From contig CAZOTB010000002.1 of the NCBI GenBank assembly GCA_964582645.1, forward strand, positions 12,777 to 76,776: 64,000 nucleotides of DNA, in the 5' to 3' direction. The position numbers were made by a program, and so were the translations under genes. Below, piece after piece: positions 1-64,000 of the stretch. Within the stretch, counting starts at the first letter, position 1; the number at the start of each line of letters is the position of its first letter. Origin of the DNA: an uncultured Verrucomicrobiota bacterium (GTDB lineage: Bacteria; Verrucomicrobiota; Verrucomicrobiia; Palsa-1439; CAZOTB01). The notes under the pieces were generated by a model. That model had not been told where the DNA came from. It ran no database searches and was given only the letters and a program-made list of their open reading frames with translations.

Positions 1-240
1 GAGGAGGGACTCAACTATCTGTGTGCCGGGTACAAGCGGTTTTTCAATCATGTGGACCCGTACATGAAAACGATGTCGGAATTGTTGCGCGCCGGTCGCG
101 CCGCAGCGGAGATCGTAGATATGGTCGCGCGACAGGAGCAGTCCCCTCGTTCCCACAGAGCCATGCTCAATGATCCGTGCCCGTGTGGGAGCGGAAGGAA
201 ATACAAGAAGTGCTGCGGCTCGGGCCAGCGGAAGCCTTGA
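1..240 (+). CDS. SEC-C motif domain protein, C-terminal fragment (5' end lies outside window)
   Basis: Frame 1 is open from base 1 to the TGA at 238-240. The C-terminus ends in the SecA-type zinc-binding motif [14 protein letters not shown]. Track ORF 52..240 is only the in-window tail. Confidence 0.5.
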
Positions 241-279
241 TTCCCCGCGCGGAATCGCTTACACGCAACATCCACCTCC

Positions 280-1797
280 ATGAAGAAGATCGCCCTCGTC
301 GGTTTCCTCCACGAAGCGCACAGCTTCGCGACGCAACTCACCAGCCTCGACCGTTTTCGCGAGCACCATTTTGCTTTCGGTCGCGAGGAGATGCGGAAGG
401 CAGCCGGCGTGTCCACGGAAACCGCCGGTGTGTTCGACACCGCGGAGAAACTCGGCTTTGAGCTCAAGCCGCTTTTCTACGCCTTTCCACTGCCCGGCGG
501 CATCATCACCGCCGATGCCTTCGAGTTTTTCCGCCAGAAGCTCGTCGAGGGACTCAAGGCAAACGCGCCGCTCGATGGCGTGATCCTGAACCTGCACGGC
601 GCCATGGTCGCCCAGAACGCGCCCGATGCAGAAGGCGAGTTTGCCCGGATCGCGCGCGCAACTGTCGGGCCGAACGTGCCGATCGTTTCCACACTTGATT
701 GCCATGGCAACGTCAGCGAGTTGATGGTGCGTTCGACCAACGCGTTGATCCCGTACGACACCAACCCGCACACCGACTGCTATCACCGTGGCGTGCAGGC
801 GGCGCAGTTGATGAAGGACATGCTCGACGGGAACGTGAAGCCGGTGACCGCGCTGGTGAAGCCGCCGCTGATCCCGATCCCGCAAAAGCAAAACTCCGCG
901 CAATCCCCGTGGCGGGACATCTGGTCGCTGGCGTTCGAGTTGGAGAAGCGACCGGGCGTGATCAACGTCGGCGTGCTGCCCGGGTTCAGTTATTCCGACG
1001 TGCCCGAGGTCGGCGTGAGCATCCTTGCAATCACGAACAACGATCCCAAACTCGCCCGCGAGATCGGCGAGGCTGTCGCGCGCAAAGCCTGGGAGTTGCG
1101 CGAGCAGTTCGTTCCGAGATTCCCAAAACCGGCCGAGGCGGTGCAGATGGCGATCCATGAGTCGAAATGGCCGGTCATTCTCGTGGACACCGGCGACAAC
1201 GTCGGCGGCGGCAGCGCGGCGGATGGAACGGTGTTGCTCTATCAATTGCTCCGCCAGAACGCCCGCGACGCGGTGATGATCATCCGCGACGCCGAGGTCG
1301 TCGAGAAATGCTTCGCGGCGGGCGTGAACGGCACCGTGAGCGCCAGTGTGGGTGCCAAGACCGACAAACTCCACGGCGAGCCTGTGTACGTGACTGGTCG
1401 CGTGAAGTTGCTGAGCGATGGCCGCTACATCAATCGCGGCCCGATGCACGGCATGGCGGAAGGGGTCGAGTGGCAGATGGGACGGTGCGCGGTGCTTGAG
1501 TGCCGGGGCGTCACGCTGCTGTTGACCGAGAACCGCGTCATGCCGATGAACATCTACCAGCTTCGCAGCCAGGGCATTCAACCCGAGTACTGCAAAATCA
1601 TCGTCGTCAAAGCCGCTGTGGCATTTCGGGCTTCATACGAGCCGGTCGCCGCGAAGATCATCGAGGTGGACACCCCCGGCCTGACCGCGGTGGATTTGGC
1701 GAAGTTCCCTTTTCGAAATCTGAAGCGCCGCTTGTTTCCGCTCCACGTGGATGCGACGTGGGAGGGTACCGAAGTTTTCGTGGAACCTGGAGCGTAA
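280..1797 (+). CDS. MlrC-family (M81) metallopeptidase-like protein, microcystinase C-like
   Basis: 505-aa ORF with an ATG start at 280. Length and sequence are typical of the DUF1485/MlrC C-terminal family. Confidence 0.75.
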   Translation: MKKIALVGFLHEAHSFATQLTSLDRFREHHFAFGREEMRKAAGVSTETAGVFDTAEKLGFELKPLFYAFPLPGGIITADAFEFFRQKLVEGLKANAPLDGVILNLHGAMVAQNAPDAEGEFARIARATVGPNVPIVSTLDCHGNVSELMVRSTNALIPYDTNPHTDCYHRGVQAAQLMKDMLDGNVKPVTALVKPPLIPIPQKQNSAQSPWRDIWSLAFELEKRPGVINVGVLPGFSYSDVPEVGVSILAITNNDPKLAREIGEAVARKAWELREQFVPRFPKPAEAVQMAIHESKWPVILVDTGDNVGGGSAADGTVLLYQLLRQNARDAVMIIRDAEVVEKCFAAGVNGTVSASVGAKTDKLHGEPVYVTGRVKLLSDGRYINRGPMHGMAEGVEWQMGRCAVLECRGVTLLLTENRVMPMNIYQLRSQGIQPEYCKIIVVKAAVAFRASYEPVAAKIIEVDTPGLTAVDLAKFPFRNLKRRLFPLHVDATWEGTEVFVEPGA

Positions 1798-1907
1798 GGC
1801 GTGGAGCCAGTGTCGCTCCGGATTCCAGATTTCACCGACACCCCGCCGCGAAAAATCGTGACGATCCGCCGGCGATTGGTGTAAGAATCCCGCGTCGAGG
1901 CGACGTC

Positions 1908-2528
1908 ATGTCTGAATCCACCGAAGACGTCAGGAAATGTCCCGATTGCGGACAGATGATCCGCAAGGAGGCCACGTTCTGTCGCCATTGCGGTTACTCG
2001 TTCGAACCAAGAAAATCCCCTCAATCTCCCCCCATGAGCACATCTACCCGCCCGGCCACCCCGGCGCCGACCGCGCAACCTGCCCGCTCCAAACAGAGCG
2101 TGATGCTCACATTGTTCATCGTCCTCTGCCTTTGCATCATCTCCGTCTTCGCGGTGTATATGGCCACGAGTCAGGGCGATCCCGGCGAACGCGCGGACAA
2201 GGAGTTTCGCAAGCAACTGGGCCACTCGCTCGGCATCGCGGGATTCGACGCCGTGGCGACCGCGTCGAACGGCGTGTGCGTGATCGAGTATCAAGAACCT
2301 TTGCCGCGGGAGATTGCCGATTCCATTGCCCGAATGAGCGCGGGGATTTACTCGCAGGTGCGGCGCCGTCATGGAAGCGAGCCATCGGTGACCGTCGAGG
2401 TCTTTGTGCGGGGCAACAAGGTGGCCGAGGCGGCCTCGGAGAGCGGCGACGTGGATTGGCGCGGCGAACTTCAGAAGCTGGGCGAAGTGGCGCGTCAGGC
2501 AGAGAAGCAGGCGACCTCACCCCGGTAG
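1908..2528 (+). CDS. zinc-ribbon membrane protein, hypothetical
   Basis: In-frame ATG at 1908 inside track ORF 1500..2528. N-terminal CPDCG...CRHCG zinc ribbon, one predicted TM helix (LTLFIVLCLCIISVFAVYMA), then a soluble C-terminal domain. Confidence 0.5.
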   Translation: MSESTEDVRKCPDCGQMIRKEATFCRHCGYSFEPRKSPQSPPMSTSTRPATPAPTAQPARSKQSVMLTLFIVLCLCIISVFAVYMATSQGDPGERADKEFRKQLGHSLGIAGFDAVATASNGVCVIEYQEPLPREIADSIARMSAGIYSQVRRRHGSEPSVTVEVFVRGNKVAEAASESGDVDWRGELQKLGEVARQAEKQATSPR

Positions 2529-2555
2529 CGGGAATGCGGGCGGATCCCGCCCGGC

Positions 2556-3461
2556 TCAGGCGGACACCACGGACGGCAGTTTCTTTCCTTTTTCCGCAAC
2601 CTTCGCCTTCGTCTCCGCCTGCAACTGGTAGAGCGATTTCGTTTTCTTGCTGATCTTGGGGACGAATGGGGGCGGCCCGCCGAATCGCGCAAATCGCGCC
2701 GGCTTGCCGCGCAGGTGATGCACGAACGATTCGTCCTGCACGATCTTCTCACCGTAATAGATCGGGAACGAATCGGCCGCGCGATACTCGAAGATCAACG
2801 TGCGGCGCGCCTTGTCCGACCGGTTCGGCAACGAGGCGTGCGGTGTCAGGCAATGCATGAAGATCGCGCTCCCTGCCGGCGCGGCAAGCGGCACCGGCTT
2901 GCCGAAGCGTCCGCCGTCGAGATCTTCGGTGATCATGCCGGCAAACTCACCGTCGTCCGTCCAGTGGCTGAAGAGATGGTAGTGATGCCGGGGGATGATT
3001 TGCAGACAGCCGTTCTGCTCGGTCGCGTCGTCGAGATACACCAGCGTGGTGACGATGTCGTCGTTGGTGTGCGGGAAATAACTGAGGTCCTGATGCCAGT
3101 CCACCACCGAACCGACCTTGGCAGGCTTCATGTTGAGCTTGCTGTGCTGGATGCCGAAGCTCGGGCCGATGAGGGATTCAATCTTGTCGAGCAAGCGCGG
3201 ATCGGTGCCGAGGGCGCGAAACGTTTCGTGTTGTTCGAACGGGTTGTAGATGCGTCGCGGGACGCGCTCGCCGTTGATGGGTTCGGGCTCCAGTTCGAGC
3301 ACTTTGCTGAAATCGCCCCCTGCGAGCGCCTGTTTCGTCAGGTCACGGATGGTCTGATCCACTTTCTTGAGGTCGCTCGGATCGTACACTCGCTCGACGA
3401 CCACGTAGCCTTCGGTTTTGTAGAACTGAACCTGTTCCGGCGTGAGAGAAAACTTGTTCAT
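2556..3461 (-). CDS. phytanoyl-CoA dioxygenase (PhyH) family Fe(II)/2OG oxygenase
   Basis: ATG at complement 3459-3461 (MNKFSLTPEQVQFY). The HQD...H motif region is typical of PhyH. The 452-aa track ORF is an R/S-rich N-terminal over-extension. Confidence 0.8.
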   Translation of the reverse strand: MNKFSLTPEQVQFYKTEGYVVVERVYDPSDLKKVDQTIRDLTKQALAGGDFSKVLELEPEPINGERVPRRIYNPFEQHETFRALGTDPRLLDKIESLIGPSFGIQHSKLNMKPAKVGSVVDWHQDLSYFPHTNDDIVTTLVYLDDATEQNGCLQIIPRHHYHLFSHWTDDGEFAGMITEDLDGGRFGKPVPLAAPAGSAIFMHCLTPHASLPNRSDKARRTLIFEYRAADSFPIYYGEKIVQDESFVHHLRGKPARFARFGGPPPFVPKISKKTKSLYQLQAETKAKVAEKGKKLPSVVSA

Positions 3462-3528
3462 GGTGTGCCCCGTTACGCAAAGACGGTAACGGATTTCTCC
3501 GCCAAGACAAGCCGCAAGATGGGTGCGA

Positions 3529-4257
3529 TCAACTGTCCCGCAACTGATACGCGATGGCGTAGGCGCACTTGTGCGCGCCGCTGCGGTTGGTCTCGGCGCG
3601 ATGCCAGGTGTAGTTGGTGAAGAACGCCGCATCGCCCGGCGACATGGGGAGCAGCACTTCCTTCGAGAAATCAATCTGGTTGCGCGGAATCCGAAACCGC
3701 TGAAACGCCACGCCGTTGCTCGCGCTGTGGAAACTCGGTTCGTCGTAATACTGCTCGTGCGGCGTGAGTGTCCACGACTTGTGCGTGCCGGGGAGGATGG
3801 CCAGCGCGATGGCATCCTTGCCCACCTCGTCGAGCGCGATCCAGGAGTTGCAGCCCAGCTCGGGTTTGATGTGCCAGTAGTATGAGTCCTGATGGTAGAA
3901 CGATTGGCCGTCAATGGCCTTGTTCTTGATTAACGCCTGGTCCGTGAACCGTTTGACCGGCCCGCCGAGTAGTTGCGACATCGCGCCTTGCAGGTTGGGA
4001 TGGTCGGCGATGTGGCGAAAGACATCTTCATTCTTTGCCGGCTGTTGTACGCCGACGGGAATCATTTGTCCCCTGGCGTTCCGATACTTTGCGGGATCGA
4101 GCACTTGGAAGTGGGTCTTGCCCCATTCCGGCGAATCCTCGAGCAACTCCATGAGCCGGTTGCGGACGCGCGCCGCTTCTTCGCGCGAAATCAGGCCCCG
4201 CACGACTGTGTAGCCTTCCTCCTTGTACTGCTGCAATTGTGCTCCAGTGAGATTCAT
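3529..4257 (-). CDS. phytanoyl-CoA dioxygenase (PhyH) family protein, paralog
   Basis: 242-aa ORF showing PhyH-family similarity (HQDSYYW...H). It is tandem to the previous gene. Confidence 0.75.
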   Translation of the reverse strand: MNLTGAQLQQYKEEGYTVVRGLISREEAARVRNRLMELLEDSPEWGKTHFQVLDPAKYRNARGQMIPVGVQQPAKNEDVFRHIADHPNLQGAMSQLLGGPVKRFTDQALIKNKAIDGQSFYHQDSYYWHIKPELGCNSWIALDEVGKDAIALAILPGTHKSWTLTPHEQYYDEPSFHSASNGVAFQRFRIPRNQIDFSKEVLLPMSPGDAAFFTNYTWHRAETNRSGAHKCAYAIAYQLRDS

Positions 4258-4330
4258 CCTGGGTGTATGCTACCGAGCGCTCGCCGAAAGAGAATGGACA
4301 GCGTCCGCTGAAAAACTGTATTTTTTCAAC

Positions 4331-5197
4331 ATGCCCAAACGCCCGCCCATTCGCCCGCCGCGATTGCTGTTCGAGACGCGGCTTGGCTTGCGCCTGTTGT
4401 ACTGCGGACGGTTCGTCTGCAAACCCGACTGGCGGATCGAGTCGGACCGTCTCCCGAGCGGCATGATCGGATTTTTCTTCCTCGAACGGAACGGGTGCTG
4501 GTCGGAGGTCAACGGTCGGCGGTTGACCTTGAACGAGGGCGACCTGCAGGTGTTGCGCGCGGGCGACCTGCTCCGCATGGGGCACAACCCCGCCCGTCCA
4601 ATCACCGCATTGAGTCTCTCGCTCGCAGTCGAACAGGGAGTCGTGCCGAACATTCTGCTCCAGCGGAAGTTTGCCCGTCGTTACCGGATTCGCAATCGGC
4701 GCCGGTACGTGGAGTTGTTCGATGCGGTTCTGACCTCCTTGCAAAGTCCGCTCACCGTCCGCGATTGGGCCGTGTCGGGCGCCGTGCTGCAGTGGTTGGC
4801 GTACCTGCTCGACGAAACCGGCGCGCCGCTCTCCCCGCACACGGACCTGGCGGAGGGCACGATGGATCGGGTGTTGTTGGCCCAAGCCTGGGCCAGTGCC
4901 CGGCTTGCCGAGGTGCTGACTCTTGACGCGTGGGCGAAATCAGTCGGCTGGCATCCCGTTCACTTCGAGCGCGTGTTCAAACAGGAGACCGGCCTCACCC
5001 CGATGCGCTGGATCGAGGAGCGGCGCATGGAAGCGGCAAGACAATACCTCAGCGGTACCGCCAAGACCGTTGCCGAAATCGCCGAGGCGGTCGGATATCC
5101 CGATCCATTCTACTTCTCTCGCGTGTTCCGCAAACACTATGGTCACCCCCCGCTGCGGTACCGCAAGCTGGGCTTCGGTCTCAAGACGATGCCGTGA
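4331..5197 (+). CDS. AraC-family transcriptional regulator
   Basis: ATG at 4331 (MPKRPPIRPP). C-terminal AraC HTH (...AEIAEAVGYPDPFYFSRVFRKHYGHPPLRYR). Divergent from the PhyH pair. Confidence 0.7.
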   Translation: MPKRPPIRPPRLLFETRLGLRLLYCGRFVCKPDWRIESDRLPSGMIGFFFLERNGCWSEVNGRRLTLNEGDLQVLRAGDLLRMGHNPARPITALSLSLAVEQGVVPNILLQRKFARRYRIRNRRRYVELFDAVLTSLQSPLTVRDWAVSGAVLQWLAYLLDETGAPLSPHTDLAEGTMDRVLLAQAWASARLAEVLTLDAWAKSVGWHPVHFERVFKQETGLTPMRWIEERRMEAARQYLSGTAKTVAEIAEAVGYPDPFYFSRVFRKHYGHPPLRYRKLGFGLKTMP

Positions 5198-5873
5198 TTC
5201 GGCGCGCCCGATCCCGCAGGCGTTGAGGCACGGTTTCATCCAGCCAGAAGTAGTGCGCGGGAACGAATAGCTCGACATCAAAACCGACCAGCTTGCAGAG
5301 CGAGACTCTTACTTGCGCGGAGTCGTCGTTGAAAATCGGCGGCGGAAGCGCGATCCGCCATGAAACGGCAAAGACATCGCCGATGAAGAATACGCGTTTG
5401 GACTTCGAGTAGTAACCGATGTGCCCGTTGGTGTGGCCGGGGAGGGAAACGACGCGCAAGCCGCCCCAGAACGGAAGCTCGTCCCCGTCGCGCAGCCAGA
5501 CATCCACCTGGGGTACACGATAGCGCAGAGCGGCCCGACCCACTGCCTCCATCGCGTCGCACACGCGCGCAACGCCCCGGTAAGGATGGCGTCCCGCAAG
5601 ATGCAATTCATCGCCAACAGGCGCGTAGAGCTTCGCGCCGCTCCATTGTTGGAGGCGTGATGCGTTGAGAGTGTGATCAAGATGACCGTGGGTCAGGAGG
5701 ATGGCCTTGAGATCGGACGGGCTTCGACCGAGCGAGGTGATGGCGCGTTGAACGCGGCGGAAATCACCTATCAACCCGGTGTCCACCAACACCAGCTCGC
5801 TGTCGCTGACCAACAAATGCGTCAACACGCCCCAGCCGCGCACGGCGAAGAGATCAGGACGAAGCTGTTTCAC
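5181..5873 (-). CDS. MBL-fold metallo-hydrolase
   Basis: THGHLDHT (HxHxDH) motif. Confidence 0.75.
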   Translation of the reverse strand: MKQLRPDLFAVRGWGVLTHLLVSDSELVLVDTGLIGDFRRVQRAITSLGRSPSDLKAILLTHGHLDHTLNASRLQQWSGAKLYAPVGDELHLAGRHPYRGVARVCDAMEAVGRAALRYRVPQVDVWLRDGDELPFWGGLRVVSLPGHTNGHIGYYSKSKRVFFIGDVFAVSWRIALPPPIFNDDSAQVRVSLCKLVGFDVELFVPAHYFWLDETVPQRLRDRARRITASS

Positions 5874-6786
5874 GATGCGCTCGAATCACAGCGCCGTGAC
5901 GAAGGTTGCGGGCGCTGACGGTGATCTCGGAACTGCCAAGCGCCTGAATCCCTGTCACCAGAATGATCGTGCCCGCGACGATGATATCGGCGCGGCTGGG
6001 CGGAAGGCCGCGGAGTTGTTTGCGTTCGGCGAGCGGCATGGCGGCAAGCCGATCACGAAATTCGACTAGACGCTCCAGGCTGAAACGATGGCCGTCAATC
6101 GCCTTCGGTGCCGGCAACTCCAGTTTGAGATCCATCGAAGCGAGACAACTGATCGTGCCACCGGTGCCGAGGAGAGGAAATAAAGTGCTTGAGTGCCGAA
6201 GTGCTTGAGTGTTTGAGTGCAACGCTTGCAGCACGTGTTTTGTCATCGCAGACAGTTCGGCGTGCGAAGGCGGGTCGGATTTCATGAACAGTTCCGTCAT
6301 CCGCACGGCGCCGCAGTTGAGGCTCACCTTGAACTCGATGTGGCCGTGTCTGCCTCGGATGAACTCCATGCTGCCGCCGCCGATGTCGAATACGATTACC
6401 TCTCGGTCACGAAGTCCGGGATGGCTGGTGGCGCCGGTAAAGATCAGATCGGCTTCCTCGTTGCCGGAAAGAACACGGCAGTCGAAGCCCATCCGCTGGC
6501 GAAACGCGTCGAGGAAGGCGTCGCGATTCGACGCGTCGCGGACGGCGCTGGTGGCGAACGCGAGGAAACGCTCGGCCTTACGCTTCCGTGCTTGATCGCA
6601 GAAATCCTCGATCACTGCCAGCGTGCGTGAGATCGCTTCGGGGAGCAGATGCCCGTTGCTCGATACGCCCTGGCCGATGCGCGTGGTCTCGCTTGTTTCG
6701 AGCACCGGTCGCAGATCATTGCCGGCGCAGTCGGCCACCAGCAGTTTGACGGTGTTGGTGCCGATGTCGAGGACGGCGTAACGCAC
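5854..6786 (-). CDS. Ppx/GppA-family exopolyphosphatase / guanosine pentaphosphate phosphohydrolase
   Basis: N-terminal AVLDIGTNTVKLLV plus DIGGGS actin-like ATPase motifs of the Ppx/GppA family. Confidence 0.8.
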   Translation of the reverse strand: MRYAVLDIGTNTVKLLVADCAGNDLRPVLETSETTRIGQGVSSNGHLLPEAISRTLAVIEDFCDQARKRKAERFLAFATSAVRDASNRDAFLDAFRQRMGFDCRVLSGNEEADLIFTGATSHPGLRDREVIVFDIGGGSMEFIRGRHGHIEFKVSLNCGAVRMTELFMKSDPPSHAELSAMTKHVLQALHSNTQALRHSSTLFPLLGTGGTISCLASMDLKLELPAPKAIDGHRFSLERLVEFRDRLAAMPLAERKQLRGLPPSRADIIVAGTIILVTGIQALGSSEITVSARNLRHGAVIRAHRETASS

Positions 6787-6788
6787 GA

Positions 6789-7187
6789 TTAGCGACGCGC
6801 TTTGAGCACCTTCTGCGCTTTGTGGTTGTCGGACGTGCGCAACACGACCAGCGCCTGACCGCCCGCGTGACCGCCCGTGGCGTAGAGATACTCAATGTTG
6901 ATGCCCGCTTGGCCCAGGGCAGTCGCCGCCCGCCCGATCGCGCCCGGCTTGTCGGAGAGTTTCACGCACAACACATTGTGCGTGCCCACGTCGAGCCGGT
7001 GTTTCTTCAACACTGCCATCGCCTTGTTCGCGTCGGACGGGACAAGGCGGACGATGTTGTGGTCGAGTCCGCCCCCGGCATCGAGCGAGAGCAGGTTGAC
7101 GCCCTTGGCCGCCATGGCGGAGGTCACTTTGCCAAGCGTCCCGGGTCGGTTTGGCAGAACAAACGACAATTCTTTCTGAATGCTCAT
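6789..7187 (-). CDS. ACT domain-containing protein
   Basis: ATG at complement 7185-7187 (MSIQKELSF) with an AAGGA element upstream. Two ACT-like halves. Immediately upstream of ppx, so probably an operon. Confidence 0.6.
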   Translation of the reverse strand: MSIQKELSFVLPNRPGTLGKVTSAMAAKGVNLLSLDAGGGLDHNIVRLVPSDANKAMAVLKKHRLDVGTHNVLCVKLSDKPGAIGRAATALGQAGINIEYLYATGGHAGGQALVVLRTSDNHKAQKVLKARR

Positions 7188-7320
7188 GATGGATTCCTTC
7201 CTCTGAATGTCACCCGGGGCGACTGTAGTGAGGGTGACCGGCTGGGGCAAGCGCGAATCCATTGAGCGAGTGGGGTTGAGTTTTGTCCAATTTGGTGTCA
7301 TAAGTGACCACCAAATTCCG

Positions 7321-9477
7321 ATGAGCAGAAGTCTGGGACGAATCTTCAGTGCGGGGGTGGCGGTTTTCCTCTGGATTGCCATCCTGCCGCTCCATGCCGA
7401 AATCGGGCCGACGGTCGAGTCGGGCCAGGTCGCGCAGGCGGTGGCGGCGCTTCTTGAGAAGAACCACTACAGCGGGCAAGCTTTGAACGACGAGGTCTCG
7501 CGACAGGTGTTCACAAACTACCTCGATGCGCTCGATCGCGACCATCTGATCTTCCTGCAGTCGGACGTGGATCGGTTCAGCGAGTTTGCGACCACCCTCG
7601 ATGACCACCTGATGGTGGGCAACCTGCGACCCGCGTTCGAGATTTTTGGCGTTTATACCAATCGCGTCGAGCAGTTCGTCGAGGCAGCCAAGGAGTTGGT
7701 GAAGGAAGAATTTCGGTTTGATGAGAACGATTCGATCCTGATTGACCGCAAGGAAGCGCCGCGGCCGAAGGACGAAGCCGAGGCGCGCCGGCTCCTGCGC
7801 CAACGTGTGAAGTTCCAGTTGCTCGAGGAACGGCTTGGGAAGGAAAAACCCGAGGAAGCGAAATCCATCGTGACCCGCCGGTACGAGCGCCTGGCGCGGA
7901 CAGTGCGCGAGGCGGACACGGAGTTCGTGCTCGATGTGTATCTGAACGCGTTCAGCCAGGCGTACGATCCGCATTCGCAGTACATGACGCCGTCGTCGCT
8001 CGACAATTTCACCATCAACATGCGGCTGTCGCTGACAGGCATCGGCGCGGTGCTGCGTTCGGATGACGGTTACGCCAAGATCGTCGAAATCATCCCGGGA
8101 GGTCCGGCCGACCTCGACAAGAAGCTGAAGCCCAACGATCGCATCTGCGCCGTGGCGCAGGGCGACGGCGAGTGGGTGGACGTGGTGGACATGAAGTTGA
8201 ACAAGGTGGTCGAGATGATCCGAGGGCCGAAGGGAACGGTTGTCCGGCTCAAACTCATCCCGGCGGACGCGTCGGATTCGTCGGTGCGTTCCGAACTGCG
8301 GCTGACGCGCGATGAGATCAAGCTCACCGAGCAGGAGGCGAAGGCGAAGATCGTCGAGAAAGCGGACGGAAACGGGAGGCTGCTGCGGTTGGGTTACATC
8401 GATTTGCCGTCGTTCTACGTGGACACGAAAAAGGGGCCGAACGCGAAGAGTTCGACGCGGGACGTGGCGAGGCTGCTGGAGAAGTTGAAGGCGGAGAAGG
8501 TGGACGGATTGGTGATGGACTTGCGCCGGAACAACGGCGGGTCGCTCACGGAGGCGATCTCGCTGACGGGCTTGTTCATCAAGGAGGGGCCGGTCGTGCA
8601 GGTCAAGGACTCGCATGGCAGGCAGATCACGCAACGCGACGACGACAGCGGGATCGCGTATGAAGGGCCGATGGTGGTGCTGGTGAGCCATCTCAGCGCG
8701 TCGGCGGCGGAGATTTTCTCGGCGGCATTGCAGGATTACGCGCGCGCGTTGATCGTGGGCGCGCAGAGCACGTTCGGCAAGGGAACGGTGCAACAGATTT
8801 TCGAACTGGATCGGGTGGTGGGATTTCGGAAGCCCACGAAAGATTCGAGCGGGGCGCTGAAATTGACGATCCAGAAGTTCTATCGCATCTCCGGCGGCTC
8901 CACGCAGGTGCGCGGCGTCGTTCCCGACATCCAGTTGCCCTCGGTGTTGGACAGCAGTCCCGTGGGCGAAGCGACGCTTCCGCATGCGTTGCCGTACGAC
9001 GAGGTGAAACGATCCGATTATCGTTCGTGGGGACTCGTGGGCGAGCATCTGTCGGAACTGCGGTTGCGTTGTGCGAAGCGGATTCTGAACAACGTGGAGT
9101 TCCGGTACGTGCGCGAGGACATGGATCTCGTGAAGAAGCGGCTCGAGGAAAAGACGGTTTCCCTGAACGAATCCAAGCGCGAGGCGGAGAAGAAAGCAAA
9201 CCTCGAGCGAAGGGAAGCGCGAAAGAAAGAACGACTAACGCGCAAGGATGAGCCATTGAAGGCCACCGAGATCACGCTGGCCACGCTCGACGGAAAGACA
9301 AATATGGTATCGGTGGCCAGGCGCCCGGCCCCCCAATCAGCCGCGAGCGAGGATGGGAGCGCAGAGGAAGCAGAAGTCAATGAGCCGGACATGGATCCGG
9401 TCTTCCGGGAAAGCTTTGAGATTTTGACGGACTACATTACCCTGAGTTCCGTCATGACCGCACGAGTGGAGAACTGA
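7321..9477 (+). CDS. carboxy-terminal processing protease (S41 family, Prc/Tsp-like) with PDZ domain
   Basis: ATG at 7321 followed by a signal peptide. PDZ region, S41 catalytic region (GAQSTFGKGTVQ), and a long charged C-terminal tail. Confidence 0.85.
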   Translation: MSRSLGRIFSAGVAVFLWIAILPLHAEIGPTVESGQVAQAVAALLEKNHYSGQALNDEVSRQVFTNYLDALDRDHLIFLQSDVDRFSEFATTLDDHLMVGNLRPAFEIFGVYTNRVEQFVEAAKELVKEEFRFDENDSILIDRKEAPRPKDEAEARRLLRQRVKFQLLEERLGKEKPEEAKSIVTRRYERLARTVREADTEFVLDVYLNAFSQAYDPHSQYMTPSSLDNFTINMRLSLTGIGAVLRSDDGYAKIVEIIPGGPADLDKKLKPNDRICAVAQGDGEWVDVVDMKLNKVVEMIRGPKGTVVRLKLIPADASDSSVRSELRLTRDEIKLTEQEAKAKIVEKADGNGRLLRLGYIDLPSFYVDTKKGPNAKSSTRDVARLLEKLKAEKVDGLVMDLRRNNGGSLTEAISLTGLFIKEGPVVQVKDSHGRQITQRDDDSGIAYEGPMVVLVSHLSASAAEIFSAALQDYARALIVGAQSTFGKGTVQQIFELDRVVGFRKPTKDSSGALKLTIQKFYRISGGSTQVRGVVPDIQLPSVLDSSPVGEATLPHALPYDEVKRSDYRSWGLVGEHLSELRLRCAKRILNNVEFRYVREDMDLVKKRLEEKTVSLNESKREAEKKANLERREARKKERLTRKDEPLKATEITLATLDGKTNMVSVARRPAPQSAASEDGSAEEAEVNEPDMDPVFRESFEILTDYITLSSVMTARVEN

Positions 9478-9490
9478 GGAGAATACGACC

Positions 9491-10129
9491 ATGAACCAAC
9501 CAAAGATCATGTGGTGCTGCATCCTTGCCGTGGGCGTGGCGCTGACCGGGGCCTGCTCGAAACGAGAGTCTGAGCCGCCAGCGGATTCGAAAACACCGAC
9601 CACATTGGAGAAACCTGCCACACCGCCGAAGACGACCACGACCAAAGCACCTACGAGCATGCCAAAAACGACCCAGTCGGGATCAACCAAGTCCCCGATC
9701 GCGCCACCCAAGACCTCTGCAACACCACAGAAGGCATCGTCCCTCGAAAAGGCCTATCACGAAGCGCCCGATGTACGGCAGAAGACGGACATCGTATACC
9801 GGCTGGGCGATATGGGTTCGCCCGAAGCCATCCTCGCGCTGGGGCGCATCTTCGAGACGGAAGGAGACGCGGAGTTGAAGGAGAACCTTCTCACGGCGCT
9901 CTGGGTGGTGGACGGTTACGACAAGGAGAAGATCCCGATCTACGCGATGGCAGTCCAGGCGAACCAGCCCGAGGAAGTGCGCAAGGAAGCGATTGACGGG
10001 CTGGGCGACCTCGAAGTGGTGGAGGCAATTCCGGTTCTGCAGTCGTTGATAAACGACCCCAACAAGGAAATCAGCGAAGCCGCCAAGGATGCAATCGAGA
10101 CGGTTCGATCGTCCTTAAGCGACAACTGA
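9491..10129 (+). CDS. lipoprotein with HEAT/PBS-lyase-type repeats
   Basis: Signal peptide with a lipobox (LTGAC), a P/T/K-rich linker, and C-terminal HEAT-like repeats. GAGGA Shine-Dalgarno upstream. Confidence 0.6.
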   Translation: MNQPKIMWCCILAVGVALTGACSKRESEPPADSKTPTTLEKPATPPKTTTTKAPTSMPKTTQSGSTKSPIAPPKTSATPQKASSLEKAYHEAPDVRQKTDIVYRLGDMGSPEAILALGRIFETEGDAELKENLLTALWVVDGYDKEKIPIYAMAVQANQPEEVRKEAIDGLGDLEVVEAIPVLQSLINDPNKEISEAAKDAIETVRSSLSDN

Positions 10130-10277
10130 CCCGCCAAAAGACAGCGAGTAGGCCGGAATCGTCTCCGGGCTGCTCGCGCAAATGTCACTCTTCCTGACCG
10201 GTCACGGCAGTTCTGGGGAGAAGCGTCCATGCCTCGCGGCGTCGTCCATCGCCTGGCGTACCGGGGGATTCCATTTC

Positions 10278-10517
10278 TCAGCGCCAGTCGTGTTCGGCGC
10301 GAATGATCCATTGCGGGTGCATGTTGTGGACGGTGAGGAAGGCTTCGAGCAATTCCCGGCTGGGGGCTTCGAACTCGCAGAGCAGTTTCCCTTCGACGGA
10401 GTCGGCGACAAACCGCACGGACGTGACTGTTTCGTCCCGCTTCAACTCCTCCGTGAGCGCGTGCAATTGTTGGCGGGTTAAACACGCAACCGTGTGTAGG
10501 CTGAAATATCGTGGCAT
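10278..10517 (-). CDS. DUF4242 domain protein
   Basis: 79 aa, MPRYFSLHTV...FEAPSRELLEAF, matching the DUF4242 consensus pattern (MPxYLVxHT...FCVFEAPS). ATG at complement 10515-10517. Confidence 0.55.
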   Translation of the reverse strand: MPRYFSLHTVACLTRQQLHALTEELKRDETVTSVRFVADSVEGKLLCEFEAPSRELLEAFLTVHNMHPQWIIRAEHDWR

Positions 10518-10757
10518 ATGCGCTCCGAGACTGGCGGCGTCTTATCTCCTGATTCTCACCGCTGTGCAACGAGAAACTCCATACTTTCAATAGGATTCTC
10601 CACCGTCTGCCGCTGGGTGTTCGTGGCATCGGAAACGCTATTCCAGATGTGAGGATGTGTCGCAGAAATTCGCAGAACGCATGGAGATGGCGTGGCGTTC
10701 TTGGTGGCACAACCGTTGCTAAAACGGCAGGGACACTTTGTGGGAACGGGCGTAGCC

Positions 10758-11681
10758 ATGGAGACAAAAACCCAGGACAACGAGAAATTGCAACTGCTTC
10801 AGACCGTCGAAATGTTTGAAGCGGTCACGCAGGCGAATCCGGACGACTATCAGTCCCTCGAAATCCTCAAGGAAGCCTATGTCAAACTGGGACGCGACGA
10901 CGACAGCCACCGCGTTGCAAAGCAGGTCGCGCTGGCCCATTACAGCCTCGGTCAGTTCGCCAAGGCCATTCAGGAACACGAAGCCATTCTCAAGAAATGG
11001 CCGAATGATTCTGAGAGCAAGAAAGCCCTCAAGGAGCTTCGCGAGCGATCAAAAGACGGCGATGCGGTCACGCAGGCAGCAACGCCCGATGCCATCGAGC
11101 ATCTTCCAACCAACCGTTCTACCGGCAAGGATAGTGAAGAGCTGCTCTGTGATCTGATCGTCAAACGAGCTTCCCGTCTCAAACAGAATTTGGGCGATCC
11201 CGACGGCGACGAAGTGCTGTGCGAACTCATCGTCAAACACAACCTTCTGAAGGAAAAAGACGTCATGGATGTTCTCCATGGCGTGCAGGGCCAAAACGCG
11301 CAGATGAATTCGGACTCGATTCGGGTTCATCTGGTGCAGGGGTTCAGCGACCGCGGGTTGCTGTCGCCGGAACAGTTGCTGGCTTTTATCACGGAGAAAA
11401 CCACGTTGGCGTATATTCCTCTCACGATTTACGACGTGGTGCCCGATATCGTGCGGTTGCTGCCACGCGACATCGCGTTCAGGCACTGCATCATTCCGTT
11501 CGATCGGATCAGCCGCACCCTGTTGATGGCCTCGGCGAATCCATTCGACGAACCCGCCAAAAAAGCCGCGGAGAAGGCGCTCGATTACAACCTGCAATGG
11601 TACGTCTGTAACCCCGCCGAGATCACCCAGGTACTCAAGGACGTGTACCTGATCGGCAAAGCCAGCACGAAAGACGACTAA
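10758..11681 (+). CDS. TPR-like plus GspE_N (T2SSE N-terminal / MshEN-like) domain protein
   Basis: ATG at 10758 (METKTQDN). N-terminal TPR-like helical repeats. C-terminal region (...LCDLIVKRASRL...LCELIVKHNLLKEKDVMDVL...IPFDRISRTLLMASANPFDE...) resembles the N-terminal domain of GspE/PilB/MshE ATPases. Lies 13 nt upstream of the ATPase gene. Confidence 0.6.
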   Translation: METKTQDNEKLQLLQTVEMFEAVTQANPDDYQSLEILKEAYVKLGRDDDSHRVAKQVALAHYSLGQFAKAIQEHEAILKKWPNDSESKKALKELRERSKDGDAVTQAATPDAIEHLPTNRSTGKDSEELLCDLIVKRASRLKQNLGDPDGDEVLCELIVKHNLLKEKDVMDVLHGVQGQNAQMNSDSIRVHLVQGFSDRGLLSPEQLLAFITEKTTLAYIPLTIYDVVPDIVRLLPRDIAFRHCIIPFDRISRTLLMASANPFDEPAKKAAEKALDYNLQWYVCNPAEITQVLKDVYLIGKASTKDD

Positions 11682-11693
11682 TAGACGCTTGTC

Positions 11694-13403
11694 ATGAAAT
11701 CTTTTGGCGAACGCATCGCAGACCTGCTGATCGAAGAGGGATTCCTCCTGGCGGAGCAACTCCAGGAAGCAATCACCATCCAGAAAAAGGAGGGCGGCCG
11801 TCTGCTCAAGATCCTCCAGGAGAAGAAGTACGTCTCCGAAGAGGACATGATGATCAGCATCGGCCGTTGCCTTGGCTGTTCGCCGGTGAATCTCGCGCGC
11901 ATGCGCATCCCGCCCGAGACGCTGCAGATCATCTCGAAAGAGATGGCGAAAAATTACAATCTCGTGCCCGTGGCCAAGATCGGCAACCGTCTGTTCGTGG
12001 CCATGGCCGACCCGATGAACGTCATCGCGCTTGACGATTTGCGTCAGGCGACCGGTCTGAACATCGTGCCGATGATCAGCACCGAAAAGGCGGTGTCGGA
12101 CTGCTTGAACAACATCCATGCTCAGATGAAGGGGAGCATGGAGGAAATTCTCAAAGACACCGACGTGCCCGATCTCGAACTGACCAAGGACAGCCAGGAT
12201 GAGATCAACCTGGACAAGCTTGTCGAGGGATCCGAGGAAGGCCCGGTCATCAAGATCGTCAACCTGCTGCTCGTCCAGGCCATCAAGGACCGGGCGAGCG
12301 ATATCCACATCGAGCCATTCGAGAAGAAAGTCCGACTGCGCTACCGCATTGACGGCGTGTTGTACGACAGCACCGCGCCGCCGAAGTTCATGCAGCACTC
12401 GATTTCGTCGCGCATCAAGATCATGGCCAACCTCGACATTGCGGAACGCCGTCTGCCACAGGACGGTCGCTTCCGCATCAAGATCGCGGGACGCGAGGTG
12501 GATCTCCGTGTTTCCTTGCTGCCGACGGTCCACGGAGAGAAGATCGTCATGCGTGTGCTCGACAAAGGCTGCCTGGCGTCGAGCCTCGAAAGCCTGGGCA
12601 TGGACGAACACACCCTGGGGCGGTTCCGCGATGCGATTGATTCGCCGCACGGCATGTTGCTGGTCACGGGACCGACCGGTAGCGGCAAGACCACCACGCT
12701 TTACTCGGTGCTGCAGGAGCTGAATTCACCCGAGTACAACATCGTCACCGTCGAAGACCCGGTCGAGTATCAGCTCAACGGCATCAACCAGGTCCAGGTC
12801 AAACCCGAGATCGGTCTGACTTTCGCCAGCGGTCTGCGTTCGATTCTGCGCCAGGACCCCGACATCGTGATGGTGGGCGAAATCCGTGACAACGAAACCG
12901 CCGACATCGCGGTCAAGGCGGCCCTCACCGGCCACCAGGTGCTCTCCACGTTGCACACAAACGATGCCGCGGGTGCCATCGCGCGTTTGATTGACATGGG
13001 TATCGAGCCGTTCCTGGTTTCCTCCTCCATCATCATGACGTGTGCGCAACGACTTCTCCGCAAGATTTGTCCGCACTGCAAGGAGCCGGTCGTGGCTCCG
13101 AAGTCGTTGCTCGATCGCCTCAAGCTCAAGATCGAGCCCGGCGAAAAGGTCGAATTCTACCGTGGGCGCGGATGCGATCGCTGCAAAAAGACCGGCTTTC
13201 TCGGACGTGCCGCCATCATCGAAGTGCTGCGTTGCAGCGAAGGCATCCGTCAACTCATCGTCAACGATGGCAAGGCGTTCGAGATCAAGAAACTCGCGCT
13301 CGAGGAGGGTATGAGGACGTTGCGCATGGCCGGGATCCTCAAGGCCCGCGAAGGCATCACCTCACTCGAGGAAGTTTTCCGCGTCACTGCTGCGGATGAA
13401 TGA
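11694..13403 (+). CDS. GspE/PilB-family secretion/pilus-assembly ATPase
   Basis: 569 aa with Walker A GPTGSGKTTT, Asp box, His box, tetracysteine CPHC...CDRC, and an N-terminal GspE_N domain. Confidence 0.9.
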   Translation: MKSFGERIADLLIEEGFLLAEQLQEAITIQKKEGGRLLKILQEKKYVSEEDMMISIGRCLGCSPVNLARMRIPPETLQIISKEMAKNYNLVPVAKIGNRLFVAMADPMNVIALDDLRQATGLNIVPMISTEKAVSDCLNNIHAQMKGSMEEILKDTDVPDLELTKDSQDEINLDKLVEGSEEGPVIKIVNLLLVQAIKDRASDIHIEPFEKKVRLRYRIDGVLYDSTAPPKFMQHSISSRIKIMANLDIAERRLPQDGRFRIKIAGREVDLRVSLLPTVHGEKIVMRVLDKGCLASSLESLGMDEHTLGRFRDAIDSPHGMLLVTGPTGSGKTTTLYSVLQELNSPEYNIVTVEDPVEYQLNGINQVQVKPEIGLTFASGLRSILRQDPDIVMVGEIRDNETADIAVKAALTGHQVLSTLHTNDAAGAIARLIDMGIEPFLVSSSIIMTCAQRLLRKICPHCKEPVVAPKSLLDRLKLKIEPGEKVEFYRGRGCDRCKKTGFLGRAAIIEVLRCSEGIRQLIVNDGKAFEIKKLALEEGMRTLRMAGILKAREGITSLEEVFRVTAADE

Positions 13404-13543
13404 TCGTCCCCGCAGCAGCCTGCGCGGATCCGGTCCCAGTGAATCTCCATTGTGCTGATCCCTCTTGGTGTGCGCGAGCGGCAGCCGCGCTCGTGGCATA
13501 ACGGCTGCTAAAAATACATCATCGAACGCAGAAGCAACTGTCT

Positions 13544-15622
13544 ATGAACCTCTCATTTTTCAGGCGATGGAAGACCCAGCCAGCCGCAGCGTCACCCGCA
13601 GTCACCGAAAAGTCTGCCTGTGCCACGAGTGCCACGGAAACAGCGACCGCCACCTTGGCTGGTGACGCGGACACCACTGTTGAGTGCCTGGAGATGCCGT
13701 GGGAGACGGTGCTGCCGTTGTTGCCGCAGTCCGCGGTGCGCACCACCGGGAACACAGACCTCACCACGCGCGTCCGTCTGCCGCTCAAGCAGATTCTTCC
13801 GCAATTGTCCAAGGGACGGGTTGTTGTTCCACTGAGCGATCTGCTTTCGCAGTTACCCGCGGAACTGCGTACCACGACGGGACCGCACTCGGGCACGGAA
13901 AAGATCTCACTTCCGATCGAACAGGTCGTGGCAAATCTGTCGCCCGAGGCGTTGCAGGCGCGTTCCGACCAGCGCGAGATTGAGATCGAGGAAAGCGAAA
14001 TCCCGGTACCATTCACCGAAGAACCGCGCCACGCCAGTCTGCTGGACGGGGAAGGGCCTCTCGTTCTCGATCCCCCGGCAACACGAACTGCCCAAGTAGC
14101 CGAGCCCGTTCCGCAGGCGCGGCAGGTGGAGCCTCCAACGACAACGGACGCTGCGGAAATGCCATCCATCCGAATTCCTCTGATCGAACCGGCTGCCATC
14201 CGTGATGTTGCGCCGCCGACTCCGACGCCTGCGCAGCCGTCCGCTCAGGGCGGGGAGGCGGTCAAACCATGGATATACCTCACGCTTGCGAGCGTGCTGG
14301 ACAGCATTCCCAACAACGCGCTGGCCGCCGACCGTGAACTGATCCGGTCGCAGGTGGACGGGAGCTACCAGATTCCCGTGCAGGCAGACCAGATCATCGG
14401 TCAGCTCAGCAAAGGTCGTATCGAACTCGACCTCGGCAAGCTGGCGAGCAAATTCCCCGAAGGCGTGCTCATTCCGAACGCGAACGGGCAGATCACGCTC
14501 GGCGTGGACAAAGTGATTGATCAACTCCCCGCGAACGTGTTTTCGCAGGACACAGAAGCCGAGGCACCTGGTCCGACGTTCCAAGACATTCCCGATCCAT
14601 TCCGCGAGACCAACCGGGCGACGCAGCCCGCGACACCGACCGTCAAGGAAACGCCGCCGCCGGCTTGTATCGAAGCACCGCCGGCACCACAAGCAACGGA
14701 AGCGATCGCCGAGCAGGATATTCCGCAGATACTATTTGCGCCCGTGACACCACCTCCCGCTGCAGAGCCGGTCTCCGAGACCACACCGGTGCCCAGCGAA
14801 CCGCGCGTTGAATTGCCATGTCAGACTGTGCCGGTGGTCGGGCCCGTGGCATCTGCGCCGGTCGAGCCGCCTGCGGCCGAATCGCCTGCAGAGCCGGTGG
14901 CCGAGCAAGAACTCGACGATCTGGATTCCATCGAGACGACGACCGAGCCGGTAGCGAGCGCTACGGAGCCGCCCCAACGTCGCGTGTCCGCCGAGGAGAT
15001 TGCCAGGGCGTTGAACGATGTCAACGCGTGGACCGCGGAGGACTTCCATCGCCACACGCTTGGACCGACTTTGAGCCAGCGCATCATCGCCTATCGCACG
15101 CAGCGTGGTGGATTCCAGAGCCTGCGTGAGCTGCTGCAAATCGGCGGCATCGGCCCACGCGTGTTCGAGAAGGTTCTCGGCTTCAGTCCAAGCGCGCTCG
15201 AAGACGAAGCGCATGCAATCAATCGCCTCTTGGGCGTTCCGTGCGACCACGAGATGTCGCTGCAGGAAATCGTCAAGTGCGCGAGCCAGTTGCCGGGCGT
15301 CGAAGGCTGCATCGTGGCGATGGGCGACGGACTCTACATGACGGGCGAGCTGCCCGGACACATGGATTCACAGCGCGTCAGCGCGTTCGCGCCGCAATTG
15401 TTTGGACGCGTGGCGCAGTACGTCCGCGAACTCAACGTCGGCACCGCACGCCGGTTGACGATCTTCACCGACGCCCAGCCGATCACGATTTTCAAGGCGA
15501 ACGATCTGTTCTTCATCGTCATTCACAAGGCCAACCGGTTCTCGAAGGTCTTGTTGAACAAGTGCGAACGGATCAGCCAGGAAATTTCCCGAATTTGCTC
15601 CAAGGAGACTGCGAAAGAATAG
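13544..15622 (+). CDS. large proline/threonine-rich protein with ComEA-type helix-hairpin-helix and C-terminal Roadblock/LC7-like domain
   Basis: 692-aa ORF. Long low-complexity P/T/E/A-rich region with two copies of a QLSKGR(V/I) motif. HhH near aa 480-540 (VNAWTAEDF...LLQIGGIGPRVFEKV). C-terminal approx. 120 aa match the Roadblock pattern (QLPGVEGCIVAMGDGLYMTGELPG...ITIFKANDLFFIVIH). Start choice is uncertain (no clear Shine-Dalgarno). Confidence 0.55.
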   Translation: MNLSFFRRWKTQPAAASPAVTEKSACATSATETATATLAGDADTTVECLEMPWETVLPLLPQSAVRTTGNTDLTTRVRLPLKQILPQLSKGRVVVPLSDLLSQLPAELRTTTGPHSGTEKISLPIEQVVANLSPEALQARSDQREIEIEESEIPVPFTEEPRHASLLDGEGPLVLDPPATRTAQVAEPVPQARQVEPPTTTDAAEMPSIRIPLIEPAAIRDVAPPTPTPAQPSAQGGEAVKPWIYLTLASVLDSIPNNALAADRELIRSQVDGSYQIPVQADQIIGQLSKGRIELDLGKLASKFPEGVLIPNANGQITLGVDKVIDQLPANVFSQDTEAEAPGPTFQDIPDPFRETNRATQPATPTVKETPPPACIEAPPAPQATEAIAEQDIPQILFAPVTPPPAAEPVSETTPVPSEPRVELPCQTVPVVGPVASAPVEPPAAESPAEPVAEQELDDLDSIETTTEPVASATEPPQRRVSAEEIARALNDVNAWTAEDFHRHTLGPTLSQRIIAYRTQRGGFQSLRELLQIGGIGPRVFEKVLGFSPSALEDEAHAINRLLGVPCDHEMSLQEIVKCASQLPGVEGCIVAMGDGLYMTGELPGHMDSQRVSAFAPQLFGRVAQYVRELNVGTARRLTIFTDAQPITIFKANDLFFIVIHKANRFSKVLLNKCERISQEISRICSKETAKE

Positions 15623-15631
15623 AAGGAAGCC

Positions 15632-16288
15632 ATGTCCATCATCAACTACGCCAGCAAGGAAATTCAATTCAAGATCGTCTTCTACGGTCCCGCGCTCTGC
15701 GGCAAGACGACCAACCTCTCGTACATTCACTCCCAGATCAATCCCGACAACCGCGGCGATCTCGTGTCGCTGGCGACGGCGGCGGACCGGACGTTGTTCT
15801 TCGACTTCCTTCCGCTGCACGCGATCACGATCAAGAACTTCAAGACCAAGTTCCAGCTCTACACCGTGCCCGGGCAGGTCATCTACAACACGACGCGCCA
15901 GCTCGTGCTGCGGAGCGTGGACGGCATCGTGTTCGTCGCCGACTCGCAGTGGGACAAGATGGAGGAGAACATCGAGAGCTTCCGCAACCTCGAAGACAAC
16001 CTGGCGAAACAGAACCTGAAAATTGACGATGTGCCGTACGTGTTGCAGTTCAACAAACGCGACCTGCCGCGGATCGCGCCGACGCACTACCTGAATTACC
16101 TGCTCAACAACCGCAAAGTGCGCGTGCCCAGCTTCGAGGCGTGCGCCACCTCCGGCAAGGGCGTGTTCGACACGCTCAACATGATCTCGCGTCTGGTGCT
16201 GCTCAAGTTCACCAAGGAAAGCGACCAGCAATCCGCCGCCGCCGCCAAACGTCCAGCGCCCAAGCCGCTGGCGACCACGCACGTCTGA
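15632..16288 (+). CDS. mglA: Ras-like small GTPase MglA
   Basis: 218 aa. [29 protein letters not shown]... closely matches Myxococcus MglA ([29 protein letters not shown]). Arginine finger DRTLFFDF and VPGQ present. GAAGGA Shine-Dalgarno upstream. Confidence 0.9.
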   Translation: [218 protein letters not shown]

Positions 16289-16318
16289 TCGCACCGCACT
16301 CCAGGAAGCACGCATCAC

Positions 16319-16792
16319 ATGGACGCCATCCCGGTTCTCGGCCTGGAAGAAGTCGCGCAGATTGACGCGGTGCTCAACGAGTACCTCGACAAGTCGGAGG
16401 CCGACCTCGCCGTGGTGCTCGACAAGGGCGGCAACATCATCTCCCAGCAGGGCGAACGCAACACCGCCCATCTGGCGATTGTGGCCGCGTTGGCCGCAGG
16501 ATCGTTTGCCGCAACCAAGGAACTCGCCAGCCGCATCGGCGAGCCGGAGTTCAGCGCGCTGTACCACCAGGGCAAGAATGGGCACGTGTTCATGAACGCC
16601 GTGGACGAGAATACCGTCCTGCTCACGGTGTTCTCCGGCAAGACCACGGTGGGGCTGATTCGGTTCTACTCGGTCAGTTGTGCCCGCAAGCTTCAGCAAA
16701 TCCTCGATCGACTCCGCACCCAGCCGCAACGCAGCCGCTTCACGCTCACCGTCGCCGACATTCAGAAAGCCGGCTCGCTGTTCCAGAGCTGA
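16319..16792 (+). CDS. mglB: MglB, Roadblock/LC7 GTPase-activating protein for MglA
   Basis: 157-aa Roadblock/LC7 protein immediately downstream of mglA. VVLDKGGNIISQQG...VLLTVFSGKTTVGLIRF resembles M. xanthus MglB (VFLVDKNGQLISSAG...VVLVVIFDNRTSLGLVRL). Confidence 0.85.
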   Translation: MDAIPVLGLEEVAQIDAVLNEYLDKSEADLAVVLDKGGNIISQQGERNTAHLAIVAALAAGSFAATKELASRIGEPEFSALYHQGKNGHVFMNAVDENTVLLTVFSGKTTVGLIRFYSVSCARKLQQILDRLRTQPQRSRFTLTVADIQKAGSLFQS

Positions 16793-16889
16793 GTCGCCCG
16801 CGCGGCAGTGAATTCCCTGGAGTCTGCCACGTCGTAAAGGCAGGGCACCTGTGCTGCCATTTGCAAACCCGGCATCTGTTTGCTACAGA

Positions 16890-17693
16890 ATGTCCAATCG
16901 AACCATGACGCTCAGACCTATATTGACCTTACTGGCTGCCGGCATTGGCCTGCAGGCTCCCATCGGATGCGCCGACAACACCAACAGTCCGCCTCCGGCG
17001 AAAGTCGCCGCGGAGCAGCCGGGGACGGCCGCCGCTACAACTACCACCGCGCCTCCTGCGACAGTTGCTGACACGAACCTGCCCACAATGGAAGTCGCCC
17101 AAGCGGTCATGGTGACAGTCGAACTCGATTTCGGGACGAACGTTCCGTCCATTGCCGAAGGACTGCGCGAGGTCGAACGCAAGTATCAGCCCGACGACGG
17201 CAAGGGACGCACGTTCGCCATTCTCGACGCCTACGGCCAACCGACGCCCGATGGGAAGAAACTCCACATGTCCATGCACGTCAGCACCGAGAAGCCGGGG
17301 ATTGGCGAACTGGTCTTCAAGCGCACGGGCGAAGTGTTGTGGAAGAATCGCATCCTCCCCGCGACCAAACCGCCTTCGTCCTCGTTCGCGGGCAAGGGCT
17401 TGACCATCATGGTCGCCGACGACAAGGGCAAGGCGCGTGTGTTGAACGGCACCAAGGTGAAAAACTCGATCTTCGAAGCCACGCTCAACGACAGCGGCGA
17501 ACCGCTCGACGTGTTCTGGCCCGAGGGCGAGGAGCGCGAGGTGACCATGATCTACAGCTCATGCGGTTGTCCCGTGAAAGCGATGGCCCGCCGACAGGGA
17601 GACAAGACCGTCCGCACGAAGGACACGCCCGTAATCTTCCCCGACGACCTCGCCGTGGCCGCCACGATCAACAAGCTGATGGGATGGAAGTAG
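16890..17693 (+). CDS. hypothetical secreted/lipoprotein
   Basis: ATG at 16890 (MSNRTMTLRPILTLLAAGIGLQAPIGC) gives a signal peptide with cysteine. Confidence 0.5.
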   Translation: MSNRTMTLRPILTLLAAGIGLQAPIGCADNTNSPPPAKVAAEQPGTAAATTTTAPPATVADTNLPTMEVAQAVMVTVELDFGTNVPSIAEGLREVERKYQPDDGKGRTFAILDAYGQPTPDGKKLHMSMHVSTEKPGIGELVFKRTGEVLWKNRILPATKPPSSSFAGKGLTIMVADDKGKARVLNGTKVKNSIFEATLNDSGEPLDVFWPEGEEREVTMIYSSCGCPVKAMARRQGDKTVRTKDTPVIFPDDLAVAATINKLMGWK

Positions 17694-17906
17694 GCGGGCT
17701 CACCGTTCCCGGTTCACGGTCCAGGGTTGGCGGTTGTCGGGTTGGCCATGGATGGACACAGATTTTCACGGATACAGAATGCGTTGGTCCGTGTTCCATC
17801 CGTGCCAATCTGTGGCTCCCTTGCTTGACCCGCTGCATCTCGCTCGTTACTGTCACCGCCTCTTTCGTTGGAACTGAATCGCAAGCTGGATCATCAAAGG
17901 AACGAC

Positions 17907-18839
17907 ATGGAAAACGTAGTCATCATCGGCTCGGGATGCGCGGGTTGGACGGCGGCGTTGTACACGGCGCGGGCGAACTTGAACCCGGTCGTGGTCACGG
18001 GCGCGCAGCCGGGCGGGTTGCTCACCACCACCAGCATCGTCGAGAACTATCCCGGCTTCCCCGAAGGCGTGGACGGGACCGAGCTGATGATGCGGATGCA
18101 GAAACAGGCGGAACGGTTCGGCGCCAAGACGCAGTACGGCACGACGATCACGAAGGTGGATTTTTCCAAGCGACCATTTCGACTTTGGGCGGACGAGGAT
18201 TTGATTGAAACCAAGACGGTCATCATCGCGGTGGGCGCGTCGCACCGGCATCTCGGGTTGAAGAACGAGAACCTGCTGGAGAAGAAAGGCGTGACCTATT
18301 GCGCGACGTGCGACGGCGCGTTGCCGATGTTCCGCAACCAACCGCTTGTGGTAGTCGGCGGGGGCGATTCGGCCTGCGAGGAGGCAACCTACCTGACGCG
18401 GTTCGCGTCGAAGGTGTATCTGATCCACCGTCGCGACCAGCTTCGAGCGTCGAAGATCATGGCCGACCGGGCATTGGGCAATCCGAAGATCCAACCGGTG
18501 TGGGACAGCGTGGTCGAGGACGTGTACGACGTGAAGCAGGACAAGGTTACCGGCGTGAAGGTGAAGAATGTGAAGACGGGCGCGACCAAGGATCTGGCGT
18601 GCGCGGGGGTGTTTGTGGCCATCGGTCACTCGCCGAGCACCCAGGTGTTCCGGGGCCAGATCGAGATGGATGCCGACGGTTACATTCTCTGCAAGCAGGG
18701 CAGCTACTCGAGCGTGGAGGGCGTGTTCGCCGCGGGCGACTGCGTGGATCGCGTCTATCGTCAGGCGATCACCGCTGCCGGCATGGGTTGCGCCGCGGCA
18801 ATTGATGCGGAACGGTTCCTGGCGCATCACGGCGGGTGA
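17907..18839 (+). CDS. trxB: thioredoxin-disulfide reductase
   Basis: ATG at 17907 with an AAAGGA Shine-Dalgarno. GSGCAG FAD motif, redox CATC motif and GGGDSA NADPH motif. Confidence 0.9.
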   Translation: MENVVIIGSGCAGWTAALYTARANLNPVVVTGAQPGGLLTTTSIVENYPGFPEGVDGTELMMRMQKQAERFGAKTQYGTTITKVDFSKRPFRLWADEDLIETKTVIIAVGASHRHLGLKNENLLEKKGVTYCATCDGALPMFRNQPLVVVGGGDSACEEATYLTRFASKVYLIHRRDQLRASKIMADRALGNPKIQPVWDSVVEDVYDVKQDKVTGVKVKNVKTGATKDLACAGVFVAIGHSPSTQVFRGQIEMDADGYILCKQGSYSSVEGVFAAGDCVDRVYRQAITAAGMGCAAAIDAERFLAHHGG

Positions 18840-18859
18840 GTAAATCCCTCGCGGATTGT

Positions 18860-18940
18860 TTGTGGTCGAGCGCTTCAGCGCGGTCATGGCGAATCTGGCC
18901 TGTCCCTTCAAGCCCGCGCTGAAGCGCTCGACTACAAGCA
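18860..18940. repeat. palindromic repeat element, copy A (19-bp perfect inverted repeat gtcgagcgcttcagcgcgg / ccgcgctgaagcgctcgac), terminator-like between convergent genes
   Basis: Perfect inverted repeat seen directly in the sequence. A second diverged copy is at 60085-60165, sharing aagcccgcgctgaaNcgctcgactaca. Confidence 0.6.
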
Positions 18941-18950
18941 GTGCCGCTTT

Positions 18951-19652
18951 TCACAAGCACTGCACCAGTTCTCGCAGATCGCCGATGACTGCCCGTTGCC
19001 GGTCGGCCTCCAACTTCCGATCCAGCCTCACCGCATTCAAACCCGCTGCATTTGCTCCCTCAACGTCCTCGCGTGCGTGATCGCCGACGTGCAGCGCTTC
19101 GTGGGGCTGGATGCCGAGCCGCTCGCAGGTGAGTTGGAAGATGCGCGGGTCGGGTTTCTCGATGCCGACCTCGGTGGAGATGAGCACGGTGTCGAACAAG
19201 GATGCGATGCCCATGCCTTCGATGAGCCGACGTAATCGAACATCCCAGTTGGAGATCAAGGCGGTCTTGAGTCCCCGGCCTCGCGTTTCGAGCAACGCGG
19301 GAAACGCGTCGGGATAAAGCCGCCACACGTCGGTTTCGGCAAATCGCCAGTAGAGTTCGGCGAAGAACCTCTCTGGCTCACGGACGGAGATGTGGAGCGA
19401 ATCGAGCACGTCGAACACGAGCGCCTTCCACCAATCGTAGCCTTCGTTGACGAGGGGTGACGGGCAACCGAGAACCGAGAACCGAGAACCGCGCCGTTCC
19501 GCGAACGCTTTGCGGAATGCGGTCTCCATTGTTTGCGGTTCGACCTTCGGGCCGTGACGGGACACAGCCTCTGCATACACGTGTCCCACGCTCGGATGCG
19601 CATGCAGCAACGTGCCGGCGGCGTCGAAGAAAATGGCTTTGATTTGAGGCAT
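18951..19652 (-). CDS. HAD-family hydrolase (haloacid dehalogenase-like)
   Basis: ATG at complement 19650-19652 (MPQIKAIFFDAAGTL: the HAD motif I DxDGT variant FFDAAGT). The upstream part of the track ORF is a spurious extension. Confidence 0.75.
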   Translation of the reverse strand: MPQIKAIFFDAAGTLLHAHPSVGHVYAEAVSRHGPKVEPQTMETAFRKAFAERRGSRFSVLGCPSPLVNEGYDWWKALVFDVLDSLHISVREPERFFAELYWRFAETDVWRLYPDAFPALLETRGRGLKTALISNWDVRLRRLIEGMGIASLFDTVLISTEVGIEKPDPRIFQLTCERLGIQPHEALHVGDHAREDVEGANAAGLNAVRLDRKLEADRQRAVIGDLRELVQCL

Positions 19653-19673
19653 CGGTTGACTAGGTTGGGCGCG

Positions 19674-20318
19674 ATGAACCGTTTCTGGCTGCTGTTGCTC
19701 GTGCCTCAACTCTGCGCCGCCAGAATCGTTCAGGTGGACGATCTGGTCAAGAAGCACAGCAGTCATGCCCCCGGCACCGTTGTGCACGAGACCACCAGCT
19801 ACATGATCGCCCCCAGCGACGCCTGGCTGCCCTCCGGCTACAAGATCGGCCCCGCGTTCCGGTACCGCTTCGCCGGCGTGGAGCGCGAAGGCAAGCGAGT
19901 CTATATCAAGCTGCGGGTCGAGAACCTCTTCCTTGAACGGTTCATCGCGCGCAATCAGTCGGCCCAGCACAATTCGAAGACCGGCTCGGCTTCGAGTACG
20001 CGCCGTACCCAGTCCACGGAGTTCGAGTTGTTGCTGCCCGTCGAGAATGGCCGAGCGATCTTTCCATTCCCGACGCGGATTGTGAGCGACCCGCACTCCG
20101 AGCACGTCCCCGTATCGGAAGCGGTGCTGGAGGTGGTTTCGGGACGGTTGCGGGTGTTGGAAGTGGCTGGGAAGGTTTATCCTGCGACGAAATTGCCGTG
20201 GTCGCCGCCGCGCGAGTGGCCACGCGAGAACGAAACGGTGTATGTCGGCGCGAGGCCGGAGACCGAGCCAGCCCAGCCACCACCGAGCGACGTGCTGAAG
20301 ATGCCGGGCGCTCCATAG
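19674..20318 (+). CDS. hypothetical secreted protein
   Basis: ATG at 19674 (MNRFWLLLLVPQLCAA), signal peptide. No recognised domain. Confidence 0.45.
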   Translation: MNRFWLLLLVPQLCAARIVQVDDLVKKHSSHAPGTVVHETTSYMIAPSDAWLPSGYKIGPAFRYRFAGVEREGKRVYIKLRVENLFLERFIARNQSAQHNSKTGSASSTRRTQSTEFELLLPVENGRAIFPFPTRIVSDPHSEHVPVSEAVLEVVSGRLRVLEVAGKVYPATKLPWSPPREWPRENETVYVGARPETEPAQPPPSDVLKMPGAP

Positions 20319-20363
20319 CATTGGGCTCCCTCACGTTAATCAACCTTGACTGCGGTGCGTACG

Positions 20364-20378
20364 AGGCATGTAATGCCT
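20364..20378. promoter_or_regulatory. candidate operator palindrome aggcatgtaatgcct, about 20 bp upstream of the LacI-family gene
   Basis: 6-bp arms with a 3-bp spacer, seen in the sequence. Any function is pure inference. Confidence 0.2.
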
Positions 20379-20398
20379 GAAGCGATGCTGTTAGTAGC

Positions 20399-21427
20399 AT
20401 GGTAACTCTCAAGCAAATCGCGGAGACCGCAGGCGTTTCGATCATGACCGTGTCGAAGGTCATGCGCGACTATCCCGATATCGCGCCGAAGACGAAGGAA
20501 CGCATCCGCGCCATCGCCAACGAGCTCGGCTATGTGCCGGATGGGGCCGCTCGCAGTTTGCGGACGCGTTCGACGCAGACTATCGGCGTGGTCCTGCCGA
20601 GCATCAGCCATGTGTACTATCCGAGGGTGTTCGTCGGGATCGAACAGGTCGCCCGGGCGCGCGGCTACCGGCTGTTGCTGTCGCACACCAACGATGACGC
20701 CAATCAGGAGATGGCGGAAATCAAGGAAATGCTCTCGCGCAAGGTGGACGGGCTGTTGATCGTGCCCGCGAGCCGATTCGACAGCAGCTACGAGATTTAC
20801 TCGTTGATCGAAAGCCGCCGCGTGCCGACGGTGATCATGGACCGGCATCCGGCACAGCTCGGGAATTTCCTTCGTGTGGTGTCCGACGACCGGCAGGGCG
20901 GCTATCTCGCGGCGAAGCATCTGATTGACATGGGTCACCGCGACATAGCGTTGCTGAGCGGGCCGGCAGGCTGCACATCAACGCAGGAACGCACCGAGGG
21001 GTTCAAACGAGCGTTGCAAGAGAGCGGCATCGCCTATCGCGATGAGCTTGTCTTCTCCGCCGGTACCGACGTGGCCGACGGACAGAAGGCCGCATCCGAA
21101 CTCGTCAACGAGCGTGCCAGATGCACCGCCATCCTCGCCCATAACGACCTGGTGGCCATTGGCGCGGCCGAGTTTTTCTTCGCTCAAAAATGGCGTGTGC
21201 CCGAGGACATTTCGATCGTGGGTTACGGCGACGTGCAAGTGGCGTCGCTGTATCGGGTGCCGCTCACCACCGTTCGTCAGCCGCAATCGGCGCTCGGCCA
21301 AATCGCGATCCAGCTTCTCCTCGAGAAGATGGCTGGCCGTCCCACCGAGTCGCGTCGGATGCCGGTCGAAGTCATCGTGCGCGCCAGCACCGCCGGGCCG
21401 AAAGCCGCCCTTTCCTCCCGCAAATGA
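20399..21427 (+). CDS. LacI-family transcriptional regulator
   Basis: N-terminal HTH (VTLKQIAETAGVSIMTVSKVM) and a periplasmic-binding-protein-like sugar-binding core. Confidence 0.85.
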   Translation: MVTLKQIAETAGVSIMTVSKVMRDYPDIAPKTKERIRAIANELGYVPDGAARSLRTRSTQTIGVVLPSISHVYYPRVFVGIEQVARARGYRLLLSHTNDDANQEMAEIKEMLSRKVDGLLIVPASRFDSSYEIYSLIESRRVPTVIMDRHPAQLGNFLRVVSDDRQGGYLAAKHLIDMGHRDIALLSGPAGCTSTQERTEGFKRALQESGIAYRDELVFSAGTDVADGQKAASELVNERARCTAILAHNDLVAIGAAEFFFAQKWRVPEDISIVGYGDVQVASLYRVPLTTVRQPQSALGQIAIQLLLEKMAGRPTESRRMPVEVIVRASTAGPKAALSSRK

Positions 21428-22749
21428 TCCGCCGCTACTCCCGCGCTGTGATGCGCGACATCTGGGAAGAGCAGAACAAGCTCTCCATCTGGCTCAAGAT
21501 CGAAATCCTCGCCTCCGAGGCGCAGTGCGAACTGGGCATTGTCCCCAGGAAGGACCTCGAGATCATCAAGGCCAGGGCGGCGTTCACCGTCGCGGAATGC
21601 CACGAGATCGAAAAAGTCACCAACCACGACGTCATCGCGTTCCTGACGTGCGTCGCCAATCACATCCAAGACCCGGCCAGCCGGTGGGTGCATCAGGGCA
21701 TGACCAGCAGCGACGTGCTCGATACCTGCATCGCGGTGCAGATGCAGCAGGCGGCGGACATTCTCATCGACGATGTGAAGAAACTGCGTGAGACGGTGGC
21801 GAAGCGGGCGAAGGAACACAAGCTCACGCCCATGATCGGCCGCAGCCATGGCATCCACGCCGAACCGATCACGTTCGGGCTTAAGGTGGCTTTGATGTAC
21901 GACGAGTTTGGCCGTGCGCTCGAACGCCTGCAACGCGCCCGCGAGATCATCAGCGTGGGCAAGATCAGCGGCGCGGTCGGCACCCACGCGCATCTCGATC
22001 CGTTCGTCGAAAAGTATGTCTGCGAGAAGTTGGGACTCAAGCCGGCGAAGATTTCGACCCAGATTCTGCAGCGGGACCGGCACGCCGAGTACCTGAACCA
22101 CCTTGCGGTGGTGGCCTGCTCGATCGAGCGCTGGGCGACGGAGATCCGGCACTTGCAGCGCACCGAAGTCTTGGAAGCGGAAGAGTTTTTCGCCGCGGGC
22201 CAGAAAGGTTCAAGTGCGATGCCGCACAAGCGCAACCCGATCACCTGCGAGCGACTTGCCGGCCTCGCGCGCGTGATCCGCGGCAACGCGGTCGCTGCGA
22301 TGGAGAACGTGGCGCTCTGGCACGAGCGCGACATCACCCACAGCAGCGTCGAACGGATCATCCTGCCGGACTCGACGACGTTGCTCGATTACATGCTCGT
22401 GACGCTCGACAAGGTGATGGCGCAGTTGCTGGTCTATCCCGAAAGGATGGCGCAGAACCTCGCCAACAGCGCCGGGCTGATCCACAGCCAGAGCGTGTTG
22501 TTGAAGCTCACGCAGAAAGGTGTGAGCCGGGAGGATTCGTACGGGATCGTCCAGCGCAATGCGATGAAGACCTGGGAGACGGTGCGTTCGAGCAAGACGT
22601 ATCCCACCGGCGATGAGTTCAAGCACACACTGCTGGCGGATCCGGAAGTGGCGAAACACCTGACGAAGAAGGAGATCGAGGAGTTGTTCGATATCCAGCG
22701 TCACGTTCGCGACGTGGATCGGACCTTCAAACTGGTGGGCTTGGGTTAG
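21424..22749 (+). CDS. purB: adenylosuccinate lyase
   Basis: ATG at 21424 overlaps the LacI stop (ATGA). Strong PurB signature (GKISGAVGT..., SSAMPHKRNP). The 519-aa track ORF is an over-extension. Confidence 0.9.
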   Translation: MIRRYSRAVMRDIWEEQNKLSIWLKIEILASEAQCELGIVPRKDLEIIKARAAFTVAECHEIEKVTNHDVIAFLTCVANHIQDPASRWVHQGMTSSDVLDTCIAVQMQQAADILIDDVKKLRETVAKRAKEHKLTPMIGRSHGIHAEPITFGLKVALMYDEFGRALERLQRAREIISVGKISGAVGTHAHLDPFVEKYVCEKLGLKPAKISTQILQRDRHAEYLNHLAVVACSIERWATEIRHLQRTEVLEAEEFFAAGQKGSSAMPHKRNPITCERLAGLARVIRGNAVAAMENVALWHERDITHSSVERIILPDSTTLLDYMLVTLDKVMAQLLVYPERMAQNLANSAGLIHSQSVLLKLTQKGVSREDSYGIVQRNAMKTWETVRSSKTYPTGDEFKHTLLADPEVAKHLTKKEIEELFDIQRHVRDVDRTFKLVGLG

Positions 22750-23114
22750 GCCACGGCCCGCGCATCGGCGGCGGCTTGGAAGGCTTTCATGGCTTTGAAG
22801 ATGTCATCGAAGATCGTGATCTGATGATCCCTGTCGAGCAGTCGGATGACGCCGGCGAGTTCGTCGTTGAGCCCCACCCACTTGATGTCGCCTCCGTGCG
22901 ATTGGGCCTCCTGCTCGTAGCACAACAGGGACGGCAACACGGCGGCGTGGAGATAATCCAACCGGTTACAATCGAGAATCACCCGCCACCGCGCGACGCG
23001 AAAGAGGTGTGTCAGCGAAGAAGTCAGCACGGTGACATTGCCCGTCTCCAATCGCCCCGCCACGCGAATGATCACCGGATCGTAGGCATCGTCCACATTC
23101 ACGAGTAGTCCCAT
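22746..23114 (-). CDS. STAS-domain protein (anti-sigma factor antagonist-like)
   Basis: ATG at complement 23112-23114 (MGLLVNVDD). SpoIIAA-like fold pattern. Confidence 0.6.
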   Translation of the reverse strand: MGLLVNVDDAYDPVIIRVAGRLETGNVTVLTSSLTHLFRVARWRVILDCNRLDYLHAAVLPSLLCYEQEAQSHGGDIKWVGLNDELAGVIRLLDRDHQITIFDDIFKAMKAFQAAADARAVA

Positions 23115-23368
23115 AGGTGTCCCTGAGAGCAGGTAAGAAACATGAAATGTACCAAGGCAAGGACGGGACAATTCCTTGCGGAAACGTGGTGAATTCTCGC
23201 GTGGAGAAAGCCTCCGTCCGCAGTCAGGAGCGTTCGCACGACTGACACAAGACCGAGACGCACTTGTTACGTGGGTCAACCGGTTTTTCGGCGGGTTTTT
23301 CTTGCATTTCCGTGTGCAGGTGTGTCATAAGGCGCACCAGATTTGTAATGAAGTTGAGGAGTGTACTT

Positions 23369-24055
23369 ATGAAAGTCAGGATTCTTCTTATCGCAGTGGC
23401 ATTGATTGGAGTGGTTGCGGTTGGACCTGCGAACGCGACTGTTACCATCACATTTGCCAACGGTGACACGTTCGACGGGGATGTTGCTGGCAGCTTGGCG
23501 GGGCCATTCACCGACGCCGCTACACCACTCACTGCCGAGATTCTCACGAGCGCGGTCGCACCGGCTGGTTCGGTGGTGAACACGGTCGCTGGCCAGCTTG
23601 GCATCAACGATCCGGGCGCGGACACAGTGGATGCCTTTGACAATGGGGAGAGCTGGATCTTCTCATGGAGTCAGAACTCACAATTTGTGGGGATCGATCT
23701 GGGCGGGTACAGCACACTAGCAGAAGACTTCGCATTTTCAGTGCAGTCGCCCGAGTTGGTCGGGTTGGTAATCACTCCCGGCAGCGCGAACGTCGCTTTC
23801 AACAGTGGCACCGGCACATTCACTTTCGACAGCGGCACGTTAAGCGACATTTTTACCGCGACGGATCTGTACGGTTCTGGCCCCATTCCCGTGATCGCGA
23901 ATACGAGGACCATCAAGTTCAGTTTCTCCGCGGCGGGAGAGAATGCCTTTGTTCAGGGGATGTCATTCAACCTCCTCATCCCTGAGCCTTCGTCCGCAGT
24001 GGCGATGACCCTTTCGGGTGTGTTGCTTTTGCTCGCCCAGCGTCGCCGCAGCTGA
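23369..24055 (+). CDS. PEP-CTERM sorting-domain protein
   Basis: ATG at 23369 with an AGGAG Shine-Dalgarno 8 nt upstream. Signal peptide. C-terminal IPEPSSAVAMTLSGVLLLLAQRRRS (PEP motif + TM + basic tail). Confidence 0.7.
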   Translation: MKVRILLIAVALIGVVAVGPANATVTITFANGDTFDGDVAGSLAGPFTDAATPLTAEILTSAVAPAGSVVNTVAGQLGINDPGADTVDAFDNGESWIFSWSQNSQFVGIDLGGYSTLAEDFAFSVQSPELVGLVITPGSANVAFNSGTGTFTFDSGTLSDIFTATDLYGSGPIPVIANTRTIKFSFSAAGENAFVQGMSFNLLIPEPSSAVAMTLSGVLLLLAQRRRS

Positions 24056-24097
24056 AGCTCGCTCACTGCCGACTTGCAAACGGGTTCCGGCAGCTCC

Positions 24098-25795
24098 ATG
24101 CTGCGCGGCATGTCGTTTCAACGGAGCACGTTGTTTCACTTCATTCTCATCGTCTGCGCGGCGTTCTGCGTCGCCACCGGTTTGGCCCGCGAAGTCCCCA
24201 TCACGATTCTCTCCACCACCGATCTCCACGGGACAATCCTGCCGGCCACAGACTACGAAGGGAACACGAACCGCGGCGGGATCGCGCGGCTCGCCACCAA
24301 GATCGCCGAGATCCGCGCCCAGACACCGAACGTGCTGCTGCTCGATTCAGGGGACACCATTCAGGGCACAGCGGCCAGTTTTCTCGACAAGGGGCAGGTT
24401 ATTGTACGGCTCGTCAATCATCTCAAATTCGACGCATGGACACTCGGCAACCATGAGTTTGATTGGGGAACGGAAACCCTTGCTGCCTGCCTGGCGAAAG
24501 CGGAAGTCCCCGTGCTGGCTGGCAACCTGAAGACGAACTCCGACGACGCAAAAGCCAGGTTCGCCAAGGTGCAACCGTTCGTGATCAAGGAGGTGGACGG
24601 CGTGAAAGTCGCCATCATCGGGTTGACCACGCCCGGCATCCCGAATTGGAGCCGGCCGCGATTGATCCCCGGCCTCGAGTTCGAGCATTCCACCGTCGCG
24701 CTTCGGCGGATTGTGCCTGCCGTGCAAGCAGCCGGTGCGCTGGTGATCGTGCTGGCGGCGCATCAGGGGATTCGCGAAAGCGGCGATGACCACGCCAACC
24801 AGTTGAACGCCATCGCGAGCGGCTTCCCTGAGATTGACGCCATCGCGGGCGGCCACACGCATCGCAACCACCCCGAGTACAAGTTTCCCCGCTCCGACGT
24901 CCTTTACTGCCAGGCTGGCTACTGGGGAACGTGCCTCGGTCGCATTGATCTTGTGTACGACACCGAGGCCAGGAAGGTCGTCAGCCGTAAATCGAAGACG
25001 TTTCTCATGGACGACTCGGTGCCGCTCGACGCGAAGGTGCTCGAATTGGCGAAGAACGAACTCGCTGCCGCCGACAAACAGCTCTCGCGTGAGATCGGCA
25101 CCGCGCCAAAGGAGTACACGCCGGCGGGCGCGCCGCGACAGGAGACGCCGATCCACAACCTCATCTTCGAAGCCATCGCCGCCTCGCTGCAAGAACGCGG
25201 TGTGGCAGTGGACGCGGTCGTTCACGGCTTGCTCGATGATCGCGTAATGCTGCGTCAGGGAACGCTGCGTGAAGCGGACGCTTGGAAGGTCGTTCCCTAC
25301 GAGAACACCGTCGGTGTGATCGAGATCACGCCGGCCGAGCTAAAGGAGATTTTGGAGGAGAACGCCGACTCGCGCGACCGGTTCCGCGGCATCGGGGGGC
25401 TGAAGATGAAATTGCGGATGAGCGCCCCGCAGGGTGAACGCGTCGTCGCGCTGACCGACCGCGACGGCAAGCCGCTCGATGACAGCCAACGATATAAGGT
25501 CGCCTTCAACAGCTACGAGCTGGCCAGCGGCGGGCTGCGGTTCTCGAAGCTGCGCGAGATTGCTGAGCGACCGAGTTCGAAGCTCGTCGAGTACGACTTC
25601 CAGACACGCGAGTCGGTAATCCGCTACATCGAGAAGCAGAAAGAACTGAATCTCGGCGTCCACGGCTGGTGGGAGTACGTCAAGGCTAAGCCCGCGAAGA
25701 AGTCCTCCGACAACCCCCCCCTCAACTCCTCCTCCCGCACCGGTGCCGGCGGGCGCGGATTGAACCGATGGATCGCCGCATCGCGGGGCTGGTGA
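24098..25795 (+). CDS. bifunctional metallophosphatase / 5'-nucleotidase family protein
   Basis: Signal peptide. Calcineurin-like metallophosphoesterase motifs (DLHG, GDTIQG, GNHEFD, GGHTH) plus a C-terminal 5'-nucleotidase domain. Confidence 0.8.
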   Translation: MLRGMSFQRSTLFHFILIVCAAFCVATGLAREVPITILSTTDLHGTILPATDYEGNTNRGGIARLATKIAEIRAQTPNVLLLDSGDTIQGTAASFLDKGQVIVRLVNHLKFDAWTLGNHEFDWGTETLAACLAKAEVPVLAGNLKTNSDDAKARFAKVQPFVIKEVDGVKVAIIGLTTPGIPNWSRPRLIPGLEFEHSTVALRRIVPAVQAAGALVIVLAAHQGIRESGDDHANQLNAIASGFPEIDAIAGGHTHRNHPEYKFPRSDVLYCQAGYWGTCLGRIDLVYDTEARKVVSRKSKTFLMDDSVPLDAKVLELAKNELAAADKQLSREIGTAPKEYTPAGAPRQETPIHNLIFEAIAASLQERGVAVDAVVHGLLDDRVMLRQGTLREADAWKVVPYENTVGVIEITPAELKEILEENADSRDRFRGIGGLKMKLRMSAPQGERVVALTDRDGKPLDDSQRYKVAFNSYELASGGLRFSKLREIAERPSSKLVEYDFQTRESVIRYIEKQKELNLGVHGWWEYVKAKPAKKSSDNPPLNSSSRTGAGGRGLNRWIAASRGW

Positions 25796-26083
25796 GTTCA
25801 GATCAAGCTCACTTTGCTCCCATTGCTCATTGATTGCTGCAATCTTCTCGCCGCTTCGCACCCAGCGGGGAAAACCGGTGCCGACCCTGCTTATCAGACG
25901 AAACGGTTTCCTCCTGCTTCGGTAACGGGCGTGAAGCGCTTCAGGAGCGACCAGCAGATCCGCTTGAACGTCCCGATCATCTCGCAAACGCCACGTCGCA
26001 ATTGGTACATCAGCACCTCCAACGCGGGCATCACCTGGCTCAGCCCGGTGACGTGGGCCGTGGCGACGCTTCAGAGGGAATAA

Positions 26084-27256
26084 CTATTCCCGCTCGATCC
26101 GCCGCAGACTCTCGATGGCAACGATCAACGCCCGCGGCAGGTGAAACGGGTCTTTGACGGGCAACGCAACCACCGTGTCCACCTTATTGCCACGCCGATC
26201 CAAGCGCTGTGTCCATTCCCCATGCTCGGGAACAGGAAAATGACGGAAGCTCCACTCATGCACCTTCCAGTACCAATCAAGACACCACGGCTCGCGGCAG
26301 TGTTCGTGCGCGAGCAAACACGCGGCCAGCGCTTCGGCGTGCGGCCACCAGAGTTTCATCTCGGCGTTGCGCCAGTACACGGGCTGCCGGCCTTCGACAT
26401 CAATCCCCAAGAATAACCCACCATACTCTGCGTCCCAACCCTTCTCCAAGCACCAGCGGATCGGTTCGCAGGCGCGCGTGACCTGCTCCTCCATGCTTGC
26501 GTCGTTGAAAATCAGAATCTGGAAGTAACACGACTCGATCCCGTGCCCCGGCACCATCGTCCGTCCGGCGGGAGTGTCCTGCGGTTGACCATCCATGCCG
26601 AGGTATTCCAGCAAGACCTGACGATCGCGACGGACAAAATGATCCAGCACCTCCATCCCAAGCGACAGGCCATGGGAGCGAATCCTCTCGTCGCCCAGCA
26701 GCTTGCCGAGTTCGTAGAACGCCAGCGAGAACTGCATTCGTTCGCGGTGCGCCTTCATGCCCGGCGGTGTCGGATACGGCGCGGTCTTGTACGTGCCCGG
26801 GTGGGCAAGTCGTTCGCAGACGCTGCCGTAGGTCTCGAGCGCGATCAGTTTCGCCTCCTCGTTTCCCGTTGCCCGTGCGTACTCGGTCATCCCCATGATG
26901 GCGAAGGCGTCGGTCACGATGCTGTCCTCGCCCTTCGTGACGCGGCCGGATTCATCCGTGGTGAAGACCCAGTAACCCTTATTGTCGCGACCATGGGCCG
27001 TGAGGAATCGAAACAGTCCGTGGGCGGCCTCGAGCCACTCATTGCGTTTCTCGATGCGATTATACAGGGCCGAGAACGTCCACAACCCGCGCGCCTGCGA
27101 CCAGATGAACTTGTCACGGCTCTGAATCACGCCATCGTCGCCGATGCAGGAGAAGATGCCGCCCCGCTGGCGATCAATCGCATGTTTCAGCCAGAATGGA
27201 ACGATGTCCTCCCGCAGGTGCCGTTCGAGGAAGACGCGCAGCTCCGCAAGAGTCAT
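26084..27256 (-). CDS. N-acylglucosamine 2-epimerase (AGE) family protein
   Basis: (alpha/alpha)6-barrel AGE/cellobiose-2-epimerase family similarity. The start overlaps the upstream gene's stop by 4 nt. Confidence 0.75.
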   Translation of the reverse strand: MTLAELRVFLERHLREDIVPFWLKHAIDRQRGGIFSCIGDDGVIQSRDKFIWSQARGLWTFSALYNRIEKRNEWLEAAHGLFRFLTAHGRDNKGYWVFTTDESGRVTKGEDSIVTDAFAIMGMTEYARATGNEEAKLIALETYGSVCERLAHPGTYKTAPYPTPPGMKAHRERMQFSLAFYELGKLLGDERIRSHGLSLGMEVLDHFVRRDRQVLLEYLGMDGQPQDTPAGRTMVPGHGIESCYFQILIFNDASMEEQVTRACEPIRWCLEKGWDAEYGGLFLGIDVEGRQPVYWRNAEMKLWWPHAEALAACLLAHEHCREPWCLDWYWKVHEWSFRHFPVPEHGEWTQRLDRRGNKVDTVVALPVKDPFHLPRALIVAIESLRRIERE

Positions 27257-28740
27257 GGCGTGCGCTCCGTACACCAGATCGGACTGCTCCAGGCAATGTG
27301 ACCGTTCTTCTGTTGCACCTTCACCAGGTAGAAATCGTCGTTACCCGGTGCGGGATCGGTCCACTCGCCCGCGAAACGAAGCTCGCTCTCGGCGTGCGCT
27401 GGACCGAGACAGATCTTCGGGGCGGAGAATGCCTTGGCAATCGTTCCCCATGCGGTACGTTGCCTCAACTCTCCGATCCTCGTGGCGAAACCGCAACCGC
27501 ACGGCGCCCCCTTGTATCGCGCCGACGCGCTGACCCGGCATTGCGTCGAGTCGGTTCCCTCCACGCGAAGCACGACCGCACTCGTCGGACGCGAGTTCAG
27601 GCGCGAGGTGCTTGCTTCGATCGCCGCCTCGTGTGGCAACAGCGACGCAACGCGGCTGACCTTCTCGATCGAGCCGCTGCCGCCTGCAAAACACGGCACC
27701 GCCTCGATCAGTTGCCCCCCGTTCACCGAAACCTGAATGAGCCAGTCGGTGACTTCCTTCGAGTTCATGCCGTCCCAGCCGAATTCGAGCCGCGCGAGGA
27801 ACCGGTGATCTGTCGAATCGGACGGAGCCGACGGGACAGAATGGTGCGCCGGCGTTCCGTTCTTGAGGATCTGCACGTAATCCAGCGCCCCGAGCGTTTC
27901 CGTTTCCCAGCGGATGCGCCGTCGCGTTTGCGGCGGGAGGATGTCACCCATCATGCCGTCGGCGAGATGGAGCTTCAGCGCGATGCGGTCGCCCGTGACC
28001 GCGTACGTGTGACGCTGGCGAATCGCGTCGAACACGCTGGATCGGTTCAGTTTCTCCGCCCATACGGCGGCAAGCCCTTCGCCGTAACTTGCAGGATGAC
28101 CCCAATGATTGTCGGTGGATGCCACGATGCCGAAGATGCGACCGCGCTTGAGTTGTTCGAGCGCGGTCTGCGATTTCTCCGTGCCGCCCATCGAGTGCAG
28201 CACGTACGGCCAATGCGTTTCGGGCTCCATCCCGTTGCCGTGCTCGGAAAAGACATCCACCACGGGTGAAACATCGGGCCGGTACGTCTCCCAATTGATC
28301 CCGCGCCAGCCCTGCCGATACGCGATGTGGTGCGGGATGAGAAGGACGCGGCGTTGTCGTGCAAACTCCTGCAACTCCCCCAGCGTGCTCCCCCGGCAAA
28401 TCTCGCCCTCGGCGCCGGGGAACAACACGTGATTGTCGCCAAACATGCTCGAATGCCACTCGAATGCGACGAATGTCGTGAACGCGCCGTCCCGGTTTTC
28501 GTCGTTGGCCTTCCGTTGGACAGCATCCCATTTCTGCCGCACCAGTTCGAAGCCTTGCCGGTGGCCTTCCGCGATCTTCGGATCATCTTGCGGAAGATCG
28601 TGCCAGTGACCATGCGGCGTGAAGGCATAGACATCGAGCCGGCAAGCCTTCGCAATTTCGTACGAACGCTCGAGCGATCCCTTCCCGTAGCCCACGCCAT
28701 TGTGGTTGTGGAGGTCAGCCCAATATGGACGCTCGTTCAT
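27253..28740 (-). CDS. DUF3604 / PHP-like metal-dependent phosphoesterase family protein
   Basis: 495 aa. N-terminal WADLHNHN...TPHGHWHD is a PHP-like His cluster. Operon-embedded between the aldolase and the AGE epimerase. Confidence 0.55.
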   Translation of the reverse strand: MNERPYWADLHNHNGVGYGKGSLERSYEIAKACRLDVYAFTPHGHWHDLPQDDPKIAEGHRQGFELVRQKWDAVQRKANDENRDGAFTTFVAFEWHSSMFGDNHVLFPGAEGEICRGSTLGELQEFARQRRVLLIPHHIAYRQGWRGINWETYRPDVSPVVDVFSEHGNGMEPETHWPYVLHSMGGTEKSQTALEQLKRGRIFGIVASTDNHWGHPASYGEGLAAVWAEKLNRSSVFDAIRQRHTYAVTGDRIALKLHLADGMMGDILPPQTRRRIRWETETLGALDYVQILKNGTPAHHSVPSAPSDSTDHRFLARLEFGWDGMNSKEVTDWLIQVSVNGGQLIEAVPCFAGGSGSIEKVSRVASLLPHEAAIEASTSRLNSRPTSAVVLRVEGTDSTQCRVSASARYKGAPCGCGFATRIGELRQRTAWGTIAKAFSAPKICLGPAHAESELRFAGEWTDPAPGNDDFYLVKVQQKNGHIAWSSPIWCTERTP

Positions 28741-28743
28741 GGT

Positions 28744-29520
28744 CTATCGCGGCTGCTGCACAACCTCACGGGCTTCCTTGGCTGCCTTCTTGGAACCTTC
28801 GGGCAGAAAACGGATATCGCCTCCCGCAACGATCATGTTGAATCCAGCTTCGACGCAAAACCGGATCATATCGGCGTTCGTGCCACCGCTGGCGAGCGAA
28901 AACTTGCCGTGCTTGCGACACGCGGCCACGACCGCTTGCATGTCGCTGCCAAGGGTGTTTTTCGAGCGCGGAGAGTCCATCGAGAACCCCCGACGCATCA
29001 TCACGTCGTCGGGACCGAGGAACAGTACGTCCACGCCCGGCACCGCAGCGATCGCGTCTGCGTTCTCGATGGCCTGGGGCGATTCGATCTGGACGATGAG
29101 CAGCACTTCCTCGTTCGCCTTGTCCGAGAAGAGTCGCCCATGCAGATCGACCGGTCGTCGTCCCCCATAGGAACGTCCGCCGATGGGCGGGAACTTGGCC
29201 GCGTGAACGAGTTTGCGTGCTTCCTCTGAGGTGTCCACGAGCGGTACGATCACGCCCGCGGCAGCGGTATCGAGCGCGAGGCCGATGCGCCCGGTATCAT
29301 GCGATGGTGAGCGGACGAACGCGGGTTTGCCGACCGCATCGCACGCCCGCACCATGGCGAGCAGGTCCTCGTAGCCCATCTCGCCATGTTGCCCATCAAT
29401 CCACAACCAGTCCCAGTCGGGCGCGATTCGTTCCAGTTCGCCGGGGCACGGATACATGATGCACAGGCCGAACTGGGGAACCCCCGACGCGAGTGCGGCG
29501 CGAAAAGTTTTCCCGTTCAT
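28744..29520 (-). CDS. HpcH/HpaI-family 2-keto-3-deoxy-sugar-acid aldolase
   Basis: 258 aa with HpcH/HpaI aldolase family similarity throughout. Confidence 0.8.
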   Translation of the reverse strand: MNGKTFRAALASGVPQFGLCIMYPCPGELERIAPDWDWLWIDGQHGEMGYEDLLAMVRACDAVGKPAFVRSPSHDTGRIGLALDTAAAGVIVPLVDTSEEARKLVHAAKFPPIGGRSYGGRRPVDLHGRLFSDKANEEVLLIVQIESPQAIENADAIAAVPGVDVLFLGPDDVMMRRGFSMDSPRSKNTLGSDMQAVVAACRKHGKFSLASGGTNADMIRFCVEAGFNMIVAGGDIRFLPEGSKKAAKEAREVVQQPR

Positions 29521-29664
29521 GTTGCAAAATCGCCCCCGGGCTTATAGCGCGAAGCGGCGGGAATGCACGCCTGTTTTTGCGCGGAAATTTCGCTTGTCAG
29601 CCGGCGGCGTCTATGGCAAGTTGCGCGCCCTTTTACGACGGGAAACAACGAAACGAGGTCCATC

Positions 29665-29976
29665 ATGTACGCGGTAGTTCAAACGGGCAGCAAACAATAT
29701 CGGGTTCAACAAGGCGACACGCTCGAAATCGAGCTCCTTGACGCCGAACAGGGCAAGGAAGTCACCCTCGACCAGGTGCTGCTCATCGCCGACGGCGACA
29801 AAGTGCAGATCGGCAAGCCCACGCTCGCCGGCGCGAAGGTCACCGCCGAGGTCGTCAAGCACAAGCGTGGACCGAAACTGATCGCGTTCAAGATGCGTCG
29901 TACCGAAGGCTATCACCGCAAGGTGGGTCACCGGCAGGAGCTCACGGTAGTCAAGGTCAAGGCGATTCAGGGATAG
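29665..29976 (+). CDS. rplU: 50S ribosomal protein L21
   Basis: ATG at 29665 with a GAGG Shine-Dalgarno. MYAVVQTGSKQYRV... is the canonical L21 N-terminus. 103 aa. Confidence 0.9.
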   Translation: MYAVVQTGSKQYRVQQGDTLEIELLDAEQGKEVTLDQVLLIADGDKVQIGKPTLAGAKVTAEVVKHKRGPKLIAFKMRRTEGYHRKVGHRQELTVVKVKAIQG

Positions 29977-30040
29977 CGATTCGTTGGTCGCCGGGTCGTA
30001 GCCGCTTGCCAAACACTCCGGGCTTTGGCACTCTGCACTT

Positions 30041-31027
30041 GTGCAGACTGTGACCGCCAAAAAACTTCGTTCCCTCCTCGCCGCGTTCTGCAACAAACGC
30101 CTCATCGTTCTCGGCGACGCGATGGTGGACCAATACATCTGGGGCAAGGTCTCGCGCATTTCGCCCGAAGCACCGGTGCCCGTCGTCGAAGTAGCGCGGG
30201 AGACCTTCGTCCCCGGCGGTGCCGCCAATGTCAGTCGCAACATCGTCTCGCTCGGCGGCCACGCCGAACTCATTGCCGCAGTCGGCGCCGATGAGATGGG
30301 GGGAAAACTGGAGTCGCTCCTTGCCGAGGACCGAGTCGGCACGCAACACCTGATCCGTCATGGTCGCTATCCCACCACGGTCAAAACGCGCGTGATGGCG
30401 CATCAGCAACAGGTCGTCCGCATTGATCGTGAAGACCGCAGCGGACTCAACAGCGACGTGTCGGTGATGGCGCTGGAACGCGTGCAGCGCGAGCTTTCCC
30501 GTGCCGATGCCGTGGTACTGACCGACTATCACAAGGGCTTTCTCACGCAGCAATTGTTCGACGGAGCGGTGCGACTCGCGACGCGTGCGCGAAAGATCAT
30601 TACCGTGGACCCCAAACCTTCGCATGCGCTGCGGATGCGCGGCATGACGGGGATCACCCCGAACCGCGCCGAGGCGTATTTGGCCGACGCCGCGCCTGCG
30701 GACCGCCCCGTGGAGCAGGTCGGTCAATCCCTCCTCCGAAAATGGGCGGCGAAGAACGTCCTGATCACTCTCGGCGAAGAGGGGATGGCGTTGTTTCAGC
30801 CGGACAAGAAACCGTTCCGCATCCCGACGATGGCGCGTGAGGTCTATGACGTCAGCGGCGCGGGAGATACCGTAATCGCGGCCTTCACGCTGGCGTTGGC
30901 CGCGGGCGCGAGCGCCGTCGAGGCGGCCATCATTGCCAACCACGCCGCGGGCGTCGTGGTCGGCAAAATCGGCACCGCCACGGTCTCACCCGAGGAACTC
31001 GTCGCCAGCTTCGAGGCGGAACGATGA
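30041..31027 (+). CDS. D-glycero-beta-D-manno-heptose-7-phosphate kinase (HldE kinase domain / RfaE domain I, PfkB family)
   Basis: 328 aa. ...RISPEAPVPVV... and DVSGAGDT PfkB motifs. There is no adenylyltransferase domain. Confidence 0.8.
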   Translation: MQTVTAKKLRSLLAAFCNKRLIVLGDAMVDQYIWGKVSRISPEAPVPVVEVARETFVPGGAANVSRNIVSLGGHAELIAAVGADEMGGKLESLLAEDRVGTQHLIRHGRYPTTVKTRVMAHQQQVVRIDREDRSGLNSDVSVMALERVQRELSRADAVVLTDYHKGFLTQQLFDGAVRLATRARKIITVDPKPSHALRMRGMTGITPNRAEAYLADAAPADRPVEQVGQSLLRKWAAKNVLITLGEEGMALFQPDKKPFRIPTMAREVYDVSGAGDTVIAAFTLALAAGASAVEAAIIANHAAGVVVGKIGTATVSPEELVASFEAER

Positions 31028-31557
31028 ACCGCGCCGTGTTTCTCGACCGCGACGGCACGCTGATCGTCGAGAAGAACTACCTCCACAAGATCGAGGACGT
31101 GGAGTTCATTCCCGGCGTCGGCACCGCGCTGGCGAAATTGCGGAAGAAAGGGTTCCTGCTGATTCTGGTCACGAACCAATCCGGTGTCTCGCGCGGCTAT
31201 TTCACGATGGAGGACGTGCAGCGTGTCCACCGCCACATCATCGCCGTGTTGCAGAAAGACGGTGCCACGCTCGACGGCATTTACATCTGTCCGCACCAAG
31301 CCGAGGACAACTGCGAGTGCCGCAAGCCGGGGACAAAGCTCCTTCAGGATGCAAAGGAAAAATTCGGGATTGATCTGACCCGGTCCTTCATGGTCGGCGA
31401 CCGCGAACTGGACGTGCAACTTGGGCAACGAGTTGGCTGCAAGTCGGTGCTCGTGAAGACGGGCTATGGAGAGCAGGTCATCGCGCAGAAACTCGCCGTG
31501 CCCGAGCATGTCGCGGCCGATGTAACGGCGGCAGTAGAGTGGATATTGAAACAGTGA
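31024..31557 (+). CDS. gmhB: D-glycero-D-manno-heptose-1,7-bisphosphate phosphatase (HAD-IIIA)
   Basis: FLDRDGTL motif I and the Cys cluster CPH...CECRKP. Overlaps the kinase stop by 4 nt. Confidence 0.8.
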   Translation: MNRAVFLDRDGTLIVEKNYLHKIEDVEFIPGVGTALAKLRKKGFLLILVTNQSGVSRGYFTMEDVQRVHRHIIAVLQKDGATLDGIYICPHQAEDNCECRKPGTKLLQDAKEKFGIDLTRSFMVGDRELDVQLGQRVGCKSVLVKTGYGEQVIAQKLAVPEHVAADVTAAVEWILKQ

Positions 31558-31572
31558 GTGACGCCTGCCTTC

Positions 31573-32397
31573 TCACTTCGCGGCGCATCTCTTCTCGATC
31601 AGCGCTCGCAAATCCTTCAACGCCGCCTTCTCCGTCTCGTTTAGTGATTCCACCGTTTTGAGCACCGCGGAAGGATCCTGGTGGATTTTCTCCGTCACAC
31701 CCACGGGCACGCCGAGCAGTCGCGTGAACTGCCGGTCGGCCGTGCTCTTCGATTTGCTCAGGAACACCCGGCTCAGAAACGCAAAGAAGGCGCTGTCCAC
31801 CTTCACCCACACATCCAGCCGGTAGTCCAGCATCTCACTGCGATTCAGCGCCGGGTTCTTTGGTCGCACGTACTCGAGCACTACCACGCTGTGGCCGCCG
31901 ACGGTGAACAAGCCTTTCTGCGTTCCTTCCACGTGGAACACCCGTTTGCCTTCGGCGGCATGGACGAACGTCAGGTAGCCGGTCGAGGTCTCGCCGTCGT
32001 CGCCGAAGATGCGCCCGTCCTTCTCGCGGCGGGTGGTGAAGTTGGCGACCCCGAGTCTGCGTCCGGCGAGCGCGCAATGCTCGAGATTGTCGAACAGGTA
32101 CTCGAAGATCACCCGGTCACCGTGCAGTGTTCGCGGCCCGATGTTGAGTTCGAAGGTCGGGTATTGTGTCACCGCACGGACGAGCTCTCGTGATTCCCCG
32201 GACAGCTTGTCGAACGGAATTGCCTTCGGGTCGGGCGCCACATCGGCATGCGCACCCCATGCGGAGGCGAGCACCACAAGGCCGCCCAACACACCTGCCA
32301 CCACCCCGAGTCGGTTCAACGCGGGACCAGAATGGTATTTATGATTGCTGACGGAGTTGACGTTCGGCTTCGAGCCAATGCTCAATGTCCTGACCAT
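31573..32397 (-). CDS. hypothetical secreted protein
   Basis: ATG at complement 32395-32397 (MVRTLSIGS...) with a signal/TM segment LGVVAGVLGGLVVLASAWGAHA. Start is uncertain. Confidence 0.45.
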   Translation of the reverse strand: MVRTLSIGSKPNVNSVSNHKYHSGPALNRLGVVAGVLGGLVVLASAWGAHADVAPDPKAIPFDKLSGESRELVRAVTQYPTFELNIGPRTLHGDRVIFEYLFDNLEHCALAGRRLGVANFTTRREKDGRIFGDDGETSTGYLTFVHAAEGKRVFHVEGTQKGLFTVGGHSVVVLEYVRPKNPALNRSEMLDYRLDVWVKVDSAFFAFLSRVFLSKSKSTADRQFTRLLGVPVGVTEKIHQDPSAVLKTVESLNETEKAALKDLRALIEKRCAAK

Positions 32398-32569
32398 GCG
32401 GGCATCCGCGCGACTGCCAGATTTCGTAAGCGCGTCGCGCGATCTCCTCTGCACTTGCTGTCGCACTCGCAGTTGATGCGACGCTGCGAGCGGCGCGTTG
32501 GCGCGAGCGCGCAGAGGAAGTTCGGGTTTGCACTCCAAAGACACGATTTTGTCCCAAGTCTGTAGCCAT
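32339..32569 (-). CDS. DUF2934 domain protein
   Basis: EEIARRAYEIWQSRGCPHGQDIEHWLEAERQL is the DUF2934 signature. Its 3' end overlaps the predicted start of the downstream gene by about 59 nt. Confidence 0.55.
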   Translation of the reverse strand: MATDLGQNRVFGVQTRTSSARSRQRAARSVASTASATASAEEIARRAYEIWQSRGCPHGQDIEHWLEAERQLRQQS

Positions 32570-32853
32570 AGATGGCTCCTTTCGTTATGAGTCGGTTTAT
32601 CCTCGGGCACATACATTCTATCCGAGAACCGGGACTTCGCAAAGCCATTTTTGTTCCGACGCGGCGACGGACGCGTGTCGGCGGGGGCGCGAACTGTCGC
32701 GCTTGCGCGCCATCAGGCGTATTTCCTTGAAAACCATGCGCCGGCCCAATATCACTTGCCGCCGTCGCGGGCGGGCAGATTTTGCTCACGCAGCGCAACT
32801 TTAACCAGCGGACTGGCAGAGATTGCCCGTCCCACTCACGAGGGAGAATTGAC

Positions 32854-33852
32854 ATGGCACGACCAGTTACGTTGTTCACGGGACAGTGGGCCGACCTGAC
32901 GTTCGAGGTGGCTTGTCAGAAAGCGAAATCGTTTGGCTACGATGGAATCGAGTTGCCTTGTTGGGGCGACCATTTCGACGTCAGCAAGGCACACAAGGAC
33001 AAATCCTACTGCGACGGGCGACACGAGATCCTCGCCAAGCATGGACTCAAGACCTGGGCCATCAGCAGCCATCTCGTCGGCCAGGCCATTTGCGACCACA
33101 TTGATGCCCGGCACAAGGCGATCCTCCCGCCGCACGTCTGGGGCGACGGTAAACCCGATGGCGTGCGCAAGCGCGCCGCCGAGGAAATGAAGAAGACGGC
33201 CCACGCGGCAAAGAACCTCGGCGTGAAAGTCGTCAACGGCTTCACCGGCAGCAGCATCTGGCATTACCTCTACAGTTTCCCGCCCGTGTCGCAGCAGATG
33301 ATTGACGACGGCTATGCGCAGTTTGCCACAGCGTGGAATCCGATCCTCGACGAGTTCAAGAAATGCGGTGTGCGGTTCGCGCTCGAAGTGCATCCAACGG
33401 AGATCGCGTTCGACATCGCCAGCTCTGAACGCGCCATCGCTGCGCTCAAGGGCCGCAAGGAGTTCGGCTTCAACTACGATCCGTCGCACCTCGGCTATCA
33501 GGGCGTGGATTACGTGAAGTTCATCCGTCGTTTCGGCGACCGCATCTATCACGTCCACATGAAGGATGTTTGGTGGGGTCACGGCGACGGCACCGTGGGC
33601 GTGTTCGGTGGCCACACCAACTTCGGCGATGCGCGCCGCTACTGGGATTTCCGCAGCCTCGGCCACGGCGACATCAACTTCGAGGAGATCATCGTCGCGC
33701 TCAACGACGTAGGCTATCAAGGCCCGTTGAGCGTCGAGTGGGAAGACATCCGCATGGATCGCGAGTACGGTGCCGCCGAAGCCTGCGCGTTCGTCAAGAA
33801 ACTCAGCTTCAAGCCGAGCGCCGTGGCGTTCGACGCGGCGTTTGAGAAGTGA
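32854..33852 (+). CDS. sugar phosphate isomerase/epimerase (xylose-isomerase-like TIM barrel)
   Basis: ATG at 32854 with an AGGGAG Shine-Dalgarno. AP-endonuclease-2 / xylose-isomerase-like TIM barrel pattern. The antisense ORF 32836..33720 is rejected. Confidence 0.8.
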
Positions 33853-34044
33853 TCGGTGGAAGCCCGATGCTGTCCAAAGCGAGCTTTCGAGTCCGGTAGC
33901 GAACAGTTTTCACTGCGTTGGAGCGATGTCGCAAGCGACCATAATCCGATTGAACCGGAACCGAGTCTGGCTTGGGATGACGGCCGGATCATTCGCTGCG
34001 AGCGTGACTTGGTATTGCGCTTATCCGAGGGTGAGTGGCTCCGC

Positions 34045-34485
34045 TCACGCGGCTTGTTCGTTCAATGGGTCTATCCACTGCAGATCGTGAAAGCGCGCGA
34101 ATCCGCTGTCGGCGCTTGCCAGGGTTGCTTCCGCCTCGATGGCAACCGCCGCGATGAACGCATCCGTGATATCGTTGCCCGCCAGGCGAAGGTCCCGGCA
34201 GAGGCGGATGAATGTTTCCCGATGCCCCGGCGCGGTGCGGACTTCGGTCACGAGGGGGCAAGCCCTGATGGCGTTCAAGAAACTGAGCGATTCTTCCAGG
34301 CTCGAAGGCTGGGCAAACGCCCGGGGATTCGTCGTGATCCGGAGGAACGCCAGTTCGGTGAACTCATGCAAACCCAGCGGCTCTCGTTCTGCGAGCTTTT
34401 TCTCCACCCACCGCTTCGCCTTGGCGTGCTGGACGAGGTCTCGGCGGAAAGCGTAGATCAACACATTGGCGTCGAGCAGTAGCAT
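34045..34485 (-). CDS. vapC: PIN-domain toxin VapC
   Basis: MLLLDANVLIYAF...D...D acidic PIN residues. Paired with the upstream RHH antitoxin. Confidence 0.8.
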   Translation of the reverse strand: MLLLDANVLIYAFRRDLVQHAKAKRWVEKKLAEREPLGLHEFTELAFLRITTNPRAFAQPSSLEESLSFLNAIRACPLVTEVRTAPGHRETFIRLCRDLRLAGNDITDAFIAAVAIEAEATLASADSGFARFHDLQWIDPLNEQAA

Positions 34486-34532
34486 GTTGACTCAGGCGGG
34501 GCGACCGTGCAACCGATGCGCGTCCATGTCGC

Positions 34533-34808
34533 TCATTTGCGGTTGTTCAGGAGCCTGGCGGCTTCCGAGTCTTCCGCGGTCTCGCGGGCGTGCCGCAAAT
34601 CCCGAACCCCTCGTGCGAACCCGCCCTTGGCACGGCTCACCGGCAGCTTGACCCTGCGCACCCGCTGGCGCGTCCCGTTGCCGGAGCGTCCCCCCAGATA
34701 CTGGCGCAGGGCATCCTCAATATAGTGGTGGAGAGTCACGCCCTTCTTTGCCGCCTCCGCTTTGGCCTGGCGCATGATACGATCATCGAACCGCAACGTA
34801 GTTTGCAT
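34533..34808 (-). CDS. vapB: VapB-family antitoxin (ribbon-helix-helix)
   Basis: MQTTLRFDDRIMRQAKAEAAKKGVTL... is typical of RHH antitoxins. Immediately upstream of vapC. Confidence 0.65.
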   Translation of the reverse strand: MQTTLRFDDRIMRQAKAEAAKKGVTLHHYIEDALRQYLGGRSGNGTRQRVRRVKLPVSRAKGGFARGVRDLRHARETAEDSEAARLLNNRK

Positions 34809-34849
34809 GTGCCAAAATTAATAGACCGACGGGTTGGTGTCAAACCGCT

Positions 34850-35206
34850 CTACTTGCCCGCCAGCTTGACCACAACGACCTTTTCAGCGTCATCCCATGT
34901 GGCAGCGTATTGCTTCGTCTTCGGGTGCTCGAGTTCGTAGTGCCGCAGGAAGGAAATGGCGGTGATTTGAAACCCTCCGCCCTTCACGGGCCGCAGCTTG
35001 TAGCTGTGCTCCGTCTCCGGCGCAACCGGGCGAATCCCGATCCGGCGCGACTTGGCATCATAGAGTAACTGTACCGCCTCGGCTTTCGGCAGATACTGTT
35101 CCTGGCACGCTTGGTTCAGACCGAAGGTGCCGTTCTTGGTCACGCTGACCGTCGGCTCCAAGCTCCTGGGTTTCCGATTTACTCCTGTAAACGTCTCGAA
35201 TCCCAT
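34850..35206 (-). CDS. hypothetical protein
   Basis: ATG at complement 35204-35206 with a GGAG Shine-Dalgarno 9 nt upstream. 118 aa. No recognised domain. Confidence 0.4.
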   Translation of the reverse strand: MGFETFTGVNRKPRSLEPTVSVTKNGTFGLNQACQEQYLPKAEAVQLLYDAKSRRIGIRPVAPETEHSYKLRPVKGGGFQITAISFLRHYELEHPKTKQYAATWDDAEKVVVVKLAGK

Positions 35207-35383
35207 AATGTGTTCTCCATTCCTTATTGAGCAGCTATTTCCAGTCTTGTCGCCGCAGGTTTTACACCTGCGAACTGTTTGCACTACAGAAAAGTCTTCT
35301 CGAATCAGCTTTCATCACCACGATACAAACCGAAAGTCCCACTTGCGTCAATGCCGGATCCAGGCGAACCCGTTCTCACGGTG

Positions 35384-35480
35384 GCAAGCTGAAGCTTGAA
35401 CTACCTACGCAAGCAGCAACCCCGTTCTTGGGAATCGAACGATCCCGGCGCCAGCGTTCGTAGTTCAAGCTTCAGCTTGC
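35384..35480. repeat. palindromic element: perfect 21-bp inverted repeat (gcaagctgaagcttgaactac ... gtagttcaagcttcagcttgc) flanking a 55-nt core
   Basis: Seen directly. The arms are themselves near-palindromic (gaagcttc). A related hairpin containing cgcttcagcttg is at 51795-51850. Confidence 0.6.
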
Positions 35481-35585
35481 TCCTGCACATGTCGCAGTGA
35501 CCGACAACCTCGGGACACCGCTTTCCGCCCGTATGGCCCGGCCCCACAATCGCTCCTGAAAGAGCTTGACCGGGCCGGGTGCGCG

Positions 35586-36236
35586 TTGCACACTCTCGGC
35601 CAAACAAGGGAAGGCGAATCACATGCGCCGAACGATCACGCGATTGACTGGATCCCGGTTGAGCGCCAGCAGGAAAAAGCACTCCATGGCCTCGTCCGAC
35701 TCGATTGGAAAGGACACCGCTTCTTGATCGCCACTGACTGTGCCTTCAGCGACGACGCCATGGATTCCCTCGCCACCCACGACCTGCGGGCGGAGGTGCT
35801 CGTCGTCCCAGGACGACTCGGACCGTCAGATCGTCCGGCTCAAGCCAGGTACCACGACCTGCTCCGAGCGTTGATCCCCGCCGCAAACCCGGAACTCATC
35901 GTCCTGTGCGACGGTGACCCGTCCCTCTTTTCCGCCACACTCGCGGTTTGCCGGACCGCGTGCCAAGCCCCCGTGCTCTCCACCCGGCTGACGGGTGCCC
36001 TGACCTTCAGCTTGACGCCGGACCGCACACTGGTCATCAGCCCCTATCACCCGAACAGCAAACCCGTTCGGCTCTCGCCGCGCCGGTCACCTCACGACTC
36101 TTTACAACCTTCAGCCCTCGACATTAAACCCCGCCACAGTGCCGATCGCCCTGTAAACAGCCCGTTTCTCGGTCCGGTACTCACGACCCGAAACGCAGCC
36201 TCAGAACAACACGGCGGGACGCATCCAGAGGAATAG
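35586..36236 (+). pseudogene. degenerate ComEC/Rec2-like MBL-fold C-terminal remnant (TTG start in track)
   Basis: The pattern GHRFLIATDCAFSDDAMDSLATHDLRAEVLVVPGRL...ELIVLCDGDPSLF aligns to the end of the ComEC MBL domain (LltGDie..E..L....advLkvpHHGS...aviS.G..N.yghPh). The metal-binding His residues are lost (HHGS -> PGRL) and the N-terminal MBL motifs are absent. Confidence 0.3.
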
Positions 36237-36238
36237 CC

Positions 36239-37075
36239 ATGACATGTAATCATTCAAGTGGAGGTTTCTTCGGAAGAATGAAGGATAAAGTTGTTGGTGG
36301 ATATGAAGGAATTAAGAATAGATTGTTAGGAGATGGTGTATTTGATTTGGAGTATGTTGGACAAGAAAGATCTGGATTACCAGGTATTAATTATGCTGGT
36401 AATAAAGCATTTACGCTGATTGAATTACTTGTTGTTACTGGAATTATTGCTATTTTAGCTGCGATGACTTTGCCTGCTTTGAGTTCTGCTAAAGCTGCCG
36501 GGAAAAGAGCATCATGCATTAATAATTTGAATCAAATTGGAAAAGCCATGACGATGTATGCTGGAGATAATAAAGATTTTCTACCTCCAACTGGGACTCT
36601 CATGAATGATGTAACTTCAGATTGGCAGCTTAGAACTCCTTTAGGCACAAATTTTAATGCGGGCATGGTTATAGCAAATGCAGGCACAACAATCTCGACT
36701 GGAAATATTGCTAGTTATAAATCGTTTGCTTGTCCCGATGCCAGTTATTTTACACTTAAGAAATTAGATGATGATTGGTCAAATCCAAGCGGAGTACCAG
36801 AAAGTTCTTATTTGTATAGAAGTAAAATGCATGGAAGACTTGAAAAGCTTGGTGATCTAAATGGTCAAGAACCAAATAATCTTATTATGACGGACTTTAA
36901 CAAATATTATGGTAGTCCAAATGAGAATCATCGAGGGAAGTTAGTAAACGTTTTATTTGCTGATGGACATGTTGCAACAGCAAATAATATAAGTAATGAA
37001 TTGGGTATTTATGTTCCGGCTCGTTTATCAAATTATTGGAATATTCTCAAGGTAAAATTTCCTGGAGGAATTTAA
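36239..37075 (+). CDS. prepilin-type N-terminal cleavage/methylation domain protein, DUF1559 (H-X9-DG) family, in a low-GC island
   Basis: [45 protein letters not shown] is the PVC-lineage prepilin/DUF1559 N-terminus. [12 protein letters not shown] looks like the H-X9-DG motif. The gene is about 35% GC against a roughly 62% GC background. An unusual 57-aa leader precedes the FTLIE motif. Confidence 0.8.
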
Positions 37076-37324
37076 CTATTTTATAAACTTTTAAATAGAT
37101 TATTTTCTTCGATTACTTATGAGAAAAGGTTGTTTGTTAATGAGAGGGATGTGTTAGTTGTCGTAGCCGCGTGGGGTGAGAGCAGCTTCTCATGCAGAAA
37201 TGTCGGGCTTGGTGCATACCTCCGATCATTGGTGCCATTCGAGTAATTCGTGGCTACAGTCTGCTCCATGACCTCCCCATCACGATCCTTGTGAATCGGC
37301 TTCAATAGGATTAGAGTATGCCCG

Positions 37325-37950
37325 ATGAAACTCCGGACGGACCTGCTCAAGCACGCGACTCCAAAGGAAGCACTCAAGGAGGGACTGGCGAACATTCACC
37401 GTTACAAGCCCGAGCCGCGTTTCTCCAAAACTGGGACTGGGAGTCTGTCGTCCGCCACAACCGAAGAGTCTGCGAATGAGGTCGCGCGCAGTACGGCACG
37501 AATTCAGAAAGCGTTGCGAAAGTCCGGAGCCAATGGGAGGAAAAACGGCTCGTCGCCGCGTCGCTAGGCGACACCCTCGATTTCCTCCGCCGTTGTCACC
37601 GCGAGGCACCGTTCTTCTTCTTCAACGGGAACACATTCGCTGAGATCGGCCGCACATTCTCAGACTACCTCTTTGCGGAACTCCCCGCCGTCCGCCGCCG
37701 CGAAGCCACTTCCGCCGTCGCCCACTACATTGCCGGTGTGCTTGACCGGCAGTTCATGGTTGAGATTGTCGAGGAGCTTTGCCAGAGCGCAGAACTCAAG
37801 CCGGGCGACCGCGTAAAGACTCTGCGCGGCTCCTCCCGAGGCGCAGTTGTCCGCTTGCTCGATGATGGCCGGGTGGTCTGGAGAGCGGACGGCGCGCGAA
37901 TGGAGATCGTCGCTTTGCCCGAGAGCCTGCTTCTCGACAAGTCGAAGTAA
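37325..37950 (+). pseudogene. frameshifted hypothetical gene (ORF 37325..37567 in frame 2 continues as frame 1 from about 37480 to 37950)
   Basis: Frame 1 is open and protein-like (…SQWEEKRLVAASLGDTLDFLRRCHREAPFFFFNGNTFAEIGRTF…) but has no start until the GTG at 37738 / ATG at 37756. The frame switch coincides with a gcgcgc tract at 37483-37490. Confidence 0.3.
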
Positions 37951-38091
37951 TGCAGTCCCAGAGAGCCGGCAAAACCATTACCGGAACAATCATTCTGCCC
38001 GCAATCATTTTGCCGGATTCTCGGAGAAATCGGATCATCCGCAGCGCCGCCTTTGTGCATCGGGGCGCCTGAGGCGGTGTCCGTAGCTTGC

Positions 38092-38328
38092 CTACGCCGA
38101 TGCGGTCGGGGAGCTGCCAGGATTCAATTCCAGTGCGGTCACCAGAAACATGTCCACGAAGCTCGATGCGTCGTTCGGGCCGTGGAAAACACAGACGATG
38201 CGTCCGGTCTGTGACGCCGCCACGAAGTCGGGATGCGCCACGGGGATGTTGCGGCCATCCGCCAGATGCATCGTGAACGGCACGAATGGCTGAGAGTGAA
38301 CCAGTTCATGAAACTCCTCGATTGTCAT
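38092..38328 (-). CDS. hypothetical small protein
   Basis: 78-aa ORF with an AAGG-type Shine-Dalgarno upstream. No recognised domain. Confidence 0.35.
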   Translation of the reverse strand: MTIEEFHELVHSQPFVPFTMHLADGRNIPVAHPDFVAASQTGRIVCVFHGPNDASSFVDMFLVTALELNPGSSPTASA

Positions 38329-38379
38329 GGCCTACCTTTTACCCTATTTGGGGGTGTCACGCAAGCCACCCTTTCTCGG

Positions 38380-39441
38380 TTAAATCATCCGTAACGCCGC
38401 CTGCATCCAGCCGAGCGCGTACGCCATGCCGGCATGCCACGGCGCGTCGCAGCTCATCTGTGGCGTGTGGTCGGGAATCAACACGCCCTCGAACCCGTTC
38501 TTCTTGAGGATGCGCAACACACGAATCATGTCCACGTCGCCTTCGTCCACGAAAGTCTCCTCGTAGTGCGGCACCTTGCCGCGAATGTTGCGGAAGTGGA
38601 CGTACCCCAGCTTCCCCTGCTTGCTGTAGTGGTCCACGACCTCGTAAATGTCGCCTTCGGTCATCTCGGCCAGTGAACCGATGCAAAACTCCAGTGTATT
38701 CGCCTTGCTCGGCTTGAGATCGAGCAACCGCTGGTAGTAGTGCGGCTGATAGACCAAACGCGGCTGGCCACGGAGCGTCGGCAACGGCGGATCATCGGGA
38801 TGCGCCGCGAGCTTCACGCCCGCGTCCTCCGCGACGGGAACGACCTCGTCGAGGAAATCCTCCAGCCGCTTCCACAATTCCTCACGATCTACCGACGGCA
38901 CGGTGCCTTTCGGCGCGTGCGGGTCGTAGATCATGTTCCAAACCATCCCGTTTGGCATCGGTGTGTCGAGCGGGCCGTCCATGCCAACGGAGAGAGCGCC
39001 GCCGCGTGCGAACGGACCGGTCACGCGTCCGGTGACGCCGGCAAGGCTGAAGTTATAGCCCATCACGGGAACTCCCGCCTTCCCGAGCCGACGGATGATC
39101 GTCTTGACGTTCTCGATGTGCTGTTTCTTCTTCGGTCCATCGAGCAACACATCGTGCCAGTGAGCAGGATCGAAGTTCTCAAACGCCTCCAACTCGAGCC
39201 CTGCGGCGTTGATCTCCTTGCGCAACGCGACGATTTCTTCGAGCGTCCAGAGCTGGTTCGGGTCGCCCGCCAAGCCCCAGCCCGTGTCGGTGCCGGTGGG
39301 TTGATTGTCGTGCGCGCTGTGTTTGCCGCCTTGGAAGTAGTCCACGTAGTGCACGACGATGTGCGTCGCGCCCGCCTGCCGCGCGAACGCAAAGTTCTCG
39401 CGCGTCAACATGTGGCGATAGAGGCCGAGTCCGAGTTTCAT
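38380..39441 (-). CDS. uxuA: D-mannonate dehydratase
   Basis: 353 aa. ...AAHPDDPP...LPTLRGQPRLV... and GDVDM match UxuA (AVHPDDPPRPILGLPRIV, NGDVDM). Confidence 0.85.
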   Translation of the reverse strand: MKLGLGLYRHMLTRENFAFARQAGATHIVVHYVDYFQGGKHSAHDNQPTGTDTGWGLAGDPNQLWTLEEIVALRKEINAAGLELEAFENFDPAHWHDVLLDGPKKKQHIENVKTIIRRLGKAGVPVMGYNFSLAGVTGRVTGPFARGGALSVGMDGPLDTPMPNGMVWNMIYDPHAPKGTVPSVDREELWKRLEDFLDEVVPVAEDAGVKLAAHPDDPPLPTLRGQPRLVYQPHYYQRLLDLKPSKANTLEFCIGSLAEMTEGDIYEVVDHYSKQGKLGYVHFRNIRGKVPHYEETFVDEGDVDMIRVLRILKKNGFEGVLIPDHTPQMSCDAPWHAGMAYALGWMQAALRMI

Positions 39442-39538
39442 TGGAAGCGATGGAAAAGTGGAAGGATGGAAGAAAGGAAGGTTGGGATCATGCAGCGAAG
39501 ATCAGTCTTCCACTCTTCCATGCTTCCATTCATCGAGA

Positions 39539-40837
39539 TCATCTTGGTCTCTCAATCTTCAGCAGCGTGTACGGATACAAGATCGTCACCCAGATTCGTC
39601 CGTCGTGTCCGACGACCATGCCCATGTGAGAATACATCGGCGTCAGTGTGCCATCGGGCAACTTGTGGAAGCCATGCCGGTAGGGACGGGGCTTGCCGTT
39701 CCAGAGCGGAGAAAAATCGGCGAAGTCGGGATTCTTCACCGCCAGCACGCCGAGGTCTTCCATCTTGCCGGTCTTGGGAGTGAAGCGCGCGAGGTGATGC
39801 AGGTAGCCGGTGCCGAACCTGGTCGTGTTGTCCACGCGGATCACCGTATAGACGCGGCCATCCGGTGCGATGCTCAACGCGCAGCGCGAGTCGGGATTTT
39901 TGCCTTCGATCATTTTCCCGTGGTTCGCCAACTGGACCGTCTCGCCTTCACTCAACAAATCCACTGAGAACAGCCGGGTGTCCGTCATCAGGATGAGATA
40001 TGCGGTTCGCCCGTCCGCGGCGAGATTCCAGGTGTAGATGCGCTCCTGATCCTTGCGGGTGAACTTCTGTCCGTCGAGAATGAGATCGCGCGTCCGCAGT
40101 TTGCCGGTCTCGGGATCGTACTGTACGAGACGGAAATCCGCCGTGATCGAGTTCGCCCGGCCATTTGCGTCAATCAACGTCGTTGCGTACGGCGTCAATT
40201 GTAGCGCCGGGTCGGGCTCGCGGTACTTCTTCGTCTTTGTGTCATAAACCATGTAATGCTGTTCCTCGCACGTGACGACGTAGATCAATCCACGCTTCTC
40301 GTCGGCGACGACATCAATCACGCCCTCCTTCGGATAGGGCATCCCGAGACATTCCGCCTTGTCCCCCTTCGGGTCGTAGGTCATCACGTAACCGCCCGGG
40401 TACTCGGAGGTGTCGCCGGGGATCACCCGGTACCCCTGCTTGCTGCCGACGTAGATTTTTCCTGATGGCCCAACGAAGTTGCGCGTATGGATCTTCGATT
40501 GCGCCGCGTAACCCGCCGCCGTCACACCGCAGAGCCTGCGGGTATCAATCACGATCCGCTGCCGTTCCGTGCGCGGGTCGAACTCGACGAGGTACGAGTT
40601 GAACTGATACTGCGCCGTGCCGACATAGACCTTGCCGTTCCTGCCCTCGCACAACGAGAAGTAGCCCGATTCCTCTGAGGTCGTTTCCGGCAGGACATGG
40701 TAGGCCTTGGCCCAGACATAAGGAAAGGGGGGGCGGTTGGTTTGCCCGGCAGGAACGCCGGAGCTGCACAGCAGCAACATCAACAGAACAAAACAGGCCG
40801 ACGGGGGCGTCGAAAGATCCACGAGTCTCCATTTCAT
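39539..40837 (-). CDS. hypothetical secreted beta-propeller-like protein
   Basis: ATG at complement 40835-40837 (MKWRLVDLS...) followed by a signal peptide. Repeated YV/GxIYVxxx motifs suggest a beta-propeller. Sits between uxuA and galK. Confidence 0.5.
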   Translation of the reverse strand: MKWRLVDLSTPPSACFVLLMLLLCSSGVPAGQTNRPPFPYVWAKAYHVLPETTSEESGYFSLCEGRNGKVYVGTAQYQFNSYLVEFDPRTERQRIVIDTRRLCGVTAAGYAAQSKIHTRNFVGPSGKIYVGSKQGYRVIPGDTSEYPGGYVMTYDPKGDKAECLGMPYPKEGVIDVVADEKRGLIYVVTCEEQHYMVYDTKTKKYREPDPALQLTPYATTLIDANGRANSITADFRLVQYDPETGKLRTRDLILDGQKFTRKDQERIYTWNLAADGRTAYLILMTDTRLFSVDLLSEGETVQLANHGKMIEGKNPDSRCALSIAPDGRVYTVIRVDNTTRFGTGYLHHLARFTPKTGKMEDLGVLAVKNPDFADFSPLWNGKPRPYRHGFHKLPDGTLTPMYSHMGMVVGHDGRIWVTILYPYTLLKIERPR

Positions 40838-40896
40838 TCGGGGGAGATTCAAACACACGCTCGCCTTTTTTCAAAGCGAATGTTAGGCAAGGGCGC

Positions 40897-42036
<1,140 letters not shown>

Positions 42037-42118
42037 GAATCGAGGCTGCCACCACCGGCTCTTCTTACGCACCTTTTACAAGCTTTGCGTTTGCAGTTTT
42101 CAAAGGAACTGGCACAAT

Positions 42119-44482
42119 ATGCCGCCAAGGATGAGTAAACGACTTTGGATGGACATGGTTCGCCGCTGCCTCGCCGCATTCTTGTGCGTCGTGCTCGTGG
42201 CGCCGGTTTCCGTTCCCGGCCAGGATACGCCCAAGATTGAGGGGCCGACTCTGCGTCCGGCTGCCACCGATCTGCCGCCCGCACCGCCGCCGGCGACCGT
42301 TCCCACCAAGACCGGCATGCGCGTTTCGTCGAACCCCGATGAGAAACCCAGCCTGACCGTCCGCTGGGAAAGCGCGCCGGCCGCGGCTGCATTGCAGAGA
42401 TACTCCGACCTCACCGGGCGCACCGTGATCCAGAACGCCGCGCTCTCGGGCGTGGTTTCACTGGACACCAAGACCATGCTCACCACCAACGAGATGCTCC
42501 TCGCCATCGAGAGCGTGTTGTTCGCCAACGGCATCTCGCTGACACCGATGGGCGACAAGTTTGTGAAAGCCGCCGCCAACCAGGCCATCGCGCGCGAGGG
42601 CATCGCCATTGCCGGGGCGGACGCGGAGTTTCCCGAGGGCGACCGCATCACGGCGACGGTGATCCCGTTGCAGTACCTGGATGTGGGCGACGCGTCCATC
42701 GTGCAAAGCCTGTCGCAGTTCATCCATCAACCCGGAGGCACGATCCTGCCGTTGACGCGCTCGAACAGTCTGCTGATCATTGACACCACGCTCATCGTGA
42801 AACGGTTGCAGGAGATTCTCGAGCGCCTCGATCAGAAGGTCGAGAACCGCATTCAGACTTACTATCGTCCTTTGACCAACGCAGAGGCGTCGAAGGTCGC
42901 CGCGACGATCCAGGCGTTGATCACGGGATCGGCGCCGGCGACAGGGGGCGCTCCCCGACCTCCGCCCCGGCCAGGCCAGCCAGCCACAGTGGCGGCAGGT
43001 CCTACCGAGGAGTCCATCGTAGCCGGCAAGGTCATCATCCAGGCGGACGAGCGCACGAACACGCTCATCATTTTGACCCGACCATCGAACCTCGAATTCC
43101 TCGAAGGCATCATCAGCGCGCTCGATGCGAAGGTCGAACCCGAGATTCGCTTCAAGAAATTCAAGCTCGAACACGCGCGCGCGGAGGATGCCGCCGATAT
43201 CTTGCTGTCGCTGACGGGCAGCGGCAGCCAACCGACGATCCAACGCCGCGCCTCGACCACCCAGCGTGCCGACCGCAACCGGCTCGGACGCACGAGCTAC
43301 GGCTCGAGTGCCCGCGACCGCACACAGACGGGAGCGCAACAGCCGCAGCCGCAGTTGCCGCCCATCGCGCGCCAACCGACCACGCCCACCGGGACCACCG
43401 CGACCCAACCCGGGCAGGGTGTGGAGAGGCCGGATTTCGTGTTGAGCGAACGAGCGCGCGTGATCGCCGATCCCCGGCAAGGCTCGATCCTTGTGTTGGG
43501 CACGGCCAGCGATCTGGAACTGGTCGAGATGATCATCCCGGAAATTGACCTGGCCCTGGCGCAGGTCATGATCGAGTCCATCATCGTCGAGGTCACGCTC
43601 GACAACAACGCCGAGTTCGGCGTGAACATCCTCCAGCGCGAGTGGGAAAAGGGCAGCAACAAGGGCGGCGGCGCCTCCCTGCCATCGGTAGTTGCCACCA
43701 ACGCGCTGCAGAAACTTGCGTTCCTGCGCGACCCGCAACAGTTTGCCGCCTCGGGTCTGGCGGGTCTTGGGGGGCTTACCTATTTTCTCGACCTCGGCGG
43801 CCTCGATCTCGATGTCATCGTGCGCGCCGTGGCGGGTTCGTCCAACTTCAAGGTGCTGCAGCGGCCATTGCTCCAATCGTCGCAGAACGAGCCCGCGCAC
43901 ATCTTCGTGGGCGAGACGCGCCCAATCATCACCGCCACACAAACCAGTTTCACCGGTGACGATGCGCTGCGCTCCACCATCGAACAGTTCGACATCGGTG
44001 TCACCCTTGATGTGACTCCCAACATCACGCCCGGTGGATTGGTGGAACTCGAGGTCGAACAGACCGTCGAGGACGTCTCCGGCGAAGTGCGGGTGGACAA
44101 CAACCTGCAACCGATCGTCTCCCGTCGCGAGTTGACCTCCCTGGTGAGCGTACGGGACCGGGGCGTCGTCGCGCTCGGCGGTCTCATCAAGAACGGCAAG
44201 ACGAAAACGGAGAGCAAGGTGCCGATTCTGGGCGATATCCCCCTCCTCAGCTACGCCTTCAAGCAGACCTCGTGGAAGGATTCCCGTATCGAATTGATTG
44301 TGTTCCTGCGGCCCACCGTGCTGCGCAGCGCCGATGAAGCCATGAAGGAAGCGCAGAAGTTGAGGAACAAATTCAAGGGACTCGACAACATTCCGAAACA
44401 GGACGTGCCGGCTCTGCCTGAAGAACCCGGTCCTCCCGAGAAGAAACCCTGGTACGCGCCGTTGCAGCCGCCGCCGTCCTGA
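42119..44482 (+). CDS. secretin (GspD/PilQ family outer-membrane channel)
   Basis: ATG at 42119 followed by a signal peptide. N-domains and the C-terminal secretin domain (…VVALGGLIKNGKTKTESKVPILGDIPLLSYAFKQTSWKDSRIELIVFLRPTVL). Confidence 0.85.
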   Translation: MPPRMSKRLWMDMVRRCLAAFLCVVLVAPVSVPGQDTPKIEGPTLRPAATDLPPAPPPATVPTKTGMRVSSNPDEKPSLTVRWESAPAAAALQRYSDLTGRTVIQNAALSGVVSLDTKTMLTTNEMLLAIESVLFANGISLTPMGDKFVKAAANQAIAREGIAIAGADAEFPEGDRITATVIPLQYLDVGDASIVQSLSQFIHQPGGTILPLTRSNSLLIIDTTLIVKRLQEILERLDQKVENRIQTYYRPLTNAEASKVAATIQALITGSAPATGGAPRPPPRPGQPATVAAGPTEESIVAGKVIIQADERTNTLIILTRPSNLEFLEGIISALDAKVEPEIRFKKFKLEHARAEDAADILLSLTGSGSQPTIQRRASTTQRADRNRLGRTSYGSSARDRTQTGAQQPQPQLPPIARQPTTPTGTTATQPGQGVERPDFVLSERARVIADPRQGSILVLGTASDLELVEMIIPEIDLALAQVMIESIIVEVTLDNNAEFGVNILQREWEKGSNKGGGASLPSVVATNALQKLAFLRDPQQFAASGLAGLGGLTYFLDLGGLDLDVIVRAVAGSSNFKVLQRPLLQSSQNEPAHIFVGETRPIITATQTSFTGDDALRSTIEQFDIGVTLDVTPNITPGGLVELEVEQTVEDVSGEVRVDNNLQPIVSRRELTSLVSVRDRGVVALGGLIKNGKTKTESKVPILGDIPLLSYAFKQTSWKDSRIELIVFLRPTVLRSADEAMKEAQKLRNKFKGLDNIPKQDVPALPEEPGPPEKKPWYAPLQPPPS

Positions 44483-44551
44483 GCCGCGTGGGGGGCGACG
44501 CGATGTGGCCAACGCCACTTCCTGCTCTCCCGGCGATGGCGATTCCATCCG

Positions 44552-45151
44552 CTATCGGATCACCACATCGTCGGATGACCACATCTTCTGGTCGGGGCCG
44601 GCGGAGCGGATCTCGGTCTGGTTGGCAGAAAGCTGATGGAAGAAATACGGCGTACCCCAGACGTCCACCAACTCACCCTTGTCATTGATTCGGTTCCCGT
44701 CGGCGATCGAGAATCTCACATGCTTTGGGTTGTCGCCGTTGAGCGCGCGCGCGATCTCAGGGTTCGAGCCGACCGGGTTGCCGCCGTACATCGCGTTGTA
44801 TTGGCGGAACGTCGTGCGCAGGCTGTCCAGCGCAACCGTCGCGGGAGTGTGGGCTTCGAGGGGAGCCGGTGAGGGAGAAACGCCGGGGGTGCTGGTGGAA
44901 GCCGTTGCCGCCGGGAGGGCGGCCGCTACAACGTTGGTTGTCTCGACCGGCGGGGTTGCAACCCTGCCGCCGAAACGACCGCCGGTATTGGTGACAGCCG
45001 GACTGTTTTCGTCGTGAGACTGCGAGACGGGCTGGGACCGTGCGCTTCGCGAGGCGGGCTTCAGATGCGTTCCAAACCAATCGGCGCTCCACCAGAGGAA
45101 GGCGGAAATTGCGATCAGGATGAAGACCAGCAACAGCAACCGCGTCTTCAT
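44552..45151 (-). CDS. membrane-anchored protein with GspG-like pseudopilin C-terminal domain
   Basis: N-terminal TM helix LLLLVFILIAISAFLWW, no prepilin cleavage motif. C-terminal ...GELVDVWGTPYFFH...SAGPD... resembles the GspG globular domain (DPWGnpY...SlGaDg). Confidence 0.5.
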   Translation of the reverse strand: MKTRLLLLVFILIAISAFLWWSADWFGTHLKPASRSARSQPVSQSHDENSPAVTNTGGRFGGRVATPPVETTNVVAAALPAATASTSTPGVSPSPAPLEAHTPATVALDSLRTTFRQYNAMYGGNPVGSNPEIARALNGDNPKHVRFSIADGNRINDKGELVDVWGTPYFFHQLSANQTEIRSAGPDQKMWSSDDVVIR

Positions 45152-45154
45152 CGC

Positions 45155-46594
45155 TCAGAGCATGAAGCCGAGATCAGGATGGGCGAAACGGCCGATGTTC
45201 GGGAACACGGTGGCCATGTCCGAGCTGCCGACGCCGAACCATTTCGCGAGTGTCGCCGAGTATTCGTCCACGGAAGTGGTGGGAATCCAACGACCCAAGC
45301 CGGTGTCGTCGGGGCCGTTGACGGTGAGCGCGGGAAGAATTCCGAACGTGCGCCGACCATTGACGCCGCCGCCCACGATGATGTGGTGGCTGCCCCAACC
45401 ATGGTCGCTACCCTGGCCATTGGTCGGGAACGTCCTTCCGAAATCGCTCGCGGTGAACGCCGTGACCTTCGAAGGCAACGCGGCGTCCTCTCCTGCCTGC
45501 GCCGCGAGTTGCTCCATGGCGCGCTGGAAGGCGAAGAGGCTCTGACTCAACTCGCCGATCAGATTCGCGTGGCCGCCGACGGTGGTGTCGTTCGGATTCG
45601 CGGCGTTGCCCACCTGTCCCGTGTGCGTGTCGTAGCCACTGACCGAGACGAAGAAAATCTGCCGCTTCATGTTCATCGCCGAGCGTGCCGCGATGAGGCG
45701 GGCAACCATTTTAAGCTGGTTGCCGAGCGTGGTGTTCGGAAATGGCACGGTCCAGTACGTAGCCGACGCCGTGGGCGCGATCGCGGTGTTCAACACGTCT
45801 GCGGTGTTGATCGAATGGGCAGCGACGGTGGCGTAGGCCTGCTCCTGCATGTTCGGGTAGTTGAGCCCGAGGATGTCCTTTACCGCCTGCAAGCGCGGGC
45901 CCGTCACCCCGGTCAAGGACACCGCGCCCGTCGTGGAGACGGAGTATTGCGACACGATGTTGCCGACCTCGAATGTGTTCGCGCCCGCGAGCGTGACGGT
46001 GAGCGAGATTTTTCCGCCGTTGCTCGTGTTGAGCGTATCGAGCAGGTCGGCGCAACGTCCGCCCCACCCCGTCAGTGGCGGTTGATCGGGGATGGATGTC
46101 TGCCATTGTGTGACCTGGTCGGCGTGGGAAAACAACTGCGGCGGCTTGGCGACGCTCCCTGCCTGGTACTGGGCGCGGGTGATCGGATAGACGAGCGTGC
46201 CGGTGTTGAACAGGACCGCTAGTTTGTTCTCGGCGAAGAGCGTTTGCAGGCCGGTGCAACTGGGATGCAACCCATAGGTGTGCCCGTCATTATTGATCGG
46301 TGTAATCGGGAGCAGGCTGGATTGTGGCAGCGCGAGGTTCTGACGGATGGCCGCGTAGTTTTGGTATTCGGTGTCGCCGGCGGGCACGATCAGGTTGTTC
46401 GAGTCGTTGCCGCCGGCAAGGAAGACGCACACCAGCGCCTTGTAATCGGTGATTGTGCCCTGCGCCATCGCCGCGTTGATGAAACGCAGGTCCCGCAACA
46501 TGCTGGTGACCGCCCACGTGCCGACGGCGGCGCAGGAAGCCTTGCGGAGAAAATCGCGGCGGGTGATGGGCTGGGCGTAACGTTTGCGGCTCAT
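45155..46594 (-). CDS. DUF1501 domain protein (Tat signal, sulfatase-like)
   Basis: Twin-arginine signal TRRDFLRKA and DUF1501 pattern. Immediately downstream of the DUF1800 protein. Confidence 0.85.
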   Translation of the reverse strand: MSRKRYAQPITRRDFLRKASCAAVGTWAVTSMLRDLRFINAAMAQGTITDYKALVCVFLAGGNDSNNLIVPAGDTEYQNYAAIRQNLALPQSSLLPITPINNDGHTYGLHPSCTGLQTLFAENKLAVLFNTGTLVYPITRAQYQAGSVAKPPQLFSHADQVTQWQTSIPDQPPLTGWGGRCADLLDTLNTSNGGKISLTVTLAGANTFEVGNIVSQYSVSTTGAVSLTGVTGPRLQAVKDILGLNYPNMQEQAYATVAAHSINTADVLNTAIAPTASATYWTVPFPNTTLGNQLKMVARLIAARSAMNMKRQIFFVSVSGYDTHTGQVGNAANPNDTTVGGHANLIGELSQSLFAFQRAMEQLAAQAGEDAALPSKVTAFTASDFGRTFPTNGQGSDHGWGSHHIIVGGGVNGRRTFGILPALTVNGPDDTGLGRWIPTTSVDEYSATLAKWFGVGSSDMATVFPNIGRFAHPDLGFML

Positions 46595-46598
46595 AAGA

Positions 46599-49500
46599 TT
46601 ACTTCTGGATGGTGAAGTCCGGCGAGGTGACCATGAGGTGGATGGTGGCGCGAACCCGGTCGCGTTGCTGGCTGGCGGTTGGAGGAGTCGAATACGGGAA
46701 GTTGGTCGAGGTGACGTACGTCACAATCGTGTTGGACGCGCCTGTGGACAACTGACCCGCCAGCAGCAGGGAGTTCAGCGTGCCCACCAGGCTCGGGACG
46801 CCGGTGTTGCTGGTGTAATTGGTGGTCATGTACGGACCAATGTCGAGGACGATCGAGCCGTTGCCGTTCTTAAAGCTGTTCAACCCATTGGTGTTCGATC
46901 CCTGGCTGTTGATGATCGCCCCCGCGAGGAAGTTGTTTTGCAGCGCCACACCGGTGTCGGACGTGAGCTGGAACTCGGGCGTGGTCAATCCCGCCGAGGC
47001 GAGAAGCCCCGGGAACTTGTAGTCGGGGAAGAAGTAGTTGAACACCGTCGGCGACCGCAACGGCGTCTGGGTCAGGTCGAGGTCGGTCACGCCCATGTTC
47101 CACGTGCTCGACTGGACCGTGACGTTGCCCGATCGCACCAGCGGCGGCCCGGCTAGCGGCGCGACCACGTGGCTGTTCTGGTTTTGATTGGCGACCGCGC
47201 CGACGACGATGGTGAAGTGATCCTCATCCACGACCGACGCCACCGCATACTGGCCGTCCGCCGCCGTGCCGGACATGAAATCAATATAGACCTGGTCGCC
47301 CGGGTTCAGCCCGTGGTTGCCGGCCGTGCTGACGGTGATGATGTTTGTGTTCGGCTGCGAGTAGCCGCCCTTGTAGAACGCGAGCAGGCAATTGCCCGAA
47401 AGCGTCGCCGCGTCCGGGGTCGTCACGCTGAAAGCCGAATTCGACGGCACGCTCACCACTTCGTACACGCCGTTGGAGGCGCCGCCCGTGGTGAACGTGA
47501 TGTGCAGCCGGTTGCTGACGGCGAGTCCGTGGCCCGCCGAGTTGATCGAGATGAAGCCCCCGGCCTGGTTGTACGCGCCCGTCAACACGCCCGTCGCGTT
47601 GACCGTGAAAGTGTTCACGCCCGTCACCGTCACCGGGTACGCGGTGCTCGTCGGTACCGGAGTTCCCGAATCAAACTGGAGGAAAATATTGTTGCCCGTG
47701 GCCAGCCGGTGGGCGTTGGTGGTCGTCACCGTGATCGCGCGCCCGCCGTTCTGGCTGTAGGTGCCGCCATTCGGCTGCGGCGACGGGAACGCCCGCGCCA
47801 CGCCCGTCGCGCGCAGTAACGGCTCGCGCTGCTTGCCGAACGTCGAGCGGGTGATCTGCGAACTGCTCCGCGCTTCGTAATCGAGCAGGATTGCCTTGAT
47901 CACCGCCGCCATGTCGCCGCGAACGCCGGCGCCGTTGTCGTGGAACACCTTCACCACCCGGTAGAGATAGTCCCGGCTCGGGTGGCTCGTCACGAGTCGC
48001 TGGATGAGTTGCCGGCAGACGAATGGGCCGACGTTTGGATGGTTAAAGATCGCGTCCAGGCCGGTCTCGAGTTCTTGCAAACCATAGTTGTCGTACTCCG
48101 CGTTTGTGGGGTCGGCCTGGCTTCCCGCCGCAGCGGGCATGACCACGTTGTCGAGGATGCGTTTGGTGCCGAGTTCGTGGCGGGTGGGAACGAGCTTCAT
48201 CGGGTTGATGTAATCGGCAGCCGGGCTCCAGTTCGTCGGCAGCCGTCCATTGCTCTGGTTCGGCTGGTTGTAGTTCCAGCCCGTGAACAGCCGGGAGTAA
48301 CCGATCACGACATTCTGATCGTAGGTCGGCACCAGGTTGTCCTGCGAGTTGAGCACCAGCGTGCCGTCCGGCCACATGCGGTAGAGGCCGACCGAGAAGA
48401 GCTGCAGAATCTCGCGCGCGTAGTTTTCGTTCGGGATGCGTCCTGTGGCGAGGTCGCCCTTCTCGTTGCGGCGCATGTCGAGATACAACCCCATCGCGGG
48501 CGTGAGCGTGACCGCTTCGAGGATTTCGCGGAAGTTGCCGAAGGCGTTGTCGAGCAGCGTGTCGTAGAAGGCGGAGAGGGCGCGTCCGTTGTTGTCGAGT
48601 ACGCCGATCTCGGAGACGACCAGGATCTCGCTCAACGCAAACGCCACTCGCTGGCGCAATTGATCGGGCGCGGTGACAGACTGTTGCCACCACGAGTTGA
48701 AGGTCAGGTTGCGCGGATAGGGCGCGGTCGGATCGGAACTGAGGTTCGCCAGCACGAACGGCAGGTGATGCGACACGGGCCTGGCAAACTGATCGTCAAT
48801 CCACGCTTCGTATCCCATCGCCTGCACGGCCGCGATGTCGCTCTGGCTCGGTCCGAACGTCGCCTGCATGAGGAACCGCGCTGCGGCGTTGGCGTTGGCG
48901 TGGTCGTCCGTCCAGGCAGGCGGATCGGGCGGCGGCGAAAACGTTTGCGAGCCATTGGCGAGCGTGTAGTTGCCGCGAATCTCGCCGGCAGGGTAGTTGA
49001 CGGTGTGGATGTTGATGAAGGCCTTGCCCTGCTTGATGACCTCGAGGACGTCCGCCGCCGAGAGCGTTCCTACGGCTGCGATGGGCCAGATGTAACTGCC
49101 GTCCGCCTCCGGCGTGGCATCATCAATGTCGAAGATGATCTGGCTCGGGTGGTTCAGGTACGGGTCGGAGTGGATGTGGGCTGCCGTGTATGGGGAAGTG
49201 AGATTGGTGTAGGCGAACGAGAAGGTCGCCTGGGATTCATCGGCGCTCAGTCGCAACGTGGACGTGCCGATGCCCTGCGATTGGGCGGCACCCTGGGCGA
49301 GCATGGTGGTCGCGTAAAGCGTACCGGGGATGGAACTCGGCGGCGGTTCGACGTACGGCGACAACACGAACCCGGGCACGACCTCGCTCGGTCCCGTGCC
49401 GGCCTGGTCGGGACGCAGCCATCCCACGGCGACATTGTCGTTCGTGCCCGTGCCGGCCTTGTGCAGGACCTCGATGTAGTAGCGCTGCCCGGCCACCAGC

Positions 49501-51428
49501 GCGAGCCACGGTGATTTCTGGTTGGGTTGATTGGTGAAACTCAACGGGGGCGTGCCGCTCGTGACGGAGGCGCGCTTCACTTTGTTGACCGGCTCGTGGT
49601 CATTGGAAATCCAAAGCTCCGCGGTATCGCTCGCGGCGATCCAGAAGTAGTAGTTGCCAGTTACCGGCGCAGTGAGATAGCCACGAATGCGCGCGCCGTA
49701 GTCGTCGCCGAAGTTGGCGCTCGCGAGATTGGTGAGCGTGCCGGCGCCGCTCGGTAGCGAATCGACCGGGATAGCGCTGATCGCAGTGCCGCCGATGCCC
49801 GTCCAGTAATCCCGCGTGATCGAGCCGCCCGTATCCTGAATCGTCAGATTCAGCACGGCGTAGCTCACGCCAAGCGCGTTGGAAGTGGTGAGCATGACCT
49901 GATAGGCTCCCGCGGCGGTGGGCGTGCCGCTGATGAGGCCGGTAGCGGGATTGAACGTCAAACCCGGCGGCAGGTTATTCACGTCAAACCCGAGCGGCAG
50001 GTTGCTGCCCGTGACCAGATAGCTGAACGCTCCGCCGACGAGTCCGACCGCGCTCGTGGGGCTGGTGATCACGGCGGGCGCGGCAGCGGTCGGATAGAGG
50101 CGCTCCAGGGGAATGGGTTGTTTCGTCTGGCTCTCGCTGTACCAGTAGAGTTGCACCGAGGCGCTGCCGGTGTTCTCGAAATACTCGAGCTTGATGTCGT
50201 AGCGGACGCCCGCCTCCAACGGGATCTGGTTTGTCCAATCAGTCGTGCCCTGCGTCTGCCATTGATCAATCAGCAACTGACCGTTGACCCAGAGCTTCAC
50301 ACCGTCGCTGCTGCGCGTGCCGAAGATGTACGTCTCGCTGTGCTCGGGTTGTACCTGGCCGGTCCAGCGAATGGAGAATGTGTTCGTACCCATCGAAGCG
50401 ATGGGCGCGTTGGTGCCCCAATCGAAATTGATCGTCGGGTCCACCTGTGTCAGCATCAGCCCCGTGAAATTCGCGGCATTCGTGTACGTCGCGCTGGCGT
50501 TATCATAGTACTGCCCCGTGAGGCCGGTGCCGGTGGGCGTGGACGAGTCGGCGATCACCAGCGAGGCGCTGCTCGGCGCATCCACGATGTAACCGCTGTT
50601 GGTGGCCAGTGTGAGCGTGACCAACTCCGATGCCTCGACCGCCGCATCCGCCATCGGCGTGACGGCGATGGTGGCATTCGTCACGTCGGGCGGGAGCATG
50701 ACCGAGCCGCTCAGCGGTGAAAAATCAACGCCGTTGGTCGCGGTGCCGCCGAGCGTGTAGAGCACCGTCAGTGTGTTCGTGCCGCCGTTGCGACGGATCT
50801 CGAAGATGCCCGGTTGCGGCCCATCCTCGGTGGCGTTCGGATTGAGCGTCGCGACCGAAAGAACGTTCGGGACCGTGATGAACTTGCCGAATGATGTCAC
50901 CCCATTCGTGATCGTCCCGGCCACGCTGACAGTACCCGTGCCCCAACCGCCGCCCGCAGGAAGCATGGCGGTGATCTGTTCCCGGTTGACGACCACGACG
51001 TTGGAGAGCGTGACGTTAATCGGCGACCCGATGGTGATGAGGGGCGGCGTGTTCGTCGGGAAACCAATGCCGAACACCGTCACCGGCATCGGCACGGGGT
51101 TGGTGCGCGCGAAGGGAAAGATGGCAGTGGTCACGTGCGCCCGCAAACCGACCATGACCTGGTTGATCACCAACGAGTCGGCGCCCGAGACGGTGCCATT
51201 GTCGTTGACGTCGCCGTTCTCGAATCCCGTGACGGCGAAGATCGGGTGGGTGTTGCTCCTGAGACCGACCATGACCTGGTTGATGAGCAGCGAGTCGGCG
51301 CCCGTGACATGGAAATCGCCGTTGACGTCACCCGGCGGGTAAAACTCGTTGGTCTGGGCAGATGTACTCCACGCCAACGCAGAGCAAAAAAATAATGCGC
51401 CGAGGATCCGTGTTGTCATCATGGCCAT
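46599..51428 (-). CDS. giant multidomain DUF1800 protein (dockerin-like repeats, Calx-beta, PA14 x2, cadherin-like Ig, CHRD, DUF1800, T/G/N-rich C-terminal region)
   Basis: ATG at complement 51426-51428 (MAMMTTRILGALFFCSALAWSTSA signal peptide). Domains recognised by motif: DVNGDFHVTGADSLLINQ (dockerin-type), PA14 GLTGQYYDN...FSIRWTGQ, CHRD ...AAHIHSDP...NIHT..YPAGEIRGN, and DUF1800 ...FLMQATFGPS.... Confidence 0.85.
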   Translation of the reverse strand: MAMMTTRILGALFFCSALAWSTSAQTNEFYPPGDVNGDFHVTGADSLLINQVMVGLRSNTHPIFAVTGFENGDVNDNGTVSGADSLVINQVMVGLRAHVTTAIFPFARTNPVPMPVTVFGIGFPTNTPPLITIGSPINVTLSNVVVVNREQITAMLPAGGGWGTGTVSVAGTITNGVTSFGKFITVPNVLSVATLNPNATEDGPQPGIFEIRRNGGTNTLTVLYTLGGTATNGVDFSPLSGSVMLPPDVTNATIAVTPMADAAVEASELVTLTLATNSGYIVDAPSSASLVIADSSTPTGTGLTGQYYDNASATYTNAANFTGLMLTQVDPTINFDWGTNAPIASMGTNTFSIRWTGQVQPEHSETYIFGTRSSDGVKLWVNGQLLIDQWQTQGTTDWTNQIPLEAGVRYDIKLEYFENTGSASVQLYWYSESQTKQPIPLERLYPTAAAPAVITSPTSAVGLVGGAFSYLVTGSNLPLGFDVNNLPPGLTFNPATGLISGTPTAAGAYQVMLTTSNALGVSYAVLNLTIQDTGGSITRDYWTGIGGTAISAIPVDSLPSGAGTLTNLASANFGDDYGARIRGYLTAPVTGNYYFWIAASDTAELWISNDHEPVNKVKRASVTSGTPPLSFTNQPNQKSPWLALVAGQRYYIEVLHKAGTGTNDNVAVGWLRPDQAGTGPSEVVPGFVLSPYVEPPPSSIPGTLYATTMLAQGAAQSQGIGTSTLRLSADESQATFSFAYTNLTSPYTAAHIHSDPYLNHPSQIIFDIDDATPEADGSYIWPIAAVGTLSAADVLEVIKQGKAFINIHTVNYPAGEIRGNYTLANGSQTFSPPPDPPAWTDDHANANAAARFLMQATFGPSQSDIAAVQAMGYEAWIDDQFARPVSHHLPFVLANLSSDPTAPYPRNLTFNSWWQQSVTAPDQLRQRVAFALSEILVVSEIGVLDNNGRALSAFYDTLLDNAFGNFREILEAVTLTPAMGLYLDMRRNEKGDLATGRIPNENYAREILQLFSVGLYRMWPDGTLVLNSQDNLVPTYDQNVVIGYSRLFTGWNYNQPNQSNGRLPTNWSPAADYINPMKLVPTRHELGTKRILDNVVMPAAAGSQADPTNAEYDNYGLQELETGLDAIFNHPNVGPFVCRQLIQRLVTSHPSRDYLYRVVKVFHDNGAGVRGDMAAVIKAILLDYEARSSSQITRSTFGKQREPLLRATGVARAFPSPQPNGGTYSQNGGRAITVTTTNAHRLATGNNIFLQFDSGTPVPTSTAYPVTVTGVNTFTVNATGVLTGAYNQAGGFISINSAGHGLAVSNRLHITFTTGGASNGVYEVVSVPSNSAFSVTTPDAATLSGNCLLAFYKGGYSQPNTNIITVSTAGNHGLNPGDQVYIDFMSGTAADGQYAVASVVDEDHFTIVVGAVANQNQNSHVVAPLAGPPLVRSGNVTVQSSTWNMGVTDLDLTQTPLRSPTVFNYFFPDYKFPGLLASAGLTTPEFQLTSDTGVALQNNFLAGAIINSQGSNTNGLNSFKNGNGSIVLDIGPYMTTNYTSNTGVPSLVGTLNSLLLAGQLSTGASNTIVTYVTSTNFPYSTPPTASQQRDRVRATIHLMVTSPDFTIQK

Positions 51429-51794
51429 GTTCGAGTGAATCGGGTTGTCGTCGGAACGCGCCGTTTGTGTTCTGAACACCGGCCGCGCCATTTGGTTGCG
51501 GACAAGAGCGGCAAAGCGTCCGAGGTGCCACGCTCTGCTGAACCGCCATTCGGCAAGGATATCCGCGATCAACACACACCCTCCCCCGCGCGTTCAGGAC
51601 AAATCATCGTCGTGCCTGTGAAAACGGCTGCATCGTAGGGGAAAAAAGCGCGTCTTGTCAACGCGCCAGCGCCCTGCCCTTTTCGATTTCCATTCCACCT
51701 GCGGCGGATACGATACTGCCGTGTCTCGACACGCCCTGATCGGGGACCGGATCTGGGATGGGCACCCTGCCGGACGCTCGAACAGCTTGCGTCT

Positions 51795-51850
51795 GGAGTT
51801 CACGCTTCAGCTTGTCTGGGTTCGACTGCTGCACCAAGCTGAAGTGTGAG
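51795..51850. repeat. hairpin element tcacgcttcagcttg ... caagctgaagtgtga (15-bp stem with one G-T pair, 20-nt loop)
   Basis: Seen in the intergenic region upstream of panC. It shares the gcttcagcttg core with the element at 35384-35480. Confidence 0.5.
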
Positions 51851-51945
51851 CTCCAAACGAGAGCAAATGATGCGCTGAACAGGGACTCTTGGCCGCCCTA
51901 CAAACTCTTGTCATCCTTCCCGTCATCCAGTTTAGTTGTCTCGCC

Positions 51946-52788
51946 ATGGAACTGGTGACCTCGCCGAGCGCGATGCAACAGATCGCCCTTCGTCTGCGAC
52001 GCGAAGGGAAACGCATCGGCCTCGTGCCCACCATGGGCTACCTCCACGAAGGTCATCTGAGCCTCGTGCGCGAAGTGCGGAAACGCTGCAATGTCACCAT
52101 CGTCAGCATCTACGTGAACCCGACGCAGTTCGCGCCCAACGAGGACCTCAAAAAGTATCCGCGCGACCTGGAACGAGACAAGTCGCTCTGCGCCGCCGAG
52201 AACGTGGACTACCTGTTCGTCCCGACCGACGCCGACATGTACCCGGCTCACTACTCCACCTATGTCGTCGAGGAATCGCTCTCCCGTCATCTGGAAGGGG
52301 CGACGCGCCCGGCTCATTTTCGCGGTGTATGCACGGTGGTGGCGAAGCTGTTTCACATCGCGCTGCCCGACGTCGCCATCTTCGGGCAGAAGGATGCGCA
52401 GCAGGCGCTCGTAATCCAACGCATGGTGCGCGACCTGAATTTTCCCATCGAGATCCTCATCGCGCCGATCGTGCGCGAAGCCGACGGGCTCGCCATGAGC
52501 AGCCGCAATGCGTACCTTTCTCCCGCCGAACGCAAACAAGCCGGCACCCTCCGCGCGGCTTTGGATTGGGCGCTCGATGCGTTCCGCAAAGGCGAGAAGG
52601 AATCGCTGGCCTTGCGAAAGGGGATGCTCAAAATCATCCTCTACGCGCCGGATGCGAAGTTGGATTACATCGAGTTTGTGAACCCGGACACATTCGAGAT
52701 CGTGCCGACGGTGAAGAAGGGAACGCGCATCGTGATGGCGGTGTGGATCGGAAAGACGCGGCTGATTGACAACGCGGTGGTGGAATGA
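51946..52788 (+). CDS. panC: pantoate--beta-alanine ligase
   Basis: ATG at 51946. PTMGYLHEGHLSL (HIGH-like) PanC signature. Confidence 0.9.
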   Translation: MELVTSPSAMQQIALRLRREGKRIGLVPTMGYLHEGHLSLVREVRKRCNVTIVSIYVNPTQFAPNEDLKKYPRDLERDKSLCAAENVDYLFVPTDADMYPAHYSTYVVEESLSRHLEGATRPAHFRGVCTVVAKLFHIALPDVAIFGQKDAQQALVIQRMVRDLNFPIEILIAPIVREADGLAMSSRNAYLSPAERKQAGTLRAALDWALDAFRKGEKESLALRKGMLKIILYAPDAKLDYIEFVNPDTFEIVPTVKKGTRIVMAVWIGKTRLIDNAVVE

Positions 52789-52876
52789 GGCGAGATTGGT
52801 TACTCGTTATGGGTCATTGGTTTATGGTATCCGTAATCTTCCTGATAACGAATGACTGAGAACCAATAACTGCTCC

Positions 52877-54517
52877 ATGGCCGACGACCAAATCAACGTG
52901 GACTTCCTCGTTCTCGGCAGCGGGATTGCCGGGCTGACGTTCGCCCTGAAAGTCGCGCCGCGCGGGACCGTCGCGATCATCACCAAGAAAGACCGAGCCG
53001 AGTCGAATACCAACTATGCCCAGGGGGGGATCGCCGCCGTGATGGCCAAGGACGATTCGTTTGATCTGCACATCAAGGACACGCTCGAAGCGGGCGCCGG
53101 GTTGTGCAACGAGGCGGTCGTTCGCACGATCGTCGAGGAGGGACCGGCTCGCGTCCGCGAGTTGATCGAGATCGGTTTGCGTTTCGCCACGCATGAGGAA
53201 GGCGGCCACGTGGAGTTCGATCTCGGCAAGGAGGGTGGCCACTCCCGTCGTCGTGTGCTCCACGCCACGGACATCACCGGCAGGGAGGTCGAGCGGGCCT
53301 TACTCAACGCCGTCGCGAAGCAACCCAACATCCACATCTACGAAAATCATCACGCGATTGACCTGATCACAAGTCGGAAACTGGCGGCACTCAGCACTCA
53401 GCACTCAGCACTCAGCGCTCCCAATCGCTGCCTCGGCGCCTACGTTCTCGATAAAGCCGGCCACCGGGTTCTGACTTTCGCCGCCCGGGTGACGCTCCTT
53501 GCCACCGGCGGAGCCGGCAAGGTCTATCTCTACACCAGCAACCCCGACATCGCGACCGGCGACGGCATTGCGATGGGTTACCGGGCGGGCGCGACGGTCG
53601 CAAACATGGAGTTCATCCAGTTTCACCCGACCTGCCTCTACCATCCCAAGGCGAAGTCGTTCCTCATCAGCGAAGCCGTCCGCGGCGAGGGGGCGATCCT
53701 CAAGAACCTCGCGGGCGAAGCGTTCATGGGCGCGTATCACAAACTGGCCGACCTCGCTCCGCGCGACATCGTCGCCCGGGCGATTGACGCTGAGATGAAG
53801 AAACGCGGCGACCCTCACGTGCACCTCGACATCACGCACAAGCCCGCGCCGTTCGTGATGAGTCGCTTCCCGAACATCTATCAGACGTGTCTGCAATACG
53901 GCTACGACATGACGAAGCAGCCGCTGCCGGTCGTGCCCGCAGCGCATTACACCTGCGGCGGCGTCAACACCGACGTGGACGGACGCACCGACATCAAGAA
54001 TCTGCTCGCCGTGGGCGAGGTGGCATGCACCGGCTTGCACGGCGCCAATCGGCTCGCCAGCAATTCGCTGCTCGAAGCGCTCGTCGTAGCCCATCGTGCT
54101 GCCCGTGTTGCCACCGATTCACGATTCACGATTCACGATTCGCGATGTGCCATCCCCCCCTGGCAGCCCGGCAAGGCTCACGACCCGGACGAACTGGTCG
54201 TCATCTCGCACAACTGGGACGAAATCCGCCGCACCATGTGGGATTACGTCGGCATCGTTCGCACCACCAAACGTCTTGAACGAGCACGGACGCGGATCCA
54301 GAACCTGCAGCGCGAGATCCAGGGGTACTACTGGGATTTCACCGTCACGCCCGACTTGCTGGAGCTGCGCAACATCGCCACCGTGGCGGGCCTGATCATC
54401 GAATGCGCCGAGATGCGCAAGGAAAGCCGCGGACTGCATTACACCCTCGATTACCCGAACCGCGACGATGCGAACTGGAGAAAGGATACGATGGTGAAAC
54501 TGGAGCCGCAAGCGTAA
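52877..54517 (+). CDS. nadB: L-aspartate oxidase
   Basis: GSGIAGL FAD motif. Colinear with E. coli NadB over its length (…[30 protein letters not shown]…HYTCGGV…[14 protein letters not shown]…). Confidence 0.9.
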
Positions 54518-54578
54518 GCGAGTGGATCGCCCTGCCACTCGCTCACGCTCGCGGCTACGAACCCGAAAGGAAAAACCC

Positions 54579-55418
54579 ATGCCCAACCTGCTCACCGCCG
54601 ACCAAATCGAATACCTGATTCAATTCGCCCACCCGGACAAAATGCTGAAGTGGTCCACGACCGTGGACGAACGGGTGCTCGCCACCATCTACGGAGTGGA
54701 CGTGACCGACTACCGGGCCTCCCGGGCGCGATTCGCGAGCCGCGTCCGTGAGGCCGCGCTCGACCTGCTCAAGGACGACCCGTTCGCCCGGCGCGTGGAC
54801 AAGCTGCCGTTCGCCCCCAAGTCCGTCGTCGTCGGTCTCGGCGACAGCATCACCGATGACCACCAATCGTGGCTCGAAATCCTGACTGATCTGCTCCTGC
54901 TGCGTCGTCCCGAGGAGGGGATCACCGTCATCAATGCCGGCATCTCCGGAGACACAACCTCGCAGATGATCACGCGTTTCCTGGAAGTCGTGAACGCCAA
55001 GCCCGATTGGATCATTGCGATGCCGGGCACGAACGACGCACGTCTCCACGGAGAGAAACCAACGAAGACACTCGTCAGCATCGAAGAGACCAAGAAAAAC
55101 ATCGCCATGCTCCGCAATTACGCAGCCACGCAAACCAAGGCGCGCTGGGTCTGGATGACGCCCGCCACCGTCATCGAGGAGAAAATTCCAAAGCACTGGT
55201 TGTTGGGCGAGGGACAGATGATGTGGCGCAACAAAGACCTTGCCGCCATCGCCGCGGTCATTCGCCGCCAACCCGAGCCGGTGGTGGACCTGCAAAAGGT
55301 CTTCGGCAATCCCGCCAACCCAAAGCTGCTCATGGACGACGGACTGCACCCGAGCATCACCGGGCAGAAGGAGATTGTGCGGGCATTGGTGACGAAGCTG
55401 ATCTCAGTGAGACAGTGA
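54579..55418 (+). CDS. SGNH/GDSL-family hydrolase
   Basis: ATG at 54579 with an AAAGGA Shine-Dalgarno. GLGDSITDD (GDS block I) and a DGLHP block V. Confidence 0.7.
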   Translation: MPNLLTADQIEYLIQFAHPDKMLKWSTTVDERVLATIYGVDVTDYRASRARFASRVREAALDLLKDDPFARRVDKLPFAPKSVVVGLGDSITDDHQSWLEILTDLLLLRRPEEGITVINAGISGDTTSQMITRFLEVVNAKPDWIIAMPGTNDARLHGEKPTKTLVSIEETKKNIAMLRNYAATQTKARWVWMTPATVIEEKIPKHWLLGEGQMMWRNKDLAAIAAVIRRQPEPVVDLQKVFGNPANPKLLMDDGLHPSITGQKEIVRALVTKLISVRQ

Positions 55419-55542
55419 TGAGCGTGCTCGCGCTGTCCTATCTTCTCGGACTCTGGTCTGTGCTCGCACTGATCTTGAACCGATTCAGCGGCGGAGATGG
55501 CGAGACACGGAGCCGTCAATGCGTGTGAGCCTGTCGACCGGC

Positions 55543-56310
55543 TCACCGTAGGAACCGTCCCCCATTCACATCCACAATCGCGCCGTTGGTGAACGAGGAG
55601 GCGTCGCTGGCGAGGAAGAGCGCGGCCTGGCCGACTTCCTCGGCGGTGCCGTTGCGACCGAGTGGTGTTTCCTTTCGGTACTGCTCCATCCGTTCTTTTG
55701 AGCTATAGACTTCATGATGCCGCGTTTCGATGACCCCGGGACAGAGCGTGTTGGCGCGGACCTGCGGTGCCAGCTCGCGCGCGAGCGTGCGGGTGAAGAC
55801 CTGCAATGCGCCCTTGGCAGCGGCATAGGGACCGGCCCCGTTCGCGCCGCCGGTCTGCGTCGAGAGCGAGATGACGTTGATGATGCTGCCGCTGCCGGTG
55901 GCCTTGAGATGCGGGATGGCGCGCTTGGTGACGAGGAACGCGCTGGTCATGTTCACATCGAACACCTTCCGCCAGATGTCGAGTGGGCAATCCTCGATCT
56001 TCGCGCGCTGAATCGGATCGCCGGCATTGTTGACGAGAATATGCAGCTTCTTCGTCTGTGCCACGAGTTGATCCACGATGGCGTTGGCCGCGGCTTCGTT
56101 GGCGAGATCGGCCTGGAGCAACACACCGTCGCTCTTGAGCCGGCGCACTTCGGCAAGCACGGCCTCTGCCTCCTTCTTGCTGCTTCGGTAATGGATGCCC
56201 ACGAACGCTCCGGCGCCGGCCAACGCAAGCGTGATTGCGCGCCCGATTCCAACGCCGGCGCCGGTGACCAGAGCCACTCTCCCGGATAGATCAAACTTCG
56301 TCCCTTTCAT
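55543..56310 (-). CDS. SDR-family oxidoreductase (FabG-like)
   Basis: TGAGVGIGRA Rossmann motif, NNAG, and the S...Y...K catalytic triad pattern. Confidence 0.85.
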   Translation of the reverse strand: MKGTKFDLSGRVALVTGAGVGIGRAITLALAGAGAFVGIHYRSSKKEAEAVLAEVRRLKSDGVLLQADLANEAAANAIVDQLVAQTKKLHILVNNAGDPIQRAKIEDCPLDIWRKVFDVNMTSAFLVTKRAIPHLKATGSGSIINVISLSTQTGGANGAGPYAAAKGALQVFTRTLARELAPQVRANTLCPGVIETRHHEVYSSKERMEQYRKETPLGRNGTAEEVGQAALFLASDASSFTNGAIVDVNGGRFLR

Positions 56311-57218
56311 CGTCGCGGCATCCTACGAATCGGAGGCACGGTGTGACAAGAGGCGATTGGTCCAAGCGCGCGATACTCTTTCGGGCTTGCGTCGGTGATC
56401 TGCCGAAATCATCGTGAGAAATAATTCACGTCTTCGATCCCGCACTGGACGCTGACTTCCTTGATGGGCAGATTGGTGTGTTCGAGCAGCTTTTGCGCGT
56501 GCTGAATGCGGTACCGGGCGAGGTACGCCATCGGGGACAGGCCGAGGCATTTCTTGAACAACGGATACAACTTCGACCGGCTCACCCCGCTGCTGAAGAC
56601 CAGTTCTTTCAGGCTGATGTAGCGGTGGGGCGCGCCGGACAGGTTCCGGCAGGCTTTCCGTTGCGCCGTCGCTGCCGTTCCCTGCCGTGGCCGACGGGTA
56701 GCGCTTCTGGTTTTGGCAGAATCCACGAACAAGTCGGTGATCATCCCATGAATGACGAGAGATGCACGCGCCTCAAATCCGGGCGGCTTTCGTCGCATCA
56801 GACCGGGCAATCGTTCAAAATGCCGGACCCAACGCGCGCCATCGCTCTGGGCGAGGGCGCGCAGGTATGGCCGCAAATCCAGAGTGATATCGAACGCGGC
56901 ACCCTCCAACGCCAGTATCGCGGTTCGTACGCCGAGCCCTATCGGAACGCGCCGGCACCGCGCCGCGACCGGTTGCCGCATCGAGATTTTCTCACTACGA
57001 CGAGCATGATCGCCACGCGAGGCTGCCACAATCGCTGCGGATTCTCCTGTTGGTCCACCAAGGGTCTCCCCATGCCGTACCTGATGCGCGACGTTCCACA
57101 TTCTCACGCCGTACCCGGGCACGCCGTTGTTCGAGCAGATGGAACGTGAAGGCCGGTTGCTCCACCGCCACTGGGACTTGTACGACACCGCCCACGCCGT
57201 ATTTCGTCCCCGGCACAT
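56307..57218 (-). pseudogene. AraC-family regulator gene interrupted by an in-frame TGA inside the HTH (internal stop at complement 56409-56411)
   Basis: The HTH reads ...EDVNYFSR [TGA] FRQITDASPKEYRALGP... Reading through, the frame ends at a TGA overlapping the ATG of the downstream SDR gene (ATGA). The true N-terminus is uncertain because 56838-57218 is also covered, antisense, by radical-SAM remnants. Confidence 0.45.
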
Positions 57219-57552
57219 GACGCCCGAGGAACTCGAAGCCGGCTACGAGTGGTGCTACGAACGGCTGTTCACGCATGCAAGCATATGGGCTCGCCAACCC
57301 GCCGATTGGCGCGCCGTGCCGGCGTATCTCGGCATGACCTATCTCTACCGCAAGTCGAACCCGCTATGGTGGTTCTTGATCAGGCATCGGCTGACTGCCG
57401 CGGCGTGGAGGCCGCTCGTGGAACTCACCCGCCTGCGTCATCTCGCCCTGCGACGAAAGCCGGCCGCGGAAGCGCCGGCTCAGGCTTCCTTCGACTTCAC
57501 CGAGGCCAGCTCGCGAATCTTGCGCAGATCGAGCTTGCCGGTGCCGAGATAA
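56838..57552 (+). pseudogene. remnant of a B12-binding radical SAM (class B, DUF4070-containing) gene, fragmented across two frames with a large internal deletion
   Basis: Frame A: ...GEGAQ...APAPRRDRLPHRDFLTTTSMIATRGCHNRCGFSC... Frame B from 57085: ILTPYPGTPLFEQMEREGRLLHRHWDLYDTAHAVFRPRHMTPEELEAGYEWCYERLF. Only about 20 aa separate the Cys cluster from the C-terminal domain, where about 200 aa are expected. Confidence 0.35.
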
Positions 57553-58474
57553 GGCAGCTTTTCGATGTGGATGAACTGATCGGGGCGCGGCTTCCAAAGA
57601 TTGGGGAGATCCGACGCGCCGGGCTTGTCCACACAGGGCTTGAGTTTGTCGTCGGGAAGGGTGTGCAGGACGACGAGGCGTTCGCCTTTCTTCTCGTCGG
57701 GAACCCCGGTGACGGCAAAGGTCTGTTCCGTCGCTTCCGCCAGTTCGTGAAGTTTCTCCTCGATCTTGATGTGCGGCACCATCTCGCCGCCGATCTTGCT
57801 GAACCGAGTGAGACGGTCGGTGATCTGCAAGAAGCCATCCTCGTCGAGCGTGGCAACGTCACCGGTGCTGTACCAGCCATCGCGCAACACCTCGGCGGTT
57901 TTGTCGGGACGACCGAGGTGGCCTTTTATCACATTCGGACCGTGCACCCAAACGAATGAAAGAACGGCAGGATGCCGAGCAGGCAATCGCGCTTCTCGAA
58001 CGCGAAGACCTGGCCGAGCTGTTCGATGTTCGAAGCGATGTTGTAGTGCGTCAGCATCACGCCCTTGGGATCGCCGGTGCTGCCGCTGGAAAAGATGATG
58101 GTGGCGAGATCATCGAGCGGGTTGTGTGATGCGGGGAGTGTGGAGCGTGGAGCGTGGCCGACGGCCCGCTCCAACAATGGGGTGGGCAACAGCCAGGCCT
58201 TGCACGCCGAGGAGAACATCTCGCCGAGGGATGGCTTGGCGGCGATTTCCTCCAACAGAATTGTCTGCCCCGGAACCTTGAGCTTGAGTTTGTCGAGGAA
58301 CGCCTTCGAGGTGATGATCGTCTGCAGGTTGCACTGCCGGGCGCACGACGCGAGGACTTCTTCGTGGGCGGTGTAGTTGAGGTTGACGGGAACTTTGCCC
58401 ATCAGGAACGCGGCGTGATTGACGAGGGCGCCGCCCACGGACGGCGGCAGGAGAATGCCCCCAAAATCCGACAA
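57480..58474 (-). pseudogene. remnant of an AMP-binding (acyl-CoA/acyl-ACP synthetase, Aas-like) gene in two frames with an internal deletion
   Basis: Track ORFs 57929..58474 (…IIFSSGSTGDPKGVMLTH…LPFFHSFG) and 57480..57986 (…VIKGHLGRPDKTAEVLRDGWYSTGDVATLDEDGFLQITDRL…) overlap in different frames. About 200 aa of the central domain are missing. Confidence 0.45.
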
Positions 58475-58555
58475 CCAATCACCTATTACCCGCTGCTGAA
58501 GCCGCGATCACCTTTTCGTGTTCCAACGCTCTCACGCGACTTGCGTCCGCGAAAT

Positions 58556-60022
58556 CTACTCTCTCACCGTCACATTGTTCTTCGGCAGCAACGTTCCCTC
58601 GGAGCGCCACAACTCGGCCAGCGACTGGTTGTAATCCGCGATGGCGCGCATCTCCCTCGAGCGCGCCTCGCGCAAGTCGCGCTGGTGCTGGAGCACGGTG
58701 TAACTGGTGCTCGTGCCGGCCTCGAGTTTCTTCCGCTCGGCGTTCAACGTCTCCTCCGCCAATCGTCGCGAGATGCCCGTGGCTTCGACGCGCTTGAGGT
58801 TGGTCTGCACTTGCGCTGCGGCATTGTCCACCTGGAGAATGATCGTCTGCTCGATGCGCTTGAGTTGGAGGATCGCCTGTTCGAGCCGCAACTTGGCGGC
58901 GCGATAGGCGCCGCGTGCGGACGCGTTGCCGAGCGGAAACTCCACCACCACGCCGACAAACCATTGCGGGAACTCGGACGAGGTGAACGCGGTGTCGAGC
59001 GCGTCTCCGCGTGTGCCGCTCAGCCCCGACTGGCCGTATGTGCCGGTGACGTCCAACTGGGGAAAGAGCTGGTTGTGGTCAAACCGAAGCTGGATGCGGT
59101 TCTTCTCGATCACCTGTTTCTGCTGCAGATACTCGGGCCGGTTCTGGATGCCGCGCGCGACGCTTTCGTCCACGTTGACCGTGACGGGCTCGACGCTCGG
59201 AGTGTCCACGGGAATGATCCGCGTTTGGCGTTGCGAGGCGACGTCGGAACTGATCAGCCGCAGCAACAGCAAGGTCTGCGTCTTGATCGTCTGTTTGGCT
59301 TCGATGACGGCGACCTCCTGCGCGGCGACGCCGGACTCGGCCTGGGTGACGTCAATCGGCGACATCATTCCGACTTCGAGGCGCTTCTGGTTCTCGGCGA
59401 GCAAAGCGCGGGTCAGTTCGAGCGTATCCTCCTGTACTTTGAGGTCCTCGATGGCGAACACCAGATCGTAGTAGGCCTTGTACACTTCGTTGATCGTATC
59501 GGCCACCTTGGTCACAAACCCTTCGTAGGCGATGTTCTTGTTCTTGCGGGCGATGTGGAGGTTGGCGAGGTTGACGCCGAGCCCAAAATTCTTCAGCAGC
59601 GGCTGCGTCAACCCGACCGTCCAGACACTGCGGTGTTGATTCTCGAATTTGGGCGAGGTTTCCTGGAGCGTTCCGTTGTAGGAGAAATCATACTCGGTAC
59701 CCGTGGGCAGTTTTCCCGTCAGACTCGGTGTGAAGATGCTGTTGCGGGTTTCGTTGGCGGCACTGTTGGTTTGCACAACGAACAACGGCGTCTGGACTTC
59801 GGTCCAGTTGGCGTTGAGTTGCAGGCTCGGATCGAAATCGCCGTACGTGCCCAGGATGTTGGCGTCCTCGATTTTGGGATTCACGCGCTCGATGGCCACG
59901 TCGAGGTTGTTGGCGAGTGCGCGCTCGATGCATTCACGAAGAGTCAGTGAGATCGCTTCCTCCTGCGCTGCGTGCGCGATCTGAGTCAAGGCCACCATCA
60001 GTGCAACAAACCACCGTTTCAT
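58556..60022 (-). CDS. TolC-family outer-membrane efflux protein
   Basis: Signal peptide plus two TolC repeats (…LSLTLRECIERALANNLDV…). 488 aa. Confidence 0.85.
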   Translation of the reverse strand: MKRWFVALMVALTQIAHAAQEEAISLTLRECIERALANNLDVAIERVNPKIEDANILGTYGDFDPSLQLNANWTEVQTPLFVVQTNSAANETRNSIFTPSLTGKLPTGTEYDFSYNGTLQETSPKFENQHRSVWTVGLTQPLLKNFGLGVNLANLHIARKNKNIAYEGFVTKVADTINEVYKAYYDLVFAIEDLKVQEDTLELTRALLAENQKRLEVGMMSPIDVTQAESGVAAQEVAVIEAKQTIKTQTLLLLRLISSDVASQRQTRIIPVDTPSVEPVTVNVDESVARGIQNRPEYLQQKQVIEKNRIQLRFDHNQLFPQLDVTGTYGQSGLSGTRGDALDTAFTSSEFPQWFVGVVVEFPLGNASARGAYRAAKLRLEQAILQLKRIEQTIILQVDNAAAQVQTNLKRVEATGISRRLAEETLNAERKKLEAGTSTSYTVLQHQRDLREARSREMRAIADYNQSLAELWRSEGTLLPKNNVTVRE

Positions 60023-60084
60023 AATCGCCGAAGATGGACAGCGGGGATGGGAAAGTCAACGGCGGGCTTCCGATGACTGGTTTG

Positions 60085-60165
60085 CAGTCGAGCGCTACAA
60101 CGCGGGCGTGGGGGAAAGGGCATTGCACTTGAAGCCCGCGCTGAATCGCTCGACTACACGCTGCC
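60085..60165. repeat. palindromic repeat element, copy B (diverged copy of 18860-18940)
   Basis: agtcgagcgctacaacgcgg ... cttgaagcccgcgctgaatcgctcgactaca. Arms are imperfect. Lies downstream of ybaK. Confidence 0.5.
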
Positions 60166-60633
60166 CTCCTCCTTCACATCCACCACGTGCAACTTCAGAA
60201 CGCGCGACAGTTCCGCAGCCGCCACCGACACCAGTGCGTTTGACCCACCGGCGCCAAACCAGACTCGCTCTTGTTGCAGCACCAGCGGATCGCAGTAGAT
60301 CGGGACCGATTCGTCCTCGAAAAACGGGTTCACTCCGCCCACCGCAAAGCCGGTCCATGCTTCGATCTGCTCCGGCCGGGCCGTGGGCAGTTTCTTGCAG
60401 CCGGTGAGTGCTTTGAGCTTTTTCATCGAGACCCGGTTCGGCCCCGGGCAGAGAACCAGGATTGGTTTGTCGTCCGCGACGAAGCAGAGCGTCTTGATGA
60501 CCTGTGCCACGGGGATGCCGAGTTGCGCGGCGGACTCACCGGCAGTGTGAGTCGAGTGATCGAACCGCCGCAACTCAAACTGCACGCCGTGCGATTCCAG
60601 GAACGCCCTGACAGATTCCATGTCGCGTTTCAT
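60154..60633 (-). CDS. ybaK: Cys-tRNA(Pro)/Cys-tRNA(Cys) deacylase YbaK-family protein
   Basis: ATG at complement 60631-60633 (MKRDMESVRAFLESHGV...). YbaK/ProX deacylase pattern (…KTLCFVADDKPILVLCPG…). The track ORF is over-extended. Confidence 0.75.
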   Translation of the reverse strand: MKRDMESVRAFLESHGVQFELRRFDHSTHTAGESAAQLGIPVAQVIKTLCFVADDKPILVLCPGPNRVSMKKLKALTGCKKLPTARPEQIEAWTGFAVGGVNPFFEDESVPIYCDPLVLQQERVWFGAGGSNALVSVAAAELSRVLKLHVVDVKEEGSV

Positions 60634-60657
60634 GGTCAACTCAGTTCCGAAGATGCC

Positions 60658-60780
60658 AGGGCGCGAATGCCCCCGTCGTACGCCGTTTCGCGACGGGGGT
60701 TTCGCGCCGTGCCGGCAGGGCGAGGGGCCGCGGCGCGAAACCTCCGCCCCAAACAGCAGGGGCGGAGGCATTCGCGCCCT
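60658..60780. other. nested multi-hairpin element (candidate structured RNA or composite palindromic repeat)
   Basis: The outer 14-bp inverted repeat agggcgcgaatgcc / ggcattcgcgccct encloses three inner hairpins: cccccgtcg/cgacggggg, ggtttcgcgccg/cggcgcgaaacc and cctccgcccc/ggggcggagg. All were read directly from the sequence. Confidence 0.4.
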
Positions 60781-60910
60781 GCAGCAGCGACGACAACCAT
60801 TTCACGTTCGTCAAAGGTCATTGAATGCGCTGGCCGCCTTGTAGCAGCCGGGGGGTCGGGTCGGAAGTTTTTTAGTGCAAATCCGAGCGCGATTGTTACG
60901 ATGCGCCCAC

Positions 60911-61228
60911 ATGTTACCCGCAACCGACTACTCTACATTGCATCGGGTACTGGTGCTCATCGGCGCCGTCGCGGTGCTCGCGAGCGTCATCGGCAACCTC
61001 GCCTACGCGCGCCGCAACGTCACCTTAAACATCGAACTCGTCGCCGCCGCGAACAAGCTCCAGGAAGTCAACGCCACCCAGCAACAGGTCAACGCCATCG
61101 CCCAGGATCTGATCAGCTTCGCGCCGCGTTTCCCGTGGCTGGTTCCGTATCTCCAGAAATACGGATTGGTCCATGTGCAGCAGGGACCGTCCTCCGCGCC
61201 GGGCGCGGCCTCGAAGGGAGTACCATGA
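60911..61228 (+). CDS. hypothetical small membrane protein
   Basis: ATG at 60911 (MLPATDYSTLHRVLVLIGAVAVLASVIG: one TM helix). The stop overlaps the next start (ATGA). Confidence 0.45.
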   Translation: MLPATDYSTLHRVLVLIGAVAVLASVIGNLAYARRNVTLNIELVAAANKLQEVNATQQQVNAIAQDLISFAPRFPWLVPYLQKYGLVHVQQGPSSAPGAASKGVP

Positions 61229-61584
61229 GCGAACCCGATACCACGGAACACGAGTACGGCACCGAGCCGACCGCAGCCGAGGTGGACCCGATCCTGGAAT
61301 TGCGGCTGATCCTGTACGGCTTGGGATTGCTCGTGTTGCTCATGAGCCTGTCGCTGAACCTCTACATCCGAAAACAGAACCGGAACATCGAGACTCAAGT
61401 CAACCAGCTGCGTGCTCAGATTCAGCAGATCGAGGGAAGCCCATTGTACCAACAGAACAAGAACGGCATGCAGAACCTCCTCGAGGAGTTGAAGAAAGAA
61501 GCCAAGGATCGCGCGGAGGCAGCGGAGTTGCTCAAGCGGTACGGCATCGAAGTGCAGAGCCGGCCGCCACTGCCGGACCGATAA
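61225..61584 (+). CDS. hypothetical small membrane protein with coiled-coil
   Basis: ATG at 61225 with a GAAGGGAG Shine-Dalgarno. TM helix LRLILYGLGLLVLLMSLSL followed by a coiled-coil. The 437-aa track ORF 60271..61584 is rejected. Confidence 0.5.
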   Translation: MSEPDTTEHEYGTEPTAAEVDPILELRLILYGLGLLVLLMSLSLNLYIRKQNRNIETQVNQLRAQIQQIEGSPLYQQNKNGMQNLLEELKKEAKDRAEAAELLKRYGIEVQSRPPLPDR

Positions 61585-61602
61585 CGCGTTCCAGAGGAAT
61601 CC

Positions 61603-62637
61603 ATGGCGACAAACGGAAAAGTGACCCGGGTGGGCATCGTCGGGTTCGGTTGGGCGGCCGGGGCGCATGTGCATGCGTTCAACAGCCTGCCCAATGCAAA
61701 GGTGGTGGCCGTATGCTCACGCCGCGCACTGGATCGCAAGCAATTGGAGGCGCAGTTCCACGTCCCGCTCAAGATGTACGATGACTACGCAGCGATGCTG
61801 CGAGACCCCGAGATTGACGTCATTGACATCACCACCGAGCCGTCGTTGCACGCGTCGCAAGCGATCGCGGCCGCCGAGGCGAAGAAGCACGTCCTGATCG
61901 AGAAACCGCTTGCGTTGAGCTGGAAGGATTGCCTCGCCATCCAGCGAGCCGTGAAGAAGAACAAAGTGCGCGCCGCGGTTTGTTTCGAGGTGCGGTTCAG
62001 CCAGCAGTTCACCCTGCTTCGGTCCGTCGTGGATCGCGGATTGGTGGGCGATATTCACTACGCCGAGGTGGATTACTATCACGGCATCGGCCCGTGGTAT
62101 GGACAGTATCCTTGGAACATCACCCGCACGAACGGCGGCAGCAGCCTGCTCTCGGCGGGATGTCACGCGCTCGACGCGTTACTGATGCTCGTGGACGGCA
62201 AGGTCACCGAAGTGCACAGTCTCTCGACGCAGTCGAAGAACAAGGTGTTCGCCGCATACGAGTATCCGACCACGAGCGTGACGCTGTTGAAGTTCGACTC
62301 CGGCGCCGTCGCGAAGGTGGCGTCGGTCATTGACTGTCTTCAACCGTACTATTTCCACGTCCATCTCGTCGGCAGCGAAGGCAGCCTCCTCGACAACCGT
62401 CTCTACACCGACAAGCTGAAAGGATTGAAGAAGCAATGGGCGACGTTGCCGACCGCGCTGATTGATTCTGGAGACGTGAACGATCATCCCTACGCCGCGC
62501 AGTTTCAGGAATTCGTCAACGCGATCCAGCAGAACCGTCCGATGGCCTTGACCGACCTCGACATCGCGCTCGAGAGTTTCCGCGTCCTCTTCGCCGCGGA
62601 CGAATCGGCAAGGACGGGCAAACCTGTTTGGACCTGA
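61603..62637 (+). CDS. Gfo/Idh/MocA-family NAD(P)-dependent oxidoreductase
   Basis: N-terminal Rossmann VGIVGFGWAAGAHVHAF and the EKP motif. AGAGGA Shine-Dalgarno. Confidence 0.85.
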   Translation: MATNGKVTRVGIVGFGWAAGAHVHAFNSLPNAKVVAVCSRRALDRKQLEAQFHVPLKMYDDYAAMLRDPEIDVIDITTEPSLHASQAIAAAEAKKHVLIEKPLALSWKDCLAIQRAVKKNKVRAAVCFEVRFSQQFTLLRSVVDRGLVGDIHYAEVDYYHGIGPWYGQYPWNITRTNGGSSLLSAGCHALDALLMLVDGKVTEVHSLSTQSKNKVFAAYEYPTTSVTLLKFDSGAVAKVASVIDCLQPYYFHVHLVGSEGSLLDNRLYTDKLKGLKKQWATLPTALIDSGDVNDHPYAAQFQEFVNAIQQNRPMALTDLDIALESFRVLFAADESARTGKPVWT

Positions 62638-62719
62638 GACCGTGAACCGCGTCCACAGGCATCTCGCGCGTCTCAGACGCCTGTCTGCGTGGATGCTTCG
62701 GTTCTGATTGGAACGAGGC

Positions 62720-64000
62720 ATGGAAACTCCATCGGCCGAAACGCCTACCGCTAGGGAAGGCTTCCTGCACATTCTGGCGAGCAAGTATTACGCTTTGGAC
62801 TCTCATTCCCGCGTGCTGATACTTGTTCTCCTGCTCTTGCAGTTCCCGCTCCTCCACTTGGTGCTCAATCGCACGTTTCTCGAGTTTGACCTGGATCGTA
62901 CCACATACGAACACATGCACTTGATCGAACGCGTGAGGACGGGCCAGCCCGTATATGCTCCGGTCAGTCCCGAACATGTCTCGATCACCTACACGCCGAT
63001 GTACTGGTGGATTTCCGGGTTCGTGTGCAAGGTCGCCGGCTCGTCGCTCATTTGGCCACGGCTGGTCAGTTTGGCGAGTGCTGGAGTTTTTGCAGTTCTT
63101 ATTGCCGCCTTTGTCTGGAGGGGTACGAAGGGGGATCTTCTTCTGTCTCTCGCGGCGCCCTGCTTCGTGCTTTCGACAAACCTAACCGGGCCGTGGCTTA
63201 ACGCGGTGAATCTGAACGCGCTCCACTTCGCGTTTGGGATTGCCGGATTTTTCTGTCTCTCCCTTCGCTTAACACCTGCCACGGTGGTTGGCGCAGCGAT
63301 CCTTTTTTGTCTCTCAACCCTGACAAAGCAGACCGGCCTTGCATATCTGCTCGCCGCAGCGTTGTTTGTGTTCGTCAGTTCATGGAGATTGGGACTGCTG
63401 TATGCCGGCGTGAGTCTGGCGACGTTGGGTGGATTATGCCTCTGGCTTGACGCCTCGACAAGTGGTGAATTCTATCGCCAAGTGGTTAGCGGAGCCAAGG
63501 GGCCACCGTGGTTGGTCAATCGCTTGTGGAGCGAGGTCGTCTCGGGGGAGTTATTTGGCCAGTACGGATTGATGCTCGCATCGGCGTTCGTTCCCCTGCT
63601 GTTGGTTCATCGCCGAGGCCTTTGGCGGATTCTGATTTCGCCCCAGTATGTCTTGTGCGGAGCAGGGATCGCCGTGGCGTGTGTGGCTCAGCCGAAACTT
63701 GGCAGCGGCTCGAACCACGTCTTCATGGCGTTTGCAGGATTGGCAATTTGCGGATGCATAGGTCTAGCGTGGCTTTCACGGAACGTCCCTGGGTTGCTCG
63801 GTAAACGACTCAAGCTGCTGTTCGTAGCCATCCAGTTGACGGTCGTGATGATTCCCGGCCTCCGGGATTATACGGCCTATTTGGCAGACGATTTGGATCG
63901 GCGCAAGTATGAGACAATCGCAGAGATTTTTCGGGCGGGGAAAACCTGCATGTACGGCGGGTTCGTTTACTTGCCTGTGGTCTTCGGCCAACCTCCTTCG
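62720..64000 (+). CDS. polytopic membrane protein, GT-C glycosyltransferase-like (ArnT/PMT family-like), 3' end outside window
   Basis: ATG at 62720 with a GAGG upstream. The frame is open for 427 codons to the window end (verified codon by codon, no stop). It is not in the ORF track because there is no stop. Multiple TM helices. …TYTPMYWWISGFVCKVAGSS… resembles the eKPPLyyWl..s.klfG motif of ArnT/PMT-type GT-C enzymes. Confidence 0.55.
   Translation, partial: METPSAETPTAREGFLHILASKYYALDSHSRVLILVLLLLQFPLLHLVLNRTFLEFDLDRTTYEHMHLIERVRTGQPVYAPVSPEHVSITYTPMYWWISGFVCKVAGSSLIWPRLVSLASAGVFAVLIAAFVWRGTKGDLLLSLAAPCFVLSTNLTGPWLNAVNLNALHFAFGIAGFFCLSLRLTPATVVGAAILFCLSTLTKQTGLAYLLAAALFVFVSSWRLGLLYAGVSLATLGGLCLWLDASTSGEFYRQVVSGAKGPPWLVNRLWSEVVSGELFGQYGLMLASAFVPLLLVHRRGLWRILISPQYVLCGAGIAVACVAQPKLGSGSNHVFMAFAGLAICGCIGLAWLSRNVPGLLGKRLKLLFVAIQLTVVMIPGLRDYTAYLADDLDRRKYETIAEIFRAGKTCMYGGFVYLPVVFGQPPS

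Follow-up and report, generated by a model that had tools for sequence, protein, structure and literature searches.

The stretch of DNA analysed here (the window, 64 kb long) belongs to a soil-type Verrucomicrobia genome, and one part of it raises the question of how a patch of accessory features came to lie between two metabolic genes: a xylose-isomerase-like TIM-barrel gene that ends at 33852 (PF01261, E 1.9e-44) and uxuA at 38380-39441 (PF03786, E 8e-55). A preliminary description of this patch took it as a recombination/insertion hotspot. All the features listed in it were located at 33.9-38.3 kb by a sequence check of each place, and the vapBC pair, the 118-aa gene, the ComEC-like remnant, the prepilin gene of about 35% GC and the small open reading frame (ORF) lie where they had been reported. 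The patch is indeed variable and constitutes a composite region at a gene-order break. Its centre is probably the relic of a competence-type (comEC) locus carrying an unusually AT-rich, fast-changing prepilin-like gene, of which dispersed copies may exchange sequence.

The GC content of the patch switches abruptly at about 36239 and 37140, and a related contig (L008) looks mosaic, as would be expected if metagenome mis-assembly had joined a low-GC gene to high-GC flanks. Nevertheless, five or more further samples or assemblies (JGI and Logan) yielded contigs that contain both junctions at 99.96-100% identity, and homologous loci have the same GC step. Since the junctions recur in six independent assemblies, the patch is not an assembly chimera, and an artefact is extremely improbable.

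The gene order left of uxuA is not common to the window and its nearest relatives. In the contig L089, whose UxuA is 90% identical, the order hyp432-uxuA is kept and genes encoding DUF1501 and DUF1800 proteins replace the patch and the isomerase downstream. The two genomes whose isomerases are most similar (85% and 83%) have none of the neighbouring genes of the window in common with it, left or right, not even core genes. This variability, the presence of part of the patch elsewhere with signs of recombination, the pseudogene fragments and the toxin-antitoxin pair agree with the idea of a hotspot; the usual marks of insertion do not. There are no tRNA genes in the 64-kb window, no integrase or transposase among the called genes for about 10 kb to either side of the patch, and no flanking or att-like direct repeats at its borders. 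The composition does not set the patch apart as a whole either, because the deviation is confined to the 0.9-kb prepilin gene (GC3 0.20), whereas the rest is host-like in GC and GC3, with GC3 values of 0.67-0.82 in the other patch ORFs and the two flanking genes.

The central part of the patch is a module of 2.3 kb (about 34850-37129), of which a second copy is found in another contig of the same sample (L169), there placed after LplA and followed by a PIN pair and PDH E1. The L169 module is 85% identical over 34851-36477 and matches again over the 3' flank; the two copies may belong to one genome or to two co-occurring relatives. The left end of the module is the conserved 118-aa gene hyp118 (34850-35206, minus strand), which shows a dN/dS of 0.08 at a dS of 0.62 against the L169 copy and is therefore a real gene, by this ratio under strong purifying selection. 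Its homologues form just three clusters in a search of 5.8 billion proteins, and AF2 gave no usable model for it (pLDDT 40). In a more distant relative (L171), a hyp118 that is 75% identical to that of the window stands beside a gene encoding a PD-(D/E)XK nuclease of 334 aa. A putative 3'-end remnant of such a nuclease gene is present in the window at 35314-35379 (minus strand), with the translation ..GTFGLYRGDES* against the C-terminus ..GRFALYRGD* of the L171 protein; the match spans no more than 22 aa (E 0.008 in a small search), its position and orientation being as expected. The remnant also occurs in L169 and, in both copies, lies directly left of a palindrome.

This REP-like palindrome (35384-35480) separates the nuclease remnant from the comEC remnant. 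It had been described as a perfect inverted repeat, which is true of its 21-bp core stem but not of the full 27-nt arms, which are 93% complementary and separated by a 43-nt spacer. Its folding energy lies between -58 and -64 kcal/mol, with a z-score of about -6.4. Between the window and L169 the palindrome has 96% identity, versus 86-88% for the surrounding sequence, and related arms are found at 51785-51864 and in L170. Like REP elements, it is an imperfect intergenic palindrome with several related copies per genome, and it sits at a rearrangement junction; its arms are longer (21-30 nt), and just two clearly related copies plus a looser one are present in the 64 kb. No RayT-type transposase was identified for it.

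To the right of the palindrome, a C-terminal comEC fragment (comEC') occupies 35541-36236 on the plus strand, with ORF216 at 35586-36236 and ComEC homology starting from about 35541-35565. ComEC is the DNA-uptake channel and consists of an OB-fold (DUF4131), a Competence transmembrane domain and a C-terminal metallo-beta-lactamase-like nuclease domain (PMC8579336, PMC5031224). ORF216 matches residues 735-888 of the 921-aa ComEC of a relative (P0126, in which both the DUF4131 and Competence domains are present) with 48% identity and E 1e-46, that is, the last ~155 residues of the C-terminal domain, so that the preliminary reading as a degenerate ComEC-like remnant proved right. Because ORF216 lacks the OB-fold and the channel domain as well as the N-terminal half of the nuclease domain, it is a gene fragment and not a ComEC, and on its domain content comEC' cannot serve as a DNA channel. 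The full-length relative, too, carries PGRIGP at the site where an HHGS-type metal-binding motif was to be expected.

The fragment could nevertheless be a functional gene, as a stand-alone ComEC C-terminal-domain protein that would act as a new accessory partner of the DUF1559 prepilin in a two-gene operon. The frame is open in four diverged copies, P0127 among them; the truncated copies of the window, L169, L170 and L174 have in common a derived TTG start and an upstream motif, both missing in full-length comEC; the stop codon lies 2 nt ahead of the prepilin ATG, and dN/dS is below 1 (0.47-0.65, the best among the six frames). However, these dN/dS values together with an atypical GC1/GC2/GC3 pattern (GC3 0.69, below most neighbouring genes) indicate relaxed constraint, and the C-terminal half of a metallo-beta-lactamase-like domain, as delimited by the domain boundaries, would be unlikely to fold alone. 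The family is also extremely rare, a profile search of 1.84 billion representative proteins having given four matches, namely two ComEC proteins and two other fragments. A functional operon of this kind is thus considered unlikely, and the relic of a comEC locus is preferred; speculatively, comEC' would probably have been retained for the sake of prepilin expression signals or translational coupling.

The gene that follows comEC' (36239-37075, plus strand) encodes a DUF1559-type prepilin-like protein of 278 aa, with PF07963 at 25.8, TIGR02532 at 25.4 and PF07596 at 36.5 bits, all above the cut-offs. Its leader is atypical (55 aa, Ala at -1), and the AF2 model gives a confident helix for residues 60-110. 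Its GC content is 35.2%, and nowhere else in the 64 kb does a 300-nt window fall below 47% GC. The closest database homologue, at 41% identity, is on a lower-GC contig (L175), adjoining a tyrosine-recombinase-like ORF. Identity to the L169 copy is 57% over residues 1-123, and the remainder is without similarity, the C-terminal domain being unalignable. The gene is intact in the window; in L169 it contains a nonsense codon in the DGH motif, a sign that this copy, at least, is decaying and not maintained in function. A conserved AT-rich 3' flank (37076-37129, plus strand) forms the right end of the module, and its motif CTTTTATA..TTTTCTT[CG]GAT[TA]A..ATG is common to the window, L169 and the distant L171 locus.

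The low GC of this gene had been listed among the marks of a recombination/insertion hotspot, and it is the main feature of a classical genomic island, in which the whole 4.5 kb, notably the prepilin gene, would be recent foreign DNA put between core genes by site-specific or illegitimate recombination. The GC3 step between this gene and its neighbours, the absence of any homologue closer than the one in L175 and the surroundings of that homologue fit such an origin, as do the break of the L089 gene order at the uxuA 3' end and the toxin-antitoxin pair and pseudogene fragments. On the other hand, the window lacks a tRNA gene, the called genes within about 10 kb include no integrase, att-like direct repeats are absent, and the remaining patch is host-like. 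Besides, an AT-rich prepilin gene follows a comEC homologue in L169 and L171 (38.6% GC in a 61% GC contig), the start of one does so in L170, and L174 has a weaker AT shift, with leader and 3' flank conserved. The low-GC gene is therefore part of a lineage-conserved unit and not a one-off insertion, and its GC content is not evidence of fresh insertion here. Only the comEC-linked prepilin gene has this low GC: another DUF1559 paralogue in L169 has 62% GC, versus 35-39% for the comEC-linked genes in the window, in L169 and in L171. A genomic island is consequently quite improbable.

The relic of a comEC locus is better understood from the order found in L171-L173: hyp118, the PD-(D/E)XK nuclease gene and then, divergently, the 921-aa ComEC and the prepilin gene. 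Compared with L171, the window is without ~3.2 kb that correspond to the 5' parts of both divergent genes, and the palindrome is at the junction. The ancestral state may thus have been a PD-(D/E)XK and hyp118 operon divergent from an operon of full-length comEC and the DUF1559 prepilin-like gene, so that the ComEC remnant and the prepilin gene, previously listed as separate accessory items, would be two parts of one ancestral operon. A deletion of ~3.2 kb would have taken the 5' parts of both lead genes together with their common promoter region, leaving ~20 nuclease codons, the palindrome and the last ~200 comEC codons, and hyp118 and the prepilin gene would have outlived it. For this direction, starting from an L171-like state, the evidence is one full-length locus in a more distant relative. 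With further truncated comEC'-prepilin copies in L170 and L174, which together with L169 give at least three contexts besides the window, the truncated unit has reached at least four genomic contexts.

The module copies may still be exchanging sequence. A 102-nt tract (36099-36200, plus strand) is identical to L169 in surroundings that are ~12-14% diverged, which has a chance of about 7e-7 per start position. The switch point of the mosaic contig L008 falls inside this tract, and in several samples short contigs break at k-mers common to both copies, which likewise points to recombination. Instead of a true recombinant, however, L008 could be a chimera that the assembly produced across the common 102 nt. 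These data also bear on the possibility that the truncated units are stored cassettes that donate alternative C-terminal domains by gene conversion to an expressed full-length comEC-prepilin locus elsewhere in the same genome, the comEC 3' end and the conserved 3' flank acting as homology arms. Several diverged copies with conserved arms and unrelated C-domains, the identical tract and the mosaic contig, the finding of copies together in at least five samples and the retention of one copy already non-functional as a gene would all agree with it. However, a full-length comEC-prepilin locus was not found for the window organism, each copy is a complete gene that has its own start codon and leader and is not a promoterless partial cassette, the copies could sit in separate genomes, L008 is explicable as a chimera, and no recombination-initiating element was identified. 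Stored cassettes are accordingly very unlikely. For the preferred comEC relic, low GC would be a lasting feature of the prepilin gene linked to comEC, the product would be a surface-exposed pilin whose variable C-terminal domain is swapped by recombination between the conserved 5' end and 3' flank, and the replacement domains would come from a pool of AT-rich alleles shared by horizontal transfer.

The other features of the patch are probably ordinary accessory or decaying passengers. The vapC gene (34045-34485, minus strand) encodes a PIN-domain toxin of 146 aa (TIGR00028 121.2 bits, cut-off 73.6; Pfam PIN E 1.4e-12) with the acidic residues D5, E41/E44, D98-D108 and D126 present. Upstream of it on the same strand, a vapB-like antitoxin candidate of 91 aa (34533-34808) is probably a ribbon-helix-helix protein, its matches being all sub-threshold (DUF6364 E 0.0019, CopG_antitoxin E 0.01, Arc-like PHROG E 0.008). 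The pair resembles VapBC type II modules in having a PIN toxin above the family cut-off and a small same-strand upstream gene with weak ribbon-helix-helix signals, but the genes are separated by a 47-nt gap instead of overlapping and the antitoxin fits no family. The frameshifted ORF reported previously is plausible from the frames alone, as a candidate gene at 37325-37950 (plus strand): orf80 (37325-37567) precedes an open frame of 157 codons, which closes at 37950, lacks any ATG, GTG or TTG before the GTG at 37738 and shows normal coding composition (GC3 0.74); family and structure searches with it gave no match. Finally, a 78-aa ORF (38092-38328, minus strand), 51 nt downstream of uxuA on the same strand, has coding-like composition (GC3 0.73), was called in all assemblies, is missing downstream of uxuA in L089 and gave no match in family searches.

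Hypervariable, horizontally exchanged major-pilin loci are exemplified by the pilin groups of Pseudomonas aeruginosa. In Vibrio cholerae, the DNA-uptake pilus gene pilA has ~9% lower GC and a phylogeny at odds with the genome tree (bioRxiv 10.1101/2023.10.25.564063). The locus in the window resembles such loci in the conserved N-terminal methylated helix joined to an unalignable C-terminal domain, the GC content below that of the genome, the conserved flanks as possible recombination arms and the tie to the competence machinery through comEC; by analogy, the prepilin-like DUF1559 protein may be a pilin under diversifying selection. Unlike the V. cholerae and P. aeruginosa pilins, however, it shows a far larger GC deficit (about 25 points), is a member of the uncharacterised DUF1559 / H-X9-DG family (Planctomycetes, Verrucomicrobia and Lentisphaerae) and not a proven major pilin, has the long leader with Ala at -1 and is placed next to a truncated comEC in a unit dispersed in several contexts. 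Antigenic variation at pilE/pilS of Neisseria involves several pilin-gene copies with common segments and a differing variable domain, and proceeds by gene conversion. The copies described here likewise have conserved segments, a differing variable domain and signs of gene conversion, which is a lead only; each of them is a full gene that includes start codon and leader, they may lie in different genomes, and neither an expression locus nor a G4 element was found for them. The comEC-linked AT-rich prepilin gene represents a modest novelty on the already known theme of variable pilin loci.

In Planctomycetes, Verrucomicrobia and Lentisphaerae few uncharacterised families are as large as the DUF1559 / H-X9-DG prepilin-like proteins. 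The patch at 33900-38340, between the sugar isomerase gene and uxuA, offers a rare contextual clue to them, as it places one DUF1559 sub-lineage directly behind comEC and shows the pattern of exchanged pilins. No publication connecting DUF1559 with prepilin or comEC was found, nor any description of the comEC-linked AT-rich DUF1559 gene and its dispersed truncated copies.

All the features listed for the patch in the preliminary description are present and have been placed in the sequence. The window is included in a JGI metagenome contig (Ga0394876_0001529, 73.9 kb), and the same proteins are encoded on an NCBI contig of 116.6 kb. The isomerase is matched best by Verrucomicrobia MAGs of palsa and soil origin. 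Independent assemblies (JGI and Logan) of no fewer than five other samples contain the stretch 33685-42000 with 99.96-100% identity, and mis-assembly is excluded because these recurrences span both edges of the low-GC gene. The window has a GC content of 61%, and the switch points to low GC lie at about 36239, which is the ATG of the prepilin gene, and at about 37140. Atypical composition is confined to 36239-~37140, the remainder of the patch having 54-64% GC, near the window mean. The prepilin gene is the sole stretch of the 64 kb with GC below 47%, and its GC3 is 0.20, whereas the remaining patch ORFs and the flanking genes reach 0.67-0.82.

The patch had been interpreted as an insertion hotspot, and this is partly supported, in the sense of a variable, recombinogenic region, but not in that of an integrase/tRNA-type island, nor can low GC be taken as the mark of a fresh insertion; a low-GC gene in a high-GC genome can wrongly pass for a fresh island. 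No called gene in the patch or in the ~10 kb to either side of it belongs to an integrase or transposase family, and a tRNA scan detected none in the 64 kb. No convincing direct repeats flank the patch, and the defence-system and phage libraries gave no match. Gene order was compared from both sides. When 185,579 species genomes were searched via the isomerase, the two nearest matches (L009 and L010, 85% and 83%) had no neighbouring gene in common with the window to the left or to the right, upstream core genes included; they are paralogues or too distant for a gene-order test. With UxuA as anchor in metagenomes, the best contig, L089 (90% identity), is the sole one that keeps a neighbour, namely hyp432, the gene beside uxuA. 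Past the 3' end of uxuA this contig carries one unassigned ORF followed by DUF1501 and DUF1800 genes, and both the patch and the isomerase are absent. These genes are unrelated to the patch. It follows that gene order is broken at the right border; an empty site was not found. The window itself has, at 45155-51575, a DUF1501 gene beside a giant gene of 1658 aa with DUF1800, PA14 and CHRD. L089 carries a paralogous DUF1501/DUF1800 pair directly downstream of uxuA, and therefore the arrangements around uxuA differ. Apart from the comEC-prepilin unit the patch is ordinary, consisting of a toxin-antitoxin pair, pseudogene debris and the gene-order break.

The ComEC remnant and the prepilin gene, which had been listed as separate accessory items, are two halves of one ancestral operon whose front end has been lost. 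The remnant (comEC'; ORF216, 35586-36236, + strand) corresponds to ComEC residues 735-888 (48% identity, E 1e-46). In tblastn with the 921-aa ComEC the match in the window is limited to residues 728-916, and it reaches back to 720 in L169, a contig of the same sample with a second copy of the module. ORF216 has no Pfam match, and the DUF4131 OB-fold and the Competence transmembrane channel domain are missing. It holds only the last ~155 residues of the metallo-beta-lactamase-like domain, the N-terminal half with the metal-binding motifs being gone. In characterised systems the C-terminal domain of ComEC is a nuclease (PMC8579336). Among 5.8 billion proteins, ORF216 and hyp118, the hypothetical protein gene at the other end of the module, each have no more than two or three clusters of homologues. 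For ORF216, a profile run against 1.84 billion representatives matched only two ComEC proteins plus two further fragments.

The presumed ancestral arrangement is seen in a relative (contigs L171-L173), where the hyp118 homologue (P0124) adjoins a PD-(D/E)XK gene and both face a full-length comEC encoding 921 aa with DUF4131 and Competence domains. A prepilin gene follows this comEC after 25 nt and has 38.6% GC in a contig of 61% GC. Of the PD-(D/E)XK gene, the window and L169 both retain the terminal codons immediately left of a palindrome (GTFGLYRGDES vs GRFALYRGD, each followed by the stop), so that the palindrome, with comEC' on its right, sits between two gene remnants. Compared with the L171 locus, ~3.2 kb are absent between them, comprising the 5' portion of each divergent gene together with the intervening region. 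No copy has an interrupted comEC' frame, which also ranks first among the six frames; its dN/dS is 0.47-0.65 and its codon-position GC pattern is atypical, and comEC' may be read as a relic on which constraint has relaxed. With only 2 nt between its stop and the prepilin ATG, the relic could be supposed to be retained for the expression signals of the prepilin gene. A more distant ComEC (P0128, contig L178) was searched for a downstream prepilin gene and none was found, and the comEC-prepilin linkage is therefore lineage-restricted.

The prepilin-like gene itself (36239-37075, + strand, 278 aa, 35% GC) has N_methyl, TIGR02532 and DUF1559 matches that all exceed their cut-offs: PF07963 with 25.8 bits (cut-off 21.2), TIGR02532 with 25.4 bits (cut-off 16.3) and, after the helix, DUF1559 (PF07596) with 36.5 bits (cut-off 23.3), the latter covering only profile positions 2-46 of 268. 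The C-terminal H-X9-DG motif (TIGR04294) scores 15.1 bits, below the cut-off of 19, and its spacing is ten residues, likewise in the best database homologue, P0002. The leader is of 55 aa with Ala at -1, in place of a short leader with Gly at -1. The first 54 nt show six differences between the window and L169, and because those identified by eye in codons 1-18 are all synonymous, the long leader is probably translated. The AlphaFold2 model has a helix at residues 60-110 (pLDDT about 90) followed by a globular part with pLDDT of 35-70; Foldseek gave no significant match against the PDB, the best one being Myxococcus xanthus PilA, over the helix only and with E 0.55. The window and L169 products share 57% identity over residues 1-123 and are without similarity over the remaining 155, and a motif of the 3' flank is kept even in L171. 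The GC content of another DUF1559 paralogue on L169 is 62%; low GC is specific to the comEC-linked prepilin and probably a conserved property of the gene family at this position. P0002 shares only 41% identity, but has the same unusual helix sequence. Its gene has 26-37% GC in a contig (L175) of 43-48% GC and is followed by an ORF with a tyrosine-recombinase-like N-terminus (L175, 1455-1664), which hints that AT-rich prepilin alleles are able to travel as mobile cargo. For the closest prepilin homologues (P0002, P0007 and P0010) comEC linkage was not found. Besides, in L169 (3325-3455) the DGH motif of the prepilin has TGA for Gly, after which ~38 codons are open to TAG. This TGA is either a recent nonsense mutation or a site of read-through, and unless it is read through, at least the L169 copy is decaying.

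The module, which extends from hyp118 to the 3' flank of the prepilin gene, is one unit and occurs elsewhere as well. In L169 the order is LplA, hyp118 (- strand), the same palindrome, ORF212, the prepilin gene (37% GC), a PIN pair and PDH E1. The DNA of the window and L169 is 85% identical over 34851-36477 and again over 42 nt past the prepilin stop, and the flanks beyond 34851 and 37129 are unrelated. Two further copies, L170 and the more distant L174, likewise have a ComEC-C-like ORF immediately ahead of a DUF1559 prepilin gene. A conserved GCTTGACC..TTGCACACT motif lies at 35564-35594. All four truncated copies have a TTG start and the upstream motif GAAAG.GCTTGA[CG], both missing from the full-length comEC, and because these traits are common to all four, the copies probably share one truncated ancestor that later came to stand in different contexts. 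In L174 (1-123) the gene upstream of comEC' begins with a DnaA-C-like helix-turn-helix sequence (..RDRYGDWGRDAVLSLGRNLCGMKLRELG), which presumably resembles transposase-associated proteins of PVC bacteria.

The palindrome of the module (35384-35480) has a perfect 21-bp stem and a fold z of about -6.4, and shares the core GGAGTTCA[AC]GCTTCAGCTTG with the sequence at 51785-51864. The latter, which is also in a divergent intergenic region, and 18857-18940, a looser relative, are long imperfect palindromes with arms of 30 and 32 nt, respectively. L170 has a related solo palindrome arm at the same junction. These elements look like a small lineage-specific REP-like family, as far as their sequences indicate.

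With regard to the other contents of the patch, vapC (34045-34485, - strand) matches TIGR00028 with 121.2 bits (cut-off 73.6) and Pfam PIN with 48.7 bits (cut-off 23.6). The usual acidic active-site pattern of the PIN fold is D-E-D-D, against which D5, E41/E44, D98-D108 and D126 were placed by eye in the VapC translation. The antitoxin candidate is an ORF of 91 aa, 47 nt upstream of vapC, with weak ribbon-helix-helix signals (DUF6364, CopG, HicB and Arc), all sub-threshold. A PIN-type toxin-antitoxin pair adjoins both module copies (window 34045-34808; L169 3563-4214); they flank the module on different sides and are non-homologous, without a tblastn match at E 1e-3. The hyp118 gene (34850-35206, - strand) is strongly constrained (dN/dS 0.08, dS 0.62). 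Its AlphaFold model, from an alignment of three sequences, has a pLDDT of 40 and is unusable; a beta-beta-alpha-beta-beta pattern weakly hints at a possible AbrB/SpoVT-like fold. Further right, orf80 (37325-37567) is followed by an open frame of 157 codons that has no start codon before 37738, which suggests that both are parts of one candidate frameshifted gene, and orf78 (38092-38328, - strand) encodes 78 aa. PADLOC, PHROGs and NCBIfam gave no match for hyp118, ORF216, orf80, the 157-codon frame or orf78, and no significant match came from PDB sequence searches with that frame, orf78 and the hyp118 profile. Scans for promoters and terminators yielded no signal exceeding the shuffled expectation. 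The Rfam scan of 30-42 kb returned only chance-level miRNA-like matches, at a hairpin between uxuA and hyp432 (39452-39535; miRNA families sub-threshold, 27 bits, E 0.09-1), most likely a chance resemblance to a generic hairpin or terminator. A 777-aa secretin gene (Secretin_N and Secretin domains, 42149-44482) lies ~5 kb right of the prepilin gene, past uxuA, hyp432 and galK, and could be part of a pilus or type II secretion machinery.

The module copies also bear traces of exchange. The window and L169 are 12-14% diverged across hyp118 and comEC', yet identical over the 102 nt at 36099-36200, a tract expected by chance with a probability of about 7e-7 per start position. A mosaic contig, L008 (JGI 3300043267, Ga0484935_018164), equivalent to window 35046-37957, is identical to L169 up to 36098 and to the window from 36201, the switch lying inside the shared 102 nt. 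In three further samples short contigs end at 34949 or start at 36421, where the runs shared by the two copies exceed the k-mer of the assembler, and both copies are therefore present there. The identical tract and L008 fit gene conversion between paralogues of one genome, and they fit equally the co-occurrence of two relatives together with one chimeric contig.

The comEC linkage suggests, but does not show, a role of the prepilin in DNA uptake or surface variation. It can further be speculated, as an improbable scenario, that the comEC-linked, AT-rich DUF1559 gene of this lineage would encode the variable surface subunit of a DNA-uptake or adhesion pilus, and that the dispersed truncated units would serve as a reservoir of alleles, exchanged by gene conversion via the comEC 3' end and the 3' flank. 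If true, this would be cassette-type pilin variation in a free-living soil/peat phylum and the first functional handle on the huge DUF1559 family. Three other kinds of variable locus were considered and rejected. Against an integron cassette stood the lack of an integrase and of any attC-like site recognisable by eye; against a shufflon or invertible segment, the lack of a recombinase, the one inverted repeat (18 nt, 36472/37789) being weak; and against a diversity-generating retroelement, the lack of a reverse transcriptase.

Pilin variation of the pilE/pilS type involves one expression locus and promoterless partial cassettes in the same genome, whereas the copies described here are full-length genes. 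The conserved ends, variable core and low GC of the prepilin gene match the pattern described for horizontally exchanged pilin alleles. Among these is pilA of the Vibrio cholerae DNA-uptake pilus, whose GC is lower by about 9% and whose tree is incongruent (bioRxiv 10.1101/2023.10.25.564063). The GC gap of the prepilin gene is much larger, about 25 points below the genome.

Follow-up and report, generated by a model that had tools for sequence, protein, structure and literature searches.

In the 64-kb stretch of verrucomicrobial DNA analysed here (the window), we find a pilin-like gene of the DUF1559 family that combines a low GC content with a 57-residue leader and stands near the 3' end of a compact module (Table 1). 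It is somewhat probable, in our judgement, that this gene is of foreign origin, that it ends a module which recurs at other loci, and that its head has been exchanged between flanks that stayed conserved. The evidence comes from the composition of the segment, from selection acting on the leader and the first helix, and from comparison of the window with related copies of the module.

Table 1. Coordinates of the module and of the parts of the pilin-like gene in the window (L numbers denote contigs)
Feature	Position	Strand	Description	Basis
Module	~34850-37130		~2.3 kb; orf103, palindrome, orf216, pilin-like gene, AT-rich tail	
orf103	34850..35161	-	first gene of the module, 103 aa	gene call in L001/L002
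Palindrome	35384..35480	.	REP-like; 27-nt arms, 43-nt loop	repeat search, 93% complementary
orf216	35586..36236	+	conserved upstream partner of the pilin-like gene	TAG stop 2 nt 5' of the pilin ATG
Low-GC ORF	36239..37075	+	type-IV-pilin-like precursor of the DUF1559 family, 278 aa	ORF list, Pfam, TIGR02532
Leader	36239..36409	+	57 aa, ATG 36239 to A57	
Conserved leader N-terminus	36239..36289	+	17 codons	comparison of window and L169
Mature N-terminus and alpha1-N	36410..36481	+	F58, E62 (+5), hydrophobic helix	structure alignment, AF2
Variable periplasmic part with head	36482..37072	+	C93, C165-P166, C-terminal motif at 36929-36970	alignment
AT-rich 3' tail	37076..37150	+	24% GC; conserved part 37087-37128	
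Tail motif			AGATWATTTTCTTCGATTA	

Composition and surroundings of the low-GC segment

A first-pass annotation had described positions 36239-37150 as a low-GC island, and our measurements confirm this: the segment has a GC content of 0.343 against 0.607 for the whole window, and lies ~13 sd below the mean of the other 912-nt windows (mean 0.611, sd 0.021, minimum 0.543). The ORF itself (GC 0.352) has GC1/2/3 values of 0.44/0.41/0.20, compared with 0.66/0.44/0.75 in a reference of 32 long host ORFs, and its CAI-like index of codon adaptation is 0.30 versus 0.70 +/- 0.07 in the host (z = -6). The shift extends to the protein, in which FYMINK residues make up 33% of the sequence versus 19% in the host. 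As the annotation had also noted, the AT-rich tract continues 3' of the stop codon (24% GC over 37076-37150). At the other border, GC steps down exactly at ATG 36239, from 0.60 in the preceding 60 nt to 0.37 in the following 60 nt, and a drop at the pilin ATG is present in all three versions of the module (window, L169 and L170), whose 5' untranslated junctions have host-like GC. Because the pilin ORF, together with ~55-75 nt 3' of its stop, is composed like a genome of ~35% GC, we infer horizontal transfer from a low-GC gene pool.

The low GC is specific to the gene at 36239-37075 and is not a property of ordinary prepilin-like genes of related genomes. An ordinary DUF1559 gene on the related contig L169 has 60% GC, 24 other prepilin-like genes at other fetched loci (mostly verrucomicrobial) deviate from their own locus by only -0.065 to +0.02, and the 64-kb window holds no second low-GC segment. 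Selection for AT-rich or rare codons, or a local AT-biased mutation process acting in this gene, could in principle have kept the GC low in place; the step at the start codon in three versions with host-like untranslated junctions would fit this, as would the persistence of the low GC through a divergence of the modules in which neighbouring genes reached dS values of 0.2-0.7 between copies. We nevertheless consider such an origin quite unlikely, since GC1 and amino-acid composition are shifted too, beyond synonymous sites, the AT-rich tract runs into non-coding DNA past the stop, a related low-GC gene is found beside IS remnants in an unrelated, lower-GC context, and the differences between copies carry no mutational signature as judged by inspection.

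The search for a donor lineage by homology identified none, the best full-length homologue being only 41% identical, and no near-identical low-GC source of the gene was found in protein, plasmid, phage or viral contig searches.

The junctions of the segment did not arise in assembly. An identical sequence is present in contigs from four JGI samples, with both junctions identical in three contigs (L001, L002 and the window) and the right one also in L004; the exact pilin-like protein is encoded on 4 contigs, with a truncated copy in addition, and the protein is also present at NCBI on a contig of 116,578 nt. A chimera or contamination is accordingly exceedingly improbable, even if contig L003, L169-like on its left side and window-like on its right, shows that this repeat confuses assemblers. 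This mixed structure also led us to reject the reading of L003 as a variant strain containing a recombination tract.

Loci fetched via the neighbouring UxuA-like gene place the host in Verrucomicrobiota (best match 80%, a Limisphaerales MAG), and none of the 160 such loci from genome and metagenome collections shows synteny on the island side. An empty site, sought in metagenome contigs as left flank, N{0,30} and right flank, was not found. Gene calls over ~21 kb around the pilin gene include no integrase or transposase, and the 64-kb window contains no tRNA or Rfam family. The sole flanking repeat is a 5-bp TAGCC at both borders, which we rejected as a target duplication: the junctions in the L169 paralogue differ and TAGCC is not conserved there. 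A junction match of GGAATAGCCATGAC to GGAAAAGCCATGAC at 36539 (13/14, in frame) was likewise rejected, about one chance match being expected. The segment has the composition of a genomic island, but, within the scope of these searches, not the mobility genes, tRNA or flanking repeats, nor the donor or empty site, of one.

The pilin-like protein and its long leader

Three profile matches identify the ORF as a prepilin-like protein, namely Pfam N_methyl (25.8 bits, gathering cut-off 21.2), TIGR02532 (25.4 bits, cut-off 16.3) and Pfam DUF1559/SBP_bac_10 (PF07596; 36.5 bits, cut-off 23.3, covering profile positions 2-46 of 268 only), while all specific equivalog pilin models in the NCBIfam scan score far under their cut-offs. 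The methylation motif reads A|FTLIELLVV and conforms to a class III signal peptide with N-terminal methylation; in alignments with solved structures of mature pilins and pseudopilins, among them PilA (6xxd) and GspG (5wda), F58 falls on residue 1, so that the mature product would be 221 aa long with Glu at +5. At -1, Ala stands in place of the canonical Gly, and Ala is also the most frequent residue at this position among homologues (66/119). The AF2 model (mean pLDDT 61.8) predicts a helix over residues 60-110 (block-mean pLDDT 86-95 over 61-110) and C-terminal strands, and a Foldseek search of this low-confidence model against the PDB returned no meaningful match.

The conserved family residues C93, C165-P166, D242 and H244 are all kept, the last two in nearly invariant alignment columns. 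The label H-X9-DG given by the first-pass annotation is not strictly exact, for the translation reads H-X10-DG (H231-X10-D242-G-H). JGI applies the H-X9-DG name to the truncated copy, and the NCBIfam scan gave no match to TIGR04294 (H-X9-DG) at E <= 0.01. Gene calls over ~21 kb around the gene include neither a prepilin peptidase nor an assembly ATPase. A lone secretin gene lies at 42149-44482.

Counted from ATG 36239, 57 residues do precede the motif, as had been annotated. The accompanying statement that no in-frame start lies closer was mistaken: an ATG at codon 14 (36278) and TTG codons at 29 (36323) and 37 (36347) would leave leaders of 44, 29 and 21 aa. What upholds the long leader is conservation rather than an absence of internal starts. 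The homologous leader on L169, 52 aa long, shares the ATG and the first 17 residues, and over these 17 codons the two copies differ by 5 synonymous and 0 non-synonymous changes, a pattern that marks ATG 36239 as the true start. Three of the five synonymous differences fall in codons 9-11, 5' of the internal ATG. GC periodicity along the leader follows the phase of the ORF (permutation p of 0.005 over codons 1-49 and 0.0025 over codons 14-49), and the two alternative frames are crowded with stops. Shine-Dalgarno motifs are infrequent in the host and therefore give no guidance on the choice of start.

We accordingly regard it as very unlikely that the long leader is an annotation artefact, with the real start at ATG 36278, TTG 36323 or TTG 36347 or with an ancestral start lost. 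In-frame internal start codons exist, the annotated leaders of homologues have a median of 16 aa, and P0002, the closest homologue, has its probable start at an ATG 8 residues ahead of the motif. Against these points stand the purely synonymous changes upstream of the first internal ATG, the coding periodicity across the leader, and the absence of any other start in the pilin frame from the upstream stop (36125-36127) to 36239.

The leader is predicted to be disordered, with no secondary structure in the AF2 model (pLDDT 43-58). Searched alone against 1.84 billion representative proteins, it found no homologous family; the three matches obtained, to unrelated repeat proteins (Tudor, FG-GAP and phage tape measure), were rejected as short motifs with scores inflated by repetition. 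The conserved leader motif GFFGRMKDK...Y.GIK is also the unit repeated in a phage tape-measure protein; a search of viral contigs did not find it. The conservation of the first 17 residues implies a function for the pro-peptide, for example in partner recognition or in the control of insertion or processing.

With type IV pilins and T2SS pseudopilins (GspG, PilA, ComGC) the protein shares the hydrophilic character of its leader, Phe at +1 and Glu at +5, a hydrophobic helix of ~21 residues and, in the predicted structure, a long alpha1 helix that precedes beta strands. The leaders described for type IV pilins, however, have Gly as their last residue and are 6-26 aa long, or ~15-30 aa in type IVb (PMC4471445), and that of TcpA has 25 aa (PMC5207764); the window leader and its L169 paralogue exceed this range, the window leader ends in Ala, and no assembly genes adjoin the gene.

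Recurrence of the module and the variable head

The contig L169 carries the same module between unrelated flanking genes and is a putative paralogous locus. Its DNA is 85% identical to the window over 34851-36477 and 86% over the conserved part of the tail, where L169 3460-3499 is aligned and similarity stops at ~37128; the centre is unalignable. At the other end, homology starts at the orf103 stop codon. The junction in L169 is the same as in the window, gaggaata[g/a]ccATGACATG..., and a third version, comprising an orf216 homologue and a low-GC pilin-like gene, is present on L170. Since junction and leader are the same in a module that has diverged by 15%, the low-GC gene was in place behind orf216 before the two copies diverged to 85% DNA identity.

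The first-pass annotation had proposed a recent horizontal acquisition. The data support foreign origin at the nucleotide, codon and amino-acid levels, but not recency at this site, because the module recurs. A single recent insertion here of a foreign pseudopilin gene, with its own atypical leader, would agree with a composition that is strongly unameliorated (GC3 0.20 vs 0.75), with sharp borders, with the lack of synteny in relatives over 33.8-38.4 kb and with the TAGCC at either border. It is an unlikely reading given the same junction and leader in the diverged paralogous module elsewhere, the third version with orf216 and a low-GC gene in the same arrangement, and the lack of conservation of TAGCC in L169.

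The window and L169 share the 3' tail and, further upstream, the alpha1 helix and the N-terminus of the leader. The alpha1-N segment differs by 6 synonymous and 1 non-synonymous changes (dN/dS 0.047), whereas the heads show no detectable relation (z 2.0). The window head is related instead (z 11.6) to that of P0002, which is encoded on the unrelated contig L165, is itself low in GC (GC3 0.16) and adjoins IS remnants. Searches with the head alone returned nothing beyond itself among 5.8 billion proteins, and no other match in plasmids, phages or viral contigs. From the three sequences compared, it seems that the head was swapped by recombination and that the window copy is a hypervariable pilin-like allele between conserved flanks; the head may alternatively differ through extreme divergence in situ rather than replacement.

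Gene calls over the ~21 kb around the gene include no reverse transcriptase with template repeat, no recombinase with inverted repeats and no silent partial copies, the 64-kb window holds no second copy of the pilin gene or any part of it, and on these searches the gene does not qualify as a DGR target, a shufflon or a case of silent-cassette antigenic variation.

The other parts of the module differ in their constraint. Compared with its homologue at L169 1241-1552, orf103 has a dN/dS of 0.087 (dS 0.66) and is on this ground a real, constrained gene, with no match in Pfam, PHROG or PADLOC. The palindrome, which lies between the divergent genes orf103 and orf216, is ~96% identical to that of L169, compared with ~85% for the adjoining genes; a second copy of its arm motif at 51790-51855 of the window indicates that the repeat is not module-specific. 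orf216 is weakly constrained between window and L169 (dN/dS 0.67). Sequence searches with it (Pfam, PDB, PADLOC, PHROGs) gave no match, it was not found in viral contigs, and fold comparison provides the only lead, by which it looks like a degenerate ComEC-like MBL-fold fragment. The tail contains no significant RNA structure (z 0.47). Between 35500 and 37700 we detected no sigma-70-like promoter and 3 terminator-like sites, which are no excess over shuffled sequence; of these, one is within the ORF, and the tail has none.

Decay may affect parts of the system, as the paralogue of the pilin gene on L169/L171 carries an in-frame premature TGA, at the glycine codon of DGH, and orf216 is under little constraint. 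Together with the lack of a sigma-70-like site nearby and the very poor codon adaptation to the host, these observations would suit a foreign gene in decay, a relic that no longer functions and is not expressed or not processed. We rate this as rather unlikely: the window ORF remains open through 278 AT-rich codons, purifying selection acts between copies on the leader N-terminus and alpha1 helix, and the family residues are kept.

Proposed mechanism and relation to known pilin systems

In our preferred account, a foreign gene with an exchanged head, a verrucomicrobial host genome of ~61% GC, with the module at other loci in the same metagenome series, would have acquired the low-GC gene horizontally, before the module copies diverged. 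This gene would be a mosaic, its leader N-terminus, alpha1 helix and tail being conserved with the module and its head segment an unrelated low-GC allele, replaced through homologous recombination in the conserved flanks in the manner of allele or cassette exchange of hypervariable pilins. The later steps, from translation to assembly, are drawn by analogy from established type IV pilin biology. Translation would begin at ATG 36239, the gene forming an operon with orf216, to whose translation its own may be coupled; the alpha1-N helix would enter the inner membrane via SRP/Sec, with the leader staying in the cytoplasm; and prepilin peptidase would cut between A57 and F58 and methylate F58. The mature protein would then be available to a T2SS- or T4P-like machinery, or would remain anchored in the membrane. 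The module represents known pilin biology with new features, and not a new kind of system.

DUF1559 (PF07596) proteins that carry an N-methylation domain, from Planctomycetota, Verrucomicrobiota and Lentisphaerota, which include thousands of homologues of the window protein, resemble it in the A/G|FTLIELLVV motif with Glu at +5, in the region LPAL..AK...R..C.NNLKQIG.A...Y..DN and in the C-terminal motif ...N(V/I)L..DGHV. The family forms the largest paralogue group in Planctopirus limnophila, with 68 genes of which two are essential (PMC10632474). Ordinary members have host-like GC and the median leader in the family is 16 aa, whereas the window gene has 35% GC in a 61% GC genome, a long leader with a conserved N-terminus, an orphan head, the H-X10-DG spacing and a consistent pairing with orf216.

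The pilA groups of Pseudomonas aeruginosa are hypervariable pilin allele islands with allele-specific accessory genes. With these the module shares a conserved N-terminal segment, unrelated C-terminal heads between copies, sub-average GC, apparent exchange through recombination in the conserved flanks, and an accessory ORF in tight linkage. It differs from them in that the partner ORF lies upstream and resembles a degenerate MBL-fold fragment, that the whole module and not the allele alone occurs at different loci, that the protein is a DUF1559 member and not a demonstrated major pilin, and that the GC contrast is far greater (~26 points). Integron gene cassettes are similar in being single, apparently promoter-less ORFs with sharp borders directly behind another gene; unlike them, the gene has no attC-like site at either border, no integron integrase in the ~21 kb of gene calls and no cassette array, and a regular-expression scan of both borders and the L169 tail found no R''...R' core sites.

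A bolder version, which we put forward as speculation and hold to be unlikely, is a self-contained mobile 'pilin cassette', whose scaffold captures and exchanges low-GC heads from a community-wide pool and whose leader is a functional cytoplasmic pro-domain. The scaffold could here consist of the leader N-terminus, the alpha1 helix, the tail and the degenerate ComEC-like MBL-fold partner, and the leader could gate insertion or processing, or act once released. If true, the cassette would amount to a novel way in which PVC bacteria mature and diversify their pilins.

DUF1559 prepilin-like proteins are among the largest uncharacterised gene families of PVC bacteria. A leader under purifying selection, and roughly double the length of the longest one described in type IV pilins, offers a handle on how they are processed and suggests that the leaders of pilins need not be mere disposable tags. 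The recurrence of the module corrects the reading of one recent foreign insertion; combined with the 26-point GC contrast and the unrelated heads in otherwise 85% identical copies, it points to head exchange by horizontal transfer. Such exchange in an uncultured verrucomicrobium would parallel the pilin allele islands of pathogens, and is consistent with a diversifying pressure such as phage or substrate specificity could exert.

Composition and identity of the low-GC gene

The segment at 36239-37150 has a GC content of 34.3%, compared with 60.7% for the window, in keeping with the low GC described in the first-pass annotation, and lies ~13 sd lower than the mean of 912-nt windows elsewhere (mean 61.1%, sd 2.1%, minimum 54.3%). 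Its 278-aa ORF has GC fractions of 0.44/0.41/0.20 at the three codon positions versus 0.66/0.44/0.75 in host ORFs (n=32, long), scores 0.30 on a CAI-like index relative to host codon usage (host genes 0.70 +/- 0.07), and encodes a protein with 33% FYMINK residues (amino acids of AT-rich codons), against 19% in the host. All three measures uphold the proposed foreign composition, and the AT-rich tract reported past the stop is likewise present, as 75 nt at 24% GC. The GC step, from 0.60 to 0.37, is located precisely at the initial ATG, and no second low-GC segment occurs in the window. Contigs of four JGI samples contain the low-GC sequence, three of them with both junctions, and the protein is present in NCBI too; misassembly does not explain the sequence.

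The encoded protein exceeds the gathering scores of Pfam N_methyl and DUF1559/SBP_bac_10, the DUF1559 match not extending past position 46 of the 268-position profile, and passes TIGR02532; its scores fall far under the cut-offs of the specific GspG, ComGC and PilA models. In alignments with solved structures of mature pilins and pseudopilins, F58 takes the place of their residue 1, and E62 that of the canonical Glu at +5. The homologue search found 7808 sequences at E <= 0.001 among 8000 candidates scored; the best full-length one, P0002, is only 41% identical, and the few organism-named entries among the best 120 are from Lentisphaeria, Victivallaceae and Verrucomicrobia. An AF2 model of low overall pLDDT (61.8) predicts the alpha1 helix with confidence at residues 60-110, places strands at the C-terminus and leaves the leader disordered, and a fold search with it gave no informative match. 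The UxuA-like gene nearby shares 80% identity with that of a Limisphaerales MAG, and almost all of its matches are in Verrucomicrobiota; judged by sequence, the host is a verrucomicrobium.

Two further metagenome contigs, L169 and L170, carry related loci, and the GC fall at the pilin-like ATG is seen in 3/3 versions. The L169 pilin-like gene has 37.7% GC (GC3 0.16), while a typical DUF1559 gene elsewhere on this contig has 60% GC (GC3 0.72), and 24 further prepilin-like genes from other fetched, nearly all verrucomicrobial loci range from -0.065 to +0.02 of the GC of their own locus. Low GC is therefore a trait of the subfamily rather than of the whole family.

The long leader

In the window protein, 57 residues precede the motif A|FTLIELLVV. 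The earlier statement that no in-frame ATG, GTG or TTG lies nearer the motif is wrong, as ATG occurs at codon 14 and TTG at codons 29 and 37; the 57-aa leader itself nevertheless holds. The first 17 residues are identical in the L169 protein, whose leader is 52 aa, and the corresponding codons carry five differences, all synonymous, three of them upstream of the codon-14 ATG (Nei-Gojobori: 5 differences at 8.7 synonymous sites and 0 at 42.3 non-synonymous sites). The mid-leader has diverged (dN/dS 0.73) and includes an indel of five codons, and the alpha1 helix is constrained, with six synonymous differences and one non-synonymous. Moreover, GC periodicity across leader codons 1-49 follows the frame of the ORF (permutation p 0.005), the alternative two frames are interrupted by 3 and 8 stops, and between the in-frame stop at 36125-36127 and 36239 there is no further start codon. 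Together, the conserved codons, the periodicity and the lack of an upstream start mark ATG 36239 as the start. The conserved 17-residue N-terminus further implies that the pro-peptide may have a function of its own.

Published type IV pilin leaders span 6-26 aa, or ~15-30 aa in type IVb, and are Gly-terminated (PMC4471445), that of TcpA being 25 aa long (PMC5207764). The window leader, in contrast, has 57 aa and ends in Ala, which is the commonest -1 residue in homologues (66/119). Annotated leaders in these 119 have a median of 16 aa, a 95th percentile of 34 and a maximum of 47. No credible homologous family was found for the leader. Its residues 9-26 (36263-36316) resemble, at 15/22 identities, a unit (GFFGDMKDKIVGSGKAAYEGIK) repeated in P0140, a phage tail tape-measure protein of 1238 aa that PHROG 1535 matches at E 8e-29; the similarity is confined to a short motif.

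A recurring module with probable head exchange

The region is a recurring module of three genes, the last of which encodes a hypervariable DUF1559 pilin-like protein with a long leader and is probably of horizontal origin (see table). Directly upstream of this gene lies orf216, for which only two homologues were found in 5.8 billion proteins, both with a low-GC prepilin-like gene directly 3'. The entire arrangement occurs again on L169 (19.6 kb, from the same sample as L001, a contig matching the window region), amid unrelated genes: LplA on one side, and PDH-E1 with an unrelated antitoxin/PIN pair on the other, right side. Window 34851-36477, which runs from orf103 through the palindrome and orf216 into the low-GC gene as far as its first 240 nt, is 85% identical to L169 1242-2856, and the tail at 37087-37128 is 86% identical; the central part of the pilin-like gene is unalignable. 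L170 holds a third version, with an orf216 homologue 66% identical and a pilin-like gene (38% GC) whose product has a leader of only 17 aa. Between the two genes there is a gap of 2 nt in the window and of 14 nt in L169; in L170 they share 11 nt.

Features of the module and its surroundings
Feature	Position	Strand	Remarks
PIN-domain protein and weakly CopG/DUF6364-like antitoxin (VapBC-like pair)	34045-34485 and 34533-34808	-	directly left of module
orf103	34850-35161	-	no family match found; strongly constrained (dN/dS 0.087)
REP-like palindrome, intergenic	window 35384-35480 and 51790-51855; L169 1784-1880; L170 ~110-135		core GGAGTTCA(A/C)GCTTCAGCTTG; in module, 27-nt arms with nested 16-nt palindrome
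orf216	35586-36236	+
Low-GC pilin-like ORF	36239-37075	+
Lone secretin (Secretin_N and Secretin), 777 aa	42149-44482	+	5 kb downstream of pilin-like gene; followed 3' by DUF1501 and a very large protein (1658 aa; DUF1800, PA14 and Calx-beta domains)

Palindrome identity between module copies is ~96%, versus ~85% for the flanking genes. The neighbour genes within the module have dS values of 0.17-0.66 between copies, indicating that the low-GC gene has been in the lineage for a while. Thus, of the first-pass reading of a lone, recent insertion with foreign composition and a long leader, the latter two features stand, whereas recent acquisition at this site is unsupported by such diverged copies and the recurrence on L169 and L170 speaks against a lone event. 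Gene calls of ~21 kb around the pilin-like gene include no integrase, transposase or reverse transcriptase and no other pilus or T2SS assembly genes; the window has no tRNA and no second copy of the gene, the island borders no attC-like site. Neither an empty site nor, in homologue and head-domain searches, a donor was found.

The variable periplasmic head domains of the window and L169 proteins have no detectable relation (z 2.0 against shuffles), yet the window head is related to that of P0002 (z 11.6), whose gene, on the unrelated contig L165, has 30.9% GC (GC3 0.16) relative to flanks of 43-50%. As copies 85% identical in backbone, leader N-terminus, helix and tail carry unrelated heads, one with a low-GC relative elsewhere, the simplest explanation of these sequences would be that recombination between the conserved flanks replaced the segment encoding the head. 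The window, L169 and P0002 proteins have in common an unusual 14-residue helix variant. On L165, a 29-nt direct repeat (590-618 and 1440-1468; 86% identical) brackets the P0002 gene, its copies containing the ATG of the pilin ORF and of the next ORF, and the second copy is immediately preceded by a C-terminal ISL3 transposase remnant. The annotated 17-aa leader of P0002 is probably a junction artefact, the real start likely being M10.

Three further observations concern these loci. The left junction GGAATAGCCATGAC (36230-36243) matches an in-frame internal GGAAAAGCCATGAC (G-K-A-M-T, 36539-36552) at 13/14 positions, about one such match being expected by chance in the region. The 2.9-kb contig L003 (equivalent to window 35046-37957) is L169-like left of ~36100 and window-identical to the right, and is either a real recombinant of module copies or an assembler mis-join at a shared repeat. 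Finally, the L169 gene has an in-frame TGA (3335-3337) that takes the precise position of the Gly codon in the conserved DGH motif (NVLYMD*HVEWV), with the frame open 39 codons further; the TGA also occurs on L171 and was seen in two samples. It represents either a nonsense allele of recent origin or, speculatively, the trace of a donor code with UGA=Gly.

Predicted maturation and significance

From established type IV pilin biology, we infer that the gene would be translated from 36239 in an operon with orf216, and that the alpha1-N helix would enter the membrane via SRP/Sec while the leader stays cytoplasmic. Prepilin peptidase would then cut at A57|F58 and N-methylate F58, after which the mature protein of 221 aa could be used by machinery of the T2SS or T4P type. 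The module is a variation on two known themes, pilin-like proteins and pilin allele islands, and is of relevance to those who study PVC bacteria or type IV filaments.

Follow-up and report, generated by a model that had tools for sequence, protein, structure and literature searches.

A three-gene DUF1800/DUF1501 cassette of Verrucomicrobiota with lectin-type modules and a barrel insert: a possible envelope glycan esterase or transferase

Background

DUF1800 (PF08811) and DUF1501 (PF07394) form a gene pair that occurs in Proteobacteria, PVC bacteria and others. The DUF1800 family comprises 8145 clusters at 50% identity, and DUF1501 is among the most expanded families of unknown function in PVC bacteria. 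No published function for the pair was found in the literature searched, and no solved structure of, or experiment on, either family was found. The two accompany bacterial chitin-synthase operons (PMC5122149), and in Planctomycetes the partners of DUF1501 carry carbohydrate-binding domains (PMC3542564). For PA14, a module that also appears below, it has been found that the dyads of RsgI3 and RsgI4 bind pectin and xylan via a calcium loop (PMC6852018).

The locus described here lies in 64,000 nucleotides of DNA from an uncultured Verrucomicrobiota bacterium, called the window from here on. The cassette consists of three genes, in the order DUF1800, DUF1501, small anchor protein. The canonical pair has the same gene order, and likewise Sec and Tat signals.

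51632..51661, minus strand: sigma-70-like promoter match TTGACA-18-TACGAT, 10 of 12 consensus positions, upstream of the large gene
46599..51428, minus strand: DUF1800 gene, 1609 aa when read from the ATG at 51428 (open reading frame 46599..51575)
45155..46594, minus strand: DUF1501 gene, 479 aa, Tat signal, predicted alkaline-phosphatase-superfamily fold
44552..45151, minus strand: third gene, about 190-199 aa, N-terminal hydrophobic anchor

The genes are tightly packed, with 4 nt from the DUF1800 stop codon to the DUF1501 start and 3 nt from the DUF1501 stop codon to the start of the third gene. An earlier note on this DNA had described a pair of genes, one of them encoding a 1609-aa multidomain DUF1800 protein. 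Both open reading frames and their Pfam matches bear this out, except that the unit has a third member, which the note missed.

The public gene call starts the large protein at a GTG (51575), giving 1658 aa. The ATG at 51428 is preferred here because the signal peptides of homologues are N-terminal, with which this start is more consistent. The protein then begins with MAMMTTRILGALFFCSALAWSTSAQ, a Sec-type signal peptide assigned by eye.

The promoter match sits in a 460-nt gap between the large gene and a divergent panC. It is a consensus match alone, and two such matches were found where 1.0 is expected in shuffles. No Rfam families were found in 44300-52000.

Modules of the large protein

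The 1609-aa protein is divided as follows. Domains were called with Pfam's curated gathering cut-offs, given in brackets.

51357..51428, minus strand: Sec-type signal peptide, residues 1-24, from the translation; homologues likewise have N-terminal signal peptides
51159..51335, minus strand: two dockerin-type calcium-binding repeats, residues 32-90, Dockerin_1 27.7 bits (22.9)
50829..51131, minus strand: beta-rich segment, residues ~100-200, no Pfam family at E<=10
50544..50804, minus strand: Calx-beta, residues 209-295, 32.5 bits (27)
50088..50519, minus strand: PA14 domain 1, RsgI3-like, residues ~304-447, Pfam PA14 at 313-441
49854..50072, minus strand: He_PIG (cadherin-like Ig), residues 453-525, 38.1 bits (24)
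49386..49706, minus strand: PA14 domain 2 / GLEYA, residues 575-681, PA14 51.5 bits scanned alone
48969..49286, minus strand: CHRD, residues 715-820, 50.2 bits (24.1)
47778..48878, minus strand: N-terminal part of DUF1800, all-helical, residues 851-1217, profile positions 1-311 of 419
47082..47777, minus strand: insert within DUF1800, residues 1218-1449, about 232 aa, three tandem beta-barrel repeats of about 55 aa
46602..47081, minus strand: C-terminal part of DUF1800, residues 1450-1609, of which ~1450-1606 match profile positions 323-418

All named domains exceed their cut-offs. This includes the dockerin, PA14 and CHRD assignments, on which the earlier note had staked its proposal in advance, as well as its Calx-beta, cadherin-like Ig, second PA14 and DUF1800. 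The two PA14 copies (313-441 and 575-681) reach 157.6 bits in total (cut-off 24), and a GLEYA match at residues 579-661 (29.4 bits, cut-off 26.2) overlaps the second.

The dockerin repeats read DVNGDFHVTGAD and DVNDNGTVSGAD, and this duplicated type I calcium-binding segment matches the profile. Among the 120 homologues listed, dockerin (PF00404) occurs only in the window's protein. Cohesin, the dockerin partner, gave no Pfam match in the sampled ORFs of the window.

The accessory modules are credibly carbohydrate-binding, in keeping with the earlier note's view of PA14 and CHRD. The first PA14 domain matches RsgI3 of C. thermocellum (PDB 6qe7), a polysaccharide sensor, at E 4e-71, and aligns with both of its PA14 modules (147.6 and 96.4 bits). 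The DcisD calcium motif is S-D in this copy, where RsgI3 and the family consensus have D-D, and the CBL2-equivalent loop reads ENTGS. Because of the S-D motif, PA14-1 may bind weakly or differently.

The DUF1800 domain and its insert

The N-terminal part of DUF1800 scores 245.4 bits (cut-off 26.1, E 1.6e-72), and in an AF2 model helices span 12-379. The C-terminal match is faint on its own (E 3e-3), and is collinear with the N-terminal part and carries the invariant motifs TVFNxFxPxYxxPG and TTPEFQL. Since profile positions 1-311 are followed by 323-418 across 232 aa, the T/G/N-rich region between them (T 12.5%, G 12.1%, N 9.5%) is an insert inside DUF1800, between profile positions 311 and 323. 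The domain is complete over the whole profile. What had been taken for a C-terminal T/G/N-rich appendage of about 400 aa is therefore this insert of about 232 aa, plus the last 160 aa, which belong to DUF1800 itself.

The barrel repeats of the insert lie at residues 1229-1282, 1289-1340 and 1359-1412. They resemble the barrels of phage endosialidases and depolymerases, at fold level only; the endosialidase beta-barrel family PF12195 scores 24.6 bits on the insert, under its gathering threshold of 35.

Across 87 diverse clusters, polar residues of the DUF1800 core are kept at 97% or more: R925, R927, D956, E1001, N1002, R1005, E1006 and D1021, then H1084, H1130, R1157, D1183, E1185, R1187, E1202 and E1485. 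The two most conserved motifs lie where the pLDDT of the monomer model is lowest, as would fit a site that needs a partner or ligand to be complete. No similarity of DUF1800 to any enzyme family was found, nor any solved structural relative.

The DUF1501 partner and the third protein

DUF1501 scores 97.2 bits (cut-off 27). A Tat signal (TIGR01409) on residues 10-44, with the motif TRRDFLRK, reaches 17.7 bits (cut-off 16.7), in line with the Tat export claimed earlier. The same note had also called the large protein secreted and the proposed glycan extracellular. The large protein carries only a Sec signal peptide, and the Tat route takes its partner to the periplasm.

The core alpha/beta fold of DUF1501 is that of the alkaline-phosphatase superfamily, in a model of medium quality (pLDDT 73.5). 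Invariant over 95 orthologues, and also over three DUF1501s of 46-55% identity that accompany other DUF1800 subfamilies, are D64, S156-H157-x-D159, D322-x-H324, D397-H398 and H403. The canonical pair shares these motif residues, and its DUF1800 also covers the full profile. The Asp, His and Ser residues come in the order expected for the superfamily, and S156 precedes a helix at 157-165. Assigned by motif order and predicted secondary structure, they make DUF1501 a candidate metalloenzyme with an NPP/alkaline-phosphatase-like Asp/His ligand set and Ser156 as candidate nucleophile. Phosphatase, diesterase, sulfatase and phosphotransferase chemistry would all be equally compatible with the predicted fold. 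A type I (formylglycine) sulfatase was rejected: there is no C/S-x-P/A-x-R motif and no Pfam Sulfatase match.

The third protein has an N-terminal hydrophobic anchor, a Pro/Ala-rich linker and a conserved C-terminal domain of about 95 aa with the motifs GNPVG..., WGTPYFFHQL and EIRSAGPD. At least 581 species-level genomes, nearly all of them from Verrucomicrobiota, carry its gene, and no Pfam domain was found among 427 homologues. The T2SS pseudopilin GspG (PF08334) was considered and rejected (E 0.14, 12.6 bits against a cut-off of 21, in 2 of 5 members). The protein has no prepilin motif G-F/M-T-L-x-E, and profiles of 5 and 62 sequences matched no pseudopilins in the PDB.

Conservation and genomic context

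Linkage was counted in 79 species-level genomes with the third gene, using only loci with enough flank. DUF1501 lies directly upstream of the third gene in 62 of 67 such loci, and immediately downstream of DUF1800 in all related loci compared. The third-gene loci have the DUF1800 core with insert in 59/59, CHRD in 48/50 and PA14 in 49/50. The three-gene unit is real and conserved across Verrucomicrobia. There are no other conserved neighbours, the commonest downstream family being present in 5 of 59 insert-bearing loci, and the genes flanking the cassette vary among genomes and point to no substrate.

The earlier note had singled out the embedding of DUF1800 in a giant protein, which is not exceptional. 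At least 120 homologues are listed with the same architecture, at about 1650 aa and 51-60% identity, and a survey of the 117 nearest 50%-identity DUF1800 clusters with complete core shows that long relatives are common. The insert is found in 31 of these, all at least 922 aa; of the 86 without it, 77 are longer than 600 aa. Most close relatives have N-terminal binding modules too, including PA14, CHRD, Calx-beta, FG-GAP or TSP3. DUF1800 with lectin-type modules is not unusual, and the window's copy is one of hundreds alike in public data.

Possible function

The favoured reading, with a probability of roughly 0.4, is that the cassette encodes an envelope complex targeted to glycans, an esterase or transferase with DUF1501 as catalyst and DUF1800 as its partner and substrate-recognition scaffold. 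Circumstantial evidence for this comes from the chitin-synthase linkage (PMC5122149), the carbohydrate-binding domains of DUF1501 partners in Planctomycetes (PMC3542564), the exopolysaccharide locus beside the relative P0210 described below, and the low-pLDDT conserved motifs of DUF1800. The cassette would be a self-contained three-gene envelope unit of Verrucomicrobiota. In the large protein, the N-terminal ~830 residues form the calcium-binding and lectin-type modules, and the C-terminal ~760 a complete DUF1800 interrupted by three barrels. DUF1501 would be exported folded through Tat and pair with the DUF1800 domain, either in the periplasm or on the cell surface; it is gene linkage only from which a physical complex is inferred. 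There it would hydrolyse or transfer esters of the phosphoryl or sulfuryl type, with the PA14, CHRD and barrel modules keeping the assembly attached to its substrate, a complex polysaccharide, and the small third protein might tether or assemble the complex at the membrane.

Several other functions can be imagined. The cassette may mature or modify the cell's own envelope polymer instead of attacking a glycan from outside. DUF1501 would then transfer phospho-substituents to exopolysaccharide or capsule, or act there as an esterase, in the manner of the alkaline-phosphatase-superfamily enzymes EptA, BcsG, LtaS and OpgB. The chitin-synthase linkage (PMC5122149) and the membrane anchor of the third protein would suit this, as would P0210, a relative without the insert, whose cassette is directly downstream of, and co-oriented with, the Bac_transf gene of an exopolysaccharide export locus (Bac_transf, Poly_export, chain-length kinase). 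Only a single locus shows this linkage, however, the 59 insert-bearing loci have no conserved neighbour, and DUF1501 lacks the membrane domain found in EptA, LtaS and BcsG; on balance the idea is unlikely. Scavenging of nutrients such as phosphate from organic esters, analogous to the Tat-exported PhoX and PhoD and with the large protein concentrating polymers, is quite improbable: in none of the loci compared does a pho-regulon or transporter gene lie next to the cassette.

It is also conceivable, though distinctly unlikely, that catalysis resides in the helical DUF1800 domain, which might be a glycan lyase or hydrolase with an unsolved fold, and that DUF1501 supplies an accessory or second activity. 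The strongly kept polar residues favour this, and the lack of a solved relative leaves room for a new active site. But no enzyme family was found to resemble it, the monomer model shows little order in its conserved motifs, and a domain so strictly paired with an enzyme-like partner looks more like a subunit. That same invariant linkage, to a partner that is Tat-exported, makes it highly improbable that the large protein serves chiefly as a surface adhesin or a structural component, with DUF1800/DUF1501 having no role on glycans. Dockerin, Calx-beta, PA14/GLEYA, He_PIG and the TSP3 of homologues are typical adhesin modules; yet there is no cell-surface sorting signal, and the protein ends at the conserved DUF1800 terminus. 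The electron-transfer role proposed for DUF1501 loci with PSCyt/PSD1 partners in PVC bacteria (PMC3542564) is barely credible here. Tat export does imply a cofactor, but none of the three proteins has a CxxCH, Cys occurs only three times in the 1609-aa protein, the Pfam scan found no cytochrome or redox domain, and the predicted DUF1501 fold belongs to a hydrolase superfamily.

To return to the glycan-targeted complex, a tentative and somewhat doubtful extension is that it represents a new class of glycan-processing envelope machine, built from Sec- and Tat-exported parts, in which DUF1800 presents polysaccharide captured by PA14, CHRD and barrels, and DUF1501 removes or transfers phospho- or sulfo-substituents. 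If true, it would account as well for the function of the thousands of plain DUF1800/DUF1501 pairs and, by analogy, for that of the DUF1501-PSCyt modules, a group with a huge expansion in Planctomycetes and Verrucomicrobia. The insert-bearing subfamily gives the clearest clues so far, namely lectin modules fused to DUF1800, a putative NPP/alkaline-phosphatase-like active site in DUF1501, and a dedicated third gene. These turn the pair into a concrete, testable biochemical hypothesis. The window's copy itself adds little: a variant N-terminus, with dockerin and Calx-beta instead of TSP3 repeats.

Comparison with known systems

Against the alkaline-phosphatase superfamily (NPP 7mw8, ENPP6 5ege, S1 sulfatases, PafA, EptA/MCR-1), DUF1501 has about 10% identity. 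It differs in lacking a C/S-x-P-x-R formylglycine motif, in its export through Tat and in having DUF1800 as an obligate neighbour.

The first PA14 aligns full length with the tandem PA14 of RsgI3/RsgI4 (6qe7, 6qdi), and its ENTGS loop is nearer the xylan-type NNTGN than the pectin-type QHVRA (PMC6852018). In the window the two PA14 domains are split by an Ig domain and do not form a dyad, and the protein that carries them is no anti-sigma factor but the exported partner of an enzyme.

The insert is similar to the beta-barrel of phage endosialidases (PF12195; 4hiz, 1v0e, 3gvk) and of the Klebsiella phage P560 depolymerase (7vul), but it consists of three tandem copies within a helical domain and its Pfam score is sub-threshold.

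The DUF1501 modules with PSCyt/PSD1 of Planctomycetes and Verrucomicrobia (PMC3542564, PMC5615132) also place a Tat DUF1501 beside a large Sec-exported multidomain protein, often carbohydrate-binding. Here that partner is DUF1800, with no PSCyt/PSD1 Pfam match and no cytochrome c motifs.

P0210 (1356 aa, PA14-He_PIG-PA14-CHRD-DUF1800) agrees in the order of its N-terminal modules and in its DUF1501 partner, and the third gene of its locus is a homologue with 40% identity over the C-terminal domain. It has no beta-barrel insert and, unlike the window's cassette, follows an exopolysaccharide biosynthesis and export cluster. A plain pair (L088) and a Calx-beta pair (L089) come without the third gene. 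Compared to the canonical pair, the window's cassette adds an N-terminal binding array of about 830 aa, a three-barrel insert of about 232 aa, and the third gene.

Gene layout

Where the earlier note saw a pair of DUF1800 and DUF1501 genes, there is a cassette of three, because a third gene belongs to the unit:

46599..51575, minus strand, ATG at 51428: DUF1800 gene, 1609 aa, with a Sec-type signal peptide at its start
45155..46594, minus strand: DUF1501 gene, 479 aa
44552..45151, minus strand: third gene, 199 aa, following DUF1501

The DUF1800 and DUF1501 genes are co-directional, and the gaps within the cassette measure 4 nt and 3 nt. On the 5' side of the DUF1800 gene there is a gap of 460 nt, followed by a divergent panC. 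On the 3' side of the cassette lies a convergent secretin gene, a neighbour that the cassette lacks in the other genomes examined. Rfam gave no match to a regulatory RNA within or close to the locus, and no further copies of the cassette were found within the 64-kb window.

The public call of the DUF1800 gene (P0001) starts at GTG 51575 and has 1658 aa, which puts 49 extra residues (window 51429-51575) ahead of the signal peptide. In the homologues compared, the signal peptide is the very N-terminus. Going by these sequences, ATG 51428 is therefore the more likely start.

Domains of the large protein

Domains of the 1609-aa protein (Pfam, all over curated threshold)
Residues 32-90: Dockerin_1
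Residues 209-295: Calx-beta
Residues 313-441 and 575-681: PA14, two copies, the second confirmed by a separate scan
Residues 453-525: He_PIG
Residues 579-661: GLEYA
Residues 715-820: CHRD
Residues 851-1217: DUF1800, E 1.6e-72

The domains proposed in the earlier note, including PA14, CHRD and dockerin, thus hold up, since each lies above its Pfam threshold. Residues 100-200 matched no Pfam family. DUF1501 likewise clears its Pfam threshold, and TIGR01409 recognises its twin-arginine signal above the model's cut-off. The earlier wording was 'secreted' and 'extracellular'; for both proteins, the evidence reaches only as far as leaving the cytoplasm.

The DUF1800 core and its insert

The DUF1800 match breaks off at profile position 311 of 419. 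Scanned alone, the last ~160 residues of the protein correspond to profile positions 323-418, and they hold the invariant DUF1800 motifs TVFNxF and PEFQL. The ~232 residues between the two parts consist of three ~55-aa repeats. An AlphaFold2 model of residues 835-1609 (pLDDT 82, pTM 0.82) runs from a helical domain through a confident all-beta module (pLDDT ~90) and back to helices. Given the split match and this model, the beta-rich region is an insertion inside DUF1800 and not an appended tail. What had been described as a separate T/G/N-rich C-terminal region is in fact this insertion plus the C-terminal part of DUF1800.

No solved structural relative of the core was found. Its most conserved motifs are these:

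Residues 1000-1014 (within window 46602-48926, minus strand): NENYAREIxQLFSxG
Residues 1459-1488 (within window 46602-48926, minus strand): SPTVFNFFxPDYxFPG...TTPEFQL

Both coincide with the stretches (model residues 151-200 and 626-657) where confidence is lowest in a model that is otherwise good. This would fit a site that is completed by a partner or ligand, and the motifs may become ordered only when DUF1501 or a ligand is bound. The S-x-P-S-R stretch at residue 1148, which resembles a 'sulfatase motif', is a chance match: plain DUF1800 proteins have Pro in place of its Arg.

The third gene

In the 199-aa protein, a variable Pro/Ala-rich linker joins a hydrophobic N-terminal anchor to a conserved C-terminal domain of ~95 aa. 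None of its 427 homologues has a Pfam domain. Scanning GTDB at one genome per species yielded at least 581 relatives, which by record title come mostly from Verrucomicrobiota MAGs (Limisphaerales/Pedosphaera, Chthoniobacterales, Verrucomicrobiaceae), and 79 of these loci were kept for synteny counts. Where the flank sufficed, DUF1501 is directly upstream of the third gene (62 of 67 loci). For the DUF1800 core with its insert the count is 59 of 59 loci; for CHRD it is 48 of 50, and for PA14 49 of 50. The third gene also accompanies a PA14-CHRD-DUF1800 relative that has no insert. It is absent from the one plain DUF1800 pair and the one Calx-beta-DUF1800 pair that were checked.

A GspG/pseudopilin identity, prompted by the motif WGTPYFFH...SAGPD, is not supported. 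In a related genome, a 664-aa 'DUF1501' call (L003:12924-14918) suggests a fusion with the third gene. The TAG stop persists there, so this call is an artefact of assembly indels, and the region has frameshift-type errors.

Elsewhere in the window

The following features lie outside the cassette:

11694-13403, plus strand, and ~42100-44482, plus strand: dispersed components of type II secretion / type IV pilus systems, being a T2SSE ATPase with MshEN domain and the secretin convergent with the cassette
34045..34485 and 34533..34808, minus strand: small adjacent ORFs beside a low-GC island; visual inspection suggests a PIN/VapC-type toxin and a small antitoxin
36100-37300: the ~1-kb low-GC island, with GC of 0.31-0.44 (background ~0.61)
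36239..37075, plus strand: ORF in this island with a prepilin N-methylation motif and a DUF1559 (SBP_bac_10) domain
58154-59950, plus strand; 60271-61584, plus strand; 31573-32616, minus strand: ORFs of 598, 437 and 347 aa with no Pfam match at E<=0.001

The island may be a recent acquisition, or simply a compositionally odd pseudopilin gene.

Possible function

Our preferred reading, at a probability of about 0.4, is that the cassette encodes a glycan-targeted envelope enzyme complex. Catalysis, as an esterase or transferase, would be the task of the Tat-exported DUF1501, with the Sec-exported DUF1800 domain as its obligate partner. Binding to a polysaccharide would fall to the lectin-type modules and the inserted barrels, and the 199-aa protein would provide membrane anchoring or assembly.

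Support for this is circumstantial. In a close, insert-less relative (L087:1-4915), the cassette is directly downstream of an exopolysaccharide locus with a Bac_transf priming transferase, Poly_export, an AAA_31 chain-length kinase, a BBP2_2 porin and a NusG paralogue. At no other locus seen do the surroundings hint at a function; no conserved neighbours were found beyond the three genes, the commonest downstream family occurring in at most 5 of 59 loci. In addition, plain DUF1800/DUF1501 pairs have been linked to chitin-synthase (PMC5122149), and other DUF1501 partners carry carbohydrate-binding domains (PMC3542564).

It is unlikely, if the strongest of the rivals, that the cassette acts on the cell's own polymer. 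The chances are slimmer that the catalyst is DUF1800, whose core retains numerous Arg, Asp, Glu and His residues across 87 diverse clusters. Phosphate or sulfate scavenging is a little more doubtful again, and a plain adhesin slightly more so. Electron transfer is very improbable: CxxCH is absent and the 1609-aa protein has only three Cys.

Comparison with known proteins

The architecture of the large protein is not unusual. The best 120 homologues (51-60% identity, 1310-1817 aa) have the same PA14/He_PIG/GLEYA/CHRD/DUF1800 set, and the named entries among them are 'DUF1800 family protein' from Verrucomicrobiota. Their insert has 230-260 aa in 116 cases and 316-340 aa in four. Most of these 120 start with bacterial TSP3 repeats; among them the dockerin pair is found only in the window's protein, and Calx-beta only there and in one homologue (P0017).

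More broadly, the DUF1800 region is matched by 8145 clusters in a 50%-identity library, and the members sampled have PA14/CHRD, Calx-beta, or FG-GAP/TSP3 modules. An insert is present in 31 of the 117 nearest complete-core clusters (proteins of 922-2780 aa); of the 86 that lack one, 77 are longer than 600 aa.

The gene pair is of an already known kind, of unknown function, and the window contributes a further example whose N-terminus is a variant. The searchable literature does not describe the lectin-decorated, insert-bearing, three-gene form, although it is abundant in public data. No functional study of DUF1800 or DUF1501 was found, the contextual papers being PMC5122149, PMC3542564 and PMC5615132. 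The value of the cassette is as a starting point toward working out the role of DUF1800/DUF1501.

The first PA14 module (window 50088-50519, minus strand) aligns at E 4e-71 with the PA14 modules of the pectin-sensing clostridial anti-sigma factor RsgI3 (PMC6852018). Its DcisD calcium-binding motif reads S-D, against D-D in the family consensus. The loop equivalent to CBL2 is ENTGS, which resembles the xylan-type signature NNTGN of RsgI4 (PMC6852018).

Follow-up and report, generated by a model that had tools for sequence, protein, structure and literature searches.

The window analysed here, a stretch of 64,000 nucleotides of bacterial DNA with a G+C content of ~61%, contains an AraC-family reading frame that is interrupted by a TGA in the middle of its DNA-binding domain, continues beyond it in the same frame and ends on the start codon of the next gene, which encodes a short-chain dehydrogenase/reductase (SDR). 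The question that this locus raises is whether such a frame belongs to a functional gene, to a gene that has only just been inactivated or to something longer dead. The original prediction described a full-length regulator gene carrying a single recent nonsense mutation, unless the stop reflected a sequencing error or, less likely, read-through. Our analysis points instead to the 3' end of a regulator gene that had lost much more than one codon.

What had been read from the frame itself was correct. On the minus strand the translation runs ...GIEDVNYFSR, meets the TGA at 56411..56409 and resumes as FRQITDASPKEYRALGP..., and from there the frame stays open for exactly 33 codons (translation FRQITDASPKEYRALGPIASCHTVPPIRRMPRR) before closing at a second TGA (56309..56307). 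The in-frame stop (56409..56411) falls in the second helix-turn-helix (HTH) of the AraC-type DNA-binding domain, where it takes the place of the variable residue ('x') in the conserved motif YFSRxF(R/K). When the stop is read through, the Pfam HTH_18 profile spans it (E=1.1e-21, residues 53–126 matching profile positions 6–79 of 80), HTH_AraC matches as well (E=2.3e-17), and the PDB structures of XylR, AraC and MarA align ungapped over ~85 residues, stop included, with E values from 1e-12 to 5e-5. The C-terminal double HTH of the AraC/XylS family (~100 residues) is thus recognizable on the read-through translation, while the uninterrupted frame through both HTHs that characterizes the family is broken at 56411..56409. 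Judged from these alignments, the continuity of the frame past the TGA is true homology and not chance. In XylR and AraC the stop aligns to a Val, the 'V' of YFSRvFKK, and in MarA it corresponds by structure-sequence alignment approximately to residue 97. In the MarA structure this residue would belong to helix 6, so the stop likely sits in the helix by which the second HTH recognizes DNA.

At the residue homologous to the stop, the nine closest relatives have Leu (seven), Arg (one) or Val (one), and the most frequent residues among 100 family members are Leu (31), Val (17), Ala (11), Arg (7) and Cys (5). These residues are mostly hydrophobic. In the comparison with orthologs that had been proposed no sister-species ortholog was found, and the intact ancestral state and the order of events are deduced from relatives at 43–47% identity only. 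A word-index homology search with the remnant returned just the identical Logan protein, and a metagenome scan a single relative (41% identity). Given that TTA is rare among the Leu codons of four neighboring genes (1 of 156), the TGA may derive either from a rare codon, from TTG by a two-step path or from CGA (Arg). The stop is also not the only lesion of the domain. Five residues beyond it, in the F(R/K)xxxGxxPxxYR segment, the window reads FRQITDASPKEYR, with Asp in place of a Gly that follows the second recognition helix in all nine closest relatives and in 76 of 93 members of the wider family.

The extent of the gene is where the original prediction, which placed it at 56307–57218, departs most from the evidence. 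When all 269 codons of the ORF (56409..57218) were used in an exhaustive HMMER search, 8819 AraC-type matches were obtained, the best full-length relatives being proteins of 300–340 amino acids (P0002, P0003, P0005–P0010), the closest of them 43–47% identical. These alignments begin only at ORF residue ~124–133, which is the relatives' own residue ~130–140. Searching the DNA with eight full-length relatives (tblastn) gave the same picture, with matches starting mostly at 56819–56855 (one at 56912), running across the stop to 56367 and beginning at residues 110–167 in the relatives' own numbering (125–140 in five of the eight). The relatives consist of a cupin-type AraC_binding sensor domain (PF02311) followed by HTH_18 (PF12833), and their first ~125 residues found zero matches to the window in any frame at tblastn E<=10. 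Likewise, the 158 upstream codons of the ORF gave no Pfam match and the PF02311 sensor domain was not detected, so that the relatives carry ~130 N-terminal residues more than the window copy. The alignments of the N-terminal part of the ORF to the cupin consensus that MAFFT produced were discarded as forced. What can be assigned to the AraC/XylS family by HTH_18, HMMER and tblastn is therefore a pseudogene remnant of ~180 codons including the stop, made up of the linker and the double HTH, at 56307..56850 on the minus strand; its 5' boundary is approximate (56840–56855).

The rest of the ORF (56851..57218, minus strand), without any Pfam match, is spurious. Its only protein matches are shadow-ORF-like (P0021, P0143, P0149), and the plus strand opposite to it is 59–75% identical to radical SAM proteins. 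Its peptide VRMWNVAH, also seen in the shadow ORF P0021, corresponds to the conserved radical SAM motif ATFHILTPY read on the opposite strand. Since AraC homology is confined to the sequence downstream of this part, which is itself antisense to a radical SAM gene, position 57218 marks, on these matches, the limit of an ORF rather than the start of a gene. The minus-strand frame happens to contain no stop in the 277 codons that precede the TGA, which is why gene callers predict products of 190, 230 or 269 amino acids here.

The radical SAM gene is itself in pieces. The 5' piece (56838..57092, plus strand) was identified by tblastn with P0158, whose residues 1–82 map to 56844–57089 (61% identity, E=2e-27), and with P0197 (residues 131–215). 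The 3' piece lies in a different frame (57085..57489, plus strand) and covers the DUF4070 region (Pfam E=2.2e-5), with P0158 residues 222–346 mapping to 57085–57459 (75% identity, E=3e-59). The two pieces are matched by more than 2000 radical SAM proteins; the ~139 codons deleted between them amount to the whole radical SAM core. The 5' piece stops just past the CxxxCxxC motif, whose third Cys has become Ser (CHNRCGFS), and there is no PF04055 match, so that neither the motif nor the core expected of a B12-type radical SAM protein with DUF4070 is intact. The long form P0197 has in addition a B12-type N-terminal domain of ~130 residues that is absent from the window; many homologs begin near 56838–56890, which makes a 5' truncation of the radical SAM gene uncertain. 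The idea that the shortened architecture is a true short family, raised by P0197, was rejected because the breakpoints of that protein are different. The AraC homology (from ~56850) and the radical SAM homology (from 56838) abut without any intergenic DNA.

A third broken gene follows, related to the Aas-like acyl-[ACP]--phospholipid O-acyltransferase / acyl-ACP synthetase described by NCBIfam NF006386 (1147 positions). Its 3' piece (57483..57986, minus strand) matches profile positions 989–1143 (E=3e-63) and Pfam AMP-binding_C, and its 5' piece, in another frame (57932..58474, minus strand), matches positions 669–840 (E=1e-60) and Pfam AMP-binding 50–221 of 384. About 668 N-terminal and ~148 internal profile positions are lost, and the two pieces score 206 and 214 bits against a cut-off of 1221 for the full-length family. 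A variant locus found in the same JGI samples as the window copies (L019–L021) resolves one of these losses. L019 is 92% identical to the window at 56963–57948 and 98.5% identical at 57938–58072, and separates these two blocks by 443 bases that the window lacks, which places the junction of a ~454-bp deletion at 57938..57948. The two blocks overlap by 11 nt in the window, and in L019 the junction ends are imperfect 11-bp direct repeats (GGCCGTGCACC and GACGGTGAACC); by this alignment, the deletion in the Aas-like gene is flanked by microhomology and specific to the lineage of the window. L019 shares the gap in the radical SAM core, so that deletion must be the older one. For the TGA site the variant locus was rejected as uninformative, only the radical SAM and Aas-like part being common, and a giant PKD-repeat gene takes the place of the sequence to the left of 56963. 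The contigs of both types end at window position 58072. We also considered and rejected an inversion between two 18-nt inverted repeats (56780–56797 and 57449–57466), given that AraC homology reaches ~45–60 nt past the arm; both arms encode RRKP, and one is kept in L019.

Altogether, ~2.2 kb (about 56307–58550) contain nothing but fragments of the AraC, radical SAM and Aas-like genes, which between them carry one nonsense mutation and no fewer than four deletions. The decay is local, as panC, nadB and the GDSL hydrolase, SDR and TolC-like genes on either side are all intact. The AraC remnant alone has at least three lesions, namely the 5' deletion that includes the promoter, the nonsense codon and the Gly to Asp change. 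We are highly confident that what remains here is the 3' part of a non-functional AraC/XylS regulator gene, an ordinary pseudogene within a decaying patch. The original prediction was right to list a pseudogene among its options, and wrong in taking a single recent nonsense codon for the whole of the damage.

The ancestral protein would probably have had ~310 amino acids, with a cupin-type AraC_binding sensor at the N-terminus and the double HTH at the C-terminus. A deletion has removed approximately the first 130 codons of its gene and with them the whole upstream region, promoter included, and the remaining AraC sequence now abuts the oppositely oriented dead radical SAM gene. All five of the intact AraC relatives are divergent from their upstream neighbor, a layout that fits the loss of a divergent promoter region. 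The AraC and radical SAM genes may likewise once have been divergent, in which case one deletion could have taken both the 5' end of the AraC gene and the intergenic DNA shared by the two genes. The erosion would be of the ordinary neutral deletional kind, and the SDR gene would now be expressed from another promoter. The remnant is otherwise well preserved: it agrees with the family consensus at 30 of 35 well-conserved columns ahead of the stop, and its ~180 codons are free of frameshifts. This suggests that the inactivation is fairly recent, or that part of the remaining sequence is still constrained.

The alternative that fares best is that the fragment is active as a small regulator lacking a sensor (e.g. 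of ~111 amino acids from an ATG at 56744, or longer) and affects the SDR gene. The first HTH and most of the second are well conserved, two pipelines predict the ORF as a gene, and isolated DNA-binding domains of this family can be active, as in AraC and XylS. However, the stop removes the second HTH from the middle of YFSRxF onward, including the conserved G..P..YR, no upstream promoter-like signal exceeds chance, the neighborhood is a patch of fragments and there is no sign of a conserved homologous short form. We consider an active fragment very unlikely. The more specific proposal that the truncated HTH, or a rare UGA read-through product that ends at the ATGA, binds near the SDR promoter and tunes SDR expression would, if true, explain why the frameshift-free codons and conserved positions were kept; we would give it hardly any weight.

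Similarly little credit is due to the view closest to the original prediction, in which one recent nonsense mutation is the only damage to an AraC gene of 269+34 codons that was translationally coupled to the SDR gene. The ORF does offer 269 codons with an ATG at 57218, but its residues 1 to ~125 show no similarity to AraC or any other Pfam family and are antisense to the radical SAM remnant, and the cupin domain of the relatives is wholly missing. The other argument for this view is the overlap of the two genes. The SDR gene (55543..56310, minus strand) is intact and encodes a FabG-like short-chain dehydrogenase of 255 amino acids (Pfam adh_short_C2 E=1.6e-57, positions 1–234 of 236; also matched in NCBIfam). 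Its relatives, 62–65% identical and from Planctomycetota MAGs, have in common the N-terminus FDL..RVALVTGAG, which supports the start at 56310. As had been noticed, the final TGA of the AraC frame (56309..56307) overlaps the SDR ATG (56310..56308), forming an ATGA at 56310..56307 between co-directional genes. This 4-nt overlap is an observation; the statement that the genes are still translationally coupled was an interpretation, and translation of the AraC frame ends 99 nt before the overlap instead of reaching it.

Comparison lends no support to an ancestral coupling either. In a GTDB synteny search none of the six closest SDR relatives (0/6) had an AraC gene upstream, and among the five intact AraC relatives none (0/5) had an SDR gene overlapping the AraC stop codon. 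Downstream of these five, three have a gene on the opposite strand, P0002 has a same-strand gene 108 nt away and the contig of P0152 ends too close to tell what the next gene is. The overlap itself is not demanding. The SDR gene starts with ATGA whatever the upstream frame, and by our own estimate a frame would end on it by chance approximately one time in five (~0.2), i.e. 0.56 for 18 non-conserved codons remaining open times 1/3 for the phase. The tail after the Tyr of the YR motif, 21 residues long, is within the family range (median 9, at least 21 in 19 of 93 members). The region has one sigma-70-like site (56349..56320), located 10 nt before the SDR start, and it does not exceed what chance would give. 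An ancestral AraC–SDR coupling, plausible as it may look in this sequence, is thus unsupported by comparison, since the pairing was not seen in the relatives of either gene.

Recoding, in which the UGA is decoded (as selenocysteine, by programmed read-through or under a reassigned code) to give the full DNA-binding domain and carry translation to the ATGA, is more improbable still. It would account for a post-stop frame that is both open and homologous and for a 33-codon continuation that ends exactly at the SDR start, and its product would contain the peptides FRQITDASPK and EYRALGPIASCHTVPPIR. Against it, the sequence around the stop does not form a stable hairpin: the minus-strand segment 56340–56425 (86 nt, comprising the TGA with 14 nt before and 69 nt after it) folds at -15 kcal/mol (z=+0.57), and 140 of 200 shuffled sequences fold as well, so that no SECIS-like element was found after the UGA. 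Neither do the nine closest relatives, mostly with Leu, have Cys at the homologous site, as might be expected of a selenoprotein, and of 100 family members just 5 have Cys there. Within the 64-kb window no tRNA gene of any kind was detected, tRNA-Sec and suppressor tRNAs included, and Rfam gave no match. A reassigned code (tables 4/25) is contradicted by the use of TGA as the usual stop of the SDR, GDSL, panC, GFO/IDH and paralogous AraC genes, all with complete Pfam domains. Finally, the invariant Gly downstream of the stop is mutated, and a read-through product would have neither sensor domain nor promoter. The read-through option of the original prediction therefore finds no support.

The weakest alternative, a sequencing or assembly error hiding a sense codon in a gene intact across the HTH, is effectively excluded. 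Five assemblies, each from a different sample and together representing at least two pipelines (Logan SRR12686701 and SRR12687342; JGI 3300037465, 3300043177 and 3300043267), share the same 31 nt around the TGA, and the N-terminal domain and the promoter would be missing even with a sense codon. The two Logan contigs (2951 and 2205 bp, respectively) are 100% identical to the corresponding window segment, as are JGI 3300037465 (over 8530 bp of a 73.9-kb contig) and JGI 3300043177, and JGI 3300043267 is 99.85% identical, with six differences and none of them within the remnant. One copy, L025, differs from the window at six positions other than the stop and thus represents an independent consensus. 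All these copies belong to the same population, L023–L026 being 99.85–100% identical to the window; they replicate the base call without adding evolutionary depth, and L023–L026 were for this reason rejected as a sister lineage.

The preferred reading, a pseudogene remnant in a decaying patch, has consequences mainly for annotation. About 40% of the longest 'AraC-family' call is antisense read-through of a dead gene and the rest is a truncated remnant interrupted by a stop, and the AraC, radical SAM and Aas-like fragments should all be annotated as pseudogenes. On a small scale the locus illustrates how deletions continue to erode genes in a free-living environmental bacterium of PVC-like type, and comparison with a co-occurring variant locus gives one of these deletions a relative date. 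It has no bearing on open questions of recoding or regulation.

The nearest relatives of the window genes come from Planctomycetota or Verrucomicrobia MAGs, and the closest relatives of the AraC remnant (P0002, P0003, P0005, P0152 and P0153) are uncharacterized proteins from PVC-type metagenomic contigs. The remnant shares with them the linker and the double HTH, including the motifs RRKPPG(F/Y)EA, GVSRS and YFSRLFRQ, as well as an apparently once divergent position relative to the upstream neighbor. Unlike them, it lacks the sensor domain of ~130 residues and has a stop in the second HTH and Asp instead of Gly. The Escherichia coli proteins XylR, AraC and MarA (PDB 4fe4/4fe7, 2k9s and 1bl0) are related to the remnant only in the HTH domain, the periplasmic-binding-protein-type sensor of XylR being unrelated to the cupin domain of its close relatives. 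Bacterial pseudogenes reportedly decay by nonsense mutations and under a deletional bias, a view said to go back to Mira, Ochman and Moran in 2001 and to later work. The feature described here is ordinary gene decay. The locus agrees with this concept in its several deletions, one of them flanked by microhomology, in its nonsense mutation and in the involvement of adjacent non-essential genes between intact housekeeping flanks. Compared with pseudogene decay in general nothing in it is unusual, and what deserves mention is only that three neighboring genes have all been affected.

Upstream of the AraC remnant (56307..56850, minus strand) the window carries the debris of two further genes, in opposite orientations. 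The first is a radical-SAM pseudogene of the DUF4070 type (56838-57489, plus strand), split over two frames, which has lost about 139 core codons and in which the third Cys of the CxxxCxxC motif is replaced by Ser. Its 3' piece is called by gene callers as a hypothetical protein of 141 aa (57127..57552). The second (57483-58474, minus strand) is the remnant of an Aas-like acyl-ACP/phospholipid acyltransferase-ligase, in which a gene ancestrally of about 1150 aa is reduced to profile positions 669-840 and 989-1143, with an internal deletion of ~454 bp, found in the window lineage only, lying between imperfect 11-bp repeats.

Part of this debris recurs in a variant metagenome locus, represented by three contigs (L019-L021, from JGI 3300037501, 3300043177 and 3300037465) that are 92-98% identical to the radical-SAM/Aas segment (window 56963-58072) and encode a counterpart of the 141-aa call (P0202, 94% identical). 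Their left flank is wholly unlike that of the window: it encodes a protein with PKD repeats that is over 4016 aa long. Two samples (3300037465 and 3300043177) contain window-type as well as variant-type contigs, and there both types stop at window position 58072, so a fork in the assembly graph is suggested at this point; the variant may come from another strain or from a duplication of the segment. Within the CxxxCxxC region of L019 (L019:9900-9925, corresponding to window ~57030-57050), 18 bp are duplicated in tandem (TGGCTGCGGATTCTGCTG). Adjoining this site, at window 57027, a Logan contig (L001) stops, a break that may be due to the 18-bp repeat or to polymorphism. As a separate observation, the 5' region of the gene for a giant multidomain protein in the window (46599-51593, minus strand; 1664 residues with Dockerin, Calx-beta, two PA14, He_PIG, CHRD and DUF1800 domains) is ~70% similar in nucleotide sequence to the 3' end of the L019 giant gene.

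The same-population contig L025 (JGI 3300043267) differs from the window by six single nucleotides (at 58178-58210, 55301 and 54739), four of which fall in a 33-nt stretch of the Aas pseudogene piece. Weaker constraint may explain this cluster, as may admixture of the variant haplotype.

Flanking the radical-SAM remnant is an inverted repeat of 18 nt (arms 56780-56797 and 57449-57466, complementary at 17/18 positions). Each arm codes for 'RRKP', the first within the conserved AraC motif RRKPPGFEA and the second in the radical-SAM tail, and we judged the repeat coincidental. The tail of the AraC remnant beyond its stop contains a sigma-70-like site (TTGTCA-18 nt-TAGGAT, 56320-56349, minus strand) whose end precedes the SDR start codon by 10 nt. 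This position would be suitable for an SDR promoter; the count of such sites in the region is at chance level.

The window also carries an intact AraC-family paralogue (4214-5197, plus strand; Cupin_6 and HTH_18, 327 codons stop-to-stop), which is only a distant relative of the remnant (~36% identity over the HTH). For the radical-SAM gene, a 361-aa homologue from another lineage (P0197, JGI/ENA) retains a B12-type N-terminal domain of ~130 residues and is also internally deleted in the core region, within a single ORF and with breakpoints different from those of the window copy; the two deletions are independent.
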